Shown in pieces: positions 1 through 64,000 of a stretch of 64,000 nucleotides of DNA. Made by a program: the position numbers and the translations under genes. How positions within the stretch are numbered: position 1 is the stretch's first letter; every line of letters begins with the position of its first letter. A model generated the notes under the pieces. It was not told the origin of the DNA. It made no database searches and worked only from the letters and a program-made list of their open reading frames with translations. The DNA is from Macrostomum lignano (taxonomy: Eukaryota), in contig NIVC01001877.1 in NCBI GenBank assembly GCA_002269645.1, positions 1-64,000 on the forward strand, read 5' to 3'.

Positions 1-1436
1 AGAGGAGAGGAGAGGAGAGGAGAGGAGAGAGGAGGAGAGGAGAGGAGAGGGAGGAGAGGAGTAGAGGAGAGGAGAAGAGAGGAGAGGAGAGAGGAGAGGA
101 GAGGAGAGGAGAGGAGAGGAGAGGAGAGGAGAGGAGAGGAGAGAGAGGAGAGGAGAGGAGAGCGAGAGGAGAGGAGAGGGAGAGGAGAGGAGAGAGAGAG
201 GAGAGGAGGAGAGGAGAAGGAAAGGAGAGGAGAGAGAGGAGAGAGAGGAGAGGAGAGGAGAGGAGAGGAGAGGAGAGGAGAGGAGAGGAGAGGAGAGGAG
301 AGGAGAGGAGAGGAGAGGAGAAGAGGAGAGGAGAGGAGAGGAGAGGAGAGGAGAGGAAGGAGAGGAGAGGAGAGGAGAGAGGAGGAGAGGGGAGGAGAGG
401 AGAGAAGAGGAGAGAAGAGGAGAGGAGAGGAGAGGAGAGGAGAGGAGAGGAGGAGAGAGAGAGAGAGGAGGAGAGGAGAGGAGAGTAGAGGGAGGAGAGG
501 AGAGGGAGAGTAGTGGAGCGAGAGAGAAGAGAGGAGAGGAGAGCAGAGAGAGGAGAGGAGAGGAGAGGAGAGGAGAGAGAGGAGAGGAGAGGAGAGGAGA
601 GGAGAGGAGAGGAGAGAGGAGAGAGAGGAGAGGAAGGAGAGAGAGGAGAGGAGAGGAGAGGAGAGGGAGGAGAGAGAATGAGTCGAGAGGAGAGGAGAGG
701 AGAGGAGGAAGGAGAGGAGAGGAGAGTAGAGGAGAGTAGAGGAGAGGAGAGGAGAGGAGAGGAGAGGAGAGGAGAGGAGAGGAGAGGAGAGGAGAGGAGA
801 GGAGAGAGAGGAGAGGAGAGGAGAGGAGAGTAGAGGAGAGGAGAGGAGAGAGAGAGGAGAGGAGAGTAGAGGAGAGGAGAGGAGAGGAGAGGAGAGGAGA
901 GGAGAGGAGAGGAGAGGAGAGGAGAGGAGAGGAGAGGAGAGGAGAGGAGAGGAGAGGAGTGGAGAGGAGAAGAGAGGAGAGGAGAGGAGAGGAGAGGAGA
1001 GGAGAGGAGAGGAGAGGAGAGGAGAGGAGAGGAGAGTAGAGGAGAGGAGAGGAGAGGAGAGGAGAGGAGAGGAGAGTAGAGGAGAGGAGAGAGAGGAGAG
1101 GAGAGGAGAGGAGAGGAGAGGAGAGGAGAGGAGAGGAGAGGAGAGGAGAGAGAGAGAGAGGAGAGGAGAGGAGAGGAGAGGAGAGGAGAGGAGAGGAGAG
1201 GAGAGGGAGAGGAGAGGAGAGGAGAGGAGAGGAGAGGAGAGGAGGAGAGGAGAGGAGTGGAGTGGGAGAGGAGAGGAGAGGAGAGGAGAGGAGAGGAGAG
1301 GAGAGGAGAGGAGATGAGTCGAGACGAGAGGAGAGGAGAGAGAGGAGAGGAGAGGAGAGGAGGAGAGGAGAGGAGAGGAGAGGAGAGGAGAGGAGAGGAG
1401 AGGAGAGGAGAGGAGAGTAGAGGAGAGGAGAGAAGA
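1..1436. repeat. (GAGAG)n purine-rich microsatellite tract
   Basis: Near-continuous AGAGG/GAGAG repeats from the window start; the ORFs over it (513-833, 1257-1496) are low-complexity artefacts. Confidence 0.98.
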
Positions 1437-2256
1437 AATGAGAAATACATGCATTCGTGTTCATATACGGATTTAGAAATTTCAAAGCTCTATTGAGGCA
1501 GCAAATTCAGCGGCTTAAGCTTGAGCCTCGATGCGATTCGCGCGCAAATTGAGCAACAGGATGAGAGGACTGAGAGCGTGGCAGTGCGGGATCTGAACAG
1601 GATTTGAAGCACACTTATTCCACGGCAGAATGAAAATCGATAGAACTAGTCCCGGATACAAGTGCTACAAACAGGAACCTGCATGTTGAGAGCGACAGGT
1701 TTGGCTAAAATGCCGTCGCTATGGCGACAAGCCAACAAGCGTGCGGTTGCAACCCGGCCGGAGTTAAAAATCAGATAAACATTCGGTCATTCAAGAAGAC
1801 TAATTGAGTTTGCTCAATTCGAATCAACCCTTCCTCCAAAACTTACTCTCGGGTCTTAGCTCCACAGTTCTCGGGTATTCCCTATCTCTAAAAGCCTGCG
1901 TTGCCTTTAGCAACGGCCAATCCTCCCATCCCGCCCTGTCCGCCCGCATATCCCTCGCCTGTCCGTCTGTCTCTTCTTGATTAATCTGTTCGATAAGTCC
2001 CTGTCACGGCCTTCCAACTCTCGCTCTTTCCCTCCCCGCCAGCCTCGAATTTTCGAGGCTTTGATTGGCCTTGGACAGGATTTGAGAAAGATGAGCTTTC
2101 GTCCACCTACCGCCTCCCTCCCTTGGCGGGGGGGAAGCTAGAGCAAGGCCCCGAACTAAAAAGGCGAGCTGGATTTATTCAGTCTCTCTCAGCTCTCGCT
2201 CAGTCGCCGCCTCGTTGCACCAGGTCACTAGGATGCACAGCGTGTTCCCCTATGCC

Positions 2257-5200
2257 ATGCCCTGCCAGGTGCGCCAGCTCGCCCTGCTCGAGGCCGGCTG
2301 CCAGCCCTGGAACTCGGACACTCTGGCCTGCTCTCCGGACGCCAGCCGGTTCGCCTTTGCCGCCACCCTCGCGTCTACGTCTACGAGAAGTCCGGCGGCG
2401 CTGTGTTCAACCGACGGGCCGCACCAACTCGTGGCGGTGATGTCGAGGCACCGGAAAACCATCACCTCGCTGGCTTGGCACCCCACCGACTCCGATCTGT
2501 TCGCTTCGGCGAGCGCCGATCCCATGCTGCTAGTGTGGAACGTCCGTCGACAAACGGCGGTGGCGCAGATCTCCAAGCCGGAGCTGCCGCCGCAGATGCA
2601 GCCGCGCTGCCTGGCCTTTCTGCCGTACAGTCACGGCACCGTCAGCTTCTTGGACGGCTGCGGCCCCCTGCTGCTGTGGAATTACGCCGGCGAGTGCCCG
2701 TCGGCCGCCGCCGCCGCCGCCGCTTCGGCCGGATCAACTGTCGGCGGGACGACGTCGTTTTCAACGACGATGACAGCTACGACGACGACTCCGGCCCCGA
2801 CGGTGCACAAGGAGACGCAGGCTCTGGCAGTCCAGGTGACCGTCTATCGATGGCATCCGAGTTGCTGCGCGCCACGGCCACGGGGTCTGGTGGCGCTGGG
2901 CCACGAGGACGGCACTCTGAGCGTGCTCCGGCCTGGCCAGGAAAGCCTGCGTCGGGTCACCTTTCTGGAGTGCGAAGACGACTACGACGAGGAGGCGGAC
3001 GACGCGGTGCTGGGCATGGAGTGGGACGGCCTGTCGCAGAGCTACCTGTTGTTGGATTCACGCTGCATCGGACTTCGACTAGTCGACGTCGACGCCCAGA
3101 CCACCGTGGCCGCCTTCCAGCAGTTGGCAAATCCAGCGGCCTCATCGAGCCTCGCCTGGCTGCCTGACGCCCCCGGCTTGTTCGTGGCCGGAGACTCCTC
3201 GGCCGGGGTGCTCCGAGTCTACACCGTTTCCAAGGCGTCCGCGTTGGAGACGCTCCGTTTAAAACGGGCCGGATTTCGAAATCTTCGAGTTGTGAAAGCG
3301 CCACCGCCAACAGCGGCTGAGGACGCGCCGCCAGCCGAAGCTGCGCCACCAGCGACCTCTGGCGGGCATCCCCTGCCTGACTGTCTGCTGCTGTGCACTT
3401 TTCTCGACGGCGGCGTCGGCTTATTTGACCTCCGCCGTCGGGACTGCACTTCCTGCGCGAGATGGGCCCACGTGGAGACCGTTTTCGACTGCCAGTTCAG
3501 CCCACGCGACGAGAACCTGCTGGCTACGGGCAGCTTCGATGGCACCGTGAAGCTCTGGCGCCTCGGCTCCGGGCCGGGCGCCGGTGGCGGCTGCTGCCTC
3601 AGCGGCTTTGCTCCGATGCAGAGCTCGCCAGGTAACGAAGGCATCGTCTACAGCATCGCCTGGAGCGCTGATGGCAGACGAATCGCGGGCGCTACGGCGA
3701 AGAACGGCATTTTTGTCTACGACACCGTCGCCGGGGTCATGGAGCCGCGCCGATGCGACGAGCACGGAGCTGAGGCCGTCTACTGCGTCAGCTGGAACAG
3801 CCGGTCGCCGCACCAGCTGGCCTCCGCCTCGGCCGACTGCAGCTGCGTCGTCCGCTGCCTCGACGACAAGGACGGCCAGCTGCGCCGAGGCGTCTCGACC
3901 ATCCGGCGCCGGTGTTCGGCGTTGCCTGGCATCAGCAGACGCGGGACATCCTGGCCACGGCCTGCGAAGACAAAGCTGTCCGGGTCTACTATCTGGCCGG
4001 GGCGGGCGGCGACCGACCGAGCCGCCTGTTCACCGGACACTCCAGCAAAGTGTTCGGCGTTCGCTGGTCGCCGCTCCGTGACAGCTACCTGTGCAGCGGT
4101 TCGGACGACGGCACAATTCGAGTCTGGGACTGCACCGGTGAGAAGAGCGTCGCCCATCTAAAGGGCCACACCGGGCCAGTGCGGGGACTCGCCTGGCACA
4201 CGGAGCTGGCGCACCTGCTGCTGTCAGGTAGCTGGGACTGCCAAATTCACTGCTGGGACATCCGCGACGGCTCCTGTCTGGCCGCCGTTGCCGACCATCG
4301 AGCCGACGTCTACGGCCTCGCGCTGCACCCTCACCGGCCGATGCTGCTGGCCTCGTGCTCGCGGGACTCAACCCTGCGTCTCTGGTCCCTGACTGAGCTC
4401 GCCGGCCCGCTGCCCGCCTGCCTGCTGTTCCGGGGCCTCGCCGACGCCTGCTTCGCCCCGGCCGAAGCCGTTCTCAAGCAGCCCGGCCTGGTGGCGCTGT
4501 CTGGCGCCGAGTCGCGCCGGCTGCAGCGCGGAGGAGACGTCGGCGACAACCAGCTGCCGTTGTTTCTGCACGCCAGCCCGGCGGCTGTCGACCTGCGCGA
4601 CCTGTACCGGGTAGCGATGAGAGGCGAACCGTCGGCTGCTCTCGGCGACTCCTACGGACGGCCAGGTGGTCACGTGGCTGCTCGCGACCTGTTGAAATTC
4701 GCAACCAGTCGGGCGCAGCGACTGGAGGCTTCGACGTCGTCGGCGTCAGCCTCGGCGTCGGCGTCTGTCTCGATGTCGTCGAGCCGGCGACGTCAGCTGG
4801 CCGAGGCGGCCGCCGCGCATCTTCGCTGCGGCAATCTGCGCCGCTACTGCCAGCTGCAGGCCGAGTTGGGCCGCTGGGAGCGCGCTCTGGCGCTGGCGCC
4901 GGGAGTTGGCGCCGATTTCTGGCGCCAGATGAGCCGGCAGTATGCGGCGGCTGCCTCTGGTGGCGGCGTCAACGCCTCAACGCTTGAACTGGACGATCTG
5001 GTGGCTTTTGCCGTGGCCACGGGAGACGCCGACCGTGCGGTCCGGCTGTTGAACAGTCACGGCAAATTCCCCGAGGCGTTGCTGGTGGCCCAAGCCGACT
5101 GCGAAGGTCTATTCAGCGGCGGAGCTCCGACGAATGACGACTCAAACCATCGCCGAGACTGGCCGATGAACTCCGGCAAGCCGGACAACGAGGCTTGGAC

Positions 5201-5925
5201 AACGCTGGCTGAGTCACTGTACCGGCGCGGACAGCCAGTGGACTCCGCCTGCTGCCACTTGGCCTGCGGGCAGGCGACGGCCGCCTTGGCCAAGCTGGTG
5301 CGAGCCAACGAGCTGGACTTAGCTCTGTGGCTCGTCGTACAGGAGGAGCGACGTCGCCGACAAAAAGGAGGCGACGTAGACAAGAAAGACAAAGACGAAG
5401 ATTATCGAAGGTTGACCGATCTGACTGCGGAGCTGTGCCTCCTGCGGTTGGACCGCATGACTGGCCTGGACCTGCGCAGGCGGGCAGAGCTGGCAGCAAA
5501 CTTGGCGCAACTGCACAACGGCGGCGGCGGCGGTCAGAACGACCTTCTGGTCCGGTTCGCCTGTCGATTCTCGGCGTCAGCTAGCGACATCGACGCGCTG
5601 CACCGTCGGCTTGGCTTGCCAGACCGTGACGCCTGTCAGGTGTCGGCGGATCGACTAGCCTCGGAGCTGAAGGAGGTTTCAATTACCGCTGTGGCGAAGG
5701 AGCGTTCAAAACGACTGCTAGAAGCCGTGGGCTACTATTTGATGTCGTCGAACCCTCTAGCCGGGCTAGAGTTCGGTCTGGCCGCGGTGCGCAAGATCAT
5801 CGCCAATAGGGATTCGCCATGGACGCTGAAGTCTGTTGAAGGTCTAGTAGCTTTGATGAGCAACGTCAGGACCGGTGAGTTTTGGTTATTTTGGATGTAG
5901 CTAACTAACAAACAAACAAACAAAC

Positions 5926-5963
<38 letters not shown>

Positions 5964-5964
5964 G

Positions 5965-6000
<36 letters not shown>

Positions 6001-6633
6001 TACGCTCGTATACACAACTGAGTGTCCATTCCCCCAACCCCAGGCAAGCTCCAGCAAGCTTCCGCAGTGGAAGAGAAGAACCAGCTACTATTCCTGACCA
6101 CCTACCTTGGTGCTCTCAAAGCCATCCGTAGCGGCTACAGCCCCGTAGTGGCGCCGCTGTTCCGGCTGGCTCGCCTGCACTACGAGCGGCACAGGCCGGC
6201 CATGCAGCAGGCCTTCGGCCGGCAGCTCACAGGTGGCCAACTTGACAAGGAGCTGCACGCCTGGAAGCTCGTATCCAGAGGCTTGCAGCAGGCGACCGTC
6301 CCCGCGGCTTCAGCAGCCGTAGGAGGTTCGCCAGATGCTCGACGTCTGCCAGAGGAGATTCGATCGATCTGGACGGCCCTGGTGCACCGAATCGGCGGAG
6401 ATGGCAGCGGCGGCGTCATCGGCCAGGAGTTTGGCGAGGACGTCGCTGCTGGCTCGGCACTGCCGTACCATTCGGACTGCGAAGTTTGCTTCTTCGACGA
6501 TCGACGAATCCGCGGCCCGGCCTTTCATCTGGAGGACGGACGGAGCGCTATTGGTTACAACGACGCGACGATGTGGGCGAAGGTGAACGCCTTCTCGCCT
6601 AGCATGACCGGGGCGAGGATTAATCCGTTCTGA
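2257..6633 (+). CDS. WDR17: WD repeat-containing protein 17; exons 2257-5874 and 6044-6633, with 1-nt indels near 2372/2420, 3440/3463 and 3882
   Basis: Matches recalled WDR17 motifs from N- to C-terminus: QVRQLALLEAGCQPWN, HVETVFDCQF, HPAPVFGVAW, GHSSKVFGVRWSPLR, and terminal DATMWAKVNAFSPSMTGARINPF. Phase-1 intron ACCG|GTGAGT ... CCCCAG|GC joins the exons in frame. The start could alternatively be ATG 2233. Confidence 0.93.
5899..6001. repeat. (AACT)n/(AAAC)n microsatellite in the WDR17 intron
   Basis: Directly visible tandem ctaa/aaac units. Confidence 0.95.
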
Positions 6634-8429
6634 TGTTAGAATGGGGTTCATGGGAATTCCATGGGAATTCCAGCGGGAATTCCAGGGGCGCCAGCTATAG
6701 TTGGGGCGCTACCAGCAGAGACGCCGACAGTAAGCTCCCCTATGACTGCAGCTTGGATCTGGCTGCAATTAGAGCTATTAGTCAGTGAGTGAATGGCTAG
6801 GTTTGCATGTTTAGAAGATATTCAGGCAATGAATCTCGACGGAAAATTCTCTCCCGTGAAATTCTCGGGCTCCCATTATTAGACACTGAATGGGGCCGCT
6901 CGCTACATTTTTTGTAAAGTGAACTTTGTCAAAATTTTTCGGCAATCTAACTTATAATAGTTTTTTTTGCTCAGAAAGCTGAATAGCAGATTTTTTGGAA
7001 AAAAATAAAGGCATACTTTTGAGTTTGGTCGCCTCCCCCCTTTTAGGTGGAGAGCAGAAAAAATCAAAAGGGGACCTTGAAACGAATTTTCCACCCCCCT
7101 TGGGTCTTACATAGCCCAGCCAAAGTTAAGTCTACATTGTATACAGTATAAAACGATACAAATTCCAACAATAATAAACCCATGCAAAAGCTCAATCAAA
7201 AGTAGCTTAAAATCAAATATAGGCGAGTGGCCCATCAATTAACTGCTTTTTTCAATATCTGTAGCTCCGGGTGGGATTCACATCCTATTCTTTGATGATT
7301 AGCAGTAAACATATATACATGTATGTAAATGACACACTGACTAAACATTCACTGCTTTGTTAATTAAACGAGTCGTGTTATCTATATATTTATATTATAA
7401 ACAAAAGCTTATTAAGTCCCACTCTCAATAAAGAAAACTTCGCTAGTACACTACCAAACAAGAGTATTCGAACTGTAGACATTGTTAAAATTAGAATGCT
7501 ATATACACTTATAGCTAATTGAACTTGAAGATCGAATGGATAATTGCAAAAGCTTGATTACAGTTACAGTGTAGTTTGTCACATCTTGATTTGGCTATCT
7601 AATCTAACTTACATGACCCGTTTTGCGCCCAGTCAAAAGCACAACCCCCAAATTTATGGTCAAATGCTTTTTATATTTAATTATTATTACTCTGCAGTTG
7701 TTTCTACCTTTTGAAGCAAAAGTGCCAGTTAAAAGGTAATTCAATCGTAAAAGGAAAAAATATAAACAATAAACGCTTCGTAAGATTCTCATTTTAATAT
7801 AATTTAGCATTGAAAACTGCAGATGCATGCCGTCTCTTTACGTATGATTAACTGTTTTATTCAAACATCAAACATTATACGAGTACTCTTTAAGCACAGT
7901 AAAACAAAGAATATCAAAATAAATTCAAGAGAACTACCAAAAGAAGTTCAATAAAAGTGATAAATTTTGCCAATTAAGCAAGCAAGAAATCAGGTGAAAC
8001 AATGATTTACTAAAGTGTGAAAAAATTCGAATAACAACAAATCACTTTAACAAAACCTACGCTAGAAAGTTAAAGTGCACGGACGGGCGTTTAGTTGAAG
8101 TTTGGCAACGAAGACTTCGCTTTTGATGTTGCCTCGCCTGACATTCTTTTGTGGTATAAAGAAGTACACTGGATAGTGAACTACAATGCACGGAGGTCAT
8201 GCGCAATATGAGATAATAACATATAAACATTTATTTCAGCACAGCCAATAAGTACGAGAGAAACAAGTTTAAATAAACTAAGACAAGGACGCACAGACAC
8301 ACAGAAGACAAATTATAATATATAGTGTGCAGTGGCAGTAGGACAATGACAATAATTGAGATGGTTCTCATCCAAATAATTTCTCTTTAAGATGCAAACT
8401 TAACTGATATTATACAAAAAATTAACACC

Positions 8430-8660
8430 CACCTCAATCCATCCACAGCCAATGGGAGAGTCGTAACGTCCTACCCCTTTATAAATATTCTTGACACCCA
8501 CCCCACTCCATCCCCCAGACAACGATAGAGTCGTGACTTCTTACCCCTTCTGTGACTATTCTTAACACCCACCTCCATCGCTCAGCCAATAGGAGAATCG
8601 TGACTTCTTACCCCTCTGTGACTATTCTTGACATCCACCTCACTCCGAGGTCAGCAAATA
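8430..8660. repeat. Degenerate copies of the 66-bp unit found at 10068-10790
   Basis: Shared blocks gacacccacctc, cagccaat and gacttcttacccc recur about four times. Confidence 0.7.
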
Positions 8661-8787
8661 TAGAAGAGCTTCGAGTGACGTCATATCAATGTAACAACCG
8701 CTAAGATCAACCGTAAGCAACGCGTTGAAATTTTTATAAAAATTAGCCCAACAATGGACGGACTGAGCTGGAAATACAGCAATTAAA

Positions 8788-11700
8788 TCATAGATCATTA
8801 TCGGCGCTGACTCGCGGTTTCAGCATGCGATTAAGCCGGGACTGCCCAATCGATGACGTCATCGAAGAGACGGCCTCGTTTAGTTTGGCTTTTTTAGCCA
8901 AATCCAACGGCGATAGATTTCTGCCGTTCCGTTTGTTAATATCGGCGCCGTGCCTGCAATTTAAAAGCATTTTTACAATAGCTAGTATTTTTGTAAAAAA
9001 AGAACGTTTAAAAAGAAAGAAAATAAGTTTCACACTCACTTTAACAATAGATCTACAATTGCCTGTCCATCGTAGCCCTTCATAACGGCTTCATGCAGCG
9101 GTGTGTTGCCTTTCCTGTATATTGTGTGAACGAATTCGACTTTTTAGTAACATGTTTTCAGCAGGGAGACAGGGTGGAAATGACGAAGACAATAGATGGA
9201 TGAGATAGACAGTGGGCGAGTTAGACAAACAGGGAGATAAAGTAGACAGAAAGTGGACGAGGGATATAGGGAGGAGGATAAGGTAGACAGAGAGGGAGAT
9301 AAGGTAGACAGGGAGGGGGATAAGGTAGACAGAGAGGGAGATAAGGTAGACAGAGAGGGGGATAAGGTAGACAGGGAGGGAGATAAGGTAGACAGGGAGG
9401 GGGATAAGGTAGACAGAGAGGGAGATAAGGTAGACAGGGAGGGGGATAAGGTAGACAGGGAGGGGGATAAGGTAGACAGAGAGGGAGATAAGGTAGACAG
9501 AGAGGGGGATAAGGTAGACAGGGAGGGAGATAAGGTAGACAGGGAGGGGGATAAGGTAGACAGAGAGGGAGATAAGGTAGACAGGGAGGGGGATAAGGTA
9601 GACAGGGAGGGGGATAAGGTAGACAGGGAGGGGGATGAGGTAGACAGGGAGGGTGATAAGGTAGACAGGGAGGGAGATAAGGTAGACAGGGCCGGGGACA
9701 GTTGACAGGGTGAATGACAGAGATGGGCAATGGGCGAGTCGTGACTAGTGCATGCTAACTGCAGCCGTAGTAGCTCACTCTTTTCCAGCAGTGTTCACAT
9801 CGGCGCCCAGCTGCAGTAGTTCTTTGACAGCGTCAAAGTGAAGATTCCGGACGGCAACGCTTAGTACTGGAACTCCGTTAGCGTTGAAAGCCTTGGGATC
9901 TGCCGACTAGAATCGATAGAAGTGGTGAGTTTTGGGACTTTTGAATGTCAGAATATCTATCTGTATGCCTAGTACCTAAAATGTTTTAAAAGTCGCTCAG
10001 CCAAATGAGAGCCGCGACTTCTTACTCCCTGTGGCTATTTCGAATTAGGTCTAACTCCAACACGCAGCCAATGAGAGAGCAAATACTTCTTACCCCGTGG
10101 CTTTGTTGACACCCACCTCACTACACCCCTCAGCCAATGAGAGAGCAGAGACTTCTTACCCCGTGGCTTTGTTGACACCCACCTCACTACACCCTCAGCC
10201 AATGAGAGAGCAGAGACTTCTTACCCCGTGGCTTTGTTGACACCCACCTCACTACACCCCTCAGCCAATGAGAGAGCAGAGACTTCTTACCCCGTGGCTT
10301 TGTTGACACCCACCTCACTACACCCCTCAGCCAATGAGAGAGCAGAGACTTCTTACCCCGTGGCTTTGTTGACACCCACCTCACTACACCCCTCAGCCAA
10401 TGAGAGAGCAGAGACTTCTTACCCCGTGGCTTTGTTGACACCCACCTCACTACACCCCTCAGCCAATGAGAGAGCAGAGACTTCTTACCCCGTGGCTTTG
10501 TTGACACCCACCTCACTACACCCCTCAGCCAATGAGAGAGCAGAGACTTCTTACCCCGTGGCTTTGTTGACACCCACCTCACTACACCCCTCAGCCAATG
10601 AGAGAGCAGAGACTTCTTACCCCGTGGCTTTGTTGACACCCACCTCACTACACCCCTCAGCCAATGAGAGAGCAGAGACTTCTTACCCCGTGGCTTTGTT
10701 GACACCCACCTCACTACACCCCTCAGCCAATGAGAAAGCAGAGACCTCTTACCCACTGTGGCTATTTTGACTCCCACCTCATTCTTTCTCTCAGACAAAA
10801 AAAGACCAATAGCTGCTACCTTCTGGCTTTATTTTGAAAGTTAAAACTGCTCACTCACCTGTTCAGTCACCAAGGCGTGAATCTCCTCGGGCCTGCCTTC
10901 ACCTTTAGCTCCGCATTCGCGAAACAAAGCTTTGTCAGCCGGCTAAATTAAAAATGAAAAAAATCAGTCGATATACATTAGCTCCATGTCTGTTTTATCA
11001 GAACTAAAATTTGTCTCACCTTCATCTCTTCTCCGTCGGATTTTCTGCCGCTCTTTTTCGGCCCTGCCGACGACCTTTTGGCCGGTGCTCGCCTCCCCGA
11101 TCGCCGAGTTTCCCGTTCAGTGCCTGAATTCGGTTTAATTATTTATTGCTCTGACAGATTAGGCTAGTTACAGGTACCACACAGCTAGATACAGACACAG
11201 CAGGCTACTTACAGACACATCAACATGCTACTTACAGACACAGCAGCAGGCTAGTTACAGGTACCACACAGCTAGATACAGACACAACAGGCTAGTTACA
11301 GACACAACAGGCTAGTTACAGACACAGCAGCAGGCTAGTTACAGACACAACAGGCTAGTTACAGACACAGCAGCAGGCTAGTTACAGACACAACAGGCTA
11401 GTTACACACACAGCAACAGGCTAGTTACACACACAGCAACAGGCTAGTTACACACACAGCAACAGGCTAGTTACAGACACAGCAACAGGCTAGTTACAGA
11501 CACAACAGGCTAGTTACAGACACAACAGGCTAGTTACACACACAGCAGGCTAGTTACAGACACAGCAGCAGGCTAGTTACAGACACAGCAACAGGCTAGT
11601 TACAGACACAGCAACAGGCTAGTTACACACAGCAGCAGGCTAGTTACACACAGCAGCAGGCTAGTTACACACAGCAGCAGGCTAGTTACACACAGCAGCA

Positions 11701-14700
11701 GGCTAGTTACACACAGCAGCAGGCTAGTTACACACAGCAGCAGGCTAGTTACAGACACAGCAACAGGCTAGTTACAGCCACAGCAGCAGGATAGTTACAC
11801 ACAGCAGCAGGCTAGTTACAGACACAACAGGCTAGTTACAGACACAACAGGCTAGTTACAGACACAGCAACAGGCTAGTTACAGACACAGAAACAGGCTA
11901 GTTACAGACACAACAGGCTAGTTACAGACACAGCACAGGCTAGTTACAGACACAGCACAGGCTAGTTACAGACACAGCAGCAGGCTAGTTACACACAGCA
12001 GCAGGCTAGTTACAGACACAACAGGCTAGTTACAGACACAACAGGCTAGTTACACACACAGCAACAGGCTAGTTACACACACAGCAACAGGCTAGTTACA
12101 CACACAACAACAGGCAAATTACAGGCTAGTGAAAGTCAAGAACAAGGCATGCCAGACTAAAAGCGTCAACCGGTGATACACCAAAAGAGACCAACCAGAA
12201 TCGTATTCGTCGCTTCTGTACATCTCGTCTCCATAGGCGACATAGTCTTCATCATCGTATTCGTCGCCGTAGTCGTAGCCGTAGCCGTTTCTGTTGCCAC
12301 GCCGACCGTCGCCGAAGCGTAGCGAAGTCGCCGGCGGCTGTCGAGAAGGTGGCGCCGTCGGCGCCCTGGTTAACTGGCGTTCGTCGCGCAGCGCGAATTC
12401 CAGGCTGATCAGCAGGCGGTCGCCGGCAGTTTCCGACACGCGGCTGCGAACCAGGCGTTCCATGCGCGGCGTGCCGATGGAGGCTCGGAACTCCGGGTTC
12501 GAGTCGGCGTGCAGCTGCAAGTTAGAGTGTCGGTGAGGGTTAGAAATGTGTCGATAAGGGTTAGCAATGTGTCGGTGAGGATAAGAAATGTGTTGATGAG
12601 GGTTAGCAATGTGTCGATGAGGGTTAGGAATGTGCCGGTGAGGGTTAGGAATGTGTCGATGAGGGTTAAGAGTGTGTCAATGAGGGTTAGGAATGTTTCG
12701 ATGAAGATGAGGAGTTTGTCGATGAGGGTGAGCAATTTGTCAGTGAGGGTTAGCAATGTGTCAGTGAATATTATAAATGTGTCGGTGAGGGTTAGCAATG
12801 TGTCGGTGAGGGTTAGCAATGTGTCGGTGAGGGTTAGCAATGTGTCAGTGAGGGTTAGCAATGTGTTGGTAAGGATTAGAAATGTGTCAGTGAATATTAT
12901 AAATTCCTTATGGTGGAGGATAAGGAATTGTTGGAAGCCAACCTTGAGATGCGCCACAACGTGTTCCAGCTGACGGCGCCAATAGCCGCGCCCCGGACTG
13001 ACAGTAGTCAGGAATGTCGACTGCGTCGGCTGAGCTTCAGTCTGACCTCCAGCAATTTGTCGTCGCTGCTGCTGCTGCGACGGCACCGACGGTGGACCAG
13101 CTGATTGATTTCGCAATTCCTGACAGATTTCATGATTCACGACTATTTTTTTTATTTCATGTTCGTAGGTCGTACGTAGTCGTACGTAGGTACGACAGAC
13201 AGACAGACAGACAGACAGACACACAGACAGAAACACAGACAGACACACAGACAGATACACAGACAGACACACAGACAGACACACAGACAGACACTGAGAC
13301 AGACCCTCAGACAGACACTGAGACAGACCCTCAGACAGACCCTCAGACAGACACACAGACAGACAGACACACAGACAGAAACACAGACAGAAACACAGAC
13401 AGAAACACAGACAGAAACACAGACAGACACACAGACAGACACACAGACAGACACACAGACAGACACACAGACAGATACACAGACAGACACACAAACAGAC
13501 ACACAGACAGACACACAGACAGAAACACAGACAGACACACAGACAGATACACAGACAGACACACAGACAGATACACAGACAGACACACAGACAGATACAC
13601 AGACAGACAGACACACAGACAAACACACACAGATACACAGACAGACACACAAACAGACACACAGACAGACACACAGACAGAAACACAGACAGACACACAG
13701 ACAGATACACAGACAGACACACAGACAGATACACAGACAGACACACAGACAGATACACAGACAGATACACAGACAGACACACAAACAGACACACAGACAG
13801 ACACACAGACAGAAACACAGACAGACACACAGACAGATACACAGACAGACACACAGACAGATACACAGACAGACACACAGACAGATACACAGACAGACAC
13901 ACAGACAAACACACACAGATACACAGACAGACACACAAACAGACACACAGACAGACACACAGACAGAAACACAGACAGACACACAGACAGATACACAGAC
14001 AGACACACAGACAGATACACAGAAAGACACACAGACAGACACATAGACAGATACACAGACAGACACACAAACAGACACACAGACAGACACACAGACAGAC
14101 ACACACACAGACAGACACACTGACAGATACACAGACAGACACACAGACAGACACACAGACAGACACACACACAGACAGACACACTGACAGATACACAGAC
14201 AGACACACACACAGACAGACACACTGACAGATACACAGACAGACAGATACACAGACAGACACACAGACAGATACACAGACAGACACACAGACAGATACAC
14301 AGACAGACACACAGACAGATACACAGACAGACACACAGACAGATACACAGACAGACACACAGACAGACACACAGACAGACACACAGACAGACACACACAC
14401 AGACAGACACACTGACAGATACACAGACAGACACACAGACAGACACACAGACAGACACACACACAGACAGACACACTGACAGATACACAGACAGACACAC
14501 ACACAGACAGACACACTGACAGATACACAGACAGACACACAGACAGACACACAGACAGACACACACACAGACAGACACACTGACAGACACACAGACACAC
14601 ACACAGACAGACACACTGACAGATACACAGACAGACACACACACAGACAGACACACTGACAGATACACAGACAGACACACAGACAGACACACAGACAGAC

Positions 14701-15044
14701 ACACACACAGACAGACACACTGACAGATACACAGACAGACACACACACAGACAGACACACAGACAGACACACACACAGACAGACACACTGACAGACACAC
14801 AGACAGACACACACACAGACAGACACACTGACAGATACACAGACAGACACACACACAGACAGACACACTGACAGATACACAGACAGACACACAGACAGAC
14901 ACACAGACAGACACACACACAGACAGACACACTGACAGATACACAGACAGACACACACACAGACAGACACACTGACAGATACACAGACAGACAGACACAC
15001 AGACAGACACACAGACAGACACACAGACATACACAGACAGACAC

Positions 15045-15087
<43 letters not shown>

Positions 15088-15124
15088 TACACAGACAGAC
15101 ACACAGACATACACAGACAGACAC

Positions 15125-15155
<31 letters not shown>

Positions 15156-15192
15156 TACACAGACAGACACACAGACATACACAGACAGACAC

Positions 15193-15223
<31 letters not shown>

Positions 15224-15236
15224 CACAGACAGACAC

Positions 15237-15267
<31 letters not shown>

Positions 15268-17555
15268 TACACAGACAGACACACAGACAGACAGACAGAC
15301 AGACAGACTCACAGACAGACACACAGACAGACACACAGACATACACAGACAGACACACAGACAGACAGACAGACAGACACACAGACATACACAGACAGAC
15401 ACACAGACAGACAGACAGACAGACACACCTGCAGTTCGGCCTCTAATTTCCTCAGCTCCAATGCGGACGGGTACAGCAGGCCGACTGTCTGCGTGCCGGC
15501 GTCAAGAGTCGGCACAGGCGGCGGGCGGGCTGCCGCCGCAGCGGCCTGCCTTGCCAGAGACAGGGTGAACCCGGTGGAGGCGTCCGAGGCGGGCCCGCCA
15601 GCAGCCAGCGGGCGGCCACAGCAGTCGCAGTAGAAAGCGTCCGGCCGGCCGGTGGCCAGACGCCGGCAGTGGCCGCAGAAGCCCGGGGCCGGGAGCGCCA
15701 GGGGAGGTGGCGGCGGCGGCGGCGGCGGTGGCGGCGGGGCGGCGAACGGCAGGTCGCAGACGACGCACTTGGCCAGGCCGAGAGGCACCTGCTTGGCGCA
15801 GTGCGGGCACGGGCCGTGCGGCTGCGGCAGAGACATGCCAGCCGAGCTGAGAAATTTTCATTGTGAGAACGTGGGCTTAGGAGTTTAGGTTAGAGTGGCA
15901 ATTAAGTGACAATGGAATAACACCCACTGAAGTTAAATAGGAGTGACGGAAAGAAGTAAAATGCGACATTGTTGAGTGCAATTTGAGTGACACTATGGAG
16001 TGAAACTGGAGTGATACTATGGAGTGAAACTGGATTAATACTATGGAGTGAAACTGGATTAATACTATGGAGTGAAACTGGAGTGATACTACGGAGTGAA
16101 ACTGGAGTGATACTATGGAGTGAAACTGGATTGATACTATGGAGTGAAACTGGATTAATACTATGGAGTGAAACTGGATTAATACTATGGAGTGAAACTG
16201 GAGTGACACTATGGAGTGAAACTGGATTGATACTATGGAGTGAAACTGGAGTGATACTATGGAGTGAAACTGGATTAATACTATGGAGTGAAACTGGAGT
16301 GATACTATGGAGTGAAACTGGAGTGATACTATGGAGTGAAACTGGAGTGATACTATGGAGTGAAACTGGAGTGATACTATGGAGTGAAACTGGAGTGATG
16401 CTATGGAGTGAAACTGGAGTGATACTATGGAGTGATAGAATGCTAAAATGACACCGGAAGTACTACGCACATAACGCTATGACGTGTTACGCAGCATTTT
16501 AAGACTCAGAGCATCCCATTACCGATCCCAGCAGAGATCCTCACCTAGCAGCTGCGCCGTTGCCAACTCCTGGTGGCTGCATCGACCAATCGACGGGCCG
16601 CCTCTCCAATTCCAATGGCAAGTCGGGATCCTGATCCTCCAGACCGCCGCCGCCGAGGCCGCCGAGACGCCAAGCAGCCTCGTCTTGAATGCCAACGCCC
16701 GGTCCGATACGCTCTCCGGTGATCTGGGAGCGTCGAACTCGGGACTGTTCAGCAGCACCAGCGGCCAGTCTCTGCTGACGCGGCGGCTGCGACGGTCGCA
16801 GATCCTCGAGAAAAGCGAACGCGTCCTCACTGACTCCGCCGCCGCCGGCATTGCCATTGAAATTTGGCGCCGACGAAGGCACGTCTAAGGAGCCCGGCGG
16901 TTGGGGACCTTCGACAGACTCGACGTCGAATGTCTTCGTGACAATGGTCGATTCGGTTCTGCCGTCCCTGTTAATAAGATTAAAGTGCAACCTATTTGCC
17001 AGCATAGGAAAGTTAAGAAGAGTTGGTTGTGGTTAGTGCACAGCCGAGCAAAGCGTCCGACTCTCAACTCAAAGTACCCTGGGTTCGATTTCGCCTGCGG
17101 TCGCATCGACGTGGGGCAATTGTTCATGAGTAATGGGCCGGGAGCTTGTCATCGGGTCTCTCACGGCTTCGAACCCAAGACCTTTGACGCGAAATTCATG
17201 CGCATTACCGCTCGCAGATGCAAGTTTTCTGAATATTTTCCCCTCTAAAATTATACTTTCGATACATATCGGCTTTAAAATAAAAACTACGAACTCACTT
17301 TGAATAGGCAACAGCTTTGATAGTCCGCTTCCCGGGCGGCAGCGGGAACGGCTGCCTGTACTTGAAGGTTGCCCGCTTTCCCATAGGCGAGAACGGCTGC
17401 GGCTTGCTGCCATCGATAGTAAAGAAAATGTTCGCACCACTAGTCTCAGTTGACAGTTCTATTTTGGTCAAATTATCAATGATAGACTTTGGCTGGCCGG
17501 GCACAGGCGGTCTCAGCGGGATAATTACAGGCGCATGCACTTTTCCCGCCGTCAT
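8788..17555 (-). CDS. DZANK1: Double zinc ribbon and ankyrin repeat protein 1, 716 aa; exons 17555-17299, 16967-16545, 15846-15429, 13119-12943, 12514-12196, 11123-11020, 10942-10859, 9906-9779, 9114-9040, 8953-8788
   Basis: N-terminal [26 protein letters not shown] domain, CxxC zinc ribbons, [25 protein letters not shown] and NPEFRA motifs, and C-terminal ankyrin repeats ([14 protein letters not shown]). All nine introns are GT-AG with consistent phases; total 2151 nt, open to TGA. Confidence 0.93.
9270..9690. repeat. 21-bp minisatellite (gggagataaggtagacagaga) in DZANK1 intron 8
   Basis: About 20 tandem copies. Confidence 0.95.
10068..10790. repeat. 66-bp minisatellite, about 11 copies, in DZANK1 intron 7
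   Basis: Near-identical units gccaatgagagagcagagacttcttaccccgtggctttgttgacacccacctcactacacccctca. Confidence 0.97.
11165..12130. repeat. 20-23-bp minisatellite (acaggctagttacagacacagca) in DZANK1 intron 5
   Basis: About 40 variable tandem copies. Confidence 0.95.
12525..12900. repeat. 21-bp minisatellite (gtgtcggtgagggttagcaat) in DZANK1 intron 4
   Basis: Tandem degenerate copies fill the intron. Confidence 0.92.
13190..15428. repeat. (GACA/CACA)n compound microsatellite, about 2.2 kb, in DZANK1 intron 3
   Basis: Directly visible; it generates the spurious 680-1005 aa ORFs. Confidence 0.98.
15971..16440. repeat. 24-bp minisatellite (ggagtgaaactggagtgatactat) in DZANK1 intron 2
   Basis: About 19 tandem copies. 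Confidence 0.96.
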
Positions 17556-17959
17556 GTCAATTGTTCTGCAATTAAAATAGTATTTATATGTTATATGTAA
17601 TTGAGCATCAAAACACATTATTTCTACTATTATAAGTAGCTGCTAAGAGAAAAGCAATTTTAATAATAAGTAACACAGAAAATCGCCGCCAATCGCAAAT
17701 CGGTCAGGGTTTAGCCGCGTGTATTTCGGCGGCACAGTATGCAGACTAACAAATTCATAAAAAATGCTGGTTTCAATTGTTTCCATTATCAATTAATTAC
17801 CAACTTGGACAATCAATAAATGATGACGACTAGTTACTTAAGAGCACGCGATGATAAATTTTTAGACAAAAAATAACAACTGAGCGAAATAATGTTTTAA
17901 TGCATGGCAATTATTAGCACTCGAGAAAATAAGACTATAAGTCTATTGTGTACCAATGT

Positions 17960-18625
17960 GGTATGTATACAATCTTCACAAGGGTCATTAGGGGAGCCAA
18001 TCTTCACAAGGGCCATTAGGGGAGCCAATCTTCACAAGGGTCATTAGGCGAGCCAATCTTCGCAAGGGTCATTAGAGGAGCCAATCTTCACAAGGGTCAT
18101 TAGGGGAGCCAATCTTCACAAGGGTCATTAGGGGAGCCAATCTTCACAAGGGTCATTAGGGGAGCCAATCTTCACAAGGGTCATTAGGGGAGCCAATCTT
18201 CACAAGGGTCATTAGGGGAGCCAATCTTCACAAGGGCCATTAGGGGAGCCAATCTTCACAAGGGTCACTAGGGGAGCCAATCTTCACAAGGGCCATTAGG
18301 GGAGCCAATCTTCACAAGGGTCATTAGGGGAGCCAATCTTCACAAGGGTCATTAGGGGAGCCAATCTTCACAAGGGTCATTAGGGGAGCCAATCTTCACA
18401 AGGGTCATTAGGGGAGCCAATCTTCACAAGGGCCATTAGGGGAGCCAATCTTCACAAGGGTCATTAGAGGAGCCAATCTTCACAAGGGCCATTAGGGGAG
18501 CCAATCTTCACAAGGGTCATTAGGGGAGCCAATCTTCACAAGGGTCATTAGGCGAGCCAATCTTCGCAAGGGTCATTAGGCGAGCCAATCTTCACAAGGG
18601 CCATTAGGGGAGCCAATCTTCACAA
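17960..18625. repeat. 28-bp minisatellite (ccaatcttcacaagggtcattaggggag)
   Basis: About 23 tandem copies between parkin and DZANK1. Confidence 0.97.
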
Positions 18626-19065
18626 GGTTCATAAAGGGCACCAAGTTACATAGGGTCATAAAGGGCACCAATTTACATAGGGTCATAAAGGGCACCAAGA
18701 TACATAGGGTCATAAAGGGCACCAATTTACATAGGGTCATAAAGGGCACCGAGTTACATAGGGTCATAAAGGGCACCAACATACATAGGGTCATAAAGGG
18801 CACCAAGCTACAGAGGGTCATAAAGGGCACCAAGCTACAGAGGGTCATAAAGGGCACCAAGCTACATAGGGTCATAAAGGGCACCGAGTTACATAGGGTC
18901 ATAAAGGGCACCAAGCTACAGAGGGTCATAAAGGGCACCAAGCTACAGAGGGTCATAAAGGGCACCAAGCTACAGAGGGTCATAAAGGGCACCAAGCTAC
19001 AGAGGGTCATAAAGGGCACCAAGCTACAGAGGGTCATAAAGGGCACCAAGATACATAGAGGGCAC
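18626..19065. repeat. 27-bp minisatellite (gggtcataaagggcaccaagctacaga)
   Basis: About 16 tandem copies directly abutting the 28-bp array. Confidence 0.97.
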
Positions 19066-19177
19066 ACAAATCTTCAAAATTAGGTGCTTTTTATAACTTT
19101 TTTATACTACAGGGGACTAAAGAATACTGTTGAATCATTCTGAACTGTTAAAAGCACCGAGTTTTATCGCAATAAGT

Positions 19178-21057
19178 TCAACCGAACCAGTGATTGGTCT
19201 GACACTGCTCAGACCACTCCAGCTGGCAGATCCAGCACCAGGACAGGCAGCACAGCCGGCAGGTCATGTGCATGCAGCCACCGTTTCGTTCAGTTGGCGC
19301 TCGACAGCGCGGACAGGGCTTCGAAGTTCGTCGAATTGTACTCATCGACTGACGTTCCGGGTTCGAATCTTCCACGACGCTTTCGACGTTGGTTTCGACG
19401 CAGGAGCCGGCGTGGGCCAAAGCTCGGCAGGACAGGCAGATCTGGGCACCGCAACCGCCTAGGCCGGACTCGCAGGTCACCTGGAACAAGTGAGGTTGAG
19501 AAATTGACACATTCTGGCGCAACGCCACATCATCCCACAATTCCAGCGTCGGGGCAATTCTGCCCAATTCGCTGTACAAAGGCATGCACTCATACACACA
19601 CGCTCTAACCAACCTGTTGAACTTCCGATGAGGCCGGCAGCTCATACTGAACCGAGCACAGCGGGCACATCACGTGACCGGCCTCGGCTGTAAGCAGGGC
19701 GCGCTGAGCGCCAAGCAGCTTCACCCGTTCGTAGGACTCCGCGCCTAACAGACGAAAAGCGTGCGCGTCGCCTAGGTAACGATTTGTACTGCGACAGTTG
19801 TGCGCCGGACAGTCCATGGTCAGGCCGCGGTCGGCTAAAAATACCAGTCGACCGTCGGACAGTCTGGCTGAGGCATCCGTTTTGAAGCAGTCCAGGCAGA
19901 CCGCGTGGCCGCAAGGAAAGAACAGAAGCGGTTGACCGATTGGCTGCAGCTCTGCGCACACGCAACAGGCGGATTGGCCTGGGGGAGGAAGGATGGAGTG
20001 GTGGGTGCAAAACTGAGTCACGTGACCTAGGGAAAGAGAATGGGGTGGTGGTTGCGATACTGAGTCACGTGGTCTAGGGAAAGAGAATGGGGTGGTGGTT
20101 GCGATATTGAGTCACGTGGTCTAGGGAAAGAGAATGGGGTGGTGGTTGCGATACTGAGTCACGTGGTCTAGGGAAAGAGAATGGGGTGGAGGGTGCGATA
20201 CTAAGTCACATGGCCTAGAGCGGGGAATGGGTGGTGGTGCGACACTGAGTCACGTGGCCTAGAGAGGGGAATGGGTGGTGGGTGTGACACTGAGTCACGT
20301 GGCATAGGGAAAGGATAAGGAAAATGAGGTGTTGGGCGCAACACAATCACGCGGCCTCACCATCATCCAGATTAGTGCTGAGCTCTCTAATCGGCACACA
20401 CCTCCTGGTCGCATGCGGACCCTCAGCCGAGCAAGCGGCCTCAAATCGAACGCATCGCTGATGCCCGCAGTATGGGCAGTCGCCACCGTCAGCTCGACGG
20501 TCGTCCAGCAGATCCGCCCAGTTCCTAGGCTCGTTAGCGCCAACAACATGGCCGCCACTGTCTGACAAGCTGACGCTTCTACCGCAGTTGACGCAGACGG
20601 CGCAAACCACCGCCGATCTGGTAGCCTCGCAATCGTAGCAGAACAGCCACAGCGTAGGCACAAGGCGTCGAGCGGCAGCGGCAGACTCGTTGCTATGACA
20701 ACTATCGCTATTAAAACGTCGGCTGCGAAGTTCAAGTCGAGAATTCTCAACAATACCGCAGTCGGTTAGGGAGGCGTTGTCGTCAAGGGGAGAACTGGAA
20801 TATGTTCCAGGTAGGAATCGAATTTTCCTATAAAGACTTTATGGTGAAATGATGAAAGAATATGCTGCTAATTAAAAAACATACCCAGATACTGTATCAG
20901 TCAGCAGTGCAATTTCTACATCAACTGGTGCCAGACCAAAATGCTGACAAGCCAGTTGCTTTAGGAAAAGTACATTCCATCTGGGCTGTGCATCGACTGA
21001 CCAGGTTGGTGGTGGCTGCTGAGTGTCAGATAACTGCACTAGTACTGTTAGATGCAT
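19178..21057 (-). CDS. PRKN: Parkin RBR E3 ubiquitin ligase, 424 aa; exons 21057-20885, 20794-20361, 19978-19614, 19480-19178
   Basis: Ubl, RING0, RING1 (CGHAVCLDCF, HAFRLLG..Y), IBR (VTCESGLGGCG) and RING2 (KPCPRC..ERNGGCMHMTC..WCWIC..HWF) in order. GT-AG introns in phases 2, 1, 0 give a 1275-nt open frame. Confidence 0.92.
20005..20305. repeat. About 47-bp minisatellite in parkin intron 2
   Basis: About six copies of gagtcacgtggtctagggaaagagaatggggtggtggttgcgatact. Confidence 0.92.
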
Positions 21058-24000
21058 ATTTATCTGTAATTTTAGTTTGGATTTTCCTTTAATATTATTG
21101 TTTTCAGTCTGAATACCAGATGCTATTAATCACATAGCACTTAGAAGCAAATATATGTGAAATCGATTTATTATATACAACAGTAGTACTAGAATAGTAC
21201 TCTAGACTAATAATTTAGCCAATATTTATTTATACAACAAAGGTGATACTATCTATAGCATGATGATTGTATAAATAAGAAAGAAAATAAGAAAGAAAGC
21301 AAAAATATTTCAAGGTAGACTAAATTGGTATGAAAAAAAGAATATTAATATTAAATTGATGGATTACTTTTTTATAAGTATACTTACAGGGTAAGTACTA
21401 TGTCAAGAACTTATACTTTGTATAGCCCCAATATCAAGTTTTTATTCTAAACGCTAAAAAATGAATTAGTTATTTAAATTAATTAATTTATTTAATTATT
21501 CTTTAATTAGCACAGACATTTGACAAGCTAAACAACATAAATACTGTTATAGCTATGTTACAATATGTATTTTATTGCTGAATTCTATGTAACAATCATT
21601 TGCAAAATATCCTATAAATGACATGTGTTGGTAATTTAATGTTACCATTAATTTCGATTAATTTTGAATGTTTGTTATAAAGTAAATAACTTAAAAATTA
21701 TTTAATTAGTTTTGCAAGATAAAATTCAACTAAGTGTCAATGAGCTTATGACTAAAGGATAGTAGGCTATAAGCATCACTAATCACAAATTATTGCACTA
21801 AATATCTAAAAAAGTTCTGCTGTCTGTTGCCTATTTAACTTTACCATAAACAAATACATAAATGATCAGCAGAAAGTGTGATATTTTGATATCTAAATAA
21901 AATATTTAATATGTCTTTCGGCTAATATTCAGTGTAGTGTAGTGCTGTTGCTTTTGTAGATGACATCAGTTATACTAAAAATAAACTTATTTTCTAAAAA
22001 ACACATATACATTGTCAGAACACTACGAAAAGAGATAAACGCTGATTATCTTGTATAGGACGCCTATCTGCCACACATGTGTATGCATGTATTAATGTAT
22101 ACATACGTCACGTCGGTCATATGATCATATGCCGTAGCATACGTCAGATGGCATCTGATCTGACTTAAAAATGGGTTTGCCGACAGATACAGCGACAGAT
22201 ATTCATTCAATACAATCTTCTGTATGTATATTGGATCTTAATTTATATAGATATATAGATATATAGATAATACAGATAAATAAAAGGTGTGAATGCTTTT
22301 CGGTAGACCGGTATAATACACGATAACATATTTGCAACCATGGCAGCGAAGTTAAATTTTTTAGAGACAAACTAACCAAACATTTACAAGAAACACTGTA
22401 TTAAACAAATGCCTTTTGTGGTTTTTTTCTTAAACTGTATTTATCTGCTTTTAAAAGCAGTTTAATTTTATTTATAAGAACTAACATTCTTTGTTAATCT
22501 TAATTCCGGCTTGTATAATGTCAATACATTGCGAGGCAAATAATAAGACAGGCCGCTACTTTTGTTCAGGAAAAAACTATAGATGTTTTTGTTGTCCCTG
22601 CTTAAGTTCTTTGCATCAGAAAGAAGTCAGGATACTAGAGAGTCGTTGAGCCTTGGACTACCAAAAATAGCAGTTTCTATTATTAGCCATTTATTCTATT
22701 CAATTATTCTACATATGTCATTCTCTGACAATATAGAGTAGAAGAACACAAAAATGATAACTATGCAAGCCTTCAAGTTTTTGTTTTTCCCCCAGATTAG
22801 ACCGTTTAATCCCCTTTAAGTACATATAGTATCTGCACTGAGTCGGCACTCGCTAAAATACGACTCAGCCTAACTGTGTGTGCTCGGTCGACGAGATTCT
22901 GTCAACGATTCGAGAGTATATATACATTTTAGTTGTTACACATCTACATTTTATCCGGTAAGGAAACTTGCATATAGCACAGCCATAAATTGACATGGGT
23001 TATGCACGCGCGTGTCCTATGGATGCGCAGATTCAAATTGATAAAATTATAGTAATTTATTTACATGTATGCACACTATACGAGTGCAACGAGCTTACTT
23101 TATAAATACAGTACTTTAGAGGCTCGCAAGAGAATGGTTATTTGTCCGTCTTGAAGTTATTATATAGTGTAGTGAGCCACTATAGGATTACTGCATTGGC
23201 TTACATCTCTCACTCTAGTCAGCAGTTTCCCTCGCCCTCGCTCTGAGCCGCCCCGCCACTGATGCTCCGTTTTGCAGGGCTGGGCAGCTTGGCCTGCTCT
23301 TGGTTCGCTCTCTGTGTAGCAGTCACTACATGTAGTGGCTTCACTGGTGGGCCGCTTTCCCCTTGTCATGTGAGCCATGCAGTCACATGACAAGCTCTGT
23401 TTTCTCGGAAGTCCAGAGTGCAGTGAGTTCTTCGCTGCACAATTGGTCCGTGTTTATGGCGGAAATTGCGCGCTCCGGGACCCTTGCTTTCTCTAAAGCA
23501 AAACCCTAGCGTCAGTTGCTAAGAATACCAATAGCGTCATGCAATCTGACGTCGACGAAATCGGGGTCTCGCCATGGATGAATTATTCATCCATGGGTCT
23601 CGCTTGTAATGATGCAATATGTTTCCTGCCTATAAATGCGGACCCCCTCATGTTTTTGTCAAGGATTCTTTGGCTCTATTCTCTCTCCAGTAAACGAGTT
23701 TTGCAATTGGCCTATTTCTCCCATTGTCCTGACTCAGTTCTCATCCTAAACCCAGACCTCTGAGTCTACTCTGAATCTGAAATTGCAAATCCGCCTGAAG
23801 TGCTGTGTTCGCTCGTCTTTGTTATTTCGTTCCGACGGGATCCTCAACTCACCGAAGGCTGAGACCCGAAGGGACTGGTGGCAGCAACTACCAACGCTAC
23901 TGATAAGTAGGCTCCTGGCAAGAGAGAGAGCCTGAGACAACCCAAGATCTCTGGGGTAGCACAACCTGAGAACCACAGGTACAACATTGGTGTCAGCGGT

Positions 24001-24199
24001 GGGATTAGAAAACCTGTCAGGCCACCTCAAGACGACACCGGTCGAGAAAACACCGAGACCAACAAAAACTTCAATAGCATTACGCAGTAATGGCGAGCAA
24101 GGCATATCGGGTGGAGCACAAAACAGTGGCGAGGAGTCATTTGCTCGATCCAGATCCACATCAAGCTGGCTGCATGGTTGAGAGGAGCGAGATCACCTT

Positions 24200-24451
24200 T
24201 GCCAGGGGACATGACTGCTTTCCCCCCCCCACTCAACCTTAGTTTTGACCCGTTGTGGAAAGCAATAATTTTGTATCAAGGCGCTAAAATATATAGCACC
24301 TGTGACACCAAAATGAGTGCCGGCGGCGCTAAAATGAGCGCGGACAAAACCGATTCATAAAATAAGTACATGTAGGACTTTATAGTCATGTGCATGCACA
24401 AAATAAATTCTTTGCTTTGTCCCCCACCATAAAATCCGTGGCGACGCCCAT
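24200..24451 (+). mobile_element. 5'-truncated MITE, same family as 57268-57655
   Basis: Shares caccaaaatgagtgcc units and the 3' end ttctttgctttg..cccac.ataaaatccgtggcgacgccc with the 57-kb copy. Confidence 0.65.
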
Positions 24452-24934
24452 GTAGTACTGTGCATGCACACAAATTCTTTATTCGATAAAATTACATGTA
24501 TATAAAAGTATATATAAGGCCGAATCAAAGTTCACTAATTAATATAGCATTGGATTTTTGTCATGCAAGTCACGCGCTGTCAACATCCGGGTGCGCGCGG
24601 CACTCATTCCATACGAATTTGCGTCACAAAATTGAAAAAAGTTTCACGTGCGCGGCAACTCTGCAGTCTGCTTTGAAAAGCAATTCAGAATTGACTGCAT
24701 TTCAATTTATCTATCATATTATCTAAGCAATTCTGGATACGATGAGACAGAGGGCAAGTTGACTTTGTACCCACCAGACAGGCTTATCCACTATATATTA
24801 TCCACTTCTATGCTAGTACAGTACAAGTACAAGTATGTCCGCTTGGCTCTAAGAAAGTGTGTCCTGTGTCCTGAACTTCTAAAACAATGTGTGTGTCCAC
24901 CTAGGCCTTAAGAGTGTCCACAACTTAAAGACAA

Positions 24935-26470
24935 GCATGTCCACCTCAAGGACGGTCTATCCACATCAAGGACAGTCTATCCACATCAAGGACAGTCTAT
25001 CCACCTCAAGGACAGTCTGTCCACCCCAAGGAAAGTCTATCCACCTCAAGGACAGTCTATCCACCTCAAGGACAGTCTGTCCACCTCAAGGACAGTCTGT
25101 CCACCTCAAGGACAGTCTATCCACCTCAAGGACAGTCTGTCCACCTCAAGGACAGTCTATCCACATCAAGGACAGTCTATCCACATCAAGGACAGTCTAT
25201 CCACATCAAGGACAGTCTATCCACATCAAGGACAGTCTATCCACATCAAGGACAGTCTATCCACGCCAAGGACAGTCTGTCCACCCCAAGGACAGTCTAT
25301 CCACATCAAGGGAAGTCTATCCACATCAAAGACACTCTATCCACATCAAGGACAGTCTATCCACATCAAGGACAGTCTATCCACATCAAGGGCAGTCTAT
25401 CCACCTCAAGGACAGTCTATCCACCCCAAGGACAGTCTATCCACCTCAAGGACAGTCTATCCACATCAAGGGAAGTCTATCCACTTCAAAGACAGTCTAT
25501 CCACATCAAGGACAGTCTATCCACATCAAGGGCAGTCTATCCACCTCAAGGACAGTCTATCCACCCCAAGGGCAGTCTATCCACATCAAGGACAGTCTAT
25601 CCACATCAAGGGCAGTCTATCCACATCAAGGGAAGTCTATCCACATCAAGGACAGTCTATCCACATCAAGGACAGTCTATCCACATCAAGGGCAGTCTAT
25701 CCACCTCAAGGACAGTCTATCCACATCAAGGAAAGTCTATCCACATCAAGGACAGTCTATCCACATCAAGGACAGTCTATCCACATCAAGGACAGTCTAT
25801 CCACATCAAGGACAGTCTATCCACATCAAGGACAGTCTATCCACATCAAAGACAGTCTATCCACATCAAGGACAGTCTATCCACATCAAGGACAGTCTAT
25901 CCACATCAAGGACAGTCTGTCCACCCCAAGGACAGTCTATCCACATCAAGGACAGTCTATCCACATCAAGGACAGTCTATCCACATCAAGGACAGTCTAT
26001 CCACATCAAGGACAGTCTATCCACATCAAGGACAGTCTATCCACATCAAGGACAGTCTATCCACATCAAGGACAGTCTATCCACATCAAGGACAGTCTAT
26101 CCACATCAAGGACAGTCTATCCACATCAAGGACAGTCTATCCACATCAAGGACAGTCTATAATCCACATCAAGGACAGTCTATCCACATCAAGGACAGTC
26201 TAACCACCTCAAGGAGAGTCTATCCACATCAAGGACAGTCTATCCACATCAAGGACAGTCTATAATCCACATCAAGGACAGTAGGACAGTCTATCCACAT
26301 CAAGGACAGTCTATCCACATCAAAGACAGTCTATCCACATCAAGGGCAGTCTATCCACATCAAAGACAGTCTAACCACCCCAAGGACAGTCTAACCACCT
26401 CAAGGAGAGTCTATATATCTCAAGCTCAACCTATCCATCTCAAGGACAGTCTATCCATCTCAAAGACAAC
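24935..26470. repeat. 20-bp minisatellite (ccacatcaaggacagtctat), about 75 copies
   Basis: Directly visible; it explains ORF 24889-26265. Confidence 0.98.
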
Positions 26471-27467
26471 CTGTAAATCTCAACTGCAAATACAAATACA
26501 TGGTACTTATCGTACATTTAATTAATTTTTTGCACGTTCATTGCGTATTTTCGATTGTTACATGTTTGAAAGGACGGTGTCATAACACTTTTATAGCTAA
26601 AAATGAAACTGAGGGGATTGAGAGCAACACACAGGCATATGCAGTATACATGTATACTTTATAGTGCCACTGGAAACCATAAATAGGCAAATTTCTCTCT
26701 TCTTTTTCCAATGCAGAAAAGCGCAATTAGGCAAGCCATGCTTACAAACTACATGCACAGAATATTGTTGAGTATGGCTCAAACATCTGGAGCCTCAAGG
26801 CCGGCTTAGCCTGAAGAAGTCACGGCCAACTCAGTTCGCAATAAACTTTGACGACAACCAATAGGGAAACGGGGATTCAACTGACCGTGAGGCGTGAGAA
26901 GGCATTGATAATAATAAGACTAAAAACTTTCTTACCGAAAGAAATCAAGGTTGAGTTTGTTTCTTTGAATATCTTCTCAGCTATTTTCTACAATATTTCC
27001 TAGATTGTAAGTCTACCAATTTAATTTGCTTTACTTTTAGAAACTTTGTGTTTAAACTGTTGAACTAAATCTGTAGCGTTAAGCCAACATATTGACGGCT
27101 ATAGAGTTAGTATCGTGCTAATAACTTCCTGTTTATGCAAGCCTGGAGAGCTTATTATAGCCAACACTGGGTCGTTTCGTTAAAATACGAGCGCAACCCG
27201 TGCAGTCCGTTGACATATCTAGAAGCAGTCTATAGGCCTACATGTGTCTAGAGACAGTCCACAGGTATAGACACAGACAATAGAGACGGCCTGGATCTCT
27301 AGAGACTAATATCTACAGATATCTCTGCATGTATAGATAAGAATCTAGAGACAATCAACTGAGATCTCCAGACACTCTATAGATACTGTTCCATAGAGTC
27401 AGTCAGAACCTGTGCTCATCTCCCTGACAATCAGCTCCACTCGCAAGAAGCTGTCTCCAGAGTCAAA

Positions 27468-30400
27468 ATGGAACGCGACCAGACGCACGACGACTTGACG
27501 AGTCAGCCGAGCTTCGAAGAGACCACCAGCAGCGTCGCCGGCTCCTGCACCGACGATGCCACGGCGTCTGAAGCTACTGTCGGCGACGCTGAAGCCATCG
27601 CTGAGTCGCGCGCCGCCCTGGCCGATTCGCTAGAGGCGCTGCGGAATCGTCGCGACGCGCTCGACAGAATCCGCGCCGCAGCCGAGGTTCAACGCCGCGA
27701 AGTGTTGGATCAAATCGAGCGCAGCTTCCAAATGATCGAACGGGTGCTGAGGACGAGGAAAGCTCGATTAGGCGAGACTCTGGACGAACTGTTGACAGCG
27801 CGAACGGAAGCGGCGCACAAAGAGGCAGCTCAGATTGCCGGCTTCGATGACGAGATGACGGCCGCGCTGAAGCGTCTGGACGGCATGAACGGCCGGTTGG
27901 ATCCAAAGACGGGCCGGGCGGAACTTCGAGGCTACGCCAAGCTAGCAAAGAATAAGCCGAAAGCATATCCGAGCGAGGACGACTCGATCTCGTACTATCC
28001 AACCGATTTGGACCAGGTGAGATTCTTCCTGACGAGATTCCCCGACGAGATTCTCCCGACGAGATTCTTCCGACGAGATTCCCGGGAAGATATTTTCCCG
28101 ACGAGATTCCTCCGACGAGATTTCCGGGAAGATATTGTCTCGACGAGATTCTTCCGACGAGATTCCCGGGAAGATATTTTCCCGACGAGATTCTTCCGAT
28201 GAGATTCCCGGGAAGATAATTTCCCGACGAGATTCTTCCGACGAGATTCCCCCAATGAGATTTGGCAATTTGCACCCCAGGGACTCGAAAATCTAGCTCC
28301 TCGAGTTTATTGCAGTGTGCATGTAGGAAGCCAGATCTTGCAAAAACCCCTTACAAAAACTGACGATTTTTTCCTGCCTCCGGACGGAGAATGACAAAAA
28401 ACAATGTGGTGCACCATATTGCGTGGTGTGATTTCTCATAGTCAGATTACACAGTGTGGATTGACCCTCATCGGTGGTTTTGAGTCGCCCGACAAGCCCC
28501 ATAATTAAGTGTGGCTGCGATCAGAAACGATTCACGCAGCAAGAGTGAATGCTTCTGATTTGCAGACGGTAAATACGCGTTTACCGACGCGCTGCTCTGT
28601 GTCCTACGAGCGTAGTTTCAATATCAGTGCTACTAATCTGGATTTCTAGCTCAGAGCTCTAATATGTACCTAATCGCAGAATGGTGGAACTTGGAGCTTA
28701 TGGGTTCGGAGTTTCGGAGACCTGACGTCTTTCTTCTCCCCTCCTGGTCAGGTGTTCAGCCATATTCATCGAGCCGGCCTAGTTGCGATGGGCAGCGTTG
28801 AGGCCTTGAACTCGACGTTGGAAAACGAGCACGATCTGCGGTCGTGCACTATACGCGAGGAGCACCAGGTGACGGTTGTGCCGCGCGACTATCGAAACCG
28901 CAAAGTGGATCCCAGCGTCCTCGGCTCTCTAAATTGCGTCGCCAGCCTTGCCTCGCCATTTGAAAAGTCCCACTTTGTCGCCGTCATGCAGGATAAAAAC
29001 ACAGTGAAGGTGCGCTTCCAGCTAGAAGAGGAGGGCACCTTTGAGCTGAGCGTGAAGATGCTGGGCGAGCACATTCACGGCTCGCCATTCACCGTGAGGG
29101 CGGTCAGTCGAACCGACGGAGGAGCCAGTGGTGGCGGCGGCGGCTCTGGTCACTACGCAAACTCTGGCGGCGGAGCTGCGGGCAGGAGACGAAGCTCCCT
29201 CCGACCAGGAGAACGTAGCGGCACCGGTCGCCTCATGCCTCACTCGATAGCTGTTGGCGGCGGTGGCTCCGGGGGCGGCGGTTCCGGCGCTGGCACCGCG
29301 TCTTCGTCTAAACTTAGCAGCACCAATAGGCGACCATTGAGTCGAACGTCGCGGCAGAGTCTTCAGGTGAGATGAGAACTTGCTTGCTTCGTTATTTCTC
29401 TCTGACCTGTCGAGTCTTAAGTTGTTTTTAATGACTATCGGTTTTTCTTAAAGTACATACAAGAAAACTAATGTGCACGAAGATTGAGGAGTGCGCTCAA
29501 AGTTATGATTGTTGCTCGATGTTGAGGAGAGTGCTTAAGGTGATGATTATTGCCTGATGTTGAGGAGAGTGCTCAAGGTGATGGTTGTTGCTCGATGTTG
29601 AGGAAAGTGTACAAGATCATGATTGTTGCTTTATACTGAGGAGAGTGTTAAAGGTGATGATTTTTGTTTGATATTAAAGAGAGTGCTCAAGGTGATGATT
29701 GTCTTAATGTTACTACTACATGTAAATGCGACAAGTGACGGTTAAAAACATTAGGCTTTATCGAATGAGTTAAGCCAATACTCATCTCAAAACTCCAGGT
29801 TGAAGACGACATGGTGCAGAAGGTTGGCAGTCGCGGTCGCGGCCACGGAGAATTCAACAATCCGCAGGGCCTGTGCGTCACACGAGAGGGTCGCATAGTC
29901 GTTGCCGATTCAAACAACGCCAACGTGCAGGTGTTCGGCTCTGGAGGGGAATTTCTCGCCCGTTTCGGCTTGCGCGGCCGCGACCCCGGCCAGGTTCAGA
30001 GGCCGATTGGCGTGGCCGAGACAGCCACGGGCAGTTACTTGGTTAGCGACTTCGACAGTCGCTGCATCCACGTGTTCAGTCCGGACGGTAAATACTTGTC
30101 AAAGTTTGGCGGCAACCGGCTCGCGGGTCCAAAAGGCATCGCGGTGCTATCAGACGGTCGCATTGCCGTTGTCGACAACAAAGCCTGCAGCGTGCTGCTG
30201 TTCAAGCACACCGGCAAGCTGGTGCACAAGTTCGGCAGCCGCGGCACCGGCGACGACCAATTCGCTGGTCCGCACTACGTCGCCATCAACTCCAAGGACC
30301 AGATGATTGTGTCGGATTTTCACAATCATTGCGTAAAGATTTTCGACAGTCTGGGCCAATTTCAGTTTTGCATCGGCTGCGCGGGCAGCGAGGCCGGCAG

Positions 30401-31599
30401 GTTAAACGCGCCGACTGGGGTGGCTGTGGACCTGCAGGACAACATCATGGTGGCGGACTGGGGCAGCTCGTCTATCCAGGTAAATTTGCTGTAATAGAGG
30501 CTATAGAGGTTGAATGAGTTTACCTTACAAACTAGCTCCTTTGGGGATGAAGCATGAAGTTCAAGCATTGCAATAAGACTTTCACTACCAAAAAGTCGTA
30601 TTACGTTTTTATTGCTCGTAGGAGAACCTCCTACACGTGCCTTGCTTTAACATCAATTCTTAGCATCTGAGCAGTTCAGCATCAAGTCTCAGCAACTGAG
30701 CAGTTCAGCATCAAGTCTCAGCAACTGAGCAGTTCAGCATCAAGTCTCAGCAACTGAGCAGTTCAGCATCAAGTCTCAGCAACTGAGCAGTTCAGCATCA
30801 AGTCTCAGCATCTGAGCAGTTCAGCATCAAGTCTCAGCAACTGAGCAGTTCAGCATCAAGTCTCAGCAACTGAGCAGTTCAGCATCAAGTCTCAGCAACT
30901 GAGCAGTTCAGCATCAAGTCTCAGCAACTGAGCAGTTCAGCATCAAGTCTCAGCAACTGAGCAGTTCAGCATCAAGTCTTGTAGAATATCTTAGCAGTTT
31001 ATCATGAAGCTTTGGCATCTCATCTGAGCAGTTTACCATGAAGCTTTGGCATCTCATCTGAGCAGTTTACCATGAAGCTTTGGCATCTCATCTGAGCAGT
31101 TTACCATGAAGCTTTGGCATCTCATCTGAGCAGTTTACCATGAAGCTTTGGCATCTCATCTGAGCAGTTTACCATGAAGCTTTGGCATCTCATCTGAGCA
31201 GTTTACCATGAAGCTTTGGCATCTCATCTGAGCAGTTTACCATGAAGCTTTGGCATCTCATCTGAGCAGTTTACCATGAAGCTTTGGCATCTAAGAAATT
31301 AGGCCCCTCAAACCTATCAGTCTGGAGAACTTCCTCATATGAACCACTGACATCTGAGCAGATTTCAATAGCCTTGCCACTTGTAGCGTGATTGCAATTT
31401 ATAAATAAATAAAATAAATAAGACTGTGCACTGACCCGCAGGTGTTCAACAGCGAAGGCAGCTTCTTGGCCTCAGTGAACACAGCCGGAGACCAGCTGTA
31501 TGGGCCTCAAGGCCTGGCTTACTGCACCAAAGCCAACCAATTGGTGGGGTTGTTGACACAGGAAATCACTGCTTCAAGGTTTACAAGTGTCCCGTGTAA
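27468..31599 (+). CDS. TRIM2/TRIM3-like coiled-coil + filamin + NHL-repeat protein; exons 27468-28016, 28752-29366, 29799-30479, 31442-31599 (1-nt deletion near 31546)
   Basis: Coiled coil, filamin repeat (EGTFELSVKMLGEHIHGSPF) and NHL repeats close to TRIM2/3 (VVDNKACSV, FAGPH, DFHNHCVK, NAPTGVAVD, DWG, LYGPQGLA, DTGNHCFKVY). All introns are phase 0 GT-AG. No RING or B-box was found. Confidence 0.88.
28017..28255. repeat. cccgacgagatt-type degenerate tandem repeat at the start of TRIM-NHL intron 1
   Basis: Begins immediately at the GT donor. Confidence 0.85.
29490..29700. repeat. Degenerate about 38-bp repeat (gatgttgaggagagtgctcaaggtgatgattgtt) in TRIM-NHL intron 2
   Basis: Five to six diverged copies. 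Confidence 0.8.
30665..30980. repeat. 29-bp minisatellite (ctgagcagttcagcatcaagtctcagcaa)
   Basis: About 11 copies in TRIM-NHL intron 3. Confidence 0.96.
31005..31292. repeat. 34-bp minisatellite (ctgagcagtttaccatgaagctttggcatctcat)
   Basis: About 8 copies adjacent to the 29-bp array. Confidence 0.96.
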
Positions 31600-32549
31600 T
31601 GATTGGTCGAGCAGTCAAAGCTATATTTTACGCGTATATTTTCAGCGCTTTAGTTTTTATTCAGATATACAGTACTAAATTTACCAGCTGTAGCATGTGC
31701 ACTTTTAGAAAGTAAATTCCGACTTAATTATAAAAACGCTATTCATAGCTTGGCTAGTTATAATTGATAAATAGTTGTGGCTCTAGTGAATACTTTACAA
31801 GTATATCGTCGATACATCTTATAATTATACTGTTATATGTAAAATGAATCTTTTTTGATTATTTATGTGCTTTCCAAATTAATATCTAGATATCTGTATC
31901 CACATGTAAATGTTAAATGTACATGTGTATGTACTAGTACAACATAAGGTGATCCATCTCATGCAGCGCTTCGAAAGCTCTTATTTGATGCATACACATG
32001 TACCGTCACATGTAATTCTTGAAGTTTTTATATCGAGCTGTACTGTGTTTTTATCATAACTACACGTAATGAACACCTTAAAACATGTAGTCATGGTACA
32101 TAAAATTCTGTATATGCAGTCCAAAGGTCCTCTACGGAATTTAAAGCAAGGACCACCACTGTAGTATCTATACATCAATAACTTGGCATCGTACAATAGT
32201 TATAGTATAGTTACAGGCTGTTGAAACCCGCGGATTTTGAACCCGCTATATTCCCTGGAAATATTTTTCGATGCATTCTTCTAATTCAATCTGAAGTCAT
32301 AATAAAAAAACTTGCTATTAGTTAGGATAGATACATGTAAACAAAACTGAGAGAAAATTTGTTTTAAAAAGTATATTTTTGACTAGAATAGAAAAAATAG
32401 AATCTAAGACTATGCAAACACTTACAGCATCAGGACAGTAATCTAACTGAATATATTTTTAAGTAAGGAGATGGGATTAATTTGTAACTCTTAAGTAAAA
32501 TGGTGAAGTGATAGAGATTGCTGCCCATCCCCCCCCCAATCAGCTGGCA

Positions 32550-32920
32550 ATCTCCTCTCCCCTCTTATCTCAACTCTTTTCTCTCACCTCTCTTTTTTCT
32601 CCTCTTTCCTTTCTTCCTCTCTTCTCTCCCCTTTTCTCTCCTTTCATCTCTCTTCGCTCTCTTCTCTCCTCTCTTCTCCTGTCTACTCTCTCCCCTTTTC
32701 TCTCTCCTCTCTTCTCTCCTCTCTTCTCTCCCGGTCCTCTCCTCTCTCCTCCCTCTCCCTTCCCCCTCTCTCCCCTGTCCTCTCGCTTCTCTCTCCCCTC
32801 TCTCCTCACTCCCCTTTTCTCCCCTTTCATCTTCTATATTTTCTCACATCACCTCTCTCGCCTCTCGATTCTCTCTTTTCTTATCATCTATTCCCTCTCC
32901 TTTCCACTCTCAACTGCCCC
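32550..32920. repeat. Pyrimidine-rich (CT/CTCTC) low-complexity tract
   Basis: Almost only C and T on the + strand. Confidence 0.9.
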
Positions 32921-34148
32921 TCAGCCATAAGCTGGATTCTTTTCTGGCCTTTGAGGTAAAAGTCTGCCCATTCCTGCTTGGAAAGCTGCAGTTTGTGGGT
33001 ATGTAGTACTCTCATGGCTGTTCTCATGCTTTGATCATGTCATCTTTCTTGCCAATTTGCAGCCCTGAAAGGAATTTGTGTATCTCCAGCTCCACTGCAG
33101 TCTGCATCAGTCTAACAACCAAGGAAATCTTTGGAGAGATTTAACTTTCAAAGTGCATTTACGACTCGTCAGTGAAACTTAATGTTAAAATTTCCATGGT
33201 GTGACTAATTTAGCAGGATTGTATTGCATTTCAGCGAGATTTTATAAATCTCCTCTCCATAGCTATGCGGGTAGCTGTCATAATTTATATGATTTCTAAT
33301 TTTAGCTTCAAAATAAAACGAATTGGTTGAAAATAAAAGGAATAAAAAACGGAATCACTTAATTTTTTGTAAGTAACTTTCGATTTTTTCCTATGCAGGC
33401 CATTTTTACTTTCTCTCAATACAAGATTTTTGCACTTCTAAAGAAATAAATAACTCTTAGAATTCCTTTGTCCAAGAGCCCCAACACGAGTACCTGGATT
33501 GGGAAACCAGGCATAATTACATCATATCCATTTATAATAGCTCATATTCAGATCCCTATTGATCTGCTATCAATTCGATTATAGACTTTTTATTGAACTT
33601 CCCAAAATATCCCTGATATACTAGACTAGAATAACTGGATCGTTACTGAGCCAAGCTTTCGGGGGTTTTGTTCACACTCTGGTTCATTTTGCATTCAAGG
33701 TGGCGTGATGAAGCTGCGTTCCACGGCAGCCTTGGCGTCCAACAGGCGGCCCCTGACGCCGCCCCAGGTGTGCTCGGAGCAGAACTGGCTGGCAGCGGTC
33801 CAGGTAACTCGGATTTCCACCAGGTACCAGCAGCTGTGCAATGACACCATCCAACCATTTGGGACAGACTAGCACGGAGTCAACAGTTGTTTCTTCTGAT
33901 GCGTCGACGAAGTGAAACTTTAGACTCAGCGGCGTCAGGAAGAACGGCATAATGAAGGTCTCGTTTGTGTACATGTAGGTGACTGGGAACTGGGTAGGAG
34001 GGGCCAGTGTCCCTCCTAGGACTGGGTTGTCCCAGTGGGTTGCGCCACAGTCCAGAAATTTCAGCTCACCATCCAAAGGCTGTCATTCCAGGCCGTGCAT
34101 CAGATTAGTAAAGTCTTCACCAGCCACCAGCAGGTAGGACAGCCAGAA

Positions 34149-34433
34149 GCTGCTGCTGCTGCTGCTGCTGCGCCAATACTGCACGCAGGCACAGCACTCG
34201 TACACACGCTCACACAGAGTGTACAGCGCGGCCCTTTGACTTTCTAATCGTCCAAGGCATGTACACTCTCTGCGCCTTGGCTCTGGCCATCATGGGAAGT
34301 GGTCGAATCACGCGACAACTCCGTGGGCTAATTTTCGTGCCCAAGCCCAAAACGAATGTCAGCCTGGCACGGAATCGAACCAGGGTTCGTGACGCAAAAG
34401 TCAGACACGTTTGCCATTGAGCTGCTTTGCCCC
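34149..34433 (-). mobile_element. tRNA-derived SINE, apparently full length, with (CAG)n tail
   Basis: The minus strand has an A-box (AGCTCAATGG), a B-box (GGTTCGATTCC), a CTGACTTTT anticodon-like arm, a core shared with the 45.4-45.9 kb copies, and ends in about 7 CAG units. Confidence 0.75.
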
Positions 34434-34576
34434 ATACTTATAAATACTATATTTTAGCATGCTACTCATAGTGCTCAATTAGCAATTTGGATGCAGTATT
34501 CTGTGTAATTCTGAATTTTAAGCAGTACTTGCACTGTATGTGAAAGGGATGCCTTTGGTGGAACAAAGCGATGGCT

Positions 34577-34655
34577 AATAGAATAGAATAGAATAGAATA
34601 GAATAGAATAGAATAGAATAGAATAGAACAGAATAGAATAGAATAGAATAGAATA
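34577..34655. repeat. (AATAG)n microsatellite
   Basis: Directly visible. Confidence 0.97.
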
Positions 34656-35644
34656 TGAAGAGTTTATATTGAGTGGTGATCAGTCACTCAATAAACTCTC
34701 ACTTCTAGACACTGGGGAACAAGTGCCTAGGTATATACAAGTCGGACTGCGGCGGATCCTCTAGTGGTTTGTAGACGTCTGGTTCTTGTAGTGTGCAGCG
34801 CTGTCTGGCTTGGCTGAGCTGGGCGGCGGCCGGTTCCGGTGAACAACTGTTGTTTCTTGGAGTCCTTAACTTTATCTGTGGGTCGACCAACACGAGAGCG
34901 AATCAGAATTCTTGACGGTCCTCGAGCTCGGAATGAACAATAGAACGTGCACGTGCGCCCTTATGAACAATTGAATTCTCTATAACTTTCTGTAATAGGT
35001 CCTCCTGAAGGGCGTCTTCTTCGTTACGTCCGAAACGTAACGGATAACTCAATTCAATTCAATAAATCCTCTAGGAATGTATCCTAGGAAACAAGGAGGC
35101 CTTTCTCAAATGTGTCGACAATAAGTGGCTCTCGTAAACTCAATTAATCAACTTATTAGCGCTATTAACAATTAACTAAATCGGGTAAACGCTTACCAAT
35201 CTATCCGGATTTCTTCTCTCAGAGATGAGTCTTCTTCGGTTAACGTATTCCAAAGTCTTCCTTGAGACCGCTCCGAGTCTGAGTTTTTGACTCAGATTTT
35301 TGCTTATATTTATAGTAAAATGTTGGTGAAAAACTGGTTCAAAATCGGTTATTTACTTAGGTCACGTATGTTTGATTAGGAGGTCATGAATGTTTGATCA
35401 TTACCATATATGGAATTAAGCAAATAAAATTCCCGAGAACCGGTTTCTTGATCAAATAAACGTCGGTCCTACGTAGGGCTCTGAGTCACTTCTGTTTGCA
35501 TGTGACTCATTCTAAAAATAGAATTTCTAAAAATAGATATGACTCATCATGACTCATTCTAAAAATAGATTGCGAGTTTAAATTGATTTTGTTAGAATAT
35601 TACTTTAAGTAGTGCGTTCTGATATGATTTACAGTTCTCTACAA

Positions 35645-35737
35645 ATAGAATAGAATAGAATAGAATAGAATAGAATAGAATAGAATAGAATAGAATAGAA
35701 TAGAATAGAATAGAATAGAATAGAATAGAATAGAATA
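35645..35737. repeat. (AATAG)n microsatellite
   Basis: Directly visible. Confidence 0.97.
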
Positions 35738-38035
35738 CAGGTAATTTAGCTTGCTTGACGAAAAGTAAGTAAATGAAAGTAATAATCAACATGAACTCTG
35801 CGAGCATTCGGTTTTATCAATGCCGATGCATTTCTTCCACAATGGACATCGTTAGGGGCTCACAAAATTTATTAAACGAAGTAAGAAGTTGTTCTTATTC
35901 GAGATTCGAGAAGTTGTAACATTGACAAAGGATTAAAAGTTAATTACAAAACTGGGCACACAAGTTTGGGTGGATAGGCATGGTACATATCAAATCAGTC
36001 CAGTCGGGTTGACCACCAAGACATTCTAGAACCAACGAGACGAGCTAACACTATTCGCAAAACACTTACAAACCAACAATGGTCAAAATTCAAAGCACTG
36101 AGACTGCATGGCAACCACAGAAAGTTTTCTGATTAATACATTAAACCATTAGAACTCCAGTGGAAACACGTGAATGTTATGTCTAAACACTTAGGCTGGG
36201 CTTTTAGGGTTTGAAAAACCTGCCTGGCTCACCCTGTTGTTGAAGGTGTCAGACGAGTACACGATCGAGGGGGTCATCAGCGATTTCCTGGGCGAGTGGC
36301 CAGCGTAGAAATGAGTCACCCGGCCCGGGTTCTCCGCCCTGGTGCTGTTGCCAAACACTAGGAAGCCAGTGACCGTGAAGTTCAAAGGAAAGTAGATCCG
36401 GACTCATTTGTTGCCGTTCGGGTGGGCACCCTGAGCTGAGCGACATCAGGCCCTGATCAGTGTCGCTGCTGCCGAGGACGACCCAGGAGACGGGGAAATA
36501 GCGGCCGAGGCCCATCAACGACCGGCTGAGCTGGTCGAGCTGGGCGACACCTGCCGATGCAGGGAAAGAATTTTGAGGACATTGTTACGCAATCAGCGGA
36601 GCAAACGATCGAGAGGAAGAGATTGATTTGCGCTAAGTTTCTTATCTATAAATCTTATCTATCTTATCTATCTATGAATAGAAGTATGACCAACTAAAGT
36701 TGTTGCCCACGGCTCTTATTGATCTGCACTTCATCATCTGCGGCCCAGACTGTTGCCCCTGCAGCGCTGCAGGAGGTGATGATTATTCTAATAAGGAGTT
36801 TCAGCATTGATGTCTTCAGTCTTCAGAATAATTGTAATTTAATTTAGGATTTTGCGCGTTGGTTAGGGCCCTAATAAGCGTCACGTTTTATACTAATCGG
36901 CATCTTGTTAAGAACCTGGCTAAATCTTAAGGATGGAAGGAATTGCTTTTTTTCTATTTTACCCAGCAAGATGTCACAAACTGTCTTCTTTTAAATGCTA
37001 ATAGAATCGATTCCATCCATCGATTCAAAGTCAACTAAAGCATCTGATGTGGATGGACTCTTACTAAGTATATCCATGTCTATGGCCCTGACCTCCACCG
37101 TCTACGTGCTAAGAGGCAGGGCGATTAAATATATTGTTTTAAGCTCCTTAGCTCGCCATCAGAGCAGCCCAAGTTACATTATACCAAAGCATATAACAGC
37201 ATCAGTTCTTGAATTGAAGAAGCTACCGCGGGAATACTAGGCTACCAGAGGGGGGGTGTTTTGTGATACAATAATTGTGTAACTGTGTAAAAAATGTCTC
37301 GAAGACAATTGAAGCCAATTGACAGGCATAACAGGAGCGGCTCTCACCTACTTAGGCCAGCTACTGAAGTGTCTAACTAGTACAGAGAAAGGCAGCTAAA
37401 CCTTTTGGGAGCGGTGTAATGGAAAAGGAAGAGTTAAAGGCAAAACGCATCTTCGCTGCGCACCTGCAGGGCTTGAAATAGAGCAGTTGTGCAAACGTAA
37501 TCTGGAAACAATTCAATTCTGATTCCACCGCAAATTTGTGGTGACACAAATATTCACATGAAATTTCGAACATGTTTACTCGCAGTTGTAGTTAACTCAA
37601 ATGCAATGAAGTGTTACATGCACGTGAAACTGTAGTAAAGCAATTCTACCCACGTAGCTGTTATCAATTTATTCAATTTATTCTGAGTTCTCGCCTGCAT
37701 GTTCGTCTGTTTGCCTTAACCAAGTCGCGAACCTGATAATCGTCAGCTTGGCAACGCTAATGGCCAATTGTTTGCTCAGGATAATGCCGGACAAATAAAT
37801 TGCAGTTTAAACAGACTGACACGACAATCGCGCTTTCTAACTGTGAGTCGGAAGGCTCAGATGCAGTTGATGGAGACCGCTGATGGGCAAACATTTTATT
37901 AGCCACCGTGTATGCAGTCTATCGATCGCAAACACTGGAAATAAGCGAAGATATAATTTCATTTAGGATATAACTGTTGATGAGCGTGTCCAGAGCTCTG
38001 AACCGTTTTGATCAGTGCAGAGAAAGCTTAGCGCC

Positions 38036-39340
38036 ATGGCTCTGCTACGAAATCTCTCAGCCGTTCTTACTGTTCTTGCTGTCTGTTTCTTCTGCAACAG
38101 CTATGGTTGGGTGGACCACCAGGCTAACGTGATACAGTACTTGAAGAACAACATCACCAATTACAGTCCCCTGCTCCTGCCCAAGGTGGAGCCGAAAGCT
38201 AAAATTGCTGTCAGGATGGACACTCTGCTAACCCACATTACTGCGGTCGACACGGCGAAGCAGACGATACGTGTAAGCGCATTGCTTCAAGGAAAATGGG
38301 AAGAGGAGCGGCTGGTTTGGAATTCGAGCAAATTCGGTAATGTTACCGTTATTAATTGGAAAGTTGATGAAATCTGGAGCCCTTTGATTTTGATGTACAA
38401 CGGTGTAGGACAGGATCAGGTGCTGCAATCAAAAACGCCAGTTTTCCTAACGTCGCGATCACCCAACTTAACCCAAGTCACGGCTCTATGGCGTCGCGAG
38501 TTCGAATTCACGTGCAAGTTTGACGTAAGCCAGTTTCCCGTGGACATGCACGACTGCTCTATATCATTCTGCTTCATCGATCCTGAACGGAACAATTCTG
38601 TGGTACAACCTGAGGTCAACAAACTGTTTCCGTATAACCCGCTAGTTCTATACCAAAATAGCAGCGAATGGACACTTCTGAACTTCTCCACGTCTGCAGA
38701 GTTCAAGGAGTACGCTCTGGTTCAAGGTTCGAGAAAGGCGCTGCTTCCAACGTACGAATTAAGGCTTCAGATCTGTCGAGTATCAAATTATTACTTCGTG
38801 AACATCATTGCACCGCTCATTTTGTTGTCTGTTCTTCAAGTGCTGGTGTACTTTGTGCCACTGGAGTCCGGTGAGAAGCTGGGATTCGGCATCACAATCA
38901 TGCTCAGCTACACTGTGTTCCTGCTGCTCCTGGACGGCATTCTACCAAAGTCACAAAAGCTGCCATTTGTAGCATATTTCATCACGTCTGCGATGATTCT
39001 GTCCACAGGATCTCTCCTACTGACTTCTTTGACAATGCGACTTCACCTCACGCCTGGAGATGATGGAATGCCAACCTGCCTTAGAGTCGTTCTCGTCCGG
39101 TTTCTAGGCCGTCTGCTGTGCGTGAAAGGTAGCGACGCGACGGTTCGGACGGAAAATAGCGACAATAGCCGGACCAACGTTAGAAAAGTGGATGAAGACG
39201 CCAGCCGGATTCAATCGGATTGGACGGTGGCAACAAAGTCTGTCGAGCGGCTGATGGTAGCTCTGGGTGTTGCAGCCACAGCCGCCCTGCTGGGTGGCCT
39301 CATCATCAAGCCCTACTGGGGTTCGCCGCACAAATGCTGA
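38036..39340 (+). CDS. Intronless Cys-loop ligand-gated ion channel subunit 1 (nAChR-like, non-alpha, cation pore), 434 aa
   Basis: Signal peptide, WxP..YN, Cys loop CKFDVSQFPVDMHDC, M1-M4, and M2 GEKLGFGITIMLSYTVFLLLL. Single open frame. Confidence 0.95.
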   Translation: MALLRNLSAVLTVLAVCFFCNSYGWVDHQANVIQYLKNNITNYSPLLLPKVEPKAKIAVRMDTLLTHITAVDTAKQTIRVSALLQGKWEEERLVWNSSKFGNVTVINWKVDEIWSPLILMYNGVGQDQVLQSKTPVFLTSRSPNLTQVTALWRREFEFTCKFDVSQFPVDMHDCSISFCFIDPERNNSVVQPEVNKLFPYNPLVLYQNSSEWTLLNFSTSAEFKEYALVQGSRKALLPTYELRLQICRVSNYYFVNIIAPLILLSVLQVLVYFVPLESGEKLGFGITIMLSYTVFLLLLDGILPKSQKLPFVAYFITSAMILSTGSLLLTSLTMRLHLTPGDDGMPTCLRVVLVRFLGRLLCVKGSDATVRTENSDNSRTNVRKVDEDASRIQSDWTVATKSVERLMVALGVAATAALLGGLIIKPYWGSPHKC

Positions 39341-40147
39341 CTTGGATTTGCACTTTTGCAGCTAACAGTTGCACTGAAGGTCACATCTTTCTCTGTTTTT
39401 GAGGATCCAGCGCGAGAAAATGCGCATCACGCATCATTATTCTAAAAGAAACAATTTATTAGAAATCTATTTATATTTTTGCCTAATAAGGCACTACTGC
39501 TATCTGCTACATTTTCTGCACACCAGTACTTCTTCTGTCTGAATAATCTTCAATATAACGATAATGTCACCAAAAAGACAAGTTAGCAAAAAAAATTTTT
39601 TGCTACAATGAGTAGTTTAGAATGTTTGATAAAGCAAGTAACGTAATTGAGTCAATAAAGAAAAGGGCCGTTGTTAATCTGCGATGAGATCGGTTAGTGG
39701 GCTTGGCTTTCCGTCCGACAAACCCTCATCATTCTTACCTGCTCATTGCTGCGACAGCGAAACAATTAATGATGGTTAATTGAAAGGCACTAGAACGGCC
39801 ACTGAAATAGGTTTGGGCATCAATCATGGCTTCCATTTTTTCATCTGAATTGATTATTAATCAGCTCGTCTACATGTATATGATTGTGCGCGACCGTTTG
39901 CTTGATTTCCCTATTCAAATCAATCAATCACTTTGTATAGTTGTTACCTCTCAGGTAGGCATTGTGTTAGAAGCACCACTCAAATGTGCATGCTGTATGT
40001 GCGTGACTCCCGTGAGAAGCCACACAGCTAGCCAATCAATTTCATACAAACCCTTTGTTTGGACAGACTCCATATTTATAACAAAAGTAGGCTGAATTTC
40101 TCTTGAGAACCGAGGCATACCAAAGCAGAACTAGCTGACAGTCAAAC

Positions 40148-41452
40148 ATGAAACCAACTCTGTTTGCTATTTTCGTCACACTATTGCTGACAGCGGCTGG
40201 TGTCCAGGGACAGCAGGACTTCGAGGGTGAACTTGACACGTATTTAAAGAACAACATCAGCTATTTCAGTCCGAATCTGTTGCCAAGAATTAACAAGGAC
40301 AAGGTCATTCAAATCGTAATGGACTCGCTTCTGTGTCAGATTGTGTCTGTGGACACGGCAAAGCAGAGCATAAAAATATCAGCAATCATTCAGGCTGTGT
40401 GGGAGGAGGATCGACTGGTTTGGGATCCGAAGAAGTTTGGCGGCGTGAAAGTGATTAACCGGGACGCGTCAGAGATCTGGTTTCCCGTCATAATAGTTTA
40501 TAATGGAATCGGAGATGGGCAGCTCCTTGAGCCGCAGATGCCGGTAGATCTTTTGTCGACAACAGTGAACAGTACGCAAGTTACTGCAATGTGGCGTCGC
40601 GAGTTCGAATTCGCCTGCCAATTTGACGTGTCAAAATTCCCTTGGGATCAGCACGACTGCGAGTTGGAGTTCTTCTTCAGCGACCAGGGGCACGGAAATT
40701 CGATGGTTATTCCAATAGCGAAGACCAATTACCCATTCAATATAAAGGCGCTATACACAGAGAGCAGCGAGTGGACATTAGTGAATGCATCCTCAAAAGC
40801 TGAATATAGGGCTTACAATTTGATTCGCGGAGTAGCTGCGAAGCAAATGCTCCCATCTTATATCATCAAGGTGCAGTTTAAAAGAGTTTCAACGTACTAT
40901 TTGATAAGCGTAATCACTCCGCTGTTGCTGTTGACTCTGCTTCAAGTGCTGGTGTACTTTGTACCACTCGAATCCGGCGAGAAACTGGGATTCGGCATCA
41001 CAATCATGCTCAGTTATACCGTGTTTCTGCTGCTTCTGGACGGCATCCTGCCGAAGTCGCAGTCAACACCAGCTATTGCATCGTTCATCACGTCTGCCAT
41101 GATCCTGTCAACGGTGTCACTGCTGTTAACTTCGCTAATCATGCGATTTCACTACGCTCCGGAGGGCACCAAGATGCCCGCATGCGCCCGAGGCTTCTTT
41201 GTCCGATTCCTTGGACGCGTGTTCTGCGTGAACGGCTCGTCCAGTGCGCAGGTCGGTGAGACTCCGACTGCTGACGCAGCGGCAAGCGAGTCCAGTGTGC
41301 GCAAGATGGACGACTCAGCTCCCGTGGTGAAGTCGGAATGGATTGTGGCTTCCTACGCGATTGAGAGGCTGATGGTGGGTCTGGGAGTTTTCGCCACAGC
41401 TGCAATCATCGGAGTGTTTGTTTTGAAACCCATGATTCAAAATCAAGACTAA
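40148..41452 (+). CDS. Intronless Cys-loop ligand-gated ion channel subunit 2, 434 aa
   Basis: Signal peptide, Cys loop CQFDVSKFPWDQHDC, four TM helices, same M2 as subunit 1. Confidence 0.95.
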   Translation: MKPTLFAIFVTLLLTAAGVQGQQDFEGELDTYLKNNISYFSPNLLPRINKDKVIQIVMDSLLCQIVSVDTAKQSIKISAIIQAVWEEDRLVWDPKKFGGVKVINRDASEIWFPVIIVYNGIGDGQLLEPQMPVDLLSTTVNSTQVTAMWRREFEFACQFDVSKFPWDQHDCELEFFFSDQGHGNSMVIPIAKTNYPFNIKALYTESSEWTLVNASSKAEYRAYNLIRGVAAKQMLPSYIIKVQFKRVSTYYLISVITPLLLLTLLQVLVYFVPLESGEKLGFGITIMLSYTVFLLLLDGILPKSQSTPAIASFITSAMILSTVSLLLTSLIMRFHYAPEGTKMPACARGFFVRFLGRVFCVNGSSSAQVGETPTADAAASESSVRKMDDSAPVVKSEWIVASYAIERLMVGLGVFATAAIIGVFVLKPMIQNQD

Positions 41453-42579
41453 GCTGTATACGAGCGTAAGAAGAATCTAAAACTGCGCAATGGATTTAGG
41501 ACTGTCTGCTTAAATAATCTTGTTTGAAATTTAACCCATTGCTAACTCAAGAATGAGCCTATTTTTTAAATATTGTTTTGATCTTTTTCGAAACATTTTC
41601 AGTAGATTCGGTCGATAAATAAAGTTTACTAGATTTCAACTTGCACTCTCGCTGTACTCCTTGTCCACCCAAGAAATGCTTATGATCTCAGCTGCACGCA
41701 ATTATGCTTTATCCAGATAAACCCTCTTGAACATTATATTTTCGTTAGCTAGATATAAATGTTGTCGCAACGCCTCACCCAAAAAACGAGACGTAGCTAA
41801 ACTGTTAAAAAATTAAAAATAAACTAGTCATATCACAGCAATTTAAATCTTTGAATTAGTACGTTCGCTATTTTAGAAATAAGACAAAAGCTACATTCTG
41901 GTGACGCTTCTTGCAGCCCTGTTACGCTGCCATCTAAGGACTCGGACATTTGCTGTTGTTGTTGTTTTGACTTCTCGTATCCAGTGGGGAATACCCCGAG
42001 AAAAACAAACAAACCAAACTTGCCAAGTACTTGGTAAGTCAACAATGCAACCTCGTGGCAAGTATCGCCTAAGTACTTTTCAAGTTTTCCAAGTTTATAT
42101 TCGATAGGTACTTTATAAGTACGAGTATGCAATGTTTTCTTAAGTCACTTCTTAAGTACTTTCCAAGTACTTGGATGTAGACAGTTCATGATAATGATAC
42201 TTCCCAAACTTGGTAAGTCAAAAATGTCAACCAAGCACATGTACATGATTGCTGACTTGGGAAGTTTGGCATGTTTTTTCCCGGGACGAGTACATACCAT
42301 TCCTGAATTATTTTACCGTAGTTGTCTAGGGACAAATAAATAGCTCTCTCGATAGACCTAGCGATATTAAGGGAAAATATTGGATATAGCCTAATAAAAT
42401 ATTTGAATGTAAATAATGTCAACCGTTATTTAATACTTTATATTAAGCTTCATTTATATGTCTGCTATGCCTCAGGATTCATTTGTTCTGTATGATAAAG
42501 TACAGTGACTCAGTTCTTTATGTTTATCGTCTAATGTGCTCCATTACTTCTTTAGATATTTATTTAACAGAAATACGTG

Positions 42580-42975
42580 CTCCATTTCTTCACACCCGCT
42601 CCTGGCAAGAGCAGCTTTCCTTGCCCACCATCTGGCGCTGACTGCCAGCCTCTCGGAGCCAAGGGACATGGCCAGGCTGCACTCTGCCTCAATCCCAGAG
42701 TCTGCCGCCTTTTTTACCTGTCTGCCAAGCAGCCGCGAGGTCACGCGCCTCTCGGACATTGAGCTGTCCATCTCTTGCCGCTTCGATGACGCCACGGTGG
42801 CAGCTTTCGAGCGCGGGCAGCCGTTGCTTGGGACGCGACTATATCACGCACACCTGCTTCCCAAGTCACCTGCATGCCTCTACCGTCCGCCCACAGCGCA
42901 GCTGCCACCTCGGTCGAGGCCCGCAAATCGGCCAAGTGCACCGACCTAGGCGACCACCACGCATTCCGCCCGGTC
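42580..42975 (+). mobile_element. Internally deleted, frameshifted CRE-type non-LTR retrotransposon fragment (restriction-like endonuclease region)
   Basis: Reads ARLHSASIPESAAFFTCLPSS..RLSD, then RGQPL-WDAT...AA..EARKSAK..LGDHHAFRPVG, resembling CRE-clade C-terminal motifs recalled from memory. Confidence 0.6.
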
Positions 42976-43326
42976 GGTAACGATCGGTATAATTGTTATT
43001 TCTAAACCATTTCTGCTCTTTTTTCTTCAACATCTAACACAGATTTATCCATTAAGCTTGCACGAGCTATATTCCATAGCTTTGCTGAGAAAGGAATATT
43101 ATTAATCAAACTAAATAATTTATCAGAGACTCATCAAATATCTCGGTAGTAATTTAATGACACTGGCGCTGCATTACGTTCTTGTGTCAATAGCGATAAA
43201 AGCCGTCTCTATCTGTCCAATAAAATAAAAGCAGCGAACGGATTCTCAGGCGATCTTTGAGCCTAACCTGTAACTGGTCGGGCTGAAACGGCATTAGGAC
43301 TATTTTAGCAGACATACCAGTTGTCT

Positions 43327-44643
43327 ATGCGATCAGCAATGCACTGCAGAATGAGACAAAAAATGTTATTCTCGTTCATCCTGCTGGTTTCGGTCTTAGC
43401 CTCGACACTAGCTACTGATTACGATGTCCTGCTAATGCAGCACCTGAACAACAAAGTTGCAAACTACAGCCAATTTATTTTGCCAATACTAAACAAGACA
43501 AACAAAGTCAACGTGTCGTTAGACATCATGGTCAGCCATTTAGTCTCAGTGGACACTGCCAAGCAGAACATCAAAATCGCTGCCTACGTTCAAGTCAGCT
43601 GGGAAGAGGAGCGACTCGTGTGGAATCCTGCCGACTTTGGTGGCGTCAGTTCTACTAGCTGGGACCCTGCAAAAATTTGGTACCCAATCATCATGACATA
43701 CAACGGTAACGGCGATGAACAGATTCTGATTCCTCGAATCCGACTTACACTGATGTCTAAGAGTTCAAGCGTGACGACGGTTACTTCATCCTGGCGCCGG
43801 GAGTTCGAATTTTTTTGCCAATTCAACATGTCCGACTTTCCGTACGACCAGCACACTTGCGAGCTGCTGTTCTTCCTTGCAACTGACGCCAATCCTGATG
43901 CAGTGCGGCCTGTTCGCAGCGCAATGCCCATGCGGGTGACAGGAATCTACAAGCCTAGCAACGAGTGGATATTGAAAAATGCAGTAGCAGATTGGGAAAC
44001 CAAAAAATATTTTATAATCGAAGGACACAATGAGACCGAACTTTCGACCTTTGTTCTGCGATTGCACTTGAAGCGAGTGTCAACGTACTATTTCATCAAC
44101 ATCATCACGCCTTTGTTGCTCCTAACTTTGCTTCAAGTGCTAGTGTACTTTCTGCCCCTGGAGTCCGGTGAGAAGCTGGGATTCGGCATCACAATCATGC
44201 TCAGCTACACCGTGTTCTTGCTGCTTCTGGACGGAATCCTGCCGAAGTCGCACAAGATGCCCGCCATCGCCCTGTTCATCACGGCCGCCATGATGCTGTC
44301 TACCGTGTCGCTGCTGCTGACATCGCTGGTCATGCTGTTCCACTTCAGACCGGAGGGCAGCCGCATGCCGAAATGCGCTCGGACGGTCTTTGTTCGATGC
44401 CTGGGCCGCCTTCTCTGCGTCAGCGGCGCCACAGCGTCACAGGTGGGCCAGCAGAATCCGGCTGAGGCTGAGGGCGACGGCGACGGAGTTCAGAAACCGC
44501 CTGCAGCGGAACAGAAATCGGTCGGTTCAGACTGGGTGGTGGCCGCCCGCGCGATCGAGAGATTCTTGTCGCTGTTCGGAGTGGTTGCTACCGCCGTCAT
44601 AATTGTAGTCTTTCTGATGGGGCCGTATCTTCAGTTTTCTTAA
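43327..44643 (+). CDS. Intronless Cys-loop ligand-gated ion channel subunit 3 (start may be 43351 or 43363)
   Basis: Signal peptide, Cys loop CQFNMSDFPYDQHTC, four TM helices, same M2 as subunits 1 and 2. Confidence 0.95.
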   Translation: MRSAMHCRMRQKMLFSFILLVSVLASTLATDYDVLLMQHLNNKVANYSQFILPILNKTNKVNVSLDIMVSHLVSVDTAKQNIKIAAYVQVSWEEERLVWNPADFGGVSSTSWDPAKIWYPIIMTYNGNGDEQILIPRIRLTLMSKSSSVTTVTSSWRREFEFFCQFNMSDFPYDQHTCELLFFLATDANPDAVRPVRSAMPMRVTGIYKPSNEWILKNAVADWETKKYFIIEGHNETELSTFVLRLHLKRVSTYYFINIITPLLLLTLLQVLVYFLPLESGEKLGFGITIMLSYTVFLLLLDGILPKSHKMPAIALFITAAMMLSTVSLLLTSLVMLFHFRPEGSRMPKCARTVFVRCLGRLLCVSGATASQVGQQNPAEAEGDGDGVQKPPAAEQKSVGSDWVVAARAIERFLSLFGVVATAVIIVVFLMGPYLQFS

Positions 44644-45387
44644 TGAAACTTGACTAACTGAGATTTGAAAGCTTATGAAAGGCATTGACATTCTATTGAC
44701 TACCCTATTCATTGATACTGTTTGCAGTGGTTTTTGTTTTATTTTCTGAATTGGATTTCTGGGAATTTTTTGGCTCTGAAATTTAGGAAGCAGGCATTGA
44801 TCCCCGGGCTTACTTGGGCAGTGAGGTGACTAGATAGATCTGTAGTGAAAGATGCGCGATCTTTTTTTTTCATACACAGGCTAATGCCAACTGCGGAAGG
44901 GCTTGAATAAACCAAAGTAACTAGTCACCGTTGCCATTGGATACGCACTAGTCAAGCGCTAAATGCAGGCACTGGAAATAGGCTCGGCGTTTTGCTAATG
45001 CAATTAACGTTTGGGCAAATATTTGAATAGCGAGCCATGCGGCCCGTTCATCCAGTTGCCATGGGTGGGTGCTAAACCTGCTTCAGTTGCAGAGTAAACA
45101 GTCTGTATTTCAGCGAGAGCAGAAATCAAATGTGTAATTAACTTAGCTCGATCCAATTCTTCCTAGCTAGTTAATTAACGGTAGCTAGGAGAGGAAAGCT
45201 TAAGTGCTCTCCCTATAACTGCTCTTCTGCAATTCTAAGGCAATTCTGCCCATTCCGCCGACTCCTAAGCACATAATTTTTTTTTATTAGAAGCAGGGGG
45301 GTTGTGTGCACCCTGGCGCACTTTAAGCGACATTGGCACACAACCGGCGAGAGGCGTTACTGCCCATTCCGCCGACTCCCCTGAGCA

Positions 45388-45637
45388 GGCACACAAGCGC
45401 GCGGATACGTACGCAGGCACACACTCACACAGGAGTGTACAGCGGCCCTAACTTTATTTTATCGTTAGGCATGTACATTTCACTGCGCCTTGGGGGGTTG
45501 GCTCTCAAGGCCGTTAATTGCACGAGCAGAGCCAAGCCGAGATTCCAATTCAGCCCCAAATTAATGCGACTGCACTTGGAATCGAGCCTGGGTCGCTGGC
45601 ACACCAGAGCCTGCGCTAGACCGCTGGGCTACGGCCC
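45388..45637 (-). mobile_element. tRNA-derived SINE
   Basis: Minus-strand head GGGCCGTAGCCCAGCGG..GGCTCGATTCC, followed by the core shared with 34149-34433. Confidence 0.7.
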
Positions 45638-45647
45638 ACTCAACCAA

Positions 45648-45882
45648 GCACACACAAGCGCGCCAATACTGTAAGCAGGCACGCACTCGTGCACACGCTC
45701 ACACAGGGCCCCTTTTTGACTTTCTAATCGTCAGGGGATGCACACTCTCTGCGCCTTGGGGTTAGGCCCTCATGTGGGCGAGAATCGCAGGACAACCCCT
45801 TGGGCCAACTTTCGTGCACAGGCCCGATATGCATGCGGGCCGCGTACGGAATCGAACCAGTCACGTGGAGCGAGAGTCTACC
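45648..45882 (-). mobile_element. tRNA-derived SINE with 5'-truncated head, tandem to the previous copy
   Basis: B-box GGTTCGATTCC; the core tttgactttctaatcgtc..acactctctgcgccttgg is nearly identical to 34235-34280. Confidence 0.7.
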
Positions 45883-46775
45883 GAAATCTTCGGGACTTTA
45901 GAGCCTTCCGAACTGGCAAAAGAAATCGGCCAGAATTCGAAATCAAATCAGAATTCAAGCTTCCATTTAAACTCGTACTGTTAAAAAAATTATCCCTTAA
46001 AAAAGTTTTTTTGAGGGCAGAGAAGCAGGAATTACAGATCCAAATTGTATGTGTAACATGTAAATATTAGACAGGCGAATTATAATTACATCAATTTTTT
46101 CCAGAAAAAACATGAATAGCTACAAAAAATTCGTAAAAATACATTTTAGAGCTACAAAGTCCGAAGTCCATGAGATTTTCGTGCAGTGCATTTAGCCGTG
46201 TGCCAGATTTTGTCTGAATCGCGTTGGCCCCCAATTCTTTGTGAGTCTTACTAAAGAGAGATTCACCCACTAAAAACGTTCCGGTAGTGACTGCATATTA
46301 AATTCATGCTTTTGTTGTGGGAGAGGTTTTCATTTCTATATACATGTAGGGGTACATTTACATCGGTCAGCCATCAATACATGCATATACCATGTCGCCT
46401 TGTTCCCTATAGCTCTTTTCTAAGAATCGATGGCAATTATTGGGCTCATACATGTTGGTCTTAATACCACCTTTTCCACACAATGACGTTTCCTTATCGA
46501 CTGTTTAATTCCACGGTCGGAGCACGAAAGCGGCCTGATGCAAACACCAATGTGGGGGAACGAGGCACGCAAGCCCCATAAAACCCTGTAGACTTGGGAC
46601 AATAAAAACGAATTTTAAGGGAAAAGCGATCGCCATTATGAATAAAGATAAAAGAAACCACAGAAGATAAAAAATTGGCTCTGCGCAAACAGACAAGGCG
46701 AGCCAACACAACGCGAGAAGACCTTAAAACCAGATCGGGGGGAGGTGGATGCGCACGGGGCAGAGGGACGAGAGA

Positions 46776-47100
46776 GAGTCGCAAAAGTGGCAAAAGTTGC
46801 CTGCCATCGCCCTGTTCATCACGGCCGCCATGGTGCTGTCCACCGTGTCGCTGCTGCTGACATCGCTGGTCATGCTGTTCCACTTCAGGCTGGAGGGCAG
46901 CCGCATGCCGGGATGTACTCGGGCTGTCTTTGTTCGATGCCTGGTGGGCCGACTGCTCTGCGTCAGTACCGTAACGTCACCACGTCACCAACGTCACCAC
47001 GATTCGGACATGAGTCGTCGCGGCACGCGCAATTGAGCGGATTATTTCGCTGTTCGGAGTGGTTGCTACTGCTGCCATCATCGGCTTGTTTTTACTGTAG
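46776..47100 (+). pseudogene. Truncated fourth Cys-loop receptor copy (M3 to M4 only), closest to subunit 3
   Basis: PAIALFITAAMVLSTVSLLLTSLVMLFHFRLEGSRMP, then after a frameshift RAIERIISLFGVVATAAII. No extracellular domain, M1 or M2 is seen upstream. Confidence 0.88.
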
Positions 47101-48797
47101 ATTGATGGACATAAAATAGAGCATCAGATCAAGGAACTGCTGAATGAAAGCTACAAAAATCCTTGCACAAGTCGTGTTATCGCAAATTTGTCTAATTTCA
47201 TGTTATCGTGAACGAGCTGTGATTATGTACTGATAATTTATGATGATGAATTATGGTGATTATGTACCGAGCATCGGCTTTGTACACCATTCTAGCCACA
47301 ACTTGTGCCATAGACTAAAAAGCTTGGTGACTGGAGGGGGTGGGTGGATTCTAGAAATCGGCTTCAGATTTTCATCCTTACTGGCACTCTATACTAGGCG
47401 ACCTCAATACTCTTTGATTTTAACCGATTCATTATTTCACAGTTCAAGCTTACACTGCAAACATTTAAAAGCATTGAGCCTATCTACACAGCTTCCCCTT
47501 GGCTAGAAATGCTGCATTTATCGATGTGCATGTTGGCAGGAAAATTTGCTTTAGGCAAACAATTAAGACTAATATCGATAGAGTGTTGGGTCCATATAAT
47601 CGATTCAACAGGTCCGGCTGCAATCGCGATTTGCTTGTTTAAGCCCAGTTACTTAGCGGTTGAAGTGCTCTCGCTTGGACTGTCCAGCTCTCGGTACGAA
47701 AGTATAGACGCTCCTTAGTTGACAAAGGCAAATGCACTCGGTAAAGAAGAAAGAAGTCTCACTACAGCCGCCGTAAGAACCAATAGACGATGTAGGACTT
47801 TTCAGTTGAGGTGCTAAAACACTAACTAACATTTTACAAATCCCTGGAGACAGTCACGCCGCAAAGCATTTCTATGTACTCTTGTGAAAACCCTACAGTG
47901 CCTACACCTATAGCTCTCGTACTCGCATACAGATAGTCTTAAATATTTGAAGTTTAGGCATTAATTTAGAAATTTAGAAAACCGCAGAACTTTATACCTC
48001 CTGTGACGTTGTCAATTTTAGTAGCCCGTCAAGGGCCGTTTTAACATACGGTACCAATCTGTAATATTGTCAATTTAATGGTCCCGTACTATTACGTCTA
48101 GTAGGGGAAGGAACGGGGGGAGGGATTCTTAAAGTGAAGATCGAGCGAAACAAAAATAACTGGGCTCAGATTAGCACTCCATTTCTATATTCTTTCCTCA
48201 ATGACAGACACGACACAGAGTTTTAATTTTTATAGCTAGAAGTCTGGGAGGAGATACGCAACAAACAATGCAAACAGACAAACATCTCGCTAGATTTGTA
48301 GTATATTGAGAGTCGAGAAATGTACATGTATATACATGTAACTATACTTCAAAGGTCCTTGAGCTTCGTAAACTGTCCGAAATCTTATTTACCGATTGAT
48401 ATACTATAGTTTTATAAAATTTTAATATGTAAAAATATTATATAATATATATATACCGGTACATCTTATATGCGAACTGAATACCCCCTGTTTGCTATGC
48501 ATACAGATTTGGTATACAGATCCGGTGTACAATATCCGGTAAATACGTAAATATGTATAACAAAGTTTAAATACAATGCTATTTATTATCTTTTAAATCT
48601 ATTATAAAAAGTACAAGAAAAAAAGTAAGTTAAATAACAAACCGCTAAATTTACAAACTAGCCACAAATACGTTAATGACCACGCCTTTTAGGCACGCCG
48701 ATTGACTGAAGTTTAACTTGTTTTCTCTGGGTTGTTTTTTACTATTGAAGCAAGCAAGCAAGCATATTTTACGAATTTTTCTGCGTATAGAATCAAA

Positions 48798-51700
48798 ATG
48801 CCTCTTTTCGGTAAGAAAAAGAAAGATGGCAATAAAGAAAGCCCTACGCACGCTCAGCCTTCCCGCGATGCAACACAAACTTCAAATGCAACCCACAAAC
48901 AAGCTGGTGCAGTACCAGGAAGTGCAGATGAAAGCCCAGAGTCGCAAAGGCCACAATATAATTTTCATTGTCAACTGGCTCATGGAAGCCCCACAGGAAT
49001 AATTAGTGGCTTTACAAACGTCAAAGAACTTTATGCAAAGATTGCAGAGTGTTATAACATCGAACCTTCTGAGGTAATTCTGATATCAATTTTCTTATGT
49101 TGTTATGATATCTTTAAATTGCTTCCTTGAATTATGGATGAAAATAATTTTTTTACCTAATATTTCTATTTAAAACAGTAGTTTTGTGGTTTAGGATAAA
49201 AACAAAAGCTTTCACTTGCTTTCTTTGCTCTTCTCTAATTTTATTTTGTGCTTTTTTACCCTAGACAGGGAATTAAATATTATTAATATTATTATTAATA
49301 AGTATTTAATTCATTAATTTATAAATATGTTTATTAATAAAAGTATAATTAGTAACAAAAAAAAGTTTATAATGTTTTTTTCTAAAAACCTTTAAGAAAA
49401 TAGGCCTAGGTTTTTGAAACTTAGTTTAAATTTTCTTCTTATAATTTTTTATGCTTTTAGTTTTGATAATATCAACTTTAAATAAAAAGTGATTATATAA
49501 AAGCCACACTTTAAAGGTTACTCACTGTTACTGGTACACAGGAAATTTCTGGCATATGTTGTAGGGCTCTTTCTTCTCTGGTTAATAATCCCACTGCTTA
49601 GCTACCAAGTTGTCGTGGGGGAGGGGAGTTTATCCTTTTGCTGACACCAAATTGTTACAGGGTTTACCGGGGATTTTAGGGAGTTTCTCAGGATTTGGGG
49701 CGAACTGCACAATTTATACTACTAACAGGAGTAAGCCATAGGTTGTTCCTGGTGGCGTGGTGTGTCCGAGCGGCAAGACACAATTTCCTATTCTTAGTCC
49801 GGGGAATATAGATGGGAGAGGAAATTAACGGCTTCGCGATGGATCAGAGTTACCTGGGAAAATTGCACTAATGGGGAATTTCTAAACACTAATAGGGAAT
49901 GCTGACATGAGTAGACTGACCGTATAATACAGCATTAGATAAGAAGGCAATCTGCCTAATGAATGTGGGAAATTTCTACAAGGAAGGGTTGGGGGCGGGG
50001 ATGCCGGGGGAGACTGTACGTCTGAGGGAATAAGGCTGTACACCTGAGCAGACAGACTGTCCACTAGAAAGGGGGAGGGGCAGGAGCGGCGGGTGCAAGT
50101 TCCGCTGGGAGAAAGGGAAGAGGCAAAACTTGGGGGTAGGACCGAACGTCCCGGGGAAGGGGAGAGAAGTTTTAAACACTTCTAACTGTACAAGCTTCGC
50201 AGGAGAAGAAAGGCGGAACGCCTTTAAATGACTAAGACGGAGCTATTTTTAGAACAATGTTCAGTTACAACTGCTAAATAACTAGACTAGCGGAGGTCTC
50301 AGCAAACGAAGCAGGAAGTTATTTTCTTTCTTGATATATTTTCTTGCTTATATAGGATTTGCTAACAAAATGGCGGACGCATTTAAACTAATAAAGCACT
50401 AGATTATACGGTAGGCCACTAATCGAAACTAATAATTACTACTAATGATATAAAATATTTATTTATGTAGGCACTGATAATTTCTTGTAGTTTTAGAAAA
50501 ATAGTCGTATTTATATGTGAAATCAATGGACAAAATAGACAAAATTAGGCAAATAGGCAAAATAATAGGCAACTGTTACACATACTAGTGAATAGTTTAA
50601 CTGTTTTTGCATAAACCACTTTGGCATACCACTTTCAACTCAAGTAAATTTTTGGCACACAAACTTATACTCATCAAAACTTCAAAACTTTTATAAATAC
50701 AAAATTACATGTTGCAATAATTTTATTCTTTTAAATTACATGCACTATGAAATTTGAAAAAAAACTTTATTTTTATGTACAATTGTTACAAATTTTGGCT
50801 TTTTCCAAATTTTATAGGAAAGTTTTTAGCAAAGTCAATAGCATTTTATTTCAAATTTCATAGCCACAAATATGGTTTTTTATTGTCACAATTGCAAAAA
50901 GGTCCTTTATTGTTTTATTAATTTTTTACCATATTATTACAAAAGAGTCTTTTTTCTAGTATACCATGCTGTACCATCTAAACTATAGTATAAAAGCTTT
51001 TATATTTATTAAAATAGTTAGTGATTCATTGCATTTATTCAATTTATAGATTATGAATTCATAACCTTTGAAATTAAGCTTCTGTAATAATCATATATTT
51101 TTGTTATAGTTTTAAACATTTTGCTTCACTGAATAACCATTTTCTTTTTGTGTATATATTGAGTTCATTCTGCATGACATTAGCTATCCTTGCCTATCAA
51201 AATCTTTGCTATCTCTTTATATTATAGAAATTATTCCTTAATCATGCTGCCTAATCATTATTAGTATAAATCTATCAGTAGAACTTACCTCTTCATTTTA
51301 ATGTGTATAGAAAATACAAATCTTATCATTACTAGTAGTAACATGATGATAAAGTGAATATTATTATTAGGAACTAAATATTTTGTTCCATATATTTGTA
51401 ATTGTCCCTGTAGTATAATATTTTTGTGTAAAATATTGTCAGCATTTTCAATAAGTTTACCATAAAATACAGGCAAATATACCAAGAGGAAAGTCAACCC
51501 TCGTGCAGGCTATAACTTGTGCTGCCTTGTCATTAGGCATCAGTGCCGCCTATATTCTTAAAATAGCAGTTGAGTTAGCCTTATTCATTTTGAGACATGC
51601 AGTCTCCTCCCTCTCCCTTCCTATTGAAAGCATATTGCCTTCTTACCCTACTAGGCTTATTATTCCTATATTAGGCATCTTGCCTCCTTACCCTACTAGG

Positions 51701-53650
51701 CTTACTGCCTAGATATCCTGCCTACTTGTCCTCATTAGGCATATTGCCTACTTACTCCATTAGGTTTCTTGCTTAATTTCCCTTATTGGTCATACTGCCT
51801 TCTTATTTTCCCTTTTCCTATTAGGCACCCTATCTCCCTATGCCAAGCATTCCCTATTAGCTATTGAAATTCCCCATTAGTGCACCCCATTTCCCAAGCA
51901 ACTCTAATCCATTGTGTAGCCCTTCTTCTCCCTCTCTCCCTTCTCTTTCCCTGGACTGATTAGACAGTGTCTTGCCACTCGGACACTATGCCGCCAGGAG
52001 TTTCCTCTGGCTTACTCCTTCTAGTAGTAGAATTTGAACATTTCTCCCCAAATCCCAAGAAATTCCCAGAACCCCCTGCAACAAATTAGTGACAGCTATG
52101 AAACTAATAAGTTAAAGAATCTTCCCCTAGAACTTACCCCATCACAGTTCTATTTCTTTTTGTTTTATCTTTTTTGATTGGTACCTCAAAGGTTTGTTTT
52201 TAGATATTTTAAGCATAAACTCATTTGTTATAACCTTGAATCTGTCACTCTGTATTAGGCCTACTAGAATATATCAGGGCTGTCCCAAAAGTAGTGTTAC
52301 TTTTTATTTTATATCTCATTCTAATGATCCAAATGATATAATTTATACAATTTAAGAGGCAACTCTCTTCTTTATATTAGAAATGATAAAAGTATTTTAA
52401 ATATAAATATATTATTATAGTACTATAAATATATGTATAATATATAATATGGAGAAGAGTTGCCACTATAAAATTGTGAGAAATGATGTGACTTTGATCA
52501 TCAGAATTAGAGATATAGCTAAAAGTAGCACTATTTTTGGATAGCACTCATAAGTATAAAAAATGTTTTATTATAAAAAGTTTTATAATATATATAGCTG
52601 TATCTTAGTTCATTTTAATTTAATTTTTTAAATGCTGTTTTGTTTTTGGGCACATAAAAGGGTGGCAGACAAAACAACTATATATCTATAGGTTACCAAG
52701 ATTAGAGGCTCATGGCATGCAAAAAACAGTCTTGATATATTTTATATATATATCAAGTATACTTATATATCTGAAAATCACATTTCCCAACATTTCACTT
52801 TTTGCTTGCAACAATGCTTAAACATTTTCATCTAGCAGAGCTGATGAATGAAAATCAATTTATAAATTTATAGAAATTTATAGCAAAAGTTATCTCTAGA
52901 TATATTTTGAGCATTAAAAACAAATATATATTATTATTATAAACAAATATATATATATATAAAGCATATACAGTATTTATAAAATGCTAGTGCTGCTCAC
53001 CTGTATGGAGTGGAACAGAAACACGGAATAAAAGAAATTTCTCTTTTTAAACCCAATGCCAGATAATTTTCTGCACGCTGAACACGCACAAGATCGATAT
53101 GGACCGTCTGCTTGGCGGTCAGATTGGCCTAGACGATTTTCTCTTTGCTCACGTGAAAGGCCAGAAAAAAGAGGTGGAGGTCATAAAGTCTGACGACGCT
53201 CTCGGACTGACCATCACTGACAATGGCGCCGGCTTCGCTTTTATCAAACGAATTAAACCGGACTCTGTTGCTGACCAAGTTGAGCACATTCTGCCAGGCG
53301 ATCACATTGAAAAGATCGACGGCGAGAGCTTTGTTGGTGAGCTGACTGACTGACTGACTGACTGACTGACTGACTCACTGACTCACTGACTGACTCACTG
53401 ACTGACTGACTGACTGACTGACTGACTGACTGACTGACTGACTGACTGACTCACTGACTCACTGACTCACTGACTCACTGACTCACTGACTGACTGACTG
53501 ACTAACTGACTGACTCATTGACTGACTGACTGACTGACTGACTGACTGACTGACTGACTGACTGACTGACTGACTGACTGACTGACTGACTGACTGACTG
53601 ACTGACTGACTGACTGACTCACTGACTCACTCACTCTGACTCACTGACTC

Positions 53651-53683
<33 letters not shown>

Positions 53684-55083
53684 GAGTGAGTTTGTGACTT
53701 GAGTGAGTGAGTGATGGAATGGGTGATCACAAATAGTGGATTATTTGTGCAATTGATCTGAGTGACTGATAGACTGAGTAACTTGAATGAGTGACTTGGG
53801 TGACTAAGTTGAGTGACCTGAGTGACTGGGTTGACTGAGTTGAGTGACCTGAGTGACTGGGTTGACTGAGTTGAGTGACCTGAGTGACTGGGTTGACTGA
53901 GTTGAGTGACCTGAGTAACTGGGTGACTGAGTTGAGTGACCTGAGTGACTGACTCAATAGCGTCCAGTTCGCCGCAAAATCCGCAGGCAAGCGCCATTTC
54001 GACGTTGCCAAACGACTTAAAGAAATTCCTCGCGGCGCGACTTTTGTTCTGCGCCTCATCAGCCCGGAGAAGTCGCCCTACGCCAATTTGCAGCCCAGAG
54101 GCGGCTCCAGAGGTCACGCGGCCGGCGCTGGCGGCGGCCTTGGCAGCGGCAAGAAGACAATCCGGTTGAAGGCAAAGGTGAGCGAGTAGCTTTGCTTGTT
54201 TTTTTATTCTATCTATAATTACTCGTATCTTGAAGTTTTCTGTTGCTAGACAAACGTTTTCTCCCGATGCTTTTAAAAAGTGCTAAGATGTCCTTCTGTT
54301 GTTAAGGAAGTTTTGTTTCCGTTGTTAGACTATTCGACTTCCGTTGCTATTGTACTTCTTTCCGTTGCTAGGATGTTTAATTTTGTTCCTAGGGTATTTA
54401 TTTTCATTGCTAGGGTATTTCTTTCCGTTGCTAGGGTTTTTATTTCCCTTGTCAGGGGATGTATTTTCTTTGCTAAAACATGTTACTTCTTTCCGTTGCT
54501 ATGGTATCTCTTTTACGTTGCTATGGTATCTCTCCGTTGCTAGGGTATTTGCTTTTGTTGCTAGGGTATTTATTTTCGTTGCTAGGGTATTCATTTCCGT
54601 TGCCAGGGTATATATTTTCGTTGCTAAGGCTGTCTTTCCGTTGCTATGGTAGTACTTTCCGTTGCTAGGGTATTTAATTTGGTTGCTAGGGTGTTTATTT
54701 TCGTTGCTTAGGCGATGCAAGTCTTTTTCCGTGGATTTCCTCTCCAAACTCGTATCTAACCGTGTTTCCAGGGCGCCGCGGTCGAGGAGGACGCGCCGGA
54801 CCAGGCGGCTGACGTGGCCATCCAGGCCGTCAACCGCCTGATCGAAGGCCTGCTAGGCATCTCGGACGCCGAACTGGCGCAGAACATCTGGGAGCTCGGC
54901 CGGGAGATCGACAATCCGCACGACTTCGCCTTGGCCGTCGATCGGGATCTGGGCGAATTCGCCTTCCCAGACGGCTTAGTGTTCGACTTCTGGGGCGCAA
55001 TCAGCGACGCCAAGGCTGGCCGGTTGAAGTCTGCGACGCCTGACGACGGCGGCGGCACAGTGGAGTTCACGGAGGAGTTCTGA
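48798..55083 (+). CDS. GIPC: GIPC PDZ-domain adaptor, 350 aa; exons 48798-49073, 53063-53336, 53987-54177, 54772-55083
   Basis: [57 protein letters not shown] and GH2 [19 protein letters not shown] motifs. Intron phases 0, 1, 0 give a 1053-nt open frame. Confidence 0.96.
49630..52090. repeat. Diverged inverted repeat pair (arms about 49630-49980 and 51740-52090) in GIPC intron 1
   Basis: Blocks ggagtaagcca, gtgtccgag.ggcaagacac and gcactaatggggaatttc..ctaatagggaatgct occur as reverse complements in colinear order. Confidence 0.75.
52275..52549. mobile_element. MITE with about 100-bp imperfect terminal inverted repeats (Tc1/mariner-like CAGGG end)
   Basis: cagggctgtcccaaaagtagtgttacttttt..ggcaactct versus agagttgcc..aaaagtagcactatttttggatagcact. 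Confidence 0.7.
53343..53955. repeat. (GACT)n microsatellite grading into a gagtgacctgagtgactgggttgactgagtt repeat, GIPC intron 2
   Basis: Directly visible. Confidence 0.95.
54330..54710. repeat. Degenerate about 21-bp repeat (ttccgttgctagggtattt) in GIPC intron 3
   Basis: About 17 degenerate copies. Confidence 0.88.
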
Positions 55084-56229
55084 AGCTGACAGTCATCTTA
55101 CTATTGGTTTGCATGTGTTATTTCTGGTAGTTTCTATGGCTACGGAGCTGTTATGAATATGCATGGGTTTCCATGGATACGGCGTTGCTATTACTACTTA
55201 TAGCTACGGGGTTACTATGGTTACTTGGTCGTTTTTAATATGAGGTTGCTAATGGCTACGGAGTATCCGTATCTACAGACTTTTAATATAAACAGGTATA
55301 TGTGTGTACAAAAAGGTTGCTATGGAAACCGTTATTTTGCCGTAGCCACAGATACTAGAATAGCTGGATGGGCCACTCAGCACATTTGCGTGTAAACTAC
55401 TTTCAGTTCAGTAGCAAATTAAACAGAAGCATTTTAATGTACTTTTTAAGTAAAGGTTCATTTATTGGCTCTTAACACCCCCCCCCCCCAGCTTAAACCC
55501 TCCAACCGCGCCTTTCCCACTACCCCCCGCCCCGCCCCAATTTTTTATTGCCTTTCTCGGAATTCCAGCCTAAAGCTGCCATGTACATTTCAGTGGACTG
55601 GCCAATGTACATTATTGCTGAACCAATTAGCAAGTTGTTCACCCGCCTGCAAGCTTGGGCTTTTTAAACTTATCAAAGTCGTTTCAGCTGGCTTTATTTT
55701 TATAAAATAGCTTATGTATTCTTCTTTGCTACTGAATTGAAAGTAGAAAGCTGTTTTAATAAGTATATATGCCTGAGTGGCCCAACTAGTTATTTTAGTG
55801 TCTGTGACCGTAGCAAAACTAGAAAGAATTTTTCATAGTTAATCAGGCAGATATGCTCCGGAATCTCGAGTGCGGACGATGGTGGAGATTTAATTTTACT
55901 CTCTTACGCCTGGCGTTCTTTCTGCTTTATGGAACTTTGTATTCTAGATTAATGGCTCATTATGCAAACTAGCTAGTTAATAATAGTTAACAGATTTTTA
56001 TCATCTGAGACTGGGTGCACGAACCCAGGACCACGCGACATTCCGCCAACTTGGCATTCCACACTGCTTAGTATGTTCTTTTATTTGTTCGTGTAAAGAT
56101 CCACAAGTATAGTTTACTTTGTTTTAAATGATGCCAACATTTAGAAATCTGTGGCACCAATTCAAACTCAATTTAAAAAAAACTTCATAATTCTTATTCT
56201 GGCGCTAGTTTAAAATTTGTTGCTGTCAA

Positions 56230-56430
56230 CTTTAAAACCAGTGGCGCCAATTGCAAAATTAATGGCGCCAATTTCAAAACAAATGGCGCCAGTTTCAAAA
56301 TCAATGGCGCCAGTTTCAAAATCAATGGCGCCAATTTCAAAATCAATGGCGCCAATTTCAAAATCAATGGCGCCAGTTTTATAATTAATCGCGCCAATTT
56401 TAAAACTGATAGCGCTAGTTTCAAAATCAA
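56230..56430. repeat. 21-bp repeat (tggcgccaatttcaaaatcaa)
   Basis: About nine degenerate copies. Confidence 0.88.
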
Positions 56431-57267
56431 TTACGCTAATTTTTATTAATCAGTCAACCTGGAAGTTGGTGACTGTGTAATCATCACCTGCTGGATCTAT
56501 GCATGTTAATATAGATGTGCTGCTAACTTTAACTAAATCCTTTCATTTGTTAGAGAATTTAGCTTTAAGTCCGAGAAATATTTATATTTATGAATTCTTG
56601 CAAGTCTTTGTGTGATGTACGTATAAGGTATATCATTTTATTCGCCCGTAATTGTGATATTCTCTGTTTGTGTGACTTTCTTTAAATCGGCCGTATTGAT
56701 TTCATTTTTTTAAAGTCTTTTAATTATGACTTTGTAATTTCTGCCCAGATTTTATAAAGTAGCTTACTGGATGCTTACAAACATCTACTTTATTACAAGT
56801 ATAAATGGGTATTGATTAAAACAAAATAAAATAAATTTGATATTTATTGGTGCACAATTTTACATTCCTAGTACTGTAAGTAGTGTACATGTGGATACAC
56901 TATATGCTACATTTATTTATACATGCTGATGCCATTAAAAGGCCACGCGCATATTTTAGTCCAGACATTCCTGTATGTTTTATAAACTCAATTGTTTGAT
57001 CATGAAATGCTAATATTAAAAATACTGTTTTATCGTTACATTCTTTACGCACAGTGGATTAGACATTATTACTATAATTATTATGCAGCGGTTATGTCTA
57101 TCAACGCACAATCCACCTATCCACATGTTATTGTTCATTTTTGTTTTGCCTCATAATATTGTGTGTCTTCATTTTCGTAAAGTATTGTAATTTTCATGTT
57201 TATGTATTTTGTAACTGGCCATGTCTTATGTCTTATATATATGTGCATGTAACAAATAAGCATTCAC

Positions 57268-57655
57268 AAAGGGCGTCGCCACGGGGGGCATGTCCCCCCC
57301 CCATAGTAAAAACTATGGGGGGACATGCCAATGCTTTGTCCACCCCACCCCACCTTGTGACCTGTTATGAAAGTCAATAATTTTGCTTCAGAGCGACAAA
57401 ATGAGTGCCTGCGGTACCAAAATGAGTGCCTGCGGTACCAAAATGAGTGCTTGCGGTGCCAAAATGAGTGCCTGCGGTACCAAAATGAGTGCCTGCGGTG
57501 CCAAAATGAGTGCTTGCGGTACCAAAATGAGTGCTTGCGGTGCCAAAATGAGTGCTTGCGGCGCCAAAATTATGTACATGCATGAATTTAATCATGTAAA
57601 TGTAGAATTCTTGGCTTTGCCCCCCCCCACTATAAAATCCATGGCAACGCCCCTG
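57268..57655 (+). mobile_element. hAT-like MITE with an internal 21-bp tandem array
   Basis: Ends aaagggcgtcgcc / ggcaacgcccctg are imperfect inverted repeats; the flanking 8-mers gcattcac / gcatgtac match at 6 of 8; internal unit aaaatgagtgcctgcggtacc. Confidence 0.7.
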
Positions 57656-58149
57656 GCATGTACTCAACAATACTTCTATATTTGTTGTTTGGTTTTTTAT
57701 GTTAGTTGCTTATATCGTGTGGGCACAGTTTTTGTGCATCAATTTTTCTTGCTGCTCTTTCTACACAATAATATACTGAGATTATACAGTTAAACGGAAG
57801 CACTTTCCATATTAGTGGAATAAACTGCAAATCTATTAAGGAATTTATAAAAAAGATCACTATAGAAAATGGGTTTATTTTTCTACAATTCATGATTGCA
57901 ATGATTGCATGGATGAAATGACAGAAGCTGAGAGAACAATTGAAGAGCTGGGAGACACATGTCTGCGCGTACCCCACAACTTGACGGTCCTTCTGGCCAT
58001 GCGCACCATATGCATGCGTATTGTAACATTTACAAATTTAACGAATTCAATTGCGTGCCAGGGTGCATGGGCCTAATTAAAAGATGGACCCTCGCAGCTT
58101 GGACGGCCTGACACCACCAACCAGGAGAAAGTTGTTGCTGTTGACAAGC

Positions 58150-59400
58150 TCCTTGTTGGATTGAAAAATCTGTGTCAAAGTTCTAATTTCAGCGTCAAGC
58201 GTTATTCATGTACTACAAACTGAGTACGCGCGATGCAGCATGCACTTAATCAGACCAATCTTCCACTGTGTAGGACAAAGGGCATTGAAATTAAGGATTA
58301 GGCCAGTAAATGTTGGTTTTCGGTAAACATTTGTGCTGACGCAGCCATTGTTCAAGTCGACTTCAGTGTCAAGAAACGGTATTCTTTTTCCTCCGCAGTT
58401 TCGACAGTGAATTTGATTCTTTTGTGTGTTGAATTTAGTGCTTGAAGAAATTCCAGATATTTGGCTTGGTTATCAAACACAGCAAACGTATCACCGACGT
58501 AGTACCGCTTGTAGAAAGCAGGGGCGCAGTCAAGCGCCATCCATTTCTTTTCCCAGTGAGCCATACAAATATTTGCGAGTGTTGGAGCAAGAGGCTAGGA
58601 CTCCCCATCGCACATCCATCAATTTGGCGGTAGTATAGTTGCCTTCAAATATGAAAATTCCTGAGGTTGCATAGCCCAAGAGTTTTTTAAAGACTTCTCT
58701 AGGCATTGAGGTGGATTGGATTGATACACCTGCTCAGTGGCCAGATCGATGGCTAGCTTTAAAGGGATATTGGTGAAGAGTAGTGAAGTGACATCAAAGC
58801 TGCACACAAAGTCGGCGTGACTCGGCTTGAACTGATTGAGCGCCTGCAGAAATTCCGAGTTGGACCGAACTAAAAATTCACCAGATATGCAAGGCTTGAT
58901 CAGAGAATCAATTAATTTAGCAAGTTCATATTCAGCAGTGTTCATCATTGAGATAATTGGCCTCAGGGGCTTATCTTCCTTATGCACTTTACACAGCCCC
59001 AAACAATATAGTTGATCTGGCTGACTCCCACTTTTGGCATATACGTTTGAATACTTCTTCACTTAGATGATTCTTGGCATGGGTTCTCAGATAAGTCTGT
59101 AACAATCTTTCGGCCTTAAGCACGGGGTGGGCCATGGTATAACTCCATTCACGTCATTTAAGCGTTGGAATCTAGTCTCATGGTCATTAATGATCCCAAA
59201 AAGTTTGTTGACATAGTCATCCGTGTCCATAACCAGCAACACCATATCCTTTATCATAGCCAACAATCTTGATCCTCTTATTATCCCGAAGCTGTTTCAT
59301 TGTCCGATGAAACAGCTTCGGGATGAAACAGCAGCAAGAGCATGTTTCATTGCTCTTGCTGCTTCATACTTGACTTTACAACGAGAACCCAGCGACGAAT
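58150..59400 (-). mobile_element. Degenerate Penelope-like element, reverse transcriptase region
   Basis: Minus strand reads DKG..VMD..DY, KVHKEDKPLRPIIS, SFDVTSLLFTNIP, GCAMGSP, RYYVGDTF (corrupted YVDD), IKFTVE, PFLD, VYRKPTFTG and HRAYSVCS, with several frameshifts and stops. Confidence 0.9.
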
Positions 59401-61811
59401 CAATACTCATGTAACTCGGGATGAGTGCTTGAATATACATGTATGTAGTGTACGTGCGCTGTATGGGATATATATCTACATAGCTGTACCATTTATGTAC
59501 TTGGATGACCCAGAGTCTAACGAGATTCCATAAAGTGGCGGAAGGGCCCAGGTTCAAAAAGCCGAAAAAAGTGGTGATGTTAACAAAGAAGTCTAAATTG
59601 CCACCGAGCAGTACAAGTCTCTTATTATTGCTAGTTCCCCAATTAGTAAAATATATAGCATTGTGTCTGCAAACTGAAAAGCCTTCAAAAATTGATTCGC
59701 AGAAACATGAATAGGCCCTACTTCGCCGAAATGTCGCGCACGCACAGCCACAAAAAACTCCTAGAGAAATTAACTGAAAGTTGTATTTAACGTATAAAAA
59801 CATTCCTTTATTTTTAACTGAGTACTTATAGACACGGCGGCAATGTCTATCCTATAATGTTGGAGCTTATAGACAGGCACGTCCACTATGTCTATAATGT
59901 TAAGCACAGATTTTGGCAATAAAGAGATGGCTGCCGTCCCAGACTTCAGTGTCAAGTCAACATCAAATCAAATTATAACAGAGATTATATTCCGCCACCC
60001 TCTGTGTCTAAGACTCTAAGTCACGTTACTAAGTGTGCATGAACCCATTCAAGACTATCCTATCTTAAAGACTATCCTAGGCCTATTTGATGCCATTAGT
60101 TGTCCTAACTCCTACCTAGGGCTAAATCTCTACTTTCTTAGAATTGGTCTGAGTTATATTAGCCTATTCTTAGCATCTTGGGAGTATTTGTCTAACTCTA
60201 ACTCTAAGTATTTATCTTAAGTATTTGTCTGAGTATTTATATGTAGGAGTATTTTTAGTGTTCTTATTTAGTTCTAATACTAATACTAATAGCATTATAT
60301 GTAAATGGCCTAAGTAGTATATTACTGTTATTACTACTAGTAACAGTAGGTCTATATTTACTGCATATGCAACATACATGATATATATAATATATTTTAC
60401 TTGGAACACTTATCAATTGATAACTTTGTTATTAATTGCCTCAAACCATAATAGGCAAGGACAAGGTTGGTTCTCCTTTTAAAAAATTATATCTATTTAA
60501 ACTAGGCCAATTTTAGACTTTAGTTCATTTAAAACAAAAAAATAAGTTTCAAAAATATTTTAGGAATAAATAAGAAGAAGAAATTTAAAAAGAAATATTT
60601 TTAGTTTTTGTACAGATTTAAAATTAGATAGGAAGATTCTTGACTTTACCAGTCCTATATTAGATATACTTAATTGATAAAATTTTTATTATTTTTACTT
60701 TTCAAATAGGTTAGGATAGGTTAGCTTTGTTGCCTCTCATATATATGCAACCTCCAAAATTCAGTTGGCTGTGCAACTTAGTTTTAACAAAAAATACAAT
60801 CTAGTTTTTGGCCAAAAATGGAACTTATATATAAAAGAAACCCTAAAGCAAAATTAATGCAACTTTGGATAAATGGCAATAGTAACTATGACTGTCTTAT
60901 TAAGGCAAAATGCTTCATTATCTACAAAGTACTACTTTAGTATTTATTCAGCTAGGCATTTTTGCAACTTACCTTGGTTGGCTACCAAATTGGTTGGCTA
61001 GATTGGCTAACTTAGCCGACTGTTACATATGTATGTTGTCTCTAGTCAAGAAACAACTTCTTTTATGCTAAATTATATCTACTATAAGAAGAAAAAAGAA
61101 CTAAAAGTACTAATTATAATAAAAATAGTTTCTTTATAGTCCCCTATGACCTTTGCATTTTATACCTATGTCCTATTGCTGCCAATGGCCATTATTGTAG
61201 TCAGGTTTTTTGGGCCATGTGGGTTTTTTGGCCCCTTCAAAATCTCATTGGTAATTGGATTTTTGGTATCAGCATCCAATCTTGCAACTTCATTTTCCCC
61301 ATGCTAGTTGCCAATTTCAAAAAAAGATTTTGTAAGTAAAAAAATTATATAAATCAATATGATAGAATTGTTTGTTTGCTATTGTTTGCAGCATTAAGCA
61401 GTAATCTTAGAGTTGAAAACAAATTTCTGCTTTTCAAATGCAGCCTTAGGTATATCTATCCTTGAGAATTTGGCTTTTTACCATTGGGCAACTGAAAATA
61501 GCCATTGGCAACTGGATTTTGAGCCCCAAAAGCCAGCTGGCAACTGGATTTCCAACCTTAAAAAAACCCAGATCTAGCATGGATTGGCCCTCGGTAATGC
61601 AGGCATTGTCTGGCACAATTAGGCATAGGAAAGGGGATGTCCAATGCAGTTTAGACCTTGGTTGCAATAGGGTGCCTAAGGCTGACTTTATAGTTATTAT
61701 TGTAGAGATTTAGGTTATTTTGGCTAGGCCTATATTTGATTTATTATCATCAATAGATAAAGGGATAAAAAGCTCAAACATGACTTACTGATAATAGAAA
61801 TTGTTTAAATA

Positions 61812-62000
61812 AAAAGTTTCATATGTGCGCAACCTGGGAATCACCTGGCCATTTCTATTGGCAACACACACATATAAGTCGCTATTGGCTGAGAGCAGTC
61901 ACATGACTGCTATTCTGTCCAATAGCGACATAACATGTGTGTGTTGTCAATAGAAACGGCCAAGTTAATCCCAAGGTTGCACCCAAGCATGAAAAGTTTT
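61812..62000. repeat. About 190-bp imperfect palindrome (fold-back MITE-like)
   Basis: gcaacc..ggcc.tttctattg.caacacacacat..gtcgctattgg pairs with ccaatagcgac..atgtgtgtgttgtcaatagaaacggcc..ggttgc; centre gcagtcacatgactgc. Confidence 0.85.
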
Positions 62001-62666
62001 ATCAAAACAAAGTTTTTAGACAAAAATGGTATATTGCCTAATACTAAGTATAAACTAAAATTTTGAAGATCTAAGAAGTTTTGTAACTTTTTTAATAATT
62101 TACCAGTTTAAAAAGTTTTAAGGTTTGTTTAATACCTACCATTTTCATATTTAAATTTAAATTTAAAAAAGCAAAAGCAAAAAAAGCAAAATTTAAATCA
62201 TACTGAGGTAAGGCAGCATGCTTCAGAAGGCAAATGAAAATAATGTGAAAATCGACACAGATTAAGTTAGATAAAATTCTTTCAACGCATTTCAGTCCAA
62301 CCAGGGCCATTTTCAGTGTCTGATGTATCTTTCACTCAATGCAACAACTTTTATAAGAGATAAATAGAGAACAAATGTTTACTGTACAGGCCAAGGGCAT
62401 ATCAGGGGCAGATGGTTCAATGTAAGTGAGCAGAGATTGCGAGTACAATGATTGGGTTTGTGCCTTTGCTTAGAATACCTTGAGTAAATGGCCCGCACCA
62501 CTGTGAGAAAGTTAAATATTTAGATTTGGTTTCGGGTTTTTAATGTACAATACATGGATTCGAGTCTATCGAGTCTAAAGTATAATTATTAGACTGCGTC
62601 AGTTTAGCCTTCTGGGGTCGAAATAATAAAATATGTCATCAATGCGACCCTGTCACGTGCCCGCAG

Positions 62667-64000
62667 TCGGACATCACATTCAAAAAGGTCAAGCGGTCAA
62701 TCCGCGTCAAACAGCCTGCCGTGGTGGTTCCAAAGCCGTCATCCTTGGCTGACGGCAGCGACTCAGACAATGACAGCGAGAAAGATCCGCCTGCGACTGC
62801 TGCACCATCGAATTCAAAGTCGAATTCTTTTAAGCATCAGCAGGCCAAGTCCTCAAAGTCGGCCGACCTGCCAACCCTGACCGCTTCGGCCTCCGCTCTG
62901 TCCTTTCAAGACGATCTGATTGCCGACGGCGGTGAAGAATTTCGCGTGAAAAAGTCCAGCAATAGCAGGAAGTTGGCTAAACGCCAGAGGCTCAGATACG
63001 ATAAGGAGGCTGCGGCTGCTGCTGCTGCTGCTGATACCGCTGCTTACTCAGGAAATAGTGGCGGCGCTGGCCCAGGCTCATCCGCTGCAGACGAAATTCA
63101 AGAAGTTGAAATGGAAGACGACTATCCGGTGTCCGTGCAGCAGCTTCGGTCGCAGGTTTTTTTACTGGGCTGTTGATTTTTTGTGTTCTTCAGTCCGCAA
63201 CGTCCACCTCACTTCTGTGTCCTTCAGTCCGCAACGTCCACCTCACCTCTGTGTCCTTCAGTCCGCAACGTCCACCTCACCTCTGTGTCCTTCAGTCCGC
63301 AATGTCTACCTCACCTCTGTGTTCTTCAGTCCGCAATGTCTACCTCACCTCGTGTCCTTCAGTCCGCAATGTCCACCTCACCTCTGTGTCCATCAGTCCG
63401 CAATGCCACCCTCTGTCTGTGTCCTTCAGTCCCGCAATTCCACTCTCTGCCTGTGTCCATCAGTCCGCAATGCCACCCTCTGTCTGTGTCTTTCAGTCCG
63501 CAATGCCCCATCAACCATGTGTCCTTAAAAAGTGCGGCTGGCAGTCTGCCAAAAGTACACACAAATTCTATATAAAAGAGCCATAAAATCCGCAGATTGC
63601 CAGCCAGGGCATTCCGGACAGCCGCACCGTCTATCAGCTGAAGCTGCAGCGCCAATTGGCTGCTCGGGCCCGACGCGCCAACCAAGCCGGCGCCAGCGAC
63701 AACGACAGCCCAGGCCGACCGGCAGACGATGACACTAACAGCGGCTTCGGCGGCGGCGACGACTCCGACGTTGCCGACGTTCTCGACGACGACAACGGTG
63801 ACGGCAGCGGCGGCGGAGTTCGGGTTCGCCTTCTCGGCACCCTGCGGCCGGAGGCTGAGCGACGCATGATGCGGGACCAGTTCCTGGCTGCCGAGCACGG
63901 CTCGCCTCCCCGATCATTTTTAAACGAGCGATCGGCAAACGACAACTACGACGACGACTATGATGACGACGACGGATTTCCTGGCGGCGGCGGCTCAGAG
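62667..64000 (+). CDS. PAXBP1: PAXBP1/GCFC family protein, 5' part; exons 62667-63155 and 63596 to beyond the window end
   Basis: LSFQDD..EEFRVKKSSNSRKLAK and GIPDSRTVY..K..RQLA match the PAXBP1/GCFC N-terminal motifs. Phase-0 GT-AG intron. No in-frame ATG upstream of the first acceptor. GCFC2 cannot be excluded. Confidence 0.8.
63185..63510. repeat. 34-bp minisatellite (tcagtccgcaacgtccacctcacctctgtgtcct) in the PAXBP1 intron
   Basis: About 9-10 copies. Confidence 0.94.

Follow-up and report, generated by a model that had tools for sequence, protein, structure and literature searches.

A tandem array of orphan nicotinic receptor-like genes in the flatworm Macrostomum lignano, part of a lineage-only family

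Molluscs and annelids are known to carry intronless, tandemly arranged expansions of nicotinic acetylcholine receptor (nAChR)-like genes (Jiao et al. 2019, PMC6896357). That study sampled no flatworm and stated that only molluscs had shown intronless nAChRs. Divergent nAChR-like clades also appear in the MolluscaGenes preprint (PMC13174522), where the clade of cephalopod chemotactile receptors (CRs) is described as predominantly cephalopod. The CRs (van Giesen 2020, Allard 2023, Kang 2023) are nAChR-derived, intronless, clustered and devoid of acetylcholine (ACh) motifs, and two sources (PMC11526382, PMC10338036) summarise them as receptors in which a conserved channel, predicted to conduct cations non-selectively, carries a variable pocket. 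The same sources describe sensory expression and gating by hydrophobic molecules as shown, and report diversifying selection at pocket sites.

Two other described systems are relevant here. Alpo4 from the annelid Alvinella pompejana (PDB 8bx5) is an orphan receptor that contains no vicinal disulfide and is unresponsive to both ACh and serotonin (PMC10338036). The SmACC channels of schistosomes are gated by ACh and conduct chloride (PMC10728431).

The window, which is the whole 64,000-nucleotide stretch of M. lignano DNA that was analysed, contains three genes (g1, g2 and g3) and a g3-like fragment (Table 1). The preliminary description had placed three intact single-exon Cys-loop genes and a truncated copy within 9 kb, and the open reading frames (ORFs), Pfam and blastn all agree with this. 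Each gene matches both Neur_chan_LBD and Neur_chan_memb above the curated Pfam cut-offs, begins with a signal-peptide-like N-terminus, ends with M4 at the C-terminus, and is followed by a poly(A) signal 166-314 nt 3' of the stop codon. The fragment corresponds to g3 codons 307-431 with an internal deletion and a frameshift. It is 89.6% identical to g3 nt 919-1097 across 182 bp (blastn), and tblastn matched g3 residues 307-386 and 404-431 in two frames. A g2-like entry in UniRef (A0A1I8GG98, M. lignano) is itself a fragment, 98% identical. The three are real genes that apparently have not been described so far.

Table 1 Positions of the genes, the fragment and the main coding features of the array within the window
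Feature	Position	Strand	Details
g1	38036..39340	+	Intact single-exon ORF, 434 aa; Pfam LBD 8.3e-25, TM region 2.5e-19
g2	40148..41452	+	Intact single-exon ORF, 434 aa; Pfam domains
g3	43327..44643	+	Intact single-exon ORF, 438 aa; Pfam domains
g3-like pseudogene fragment, M3 to M4	46785..47097	+	blastn, tblastn, ORF listing
g1 channel module M1-M3	38789..39046	+	M2 = 38867-38953
g2 channel module M1-M3	40895..41152	+	M2 = 40973-41059; ESGEKLGFGITIMLSYTVFLLLLDGILPKS
g3 channel module M1-M3	44086..44343	+	M2 = 44164-44250
g1 Cys-loop	38513-38557	+	C-x13-C with FPxD
g2 Cys-loop	40616..40660	+	C-x13-C with FPxD
g3 Cys-loop	43816-43860	+	C-x13-C with FPxD
WRREFEF, family signature just 5' of the g2 Cys-loop	40592-40612	+	

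To read the binding site, residue positions in g1-g3 were compared with those of human alpha7, which is also the closest solved relative of g2 (E 3.5e-40, 24-26% identity, TM 0.67-0.78). The earlier claim that the ACh-binding apparatus is gone was confirmed by this alignment. Trp149 of loop B is replaced by I/S/A, Trp55 of loop D by L/I/Y, Asp89 of loop A by L/V/I, and Tyr195 of loop C (Torpedo Tyr198) by L, while the vicinal Cys-Cys at the tip of loop C (Cys190-Cys191) is replaced by L/V/I/F in 12 of 12 sequence types. Trp149, Trp55 and Tyr195 are missing from every type, leaving the aromatic cage of ACh receptors incomplete, and only the loop A residue Tyr93 and an aromatic at the position of Tyr188 are kept in all of them. 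Loop C exceeds that of alpha7 by 4-5 residues, rather than by about three as first reported. Alpo4, likewise a spiralian orphan lacking the vicinal disulfide, is matched by g2 in the PDB (E 8.9e-26), but it keeps the cage (loop B Trp159, loop D Trp65 and the loop C Tyr residues; PMC10338036), whereas the family has lost both Trp, and it is an isolated gene rather than a tandem radiation.

In contrast to the binding site, the pore follows the alpha7 pattern. M2 of g1-g3 (ESGEKLGFGITIMLSYTVFLLLLDG) has -1' Glu, 9' Leu and 13' Val, and the pattern ESGEK...L9'...V13' is invariant throughout the family, in which M2 starts with SGEK. Neither the anion-type Pro-Ala-Arg motif nor a -2' Pro insertion is present in the family M2, and the pore is predicted to be cation-selective. 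Like SmACC, the family consists of flatworm nAChR-like subunits with a putatively non-canonical function; unlike those ACh-gated chloride channels, it combines a cation-type GEK M2 with absence of the ACh-binding residues. The cation-type M2 and the short M3-M4 loop had both been noted before and were borne out by the alignment; the intracellular loop is about 60 aa long, a further difference from alpha7. The gating parts are also kept (beta1-beta2 loop, Cys-loop FPxD, pre-M1 Arg and the named M2 residues), and C157/C171, F164, P165 and D167 are invariant in 26 family members. An AF2 model of g2 (pLDDT 73.9) has a beta-sandwich extracellular domain (ECD) and transmembrane helices at 250-269, 278-300, 308-335 and 397-431. 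With this model, Foldseek returned alpha7, alpha4beta2 and muscle nAChR as the best matches, with a probability of 1.00 to nAChR chains. The sequences support the reading of g1-g3 as orphan nAChR-like subunits that lack the ACh-binding apparatus and carry a cation-type pore.

The family was counted by searches of the M. lignano assembly Mlig_3_7. Two different queries returned an identical set of about 95-101 matches genome-wide, including about 60 intact copies that represent about 20 sequence types, and 30 unique full-length proteins that were retrieved cluster into 12 types when grouped at 90% identity. This supplies the paralogue count called for in the preliminary description. Five other contigs carry tandem arrays larger than that of g1-g3 (C305, C3662, C3985, C2468 and C4536). 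Copies of g1 elsewhere are decaying, by a frameshift on C1903 and a TAA codon on C2468, and such pseudogenes and fragments among the copies indicate birth and death. The family expanded by tandem duplication, neopolyploidy then multiplied the copies, and loss continues.

The family is monophyletic (support 100/100), and its stem measures 1.47 substitutions per site. A search of 1.84 billion representative proteins found no member outside M. lignano, and the same search together with the trees yielded no one-to-one orthologues; one-to-one orthology with conserved characterised subunits, which the preliminary description had named as an argument against its proposal, was not seen. The family nests in a 26-row group of divergent spiralian nAChR-like subunits (support 94/94), apart from the alpha7 clade, a placement that is of moderate support, is subject to a long-branch caveat and does not resolve the sister group. 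Those neighbours that have names come from gastropods, bivalves, nemerteans, brachiopods and annelids (Haliotis, Patella, Elysia, Ruditapes, Lineus, Lingula, Owenia). The loop B Trp and loop A Asp, both lost in the family, are present in most of these spiralian neighbours. The three genes and the fragment belong to a lineage-only nAChR-like family, and the array is probably part of a radiation restricted to Macrostomum.

The family, whose full-length ORFs run from signal peptide to M4, resembles the mollusc and annelid expansions (PMC6896357) in being single-exon, tandem and lineage-specific, with substituted ACh-coordinating positions; it differs in belonging to another phylum and in its very long stem. 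A parallel to the cephalopod CRs had been drawn earlier, and it stands insofar as the genes are nAChR-derived, intronless and clustered in tandem, lineage-restricted and devoid of ACh-binding motifs, and pair a variable binding region with a conserved, predicted cation channel. It is not a unique parallel, since intronless tandem expansions have already been described in molluscs and annelids and the tree groups the family with such spiralian sequences; the array adds one more case to a pattern already known in spiralians. The CR clade is reported as mainly cephalopod (PMC13174522), while this family was found only in M. lignano. No CR chain was among the top 60 sequence matches or the top 50 structural matches in the PDB, and the tree included no cephalopod CR sequence.

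The preliminary description had also contrasted the array with a neighbourhood in which every other gene has introns. Locally the sequence is consistent with this, the neighbouring WD40, RING-IBR, filamin/NHL and GIPC genes each being broken into several ORFs. The contrast does not hold genome-wide: of the 130 non-family LBD matches listed, at least 73 likewise sit in one frame, so the intronless state is not the special mark it was taken for. Some of the single-exon Cys-loop genes outside the family retain the loop B Trp.

The extracellular and channel parts of these genes have had different histories. Amino acid identity between g1 and g2/g3 is 80-81% in the M1-M3 module and 40-50% in the ECD. 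In blastn comparisons among the three, M1-M3 aligns at 77-79% and elsewhere only short weak ECD matches are found, and third codon positions are 60-77% identical in M1-M3 compared with 30-40% in the ECD. The same holds across contigs. The closest type to g3 (L015, 74% amino acid identity) lies on another contig and shares 91-99% nucleotide identity with it from M1 through the C-terminus, and g3 and L031 are 97-99% identical in nucleotides at g2 positions 268-343 while their ECDs are saturated. A further pair (L026 and L050) shares 96-100% nucleotide and 93-100% third-position identity between pre-M1 and the beginning of the intracellular loop, the ECD values being 42-72%. These patterns show an M1-M3 pore that is homogenised, in part by gene conversion between paralogues, including ones on different contigs, with the ECDs staying distinct. 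Codon or nucleotide constraint could partly account for the low synonymous divergence of the transmembrane domain (TMD) among g1-g3 (dS about 1, compared with more than 2.6). The accessible parts of PMC6896357 and PMC13174522 make no mention of such homogenisation for the mollusc and annelid expansions.

The genes are under purifying selection, with omega of 0.1-0.4 in the ECD and 0-0.15 in the TMD; the ligand-binding domain therefore remains constrained. The binding loops are nevertheless the fastest-evolving parts of the family. Shannon entropy is 1.7-1.95 bits in loops B, C, D and F, 1.35 in the ECD framework and 0.45 in the TMD, and pN/pS pooled over recent pairs is 0.37-0.43 in the binding loops, 0.22 in the framework (Fisher p = 0.014, 0.005) and 0.09 in the TMD. 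Since loops C and F vary in the majority of Cys-loop families, their variability here argues only weakly for ligand diversification, and because pN/pS is below 1 in every region, relaxed constraint fits the loops as well as diversifying selection does.

The best explanation, which we consider probable, is a Macrostomum-restricted radiation of orphan, cation-selective pentameric channel subunits of nicotinic-type origin. Each subunit would supply a different, mainly aliphatic or aromatic pocket on one common pore, and the predicted channels would open to non-cholinergic small molecules. The subunits may co-assemble, as their transmembrane interfaces would be interchangeable. With regard to ligands, we infer that external chemical cues and endogenous transmitters or modulators are each possible at a similarly low level, the rest falling to silent or accessory subunits or to other stimuli.

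One tentative possibility is that these are putative ionotropic chemoreceptors for external compounds in epidermal or rostral sensory cells, an independent parallel to the CRs and to arthropod IRs. The lineage restriction, the birth and death of about 20 types in tandem arrays, the exchange of cation-pi residues for aliphatic or aromatic side chains, the rapid change in the binding loops and the homogenised pore beneath distinct ECDs are all consistent with this, as is the likeness to the CRs, which are intronless, tandem, free of ACh motifs and predicted to be non-selective for cations (PMC11526382, PMC10338036). However, a promoter scan of the 800 bp upstream regions found no X-box or common motif, a look-up for contigs derived from transcripts gave no match, the pN/pS values stay below 1, and single-exon structure is shared with many other Cys-loop genes in the genome. 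Moreover, bivalve expansions with similar genomic features are expressed in embryos, in gonad and under stress and are not specific to sense organs (PMC6896357), and Alpo4 has no ligand despite wide screening (PMC10338036).

A role as putative receptors for endogenous non-ACh signals (amines, betaine, choline-like compounds, or a peptide or lipid) in neurons or muscle, comparable to nematode LGC/ACR channels, is likewise possible but uncertain. The strongly constrained gating machinery and cation pore point in this direction, as do the loop A Tyr and loop C aromatic kept in all types, and nAChR-derived channels with other ligands exist, the betaine receptor ACR-23 being among the PDB relatives. 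About 20 divergent ECD types nevertheless exceed what a handful of ligands would need, transmitter receptors are usually conserved whereas no orthologues were detected outside M. lignano, and the loop B aromatic used by most amine-gated Cys-loop receptors is missing.

An absent aromatic cage would also suit subunits that have no ligand at all. Structural, accessory or silent subunits, which would influence how other nicotinic receptors assemble or are trafficked, or largely redundant copies left to drift once the genome had become polyploid, are improbable. In favour of this reading, the binding site has lost key residues on each face, many copies arose recently through polyploidy and several are already pseudogenes, and the raised loop pN/pS below 1 matches relaxed constraint. 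Against it, the M2 and TMD are family-specific and differ from those of three other M. lignano Cys-loop genes examined (L051-L053), so that assembly within the family is favoured, the ECD omega is low, and old paralogues with saturated dS are still intact.

Within the Macrostomum-restricted radiation, it may be, although we regard this as doubtful, that a chemoreceptor repertoire evolved independently of the CRs, with about 20 diverse ligand-binding domains on a common pore that gene conversion would keep uniform, so that subunits could mix freely into heteromers. If true, this would add to the arthropod/protostome IRs and the cephalopod CRs a third case in which neurotransmitter-gated channels were independently recruited to chemosensation, and would place a chemoreceptor repertoire in a flatworm that is transgenic and amenable to RNAi.

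The three nicotinic acetylcholine receptor (nAChR)-like genes g1, g2 and g3 are members of a radiation of subunits that is restricted to flatworms, evolves under constraint and carries a cation-type pore, and their tandem arrangement in the window was confirmed. The preliminary description had reported three intact single-exon Cys-loop genes and a truncated copy, and all were recovered: g1, g2 and g3 each contained Pfam Neur_chan_LBD and Neur_chan_memb domains scoring well over the curated cut-offs, and the fourth copy is a g3-like fragment, sharing 89.6% of its nucleotides with g3 across 182 bp and disrupted by an internal deletion as well as a frameshift. Each of the three genes starts with a signal-peptide-like segment, ends after the M4 helix and is followed by an AATAAA 166-314 nt downstream. 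Spacing between the copies increases from 807 bp (g1 to g2) to 1874 bp (g2 to g3) and 2141 bp (g3 to the fragment). Pseudogene or retrocopy debris was ruled out for g1-g3 by the intact reading frames together with omega values of 0.1-0.4.

Features of the window with their coordinates
Feature	Position	Strand	Remarks
WD40-repeat gene, weak GEMI5 TPR match	2095-6633	+	split over ORFs
RING/IBR (RBR-type) ubiquitin ligase	19178-20838	-	several ORFs
Filamin-repeat and NHL-repeat protein (TRIM-NHL-like)	27363-30494	+	several ORFs
g1	38036-39340	+	uninterrupted ORF, 434 aa
g2	40148-41452	+	uninterrupted ORF, 434 aa
g3	43327-44643	+	uninterrupted ORF, 438 aa
Broken fourth copy	46785-47097		matches g3 codons 307-431 (M3 to M4)
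GIPC homologue, first exon	48798-49130	+	gene split over several ORFs

The WD40-repeat gene lies in unusually GC-rich DNA (63-66%) and comprises three long ORFs in different frames, with an overlap at 3774-4161 suggestive of either a short intron or a frameshift. An ORF on the reverse strand (58619-59062) resembles a reverse-transcriptase or retroelement fragment by eye, with no Pfam match at E <= 0.001. Long minisatellite or low-complexity arrays (1-1500, 9090-9800, 10140-10830, 12400-15630, 15880-16480, 18570-19080, 24880-26530 and 57370-57710) produce long spurious ORFs in several frames, and the first 2 kb show extreme GC skew (0.73) and AT skew (0.65). Simple or tandem repeats make up 15% of the M. 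lignano genome (PMC5730564).

The lack of introns had been presented as setting the array apart from its surroundings. Locally this contrast holds, since each neighbouring gene spans more than one ORF, but genome-wide it does not. A genome-wide Pfam scan for the ligand-binding domain listed 130 matches outside the family, in 73 of which a single frame contained the entire domain; that frame was open for 380 aa or more in 49 cases and for 430 aa or more in 28. Three such genes were read: L053 encodes a full subunit in a single ORF and has retained the tryptophans of loops B and D, and L051 and L052 have also retained that of loop B. In L052 (806-2212), a long (SL)n repeat opens the reading frame and no Met precedes the ligand-binding domain; probably a distinct exon further upstream encodes the signal peptide, or else the start is misassembled. 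Intron loss in the Cys-loop superfamily seems to be general in M. lignano, where the genome average is about five introns per gene (PMC5730564). Jiao et al. describe intronless tandem nAChR expansions in molluscs and annelids, formed via retroposition and tandem duplication, from a sampling that includes no flatworm (PMC6896357). Given these expansions and the 73 uninterrupted matches, the intronless tandem signature is a known spiralian pattern that is widespread in this genome.

Searching the M. lignano genome (764,410,778 bases in 5,269 contigs) with either g2 or a 45%-identical paralogue gave one and the same closed set, about 95-101 matches, the majority of them full length in a single open frame. 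On our reading of the match tables, some 60 copies are intact, the remainder being fragments or stop-bearing. The window array is repeated almost identically on contigs C1903 and C59 and at 94-95% identity on C2468, C4838, C60 and C4953, which fits a neopolyploid, partly uncollapsed assembly. Copies of g1 are intact in the window and on C59, unlike that on C1903 (L044:6430-7754), which is broken by a frameshift, and a g1-like copy on C2468 (L028, C2468:43673-44926), which has an in-frame TAA; this is either differential decay of duplicates or assembly error. Bigger arrays were found on C305 (404-460 kb), C3662, C3985, C2468 and C4536. Thirty unique full-length proteins fell into 12 types at 90% identity, and the match tables suggest about 20 types in total; family-wide statistics are based on these 30 sequences, that is 12 of the ~20 types, taken from outside the arrays on C305, C3662, C3985 and C4536. 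The three window genes are old paralogues, with extracellular ligand-binding domains (ECDs) 40-50% identical and synonymous sites saturated.

Outside this genome, a profile of 26 members recovered only three family clusters from 1.84 billion representative proteins, one named as M. lignano and the other two 95-96% identical to genes in this genome. The UniRef entry A0A1I8GG98 (M. lignano) is a fragment 98% identical to g2, which bears out the flatworm origin of the sequence; g1, g3 and four paralogues were absent from the protein collection. In public assemblies other than records of this genome, no exact match to the g2 sequence turned up. Proteins in the 200-335 bit tier were rejected as closer relatives or orthologues, since the members checked, from bivalves, Owenia, Glandiceps and one unidentified UniRef entry, were fused multi-copy gene models with scores summed over units. 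In P0011-P0020 (public bivalve, Owenia and Glandiceps models of 800-1200 aa), two to five complete nAChR-like units are fused per model, inflating the profile scores; these are probably tandem single-exon genes merged by automatic annotation.

The family formed a monophyletic group (support 100/100) in maximum-likelihood trees, with a stem 1.47 substitutions per site in length. With moderate support (94/94) and long-branch warnings, it fell outside the alpha7-type clade and within a set of divergent nAChR-like subunits from Haliotis, Patella, Elysia, Ruditapes, Lineus, Lingula and Owenia, no sister group being settled. Most of these spiralian neighbours likewise lack the Cys pair, yet they keep Trp149 and Asp89, unlike the family. 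The trees contained no one-to-one orthologue among characterised subunits. Chains of cephalopod chemotactile receptors were found neither among the best 60 PDB sequence matches of g2 or a gastropod neighbour nor among the top 50 structural matches. Literature on Macrostomum (nicotinic, chemosensory and single-cell) yielded no description of the family, and as far as that literature shows the feature is apparently undescribed, but of a known kind, the divergent spiralian nAChR-like expansions.

The closest solved relative of g2 in the PDB sequence search was human alpha7 (E 3.5e-40), ahead of other nAChR subunits, with 5-HT3A, ACR-23 and Alpo4 ranking below these. An AlphaFold model of g2 (pLDDT 73.9) had the expected beta-sandwich and four transmembrane helices, and its best Foldseek matches were alpha7, alpha4beta2 and muscle nAChRs (TM 0.67-0.87, 20-26% identity). 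Alignment to alpha7 bore out the reported losses in the binding site: vicinal Cys190-Cys191 is missing, and Trp149 of loop B is replaced by I/S/A, Trp55 of loop D by L/I/Y, Asp89 of loop A by L/V/I and Tyr195 of loop C by L. Still present are the Tyr of loop A and, where alpha7 has Tyr188, an aromatic residue. Loop C is indeed longer than that of alpha7, by 4-5 residues rather than the "about 3" first reported. The cholinergic cage is missing on both faces of the binding site. The M2 segment, ESGEKLGFGITIMLSYTVFLLLLDG, has the cation-channel pattern (-1' Glu, 9' Leu, 13' Val, 19' Asp), and the M3-M4 loop is short as described, at ~60 residues. An anion channel of the SmACC type was ruled out by the M2 sequence. 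Among the ECD positions that never vary are those of the beta1-beta2 loop (VSVDxxxQ), FPxD in the Cys-loop, the pre-M1 Arg and WRREFEF, a signature of the family; the gating machinery looks intact. We infer that the channels are ligand-gated and non-cholinergic.

Pairwise dN/dS was 0.1-0.4 in the ECD and 0-0.15 in M1-M3, which marks these as constrained, functional genes. Variability over the 12 types was highest in loop C (1.95 bits), loop F (1.77), loop D (1.76) and loop B (1.71), compared with 1.35 in the ECD framework and 0.45 in M1-M3. Pooled over nine recent independent pairs, pN/pS was 0.37 in the binding loops, 0.43 in loops B, C and F, 0.22 in the framework and 0.09 in the transmembrane domain (TMD), with Fisher p = 0.014 for the binding loops and 0.005 for B, C and F against framework. 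Binding loops evolve faster than framework, yet with pN/pS below 1.

A new point is the mosaic structure of the genes. Between the family loci L026 and L050 (539-1864), nucleotide identity is 42-72% in the ECD (third positions 27-57%), where synonymous sites are saturated, and rises to 96-100% (third positions 93-100%) across the stretch that runs from pre-M1, near g2 residue 237, as far as the beginning of the intracellular loop. Comparing g3 with L015, and with L031, which lies on another contig, reveals the same jump. It indicates gene conversion or recombination of the pore module among paralogues, including between contigs. Among g1, g2 and g3 the signal is older (dS about 1 in the TMD and >2.6 in the ECD). 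The pore module has stayed uniform while the binding domains on it diversified, and because of this uniformity subunits may mix across the family.

What the channels sense is a matter of competing readings. Ionotropic chemoreception is a tentative one: the family's confinement to one lineage, how many types it has, its birth-and-death turnover and its variable loops would all favour an environment-facing role like that of cephalopod chemotactile receptors (PMC11526382). Against it, pN/pS is below 1 and the promoter scan was negative, with X-box (RFX) motifs not enriched upstream of family genes (one strict match upstream, four downstream) and no 8-10-mers common to promoters of the 12 types beyond shuffled controls. 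Alpo4 is also still an orphan (PMC10338036), and bivalve expansions are expressed diversely and in non-sensory contexts (PMC6896357). Endogenous ligands are an equally possible, if doubtful, answer, and accessory or silent subunits are improbable. Chemoreception is a good hypothesis in a tractable animal, and its support is by analogy.

If the genes prove silent or accessory, they represent an ordinary expansion of a gene family in a neopolyploid genome. In M. lignano, in situ hybridisation and RNAi are routine methods. Transgenesis is established there too (PMC5730564), and the orphan-receptor question, stalled for Alpo4 and the bivalve expansions, is directly testable in this species. The mosaic, with its conversion-homogenised pore and divergent binding domain, is a clean natural case of ligand-gated channel modularity and points to natural boundaries at which chimeras could be cut in receptor engineering. 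If the genes encode functional non-cholinergic receptors, they would add a flatworm case to the repeated spiralian repurposing of nicotinic-type receptors.

What the first reader, a model, noticed from the sequence alone, without database searches (positions are those of the whole stretch)
62583..62720. PAXBP1 has no local start codon; the spliced leader AUG would supply it exactly in frame
Seen: the frame opens after TAA at 62583 with no ATG before the acceptor CCCGCAG|TCG (62666/62667). The exon begins SDITFKKVKR, matching the extreme N-terminus of PAXBP1 (human MFRKARR), so only the Met is missing. The nearby ATGs at 62633 and 62642 are out of frame. Established: all flatworm spliced leaders end in AUG, and it can serve as initiator. 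Inference: translation of this splicing factor depends obligately on trans-splicing, a possible feedback link.
Basis: partly seen in the sequence, partly recalled or inferred. Interest (0 to 1): 0.7.

Follow-up and report, generated by a model that had tools for sequence, protein, structure and literature searches.

The report
Flatworm PAXBP1 start codon from spliced leader
The flatworm Macrostomum lignano's PAXBP1 gene has no start codon of its own in its first coding exon and most likely borrows the AUG at the end of the trans-spliced leader, a mechanism already described in flatworms, so this is a probable new example, not a new principle.

Summary
The window is the first 64 kb of Macrostomum lignano scaffold NIVC01001877.1. 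The gene is the PAXBP1 orthologue. Its first coding exon starts at the acceptor CCCGCAG|TCG (62666|62667) in phase 0. An in-frame TAA lies 28 codons upstream, with no in-frame ATG between. The next in-frame ATG is codon 149.

The published M. lignano spliced leader ends ...TTGCATG. Joining it gives MSDITFKKVKR, which fits orthologue N-termini such as MSTLFKKPRR and MATMFKKPKR. All eight public gene models, from three genomic copies, lack a Met and start 0-12 nt after this acceptor. None has an upstream exon.

So leader-supplied initiation is the best explanation (about 0.68). No leader-junction read could be examined here.

A rival turned up: a five-codon mini-exon, ATGGCCCGCACCACT|GTGAGA (62488-62502). 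It has a good Kozak context and a consensus donor, is in phase, and is kept in all three copies.

"Obligate" dependence and a "feedback link" are not supported. Leader-AUG initiation is known (Cheng et al. 2006) and has been noted for Macrostomum. Verdict: a new member of a known kind, of low to moderate interest.

The parts
62583..62585 (+). In-frame stop codon TAA that closes the PAXBP1 frame 28 codons upstream of the acceptor
62586..62666 (+). Last 81 nt before the acceptor (3' end of the presumed outron). It has no in-frame ATG, two out-of-frame ATGs at 62633 and 62642, and an in-frame near-cognate ACG at 62655, which is ATG in paralogue L001.
62660..62666 (+). 3' splice acceptor CCCGCAG, the presumed spliced-leader acceptor. 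It is invariant in all three genomic copies. Its hexamer CCGCAG does not match the commonest published trans-splice motif [T/C]TNCAG.
62667..63155 (+). First genomic coding exon of PAXBP1 (163 codons, phase 0 at both ends). It begins SDITFKKVKRSIRVKQ and ends QQLRSQ, followed by the donor GTTTTT.
   Evidence: public models P0001, P0002, P0003, P0005 and P0050 start at 62667; NCBI model P0047 starts at 62679
63111..63113 (+). First in-frame ATG inside the exon (codon 149). Starting here would delete the conserved N-terminal motifs.
63156..63595 (+). Intron 1, containing a 34-nt tandem array of about 10 copies at 63182-63526
63596..64000 (+). Exon 2 of PAXBP1 (IASQGIPDSRTVYQLK...). It runs past the window end, to about 64273 on the scaffold.
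62488..62508 (+). Rival feature: candidate cis mini-exon ATG GCC CGC ACC ACT (62488-62502; A at -3, G at +4) followed by the consensus donor GTGAGA (62503-62508). Splicing it to 62667 would give MARTT+SDITFKK across a 164-nt intron.
62026..62034 (+). The donor is poor, and the site lies in a window-specific insertion (61197-62182) absent from the paralogue.

Best explanation
The PAXBP1 pre-mRNA of Macrostomum lignano is most likely trans-spliced at the acceptor 62666|62667. The outron, with its out-of-frame AUGs, is discarded. The spliced leader (...CAAUUUAUUGCAUG) is joined directly to UCG GAC AUC. The leader supplies the cap, a 32-nt 5'UTR and its 3'-terminal AUG, which is the first AUG of the mature mRNA and is in frame. 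Translation then yields MSDITFKKVKRSIRVKQ..., the full-length protein.

Shown here: the frame, stop, acceptor and lack of a local ATG; the gene's identity; the leader sequence (from the literature); and that no public gene model contains a Met or an upstream exon.

Inferred: that trans-splicing happens at this site, and that ribosomes start at the leader AUG.
For: 1. Sequence: TAA at 62583, no in-frame ATG before the acceptor, phase-0 exon, next in-frame ATG at codon 149.
2. The M. lignano leader is CGGTCTCTTACTGCGAAGACTCAATTTATTGCATG. Its only ATG is its last three bases. The leaders of M. cliftonense and M. hystrix also end in ATG, which their authors call the included start codon.
3. Five UniRef models from at least two gene copies start exactly at S of the acceptor: P0001, P0002 (A0A1I8FP94), P0003 (A0A1I8GS21), P0005 and P0050 (A0A1I8JAJ2). 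Three RNA-seq-guided NCBI models start 3 or 12 nt after it. None has a Met or an upstream exon.
4. Paralogue L001 has an in-frame ATG 12 nt before the acceptor, yet its model P0048 starts at D, after the acceptor. That transcript model therefore does not extend upstream.
5. Orthologues begin M + 0-3 residues + F-K/R-K (MSTLFKK, MATMFKK, MSLFKK, MFKK). M+SDIT+FKK fits better than MARTTSDIT+FKK.
6. Prior: 30% of genes are trans-spliced. With 69.9% of trans-spliced and 36.9% of other genes conserved, P(trans-spliced | conserved gene) is about 0.45 (my calculation).
7. Leader-AUG initiation is documented in Schistosoma mansoni: the leader AUG is in frame in 28% of trans-spliced mRNAs, and more than 40 cDNAs need it (Cheng et al. 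2006, as reported).
Against: - No leader-junction read or cDNA was available. The public collections searched do not even hold this exon.
- The acceptor hexamer CCGCAG does not match the top trans-splice motif [T/C]TNCAG, found at 44% of sites.
- A phase-0 mini-exon with ATG (A at -3, G at +4) and a GTGAG donor lies 164 nt upstream and is kept in all three copies.
- Leader acceptors in parasitic flatworms often also accept cis exons.
- The NCBI models on this scaffold are fragmentary. The GIPC model starts 15 nt after an ordinary cis acceptor and lacks exon 1. A 5'-partial model is therefore not proof of trans-splicing.
- The leader AUG has a weak context: U at -3 and U at +4 (read from the sequence).
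Confidence: 0.68

Rival explanations
1. A short cis-spliced first exon supplies the start codon. Transcription would start somewhere in 62200-62480. Exon 1 would end ...GAGTAA ATG GCC CGC ACC ACT|GTGAGA (62488-62502) and be spliced across a 164-nt intron to 62667, giving MARTTSDITFKK. It could be the only 5' end, or an alternative to the spliced leader at a shared acceptor.
For: - It is the only ATG...phase-0...GT[AG]AG candidate in the 7.5 kb between GIPC and the acceptor.
- The Kozak context is good: A at -3 and G at +4.
- The donor matches the M. lignano consensus GT[G/A]AG.
- The ATG, the length and the donor are kept in all three copies (MARTT, MAHTT, MAHAT). The indels in the paralogue (5 nt and 2 nt) fall only downstream of the donor.
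- Sharing of leader acceptors with cis-splicing is common in parasitic flatworms.
- Very short first exons are easily lost by transcript aligners (my inference).
Against: - None of the eight gene models from two annotation efforts contains it.
- Shuffled sequence gives 3.3 +/- 2.2 such candidates per 7.5 kb, so its existence is not above chance.
- Both substitutions in the paralogue change amino acids, and the surrounding non-coding DNA is equally conserved, at about 94%.
- It would give 9 residues before the F-K-K motif, against 0-3 in the orthologues.
Confidence: 0.2
2. One reading: an upstream exon ending ATG|GTATAT at 62026-62028 is cis-spliced to 62667.
For: ATG followed by GT exists at that position and would be in phase.
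Against: - GTATAT departs from the GT[G/A]AG consensus and failed the strict scan.
- The site lies in an AT-rich insertion of about 0.9 kb (61197-62182). The insertion carries a MITE-like palindrome at 61801-62010 and is absent from paralogue L001, whose gene model has the same Met-less 5' end.
Confidence: 0.02
3. No splicing at the 5' end. Translation starts on an unspliced leader at a non-AUG codon (ACG at 62655, which is ATG in paralogue L001), or further downstream at Met149 (63111).
For: - An in-frame ACG lies 12 nt before the acceptor, and the paralogue has ATG there.
- Met149 has a good context (G at -3, G at +4).
Against: - Two out-of-frame ATGs (62633, 62642) precede the ACG, and an out-of-frame ATG (62770) precedes Met149.
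- The gene models stop at the acceptor even in L001, where an ATG is available.
- Starting at Met149 would delete the conserved F-K-K-x-K-R and LSFQDD...FRVKKS motifs.
Confidence: 0.05
4. A more distant or non-consensus upstream cis exon supplies the ATG. It might lie within the 7.6-kb interval after GIPC and have been missed by the annotations because of repeats and near-identical gene copies.
For: - About 35% of M. lignano donors lack the GT[G/A]AG motif.
- A relaxed scan gives 76 phase-compatible candidates.
- The annotation on this scaffold demonstrably misses GIPC exon 1.
Against: - No model in any of the three copies shows such an exon.
- Homology between the paralogues ends about 485 nt upstream of the acceptor, so a shared distant exon is unlikely.
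Confidence: 0.05

Closest known systems
[quoted passage not shown]
   Same: The flatworm leader ends in AUG. The acceptor sits directly before an ORF that lacks its own start codon. The leader AUG is in frame and is needed for the full-length conserved protein.
   Different: The species is different (a free-living macrostomorph) and so is the gene. Here trans-splicing at the site and use of the AUG are inferred from the sequence and from gene-model ends, not shown by cDNA or translation assays.
slORFs: open reading frames created by spliced-leader addition (slORFfinder, Brief Bioinform 2023, PMC9851317)
   Same: The leader supplies the start codon of an ORF that is in frame with the main ORF.
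   Different: slORFs were called from leader-containing reads plus ribosome footprints in nematodes, Oikopleura and trypanosomes, often with non-AUG starts. No such data were available here.
Macrostomum genome annotation practice (Wiberg et al., G3 2023, PMC10468722)
   Same: The authors state that the Macrostomum leader probably includes the final ATG as a translation start codon. They left the ATG untrimmed to avoid annotation problems.
   Different: That is a general remark. It names no gene and does not cover PAXBP1. The M. lignano annotations (ML2, Mlig_3_7) appear to have trimmed the ATG, which leaves Met-less models like those seen here.
Shared cis/trans acceptor sites in parasitic flatworms (Mol Biol Evol 2025, PMC12582326)
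   Same: [quoted passage not shown]
   Different: It has not been shown for M. lignano or for this site. Here both possible 5' partners would bring an in-frame AUG, which that study does not discuss.

Membership tests
Flatworm mRNAs initiated at the spliced-leader AUG | The organism trans-splices a leader whose last three bases are AUG | tested here: met
   The window is 100% identical to M. lignano NIVC01001877.1. The published leader ends TTGCATG.
Flatworm mRNAs initiated at the spliced-leader AUG | An AG acceptor lies immediately before the first coding base, in phase 0, so that the leader AUG is in frame with no intervening stop | tested here: met
   CCCGCAG|TCG GAC. The in-silico join gives MSDITFKKVKRSIRVKQPAV in all copies.
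Flatworm mRNAs initiated at the spliced-leader AUG | Leader-to-exon junction observed in transcripts | not testable with these tools
   No M. lignano RNA-seq or cDNA is reachable. Junction and exon patterns are absent from the metagenome collection, and nothing was found in paper supplements. Indirect only: eight Met-less models end at the acceptor.
Flatworm mRNAs initiated at the spliced-leader AUG | No other AUG can give the full-length conserved protein (the leader AUG is required) | tested here: inconclusive
   There is no in-frame ATG from the upstream stop to codon 148. However, an in-phase mini-exon with ATG and a GTGAG donor exists 164 nt upstream.
Flatworm mRNAs initiated at the spliced-leader AUG | The protein N-terminus derives from the leader-encoded Met | not testable with these tools
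   This needs N-terminal proteomics or ribosome profiling.
PAXBP1 / GCFC family (Ntr2 counterpart, partner of TFIP11 on the intron-lariat spliceosome) | GCFC domain (Pfam PF07842) | tested here: met
   P0003, a model of this gene, scores E = 1.1e-10. The domain is encoded beyond the window end.
PAXBP1 / GCFC family (Ntr2 counterpart, partner of TFIP11 on the intron-lariat spliceosome) | Closest relatives and solved structures are PAXBP1 rather than GCFC2 | tested here: met
   All named hits are PAX3- and PAX7-binding protein 1. In the PDB, 8RO2 chain PX (PAXBP1) scores E = 1.4e-48, against GCFC2 (9S2E) at 4e-43. The margin is modest.
PAXBP1 / GCFC family (Ntr2 counterpart, partner of TFIP11 on the intron-lariat spliceosome) | Conserved N-terminal basic motif F-[KR]-[KR]-x-x-[KR], then LSF..D/E...F+VKKS and G-IPD motifs | tested here: met
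   Alignment of 11 N-termini: F5 and R13 are invariant, and K7 and R10 are conserved in at least 90%. LSFQDD, FRVKKS and QGIPD are present in exons 1-2.
Gene with a cis-spliced start-codon mini-exon | An upstream exon with ATG, in phase, with a consensus donor | tested here: met
   ATGGCCCGCACCACT|GTGAGA at 62488-62508. The number of such candidates is not above chance (3.3 +/- 2.2 per 7.5 kb in shuffles).
Gene with a cis-spliced start-codon mini-exon | The exon is present in transcript-based gene models | tested here: not met
   None of the eight models from three loci contains MARTT, MAHTT or MAHAT, or any Met.

The most novel reading that the evidence does not exclude
The acceptor at 62667 may be a dual-input site. 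Both the spliced leader and a conserved cis mini-exon (62488-62502) end in phase 0 and each brings its own AUG. PAXBP1 would then be made whichever way the 5' end is processed, with two N-termini (MSDITF... or MARTTSDITF...). The ratio of the two would report, or respond to, the balance between trans- and cis-splicing.
Probability: 0.1. Interest if true: 0.5.

Novelty: new member of a known kind. Interest (0 to 1): 0.27.

Why it matters
If confirmed, PAXBP1 joins the set of flatworm genes whose protein cannot be made without trans-splicing.

The practical value is for annotation. All eight public M. lignano models of this gene (UniProt and GenBank) are Met-less "fragments", most likely because the leader's ATG was trimmed. 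The same is probably true of many other M. lignano genes. Adding the leader AUG back would complete them.

Biologically it is a routine case of a mechanism described in 2006. That the gene encodes a spliceosome-disassembly factor is a curiosity, not evidence of regulation: about a third of the genes in this species are trans-spliced.

Tried and rejected
- Exact look-ups of P0001, P0002 and P0003 for their contigs: not on record. The loci were reached only through cluster members P0047-P0049.
- Search for a spliced-leader gene or leader-like sequence in the window: none.
- PDB and Pfam searches with the N-terminal 298 aa alone: only low-complexity noise.
- Supplements of three papers searched for PAXBP1, GCFC or the scaffold name: nothing. 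No paper mentions PAXBP1 together with M. lignano.
- Wasik et al. 2015 and Cheng et al. 2006 are not held. How the ML2 models were built is therefore my inference, and the Cheng figures are quoted second-hand.
- Metagenome scans for the leader-exon junction and for the exon alone: zero hits for both, so that collection is uninformative.
- Control for annotation behaviour: a GIPC search returned no M. lignano models, and a look-up of an ion-channel ORF was not on record. Both failed.
- The bacterial promoter/terminator scan is irrelevant for this eukaryote.
- Rejected: donor GTAAGTGAG at 62422. It is conserved, but it would put the ATG at 62412 out of frame, and the paralogue lacks that ATG.
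- Rejected: an operon with GIPC as the explanation. The gap is 7.6 kb (8.2 kb in the paralogue), far above the published 1-kb repeat-adjusted threshold. I could not subtract repeats, so this stays open but is not needed.

Full report
**What is there**

Every coordinate in the finding is correct.
- TAA at 62583-62585 is in frame with TCG at 62667, and the 27 codons between contain no ATG.
- The acceptor reads CCCGCAG|TCG GAC ATC.
- The ATGs at 62633 and 62642 are both in frame +2 and open a 39-codon out-of-frame ORF.
- The exon translates to SDITFKKVKRSIRVKQ... and runs to 63155, where the donor is CAG|GTTTTT (phase 0).
- Intron 1 (63156-63595) carries a 34-nt tandem array.
- Exon 2 starts at 63596 and runs past the window end.
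- After the acceptor, the first ATG in any frame is the out-of-frame one at 62770. The first in-frame ATG is at 63111, codon 149.

These points rest.

None of the single features is beyond chance.
- P(no in-frame ATG in 27 shuffled codons) = 0.62.
- P(none in 148 shuffled exon codons) = 0.13.
- P(phase 0) = 1/3.

The case rests on the combination of these features with the homology and the gene models.

**Where the window comes from**

A protein search with the exon translation found only Macrostomum lignano entries. Cluster members led to three loci of assembly GCA_002269645.1 (Mlig_3_7).
- L003 (NIVC01001877.1, 52679-77721) is 100% identical to window 52679-64000. The window is therefore the first 64 kb of that scaffold.
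- L002 (NIVC01002137.1) is a 99.6% identical allele or recent duplicate.
- L001 (NIVC01000059.1) is a paralogue of about 90% identity.

GIPC lies upstream on the same strand in all three loci. Its stop is at 55083, which is 7.6 kb before the acceptor.

**Gene identity**

- Full-length models of this gene carry the GCFC domain (PF07842, E = 1.1e-10).
- All named homologues are "PAX3- and PAX7-binding protein 1".
- The best solved structure is human PAXBP1 in the intron-lariat spliceosome (8RO2 chain PX, E = 1.4e-48). GCFC2 is close behind at 4e-43.
- Recent cryo-EM papers describe PAXBP1 as the Ntr2 counterpart. It pairs with TFIP11 to recognise the spent spliceosome and guide DHX15.

Calling it a splicing factor is therefore justified.

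Orthologue N-termini are MFRKARR, MFKKxxR, MSTLFKKPRR, MATMFKKPKR, MASMFRKPRR and MSLFKKPNR. The worm exon starts four residues before the invariant F. One added Met gives MSDITFKKVKR, close to the molluscan MSTLFKKPRR.

**The spliced leader**

The M. lignano leader is published as CGGTCTCTTACTGCGAAGACTCAATTTATTGCATG, or as a 44-nt version with the same 3' end. About 30-39% of genes receive it, and conserved genes are enriched among them. From the published fractions I calculate P(trans-spliced | conserved gene) of about 0.45.

The leaders of M. cliftonense and M. hystrix also end in ATG. Their authors call this the included start codon and chose not to trim it, to avoid annotation problems.

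Use of the leader AUG as initiator was shown in Schistosoma mansoni by Cheng et al. 2006. [quoted passage not shown]

Joining the leader to 62667 in silico puts the first AUG of the mRNA at nt 33, in frame, in all copies.

**Indirect transcript evidence**

Eight public protein models exist for this gene family in M. lignano.
- Five UniRef models, from at least two copies, begin exactly with S at the acceptor: P0001, P0002 (A0A1I8FP94), P0003 (A0A1I8GS21), P0005 and P0050 (A0A1I8JAJ2).
- Three GenBank models come from the RNA-seq-guided Mlig_3_7 annotation. They begin at D (3 nt after the acceptor, L001) or at F (12 nt after it, L002 and L003/window).
- None has a Met or an upstream exon.

The most telling case is L001. 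There the window's in-frame ACG (62655) is ATG, 12 nt before the acceptor, yet the model does not use it. That transcript model therefore does not extend upstream of the acceptor.

A 5' end that coincides with an AG| boundary in different copies is what a leader-bearing transcript gives once the leader, ATG included, is trimmed or cannot be aligned. This reading is my inference. I could not read the ML2 annotation methods.

One caution. On this same scaffold the GIPC model starts 15 nt after an ordinary cis acceptor and lacks its real exon 1, which is at 48798-49072 and begins MPLFGKKKK. Ragged 5'-partial models are therefore not proof of trans-splicing.

**Rivals**

I scanned the 7.5 kb between GIPC and the acceptor for an ATG followed by an open frame and, in phase 0, a GT[AG]AG donor. 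Exactly one candidate came out: ATG GCC CGC ACC ACT|GTGAGA at 62488-62508.
- It has A at -3 and G at +4.
- It would leave a 164-nt intron and give MARTTSDITFKK.
- The ATG, the length and the donor are kept in all three copies (MARTT, MAHTT, MAHAT).
- The paralogue's indels (5 nt and 2 nt) fall only downstream of the donor.

Against it:
- Shuffles give 3.3 +/- 2.2 such candidates by chance.
- The flanking non-coding DNA is just as conserved.
- Both substitutions in the paralogue change amino acids.
- No gene model contains the exon.
- It would give an N-terminal extension longer than in any orthologue.

In parasitic flatworms an average of 66% of leader acceptor sites also show cis-splicing. 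Co-existence of the two 5' ends therefore cannot be excluded.

It also lies in an insertion of about 0.9 kb (61197-62182) that carries a MITE-like palindrome and is absent from paralogue L001.

Initiation on an unspliced RNA, or at Met149, is disfavoured. Out-of-frame AUGs come first, and a start at Met149 would lose the conserved N-terminal motifs.

**Verdict**

The core interpretation, that the leader AUG supplies the initiator, is the best-supported explanation at about 0.68. The mini-exon follows at about 0.2, and the remaining rivals share about 0.12.

"Obligate" dependence and a "feedback link" have no support beyond the coincidence that the gene product acts on spliceosomes. With a third of all genes trans-spliced, that coincidence is expected for many splicing factors.

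The mechanism is already known in flatworms and has been anticipated for Macrostomum, so this is a new member of a known kind. Its main practical value is to show why the public models of this gene, and probably of many others, are Met-less fragments.

Direct proof needs junction reads, which these tools could not reach.

Noticed in passing
window 48798-49072, 53063-53350, 54760-55083 (+): A GIPC (GH1-PDZ-GH2) gene lies upstream of PAXBP1 on the same strand, and this synteny is kept in all three copies. The GenBank model on this scaffold starts at 53078, 15 nt after the cis acceptor ccag|ATA, and lacks exon 1 (MPLFGKKKK...). That acceptor is also phase 0, so a leader AUG would be in frame there too.
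   Followed up: partly
L001 9986-9988 (equivalent to window 62655-62657): The paralogous copy has ATG where the window has ACG. It is in frame, 12 nt before the acceptor, and looks like a CpG transition. The annotated CDS of that copy ignores it.
   Followed up: yes
window 61197-62182: An insertion of about 0.9 kb relative to paralogue L001. It contains a 210-nt imperfect palindrome (61801-62010, 79% self-complementary) that looks like a MITE.
   Followed up: partly
window 63182-63526: A tandem array of a 34-nt unit (about 10 copies, 85% matches) fills most of PAXBP1 intron 1.
   Followed up: no
window 56227-56442 and 57397-57570: Two 21-nt tandem arrays in the GIPC-PAXBP1 intergenic region.
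   Followed up: no
window 38012-39337, 40139-41449, 43309-44640 (+); fragment around 46500-47100: Three tandem, apparently intron-less paralogues of a Cys-loop ligand-gated ion channel (Neur_chan_LBD plus Neur_chan_memb), and a fourth fragment. An exact look-up of the middle ORF found no matching annotated gene.
   Followed up: partly
window 2095-5897 (+): Two long GC-rich ORFs with WD40 propellers and a GEMI5 TPR domain, probably a Gemin5 orthologue.
   Followed up: no
window 1-1500: A purine-rich satellite on the + strand (GC skew 0.73, AT skew 0.65) at the scaffold end. It reads as RGEERRGEER in all + frames.
   Followed up: no
window 12400-15500: About 3 kb of low-complexity CAGA/CA-type repeats, open in several frames on both strands.
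   Followed up: no
window 62849 / 63596 (protein P0001): One UniRef model flagged as window-encoded joins ...HQQAK to L-IASQGIPD. There is no GT donor after 62849, and the L codon cannot be derived from the genome at either boundary. It is probably a model artefact.
   Followed up: partly
window 29769-30491 (+): An exon encoding NHL repeats (six-bladed propeller).
   Followed up: no
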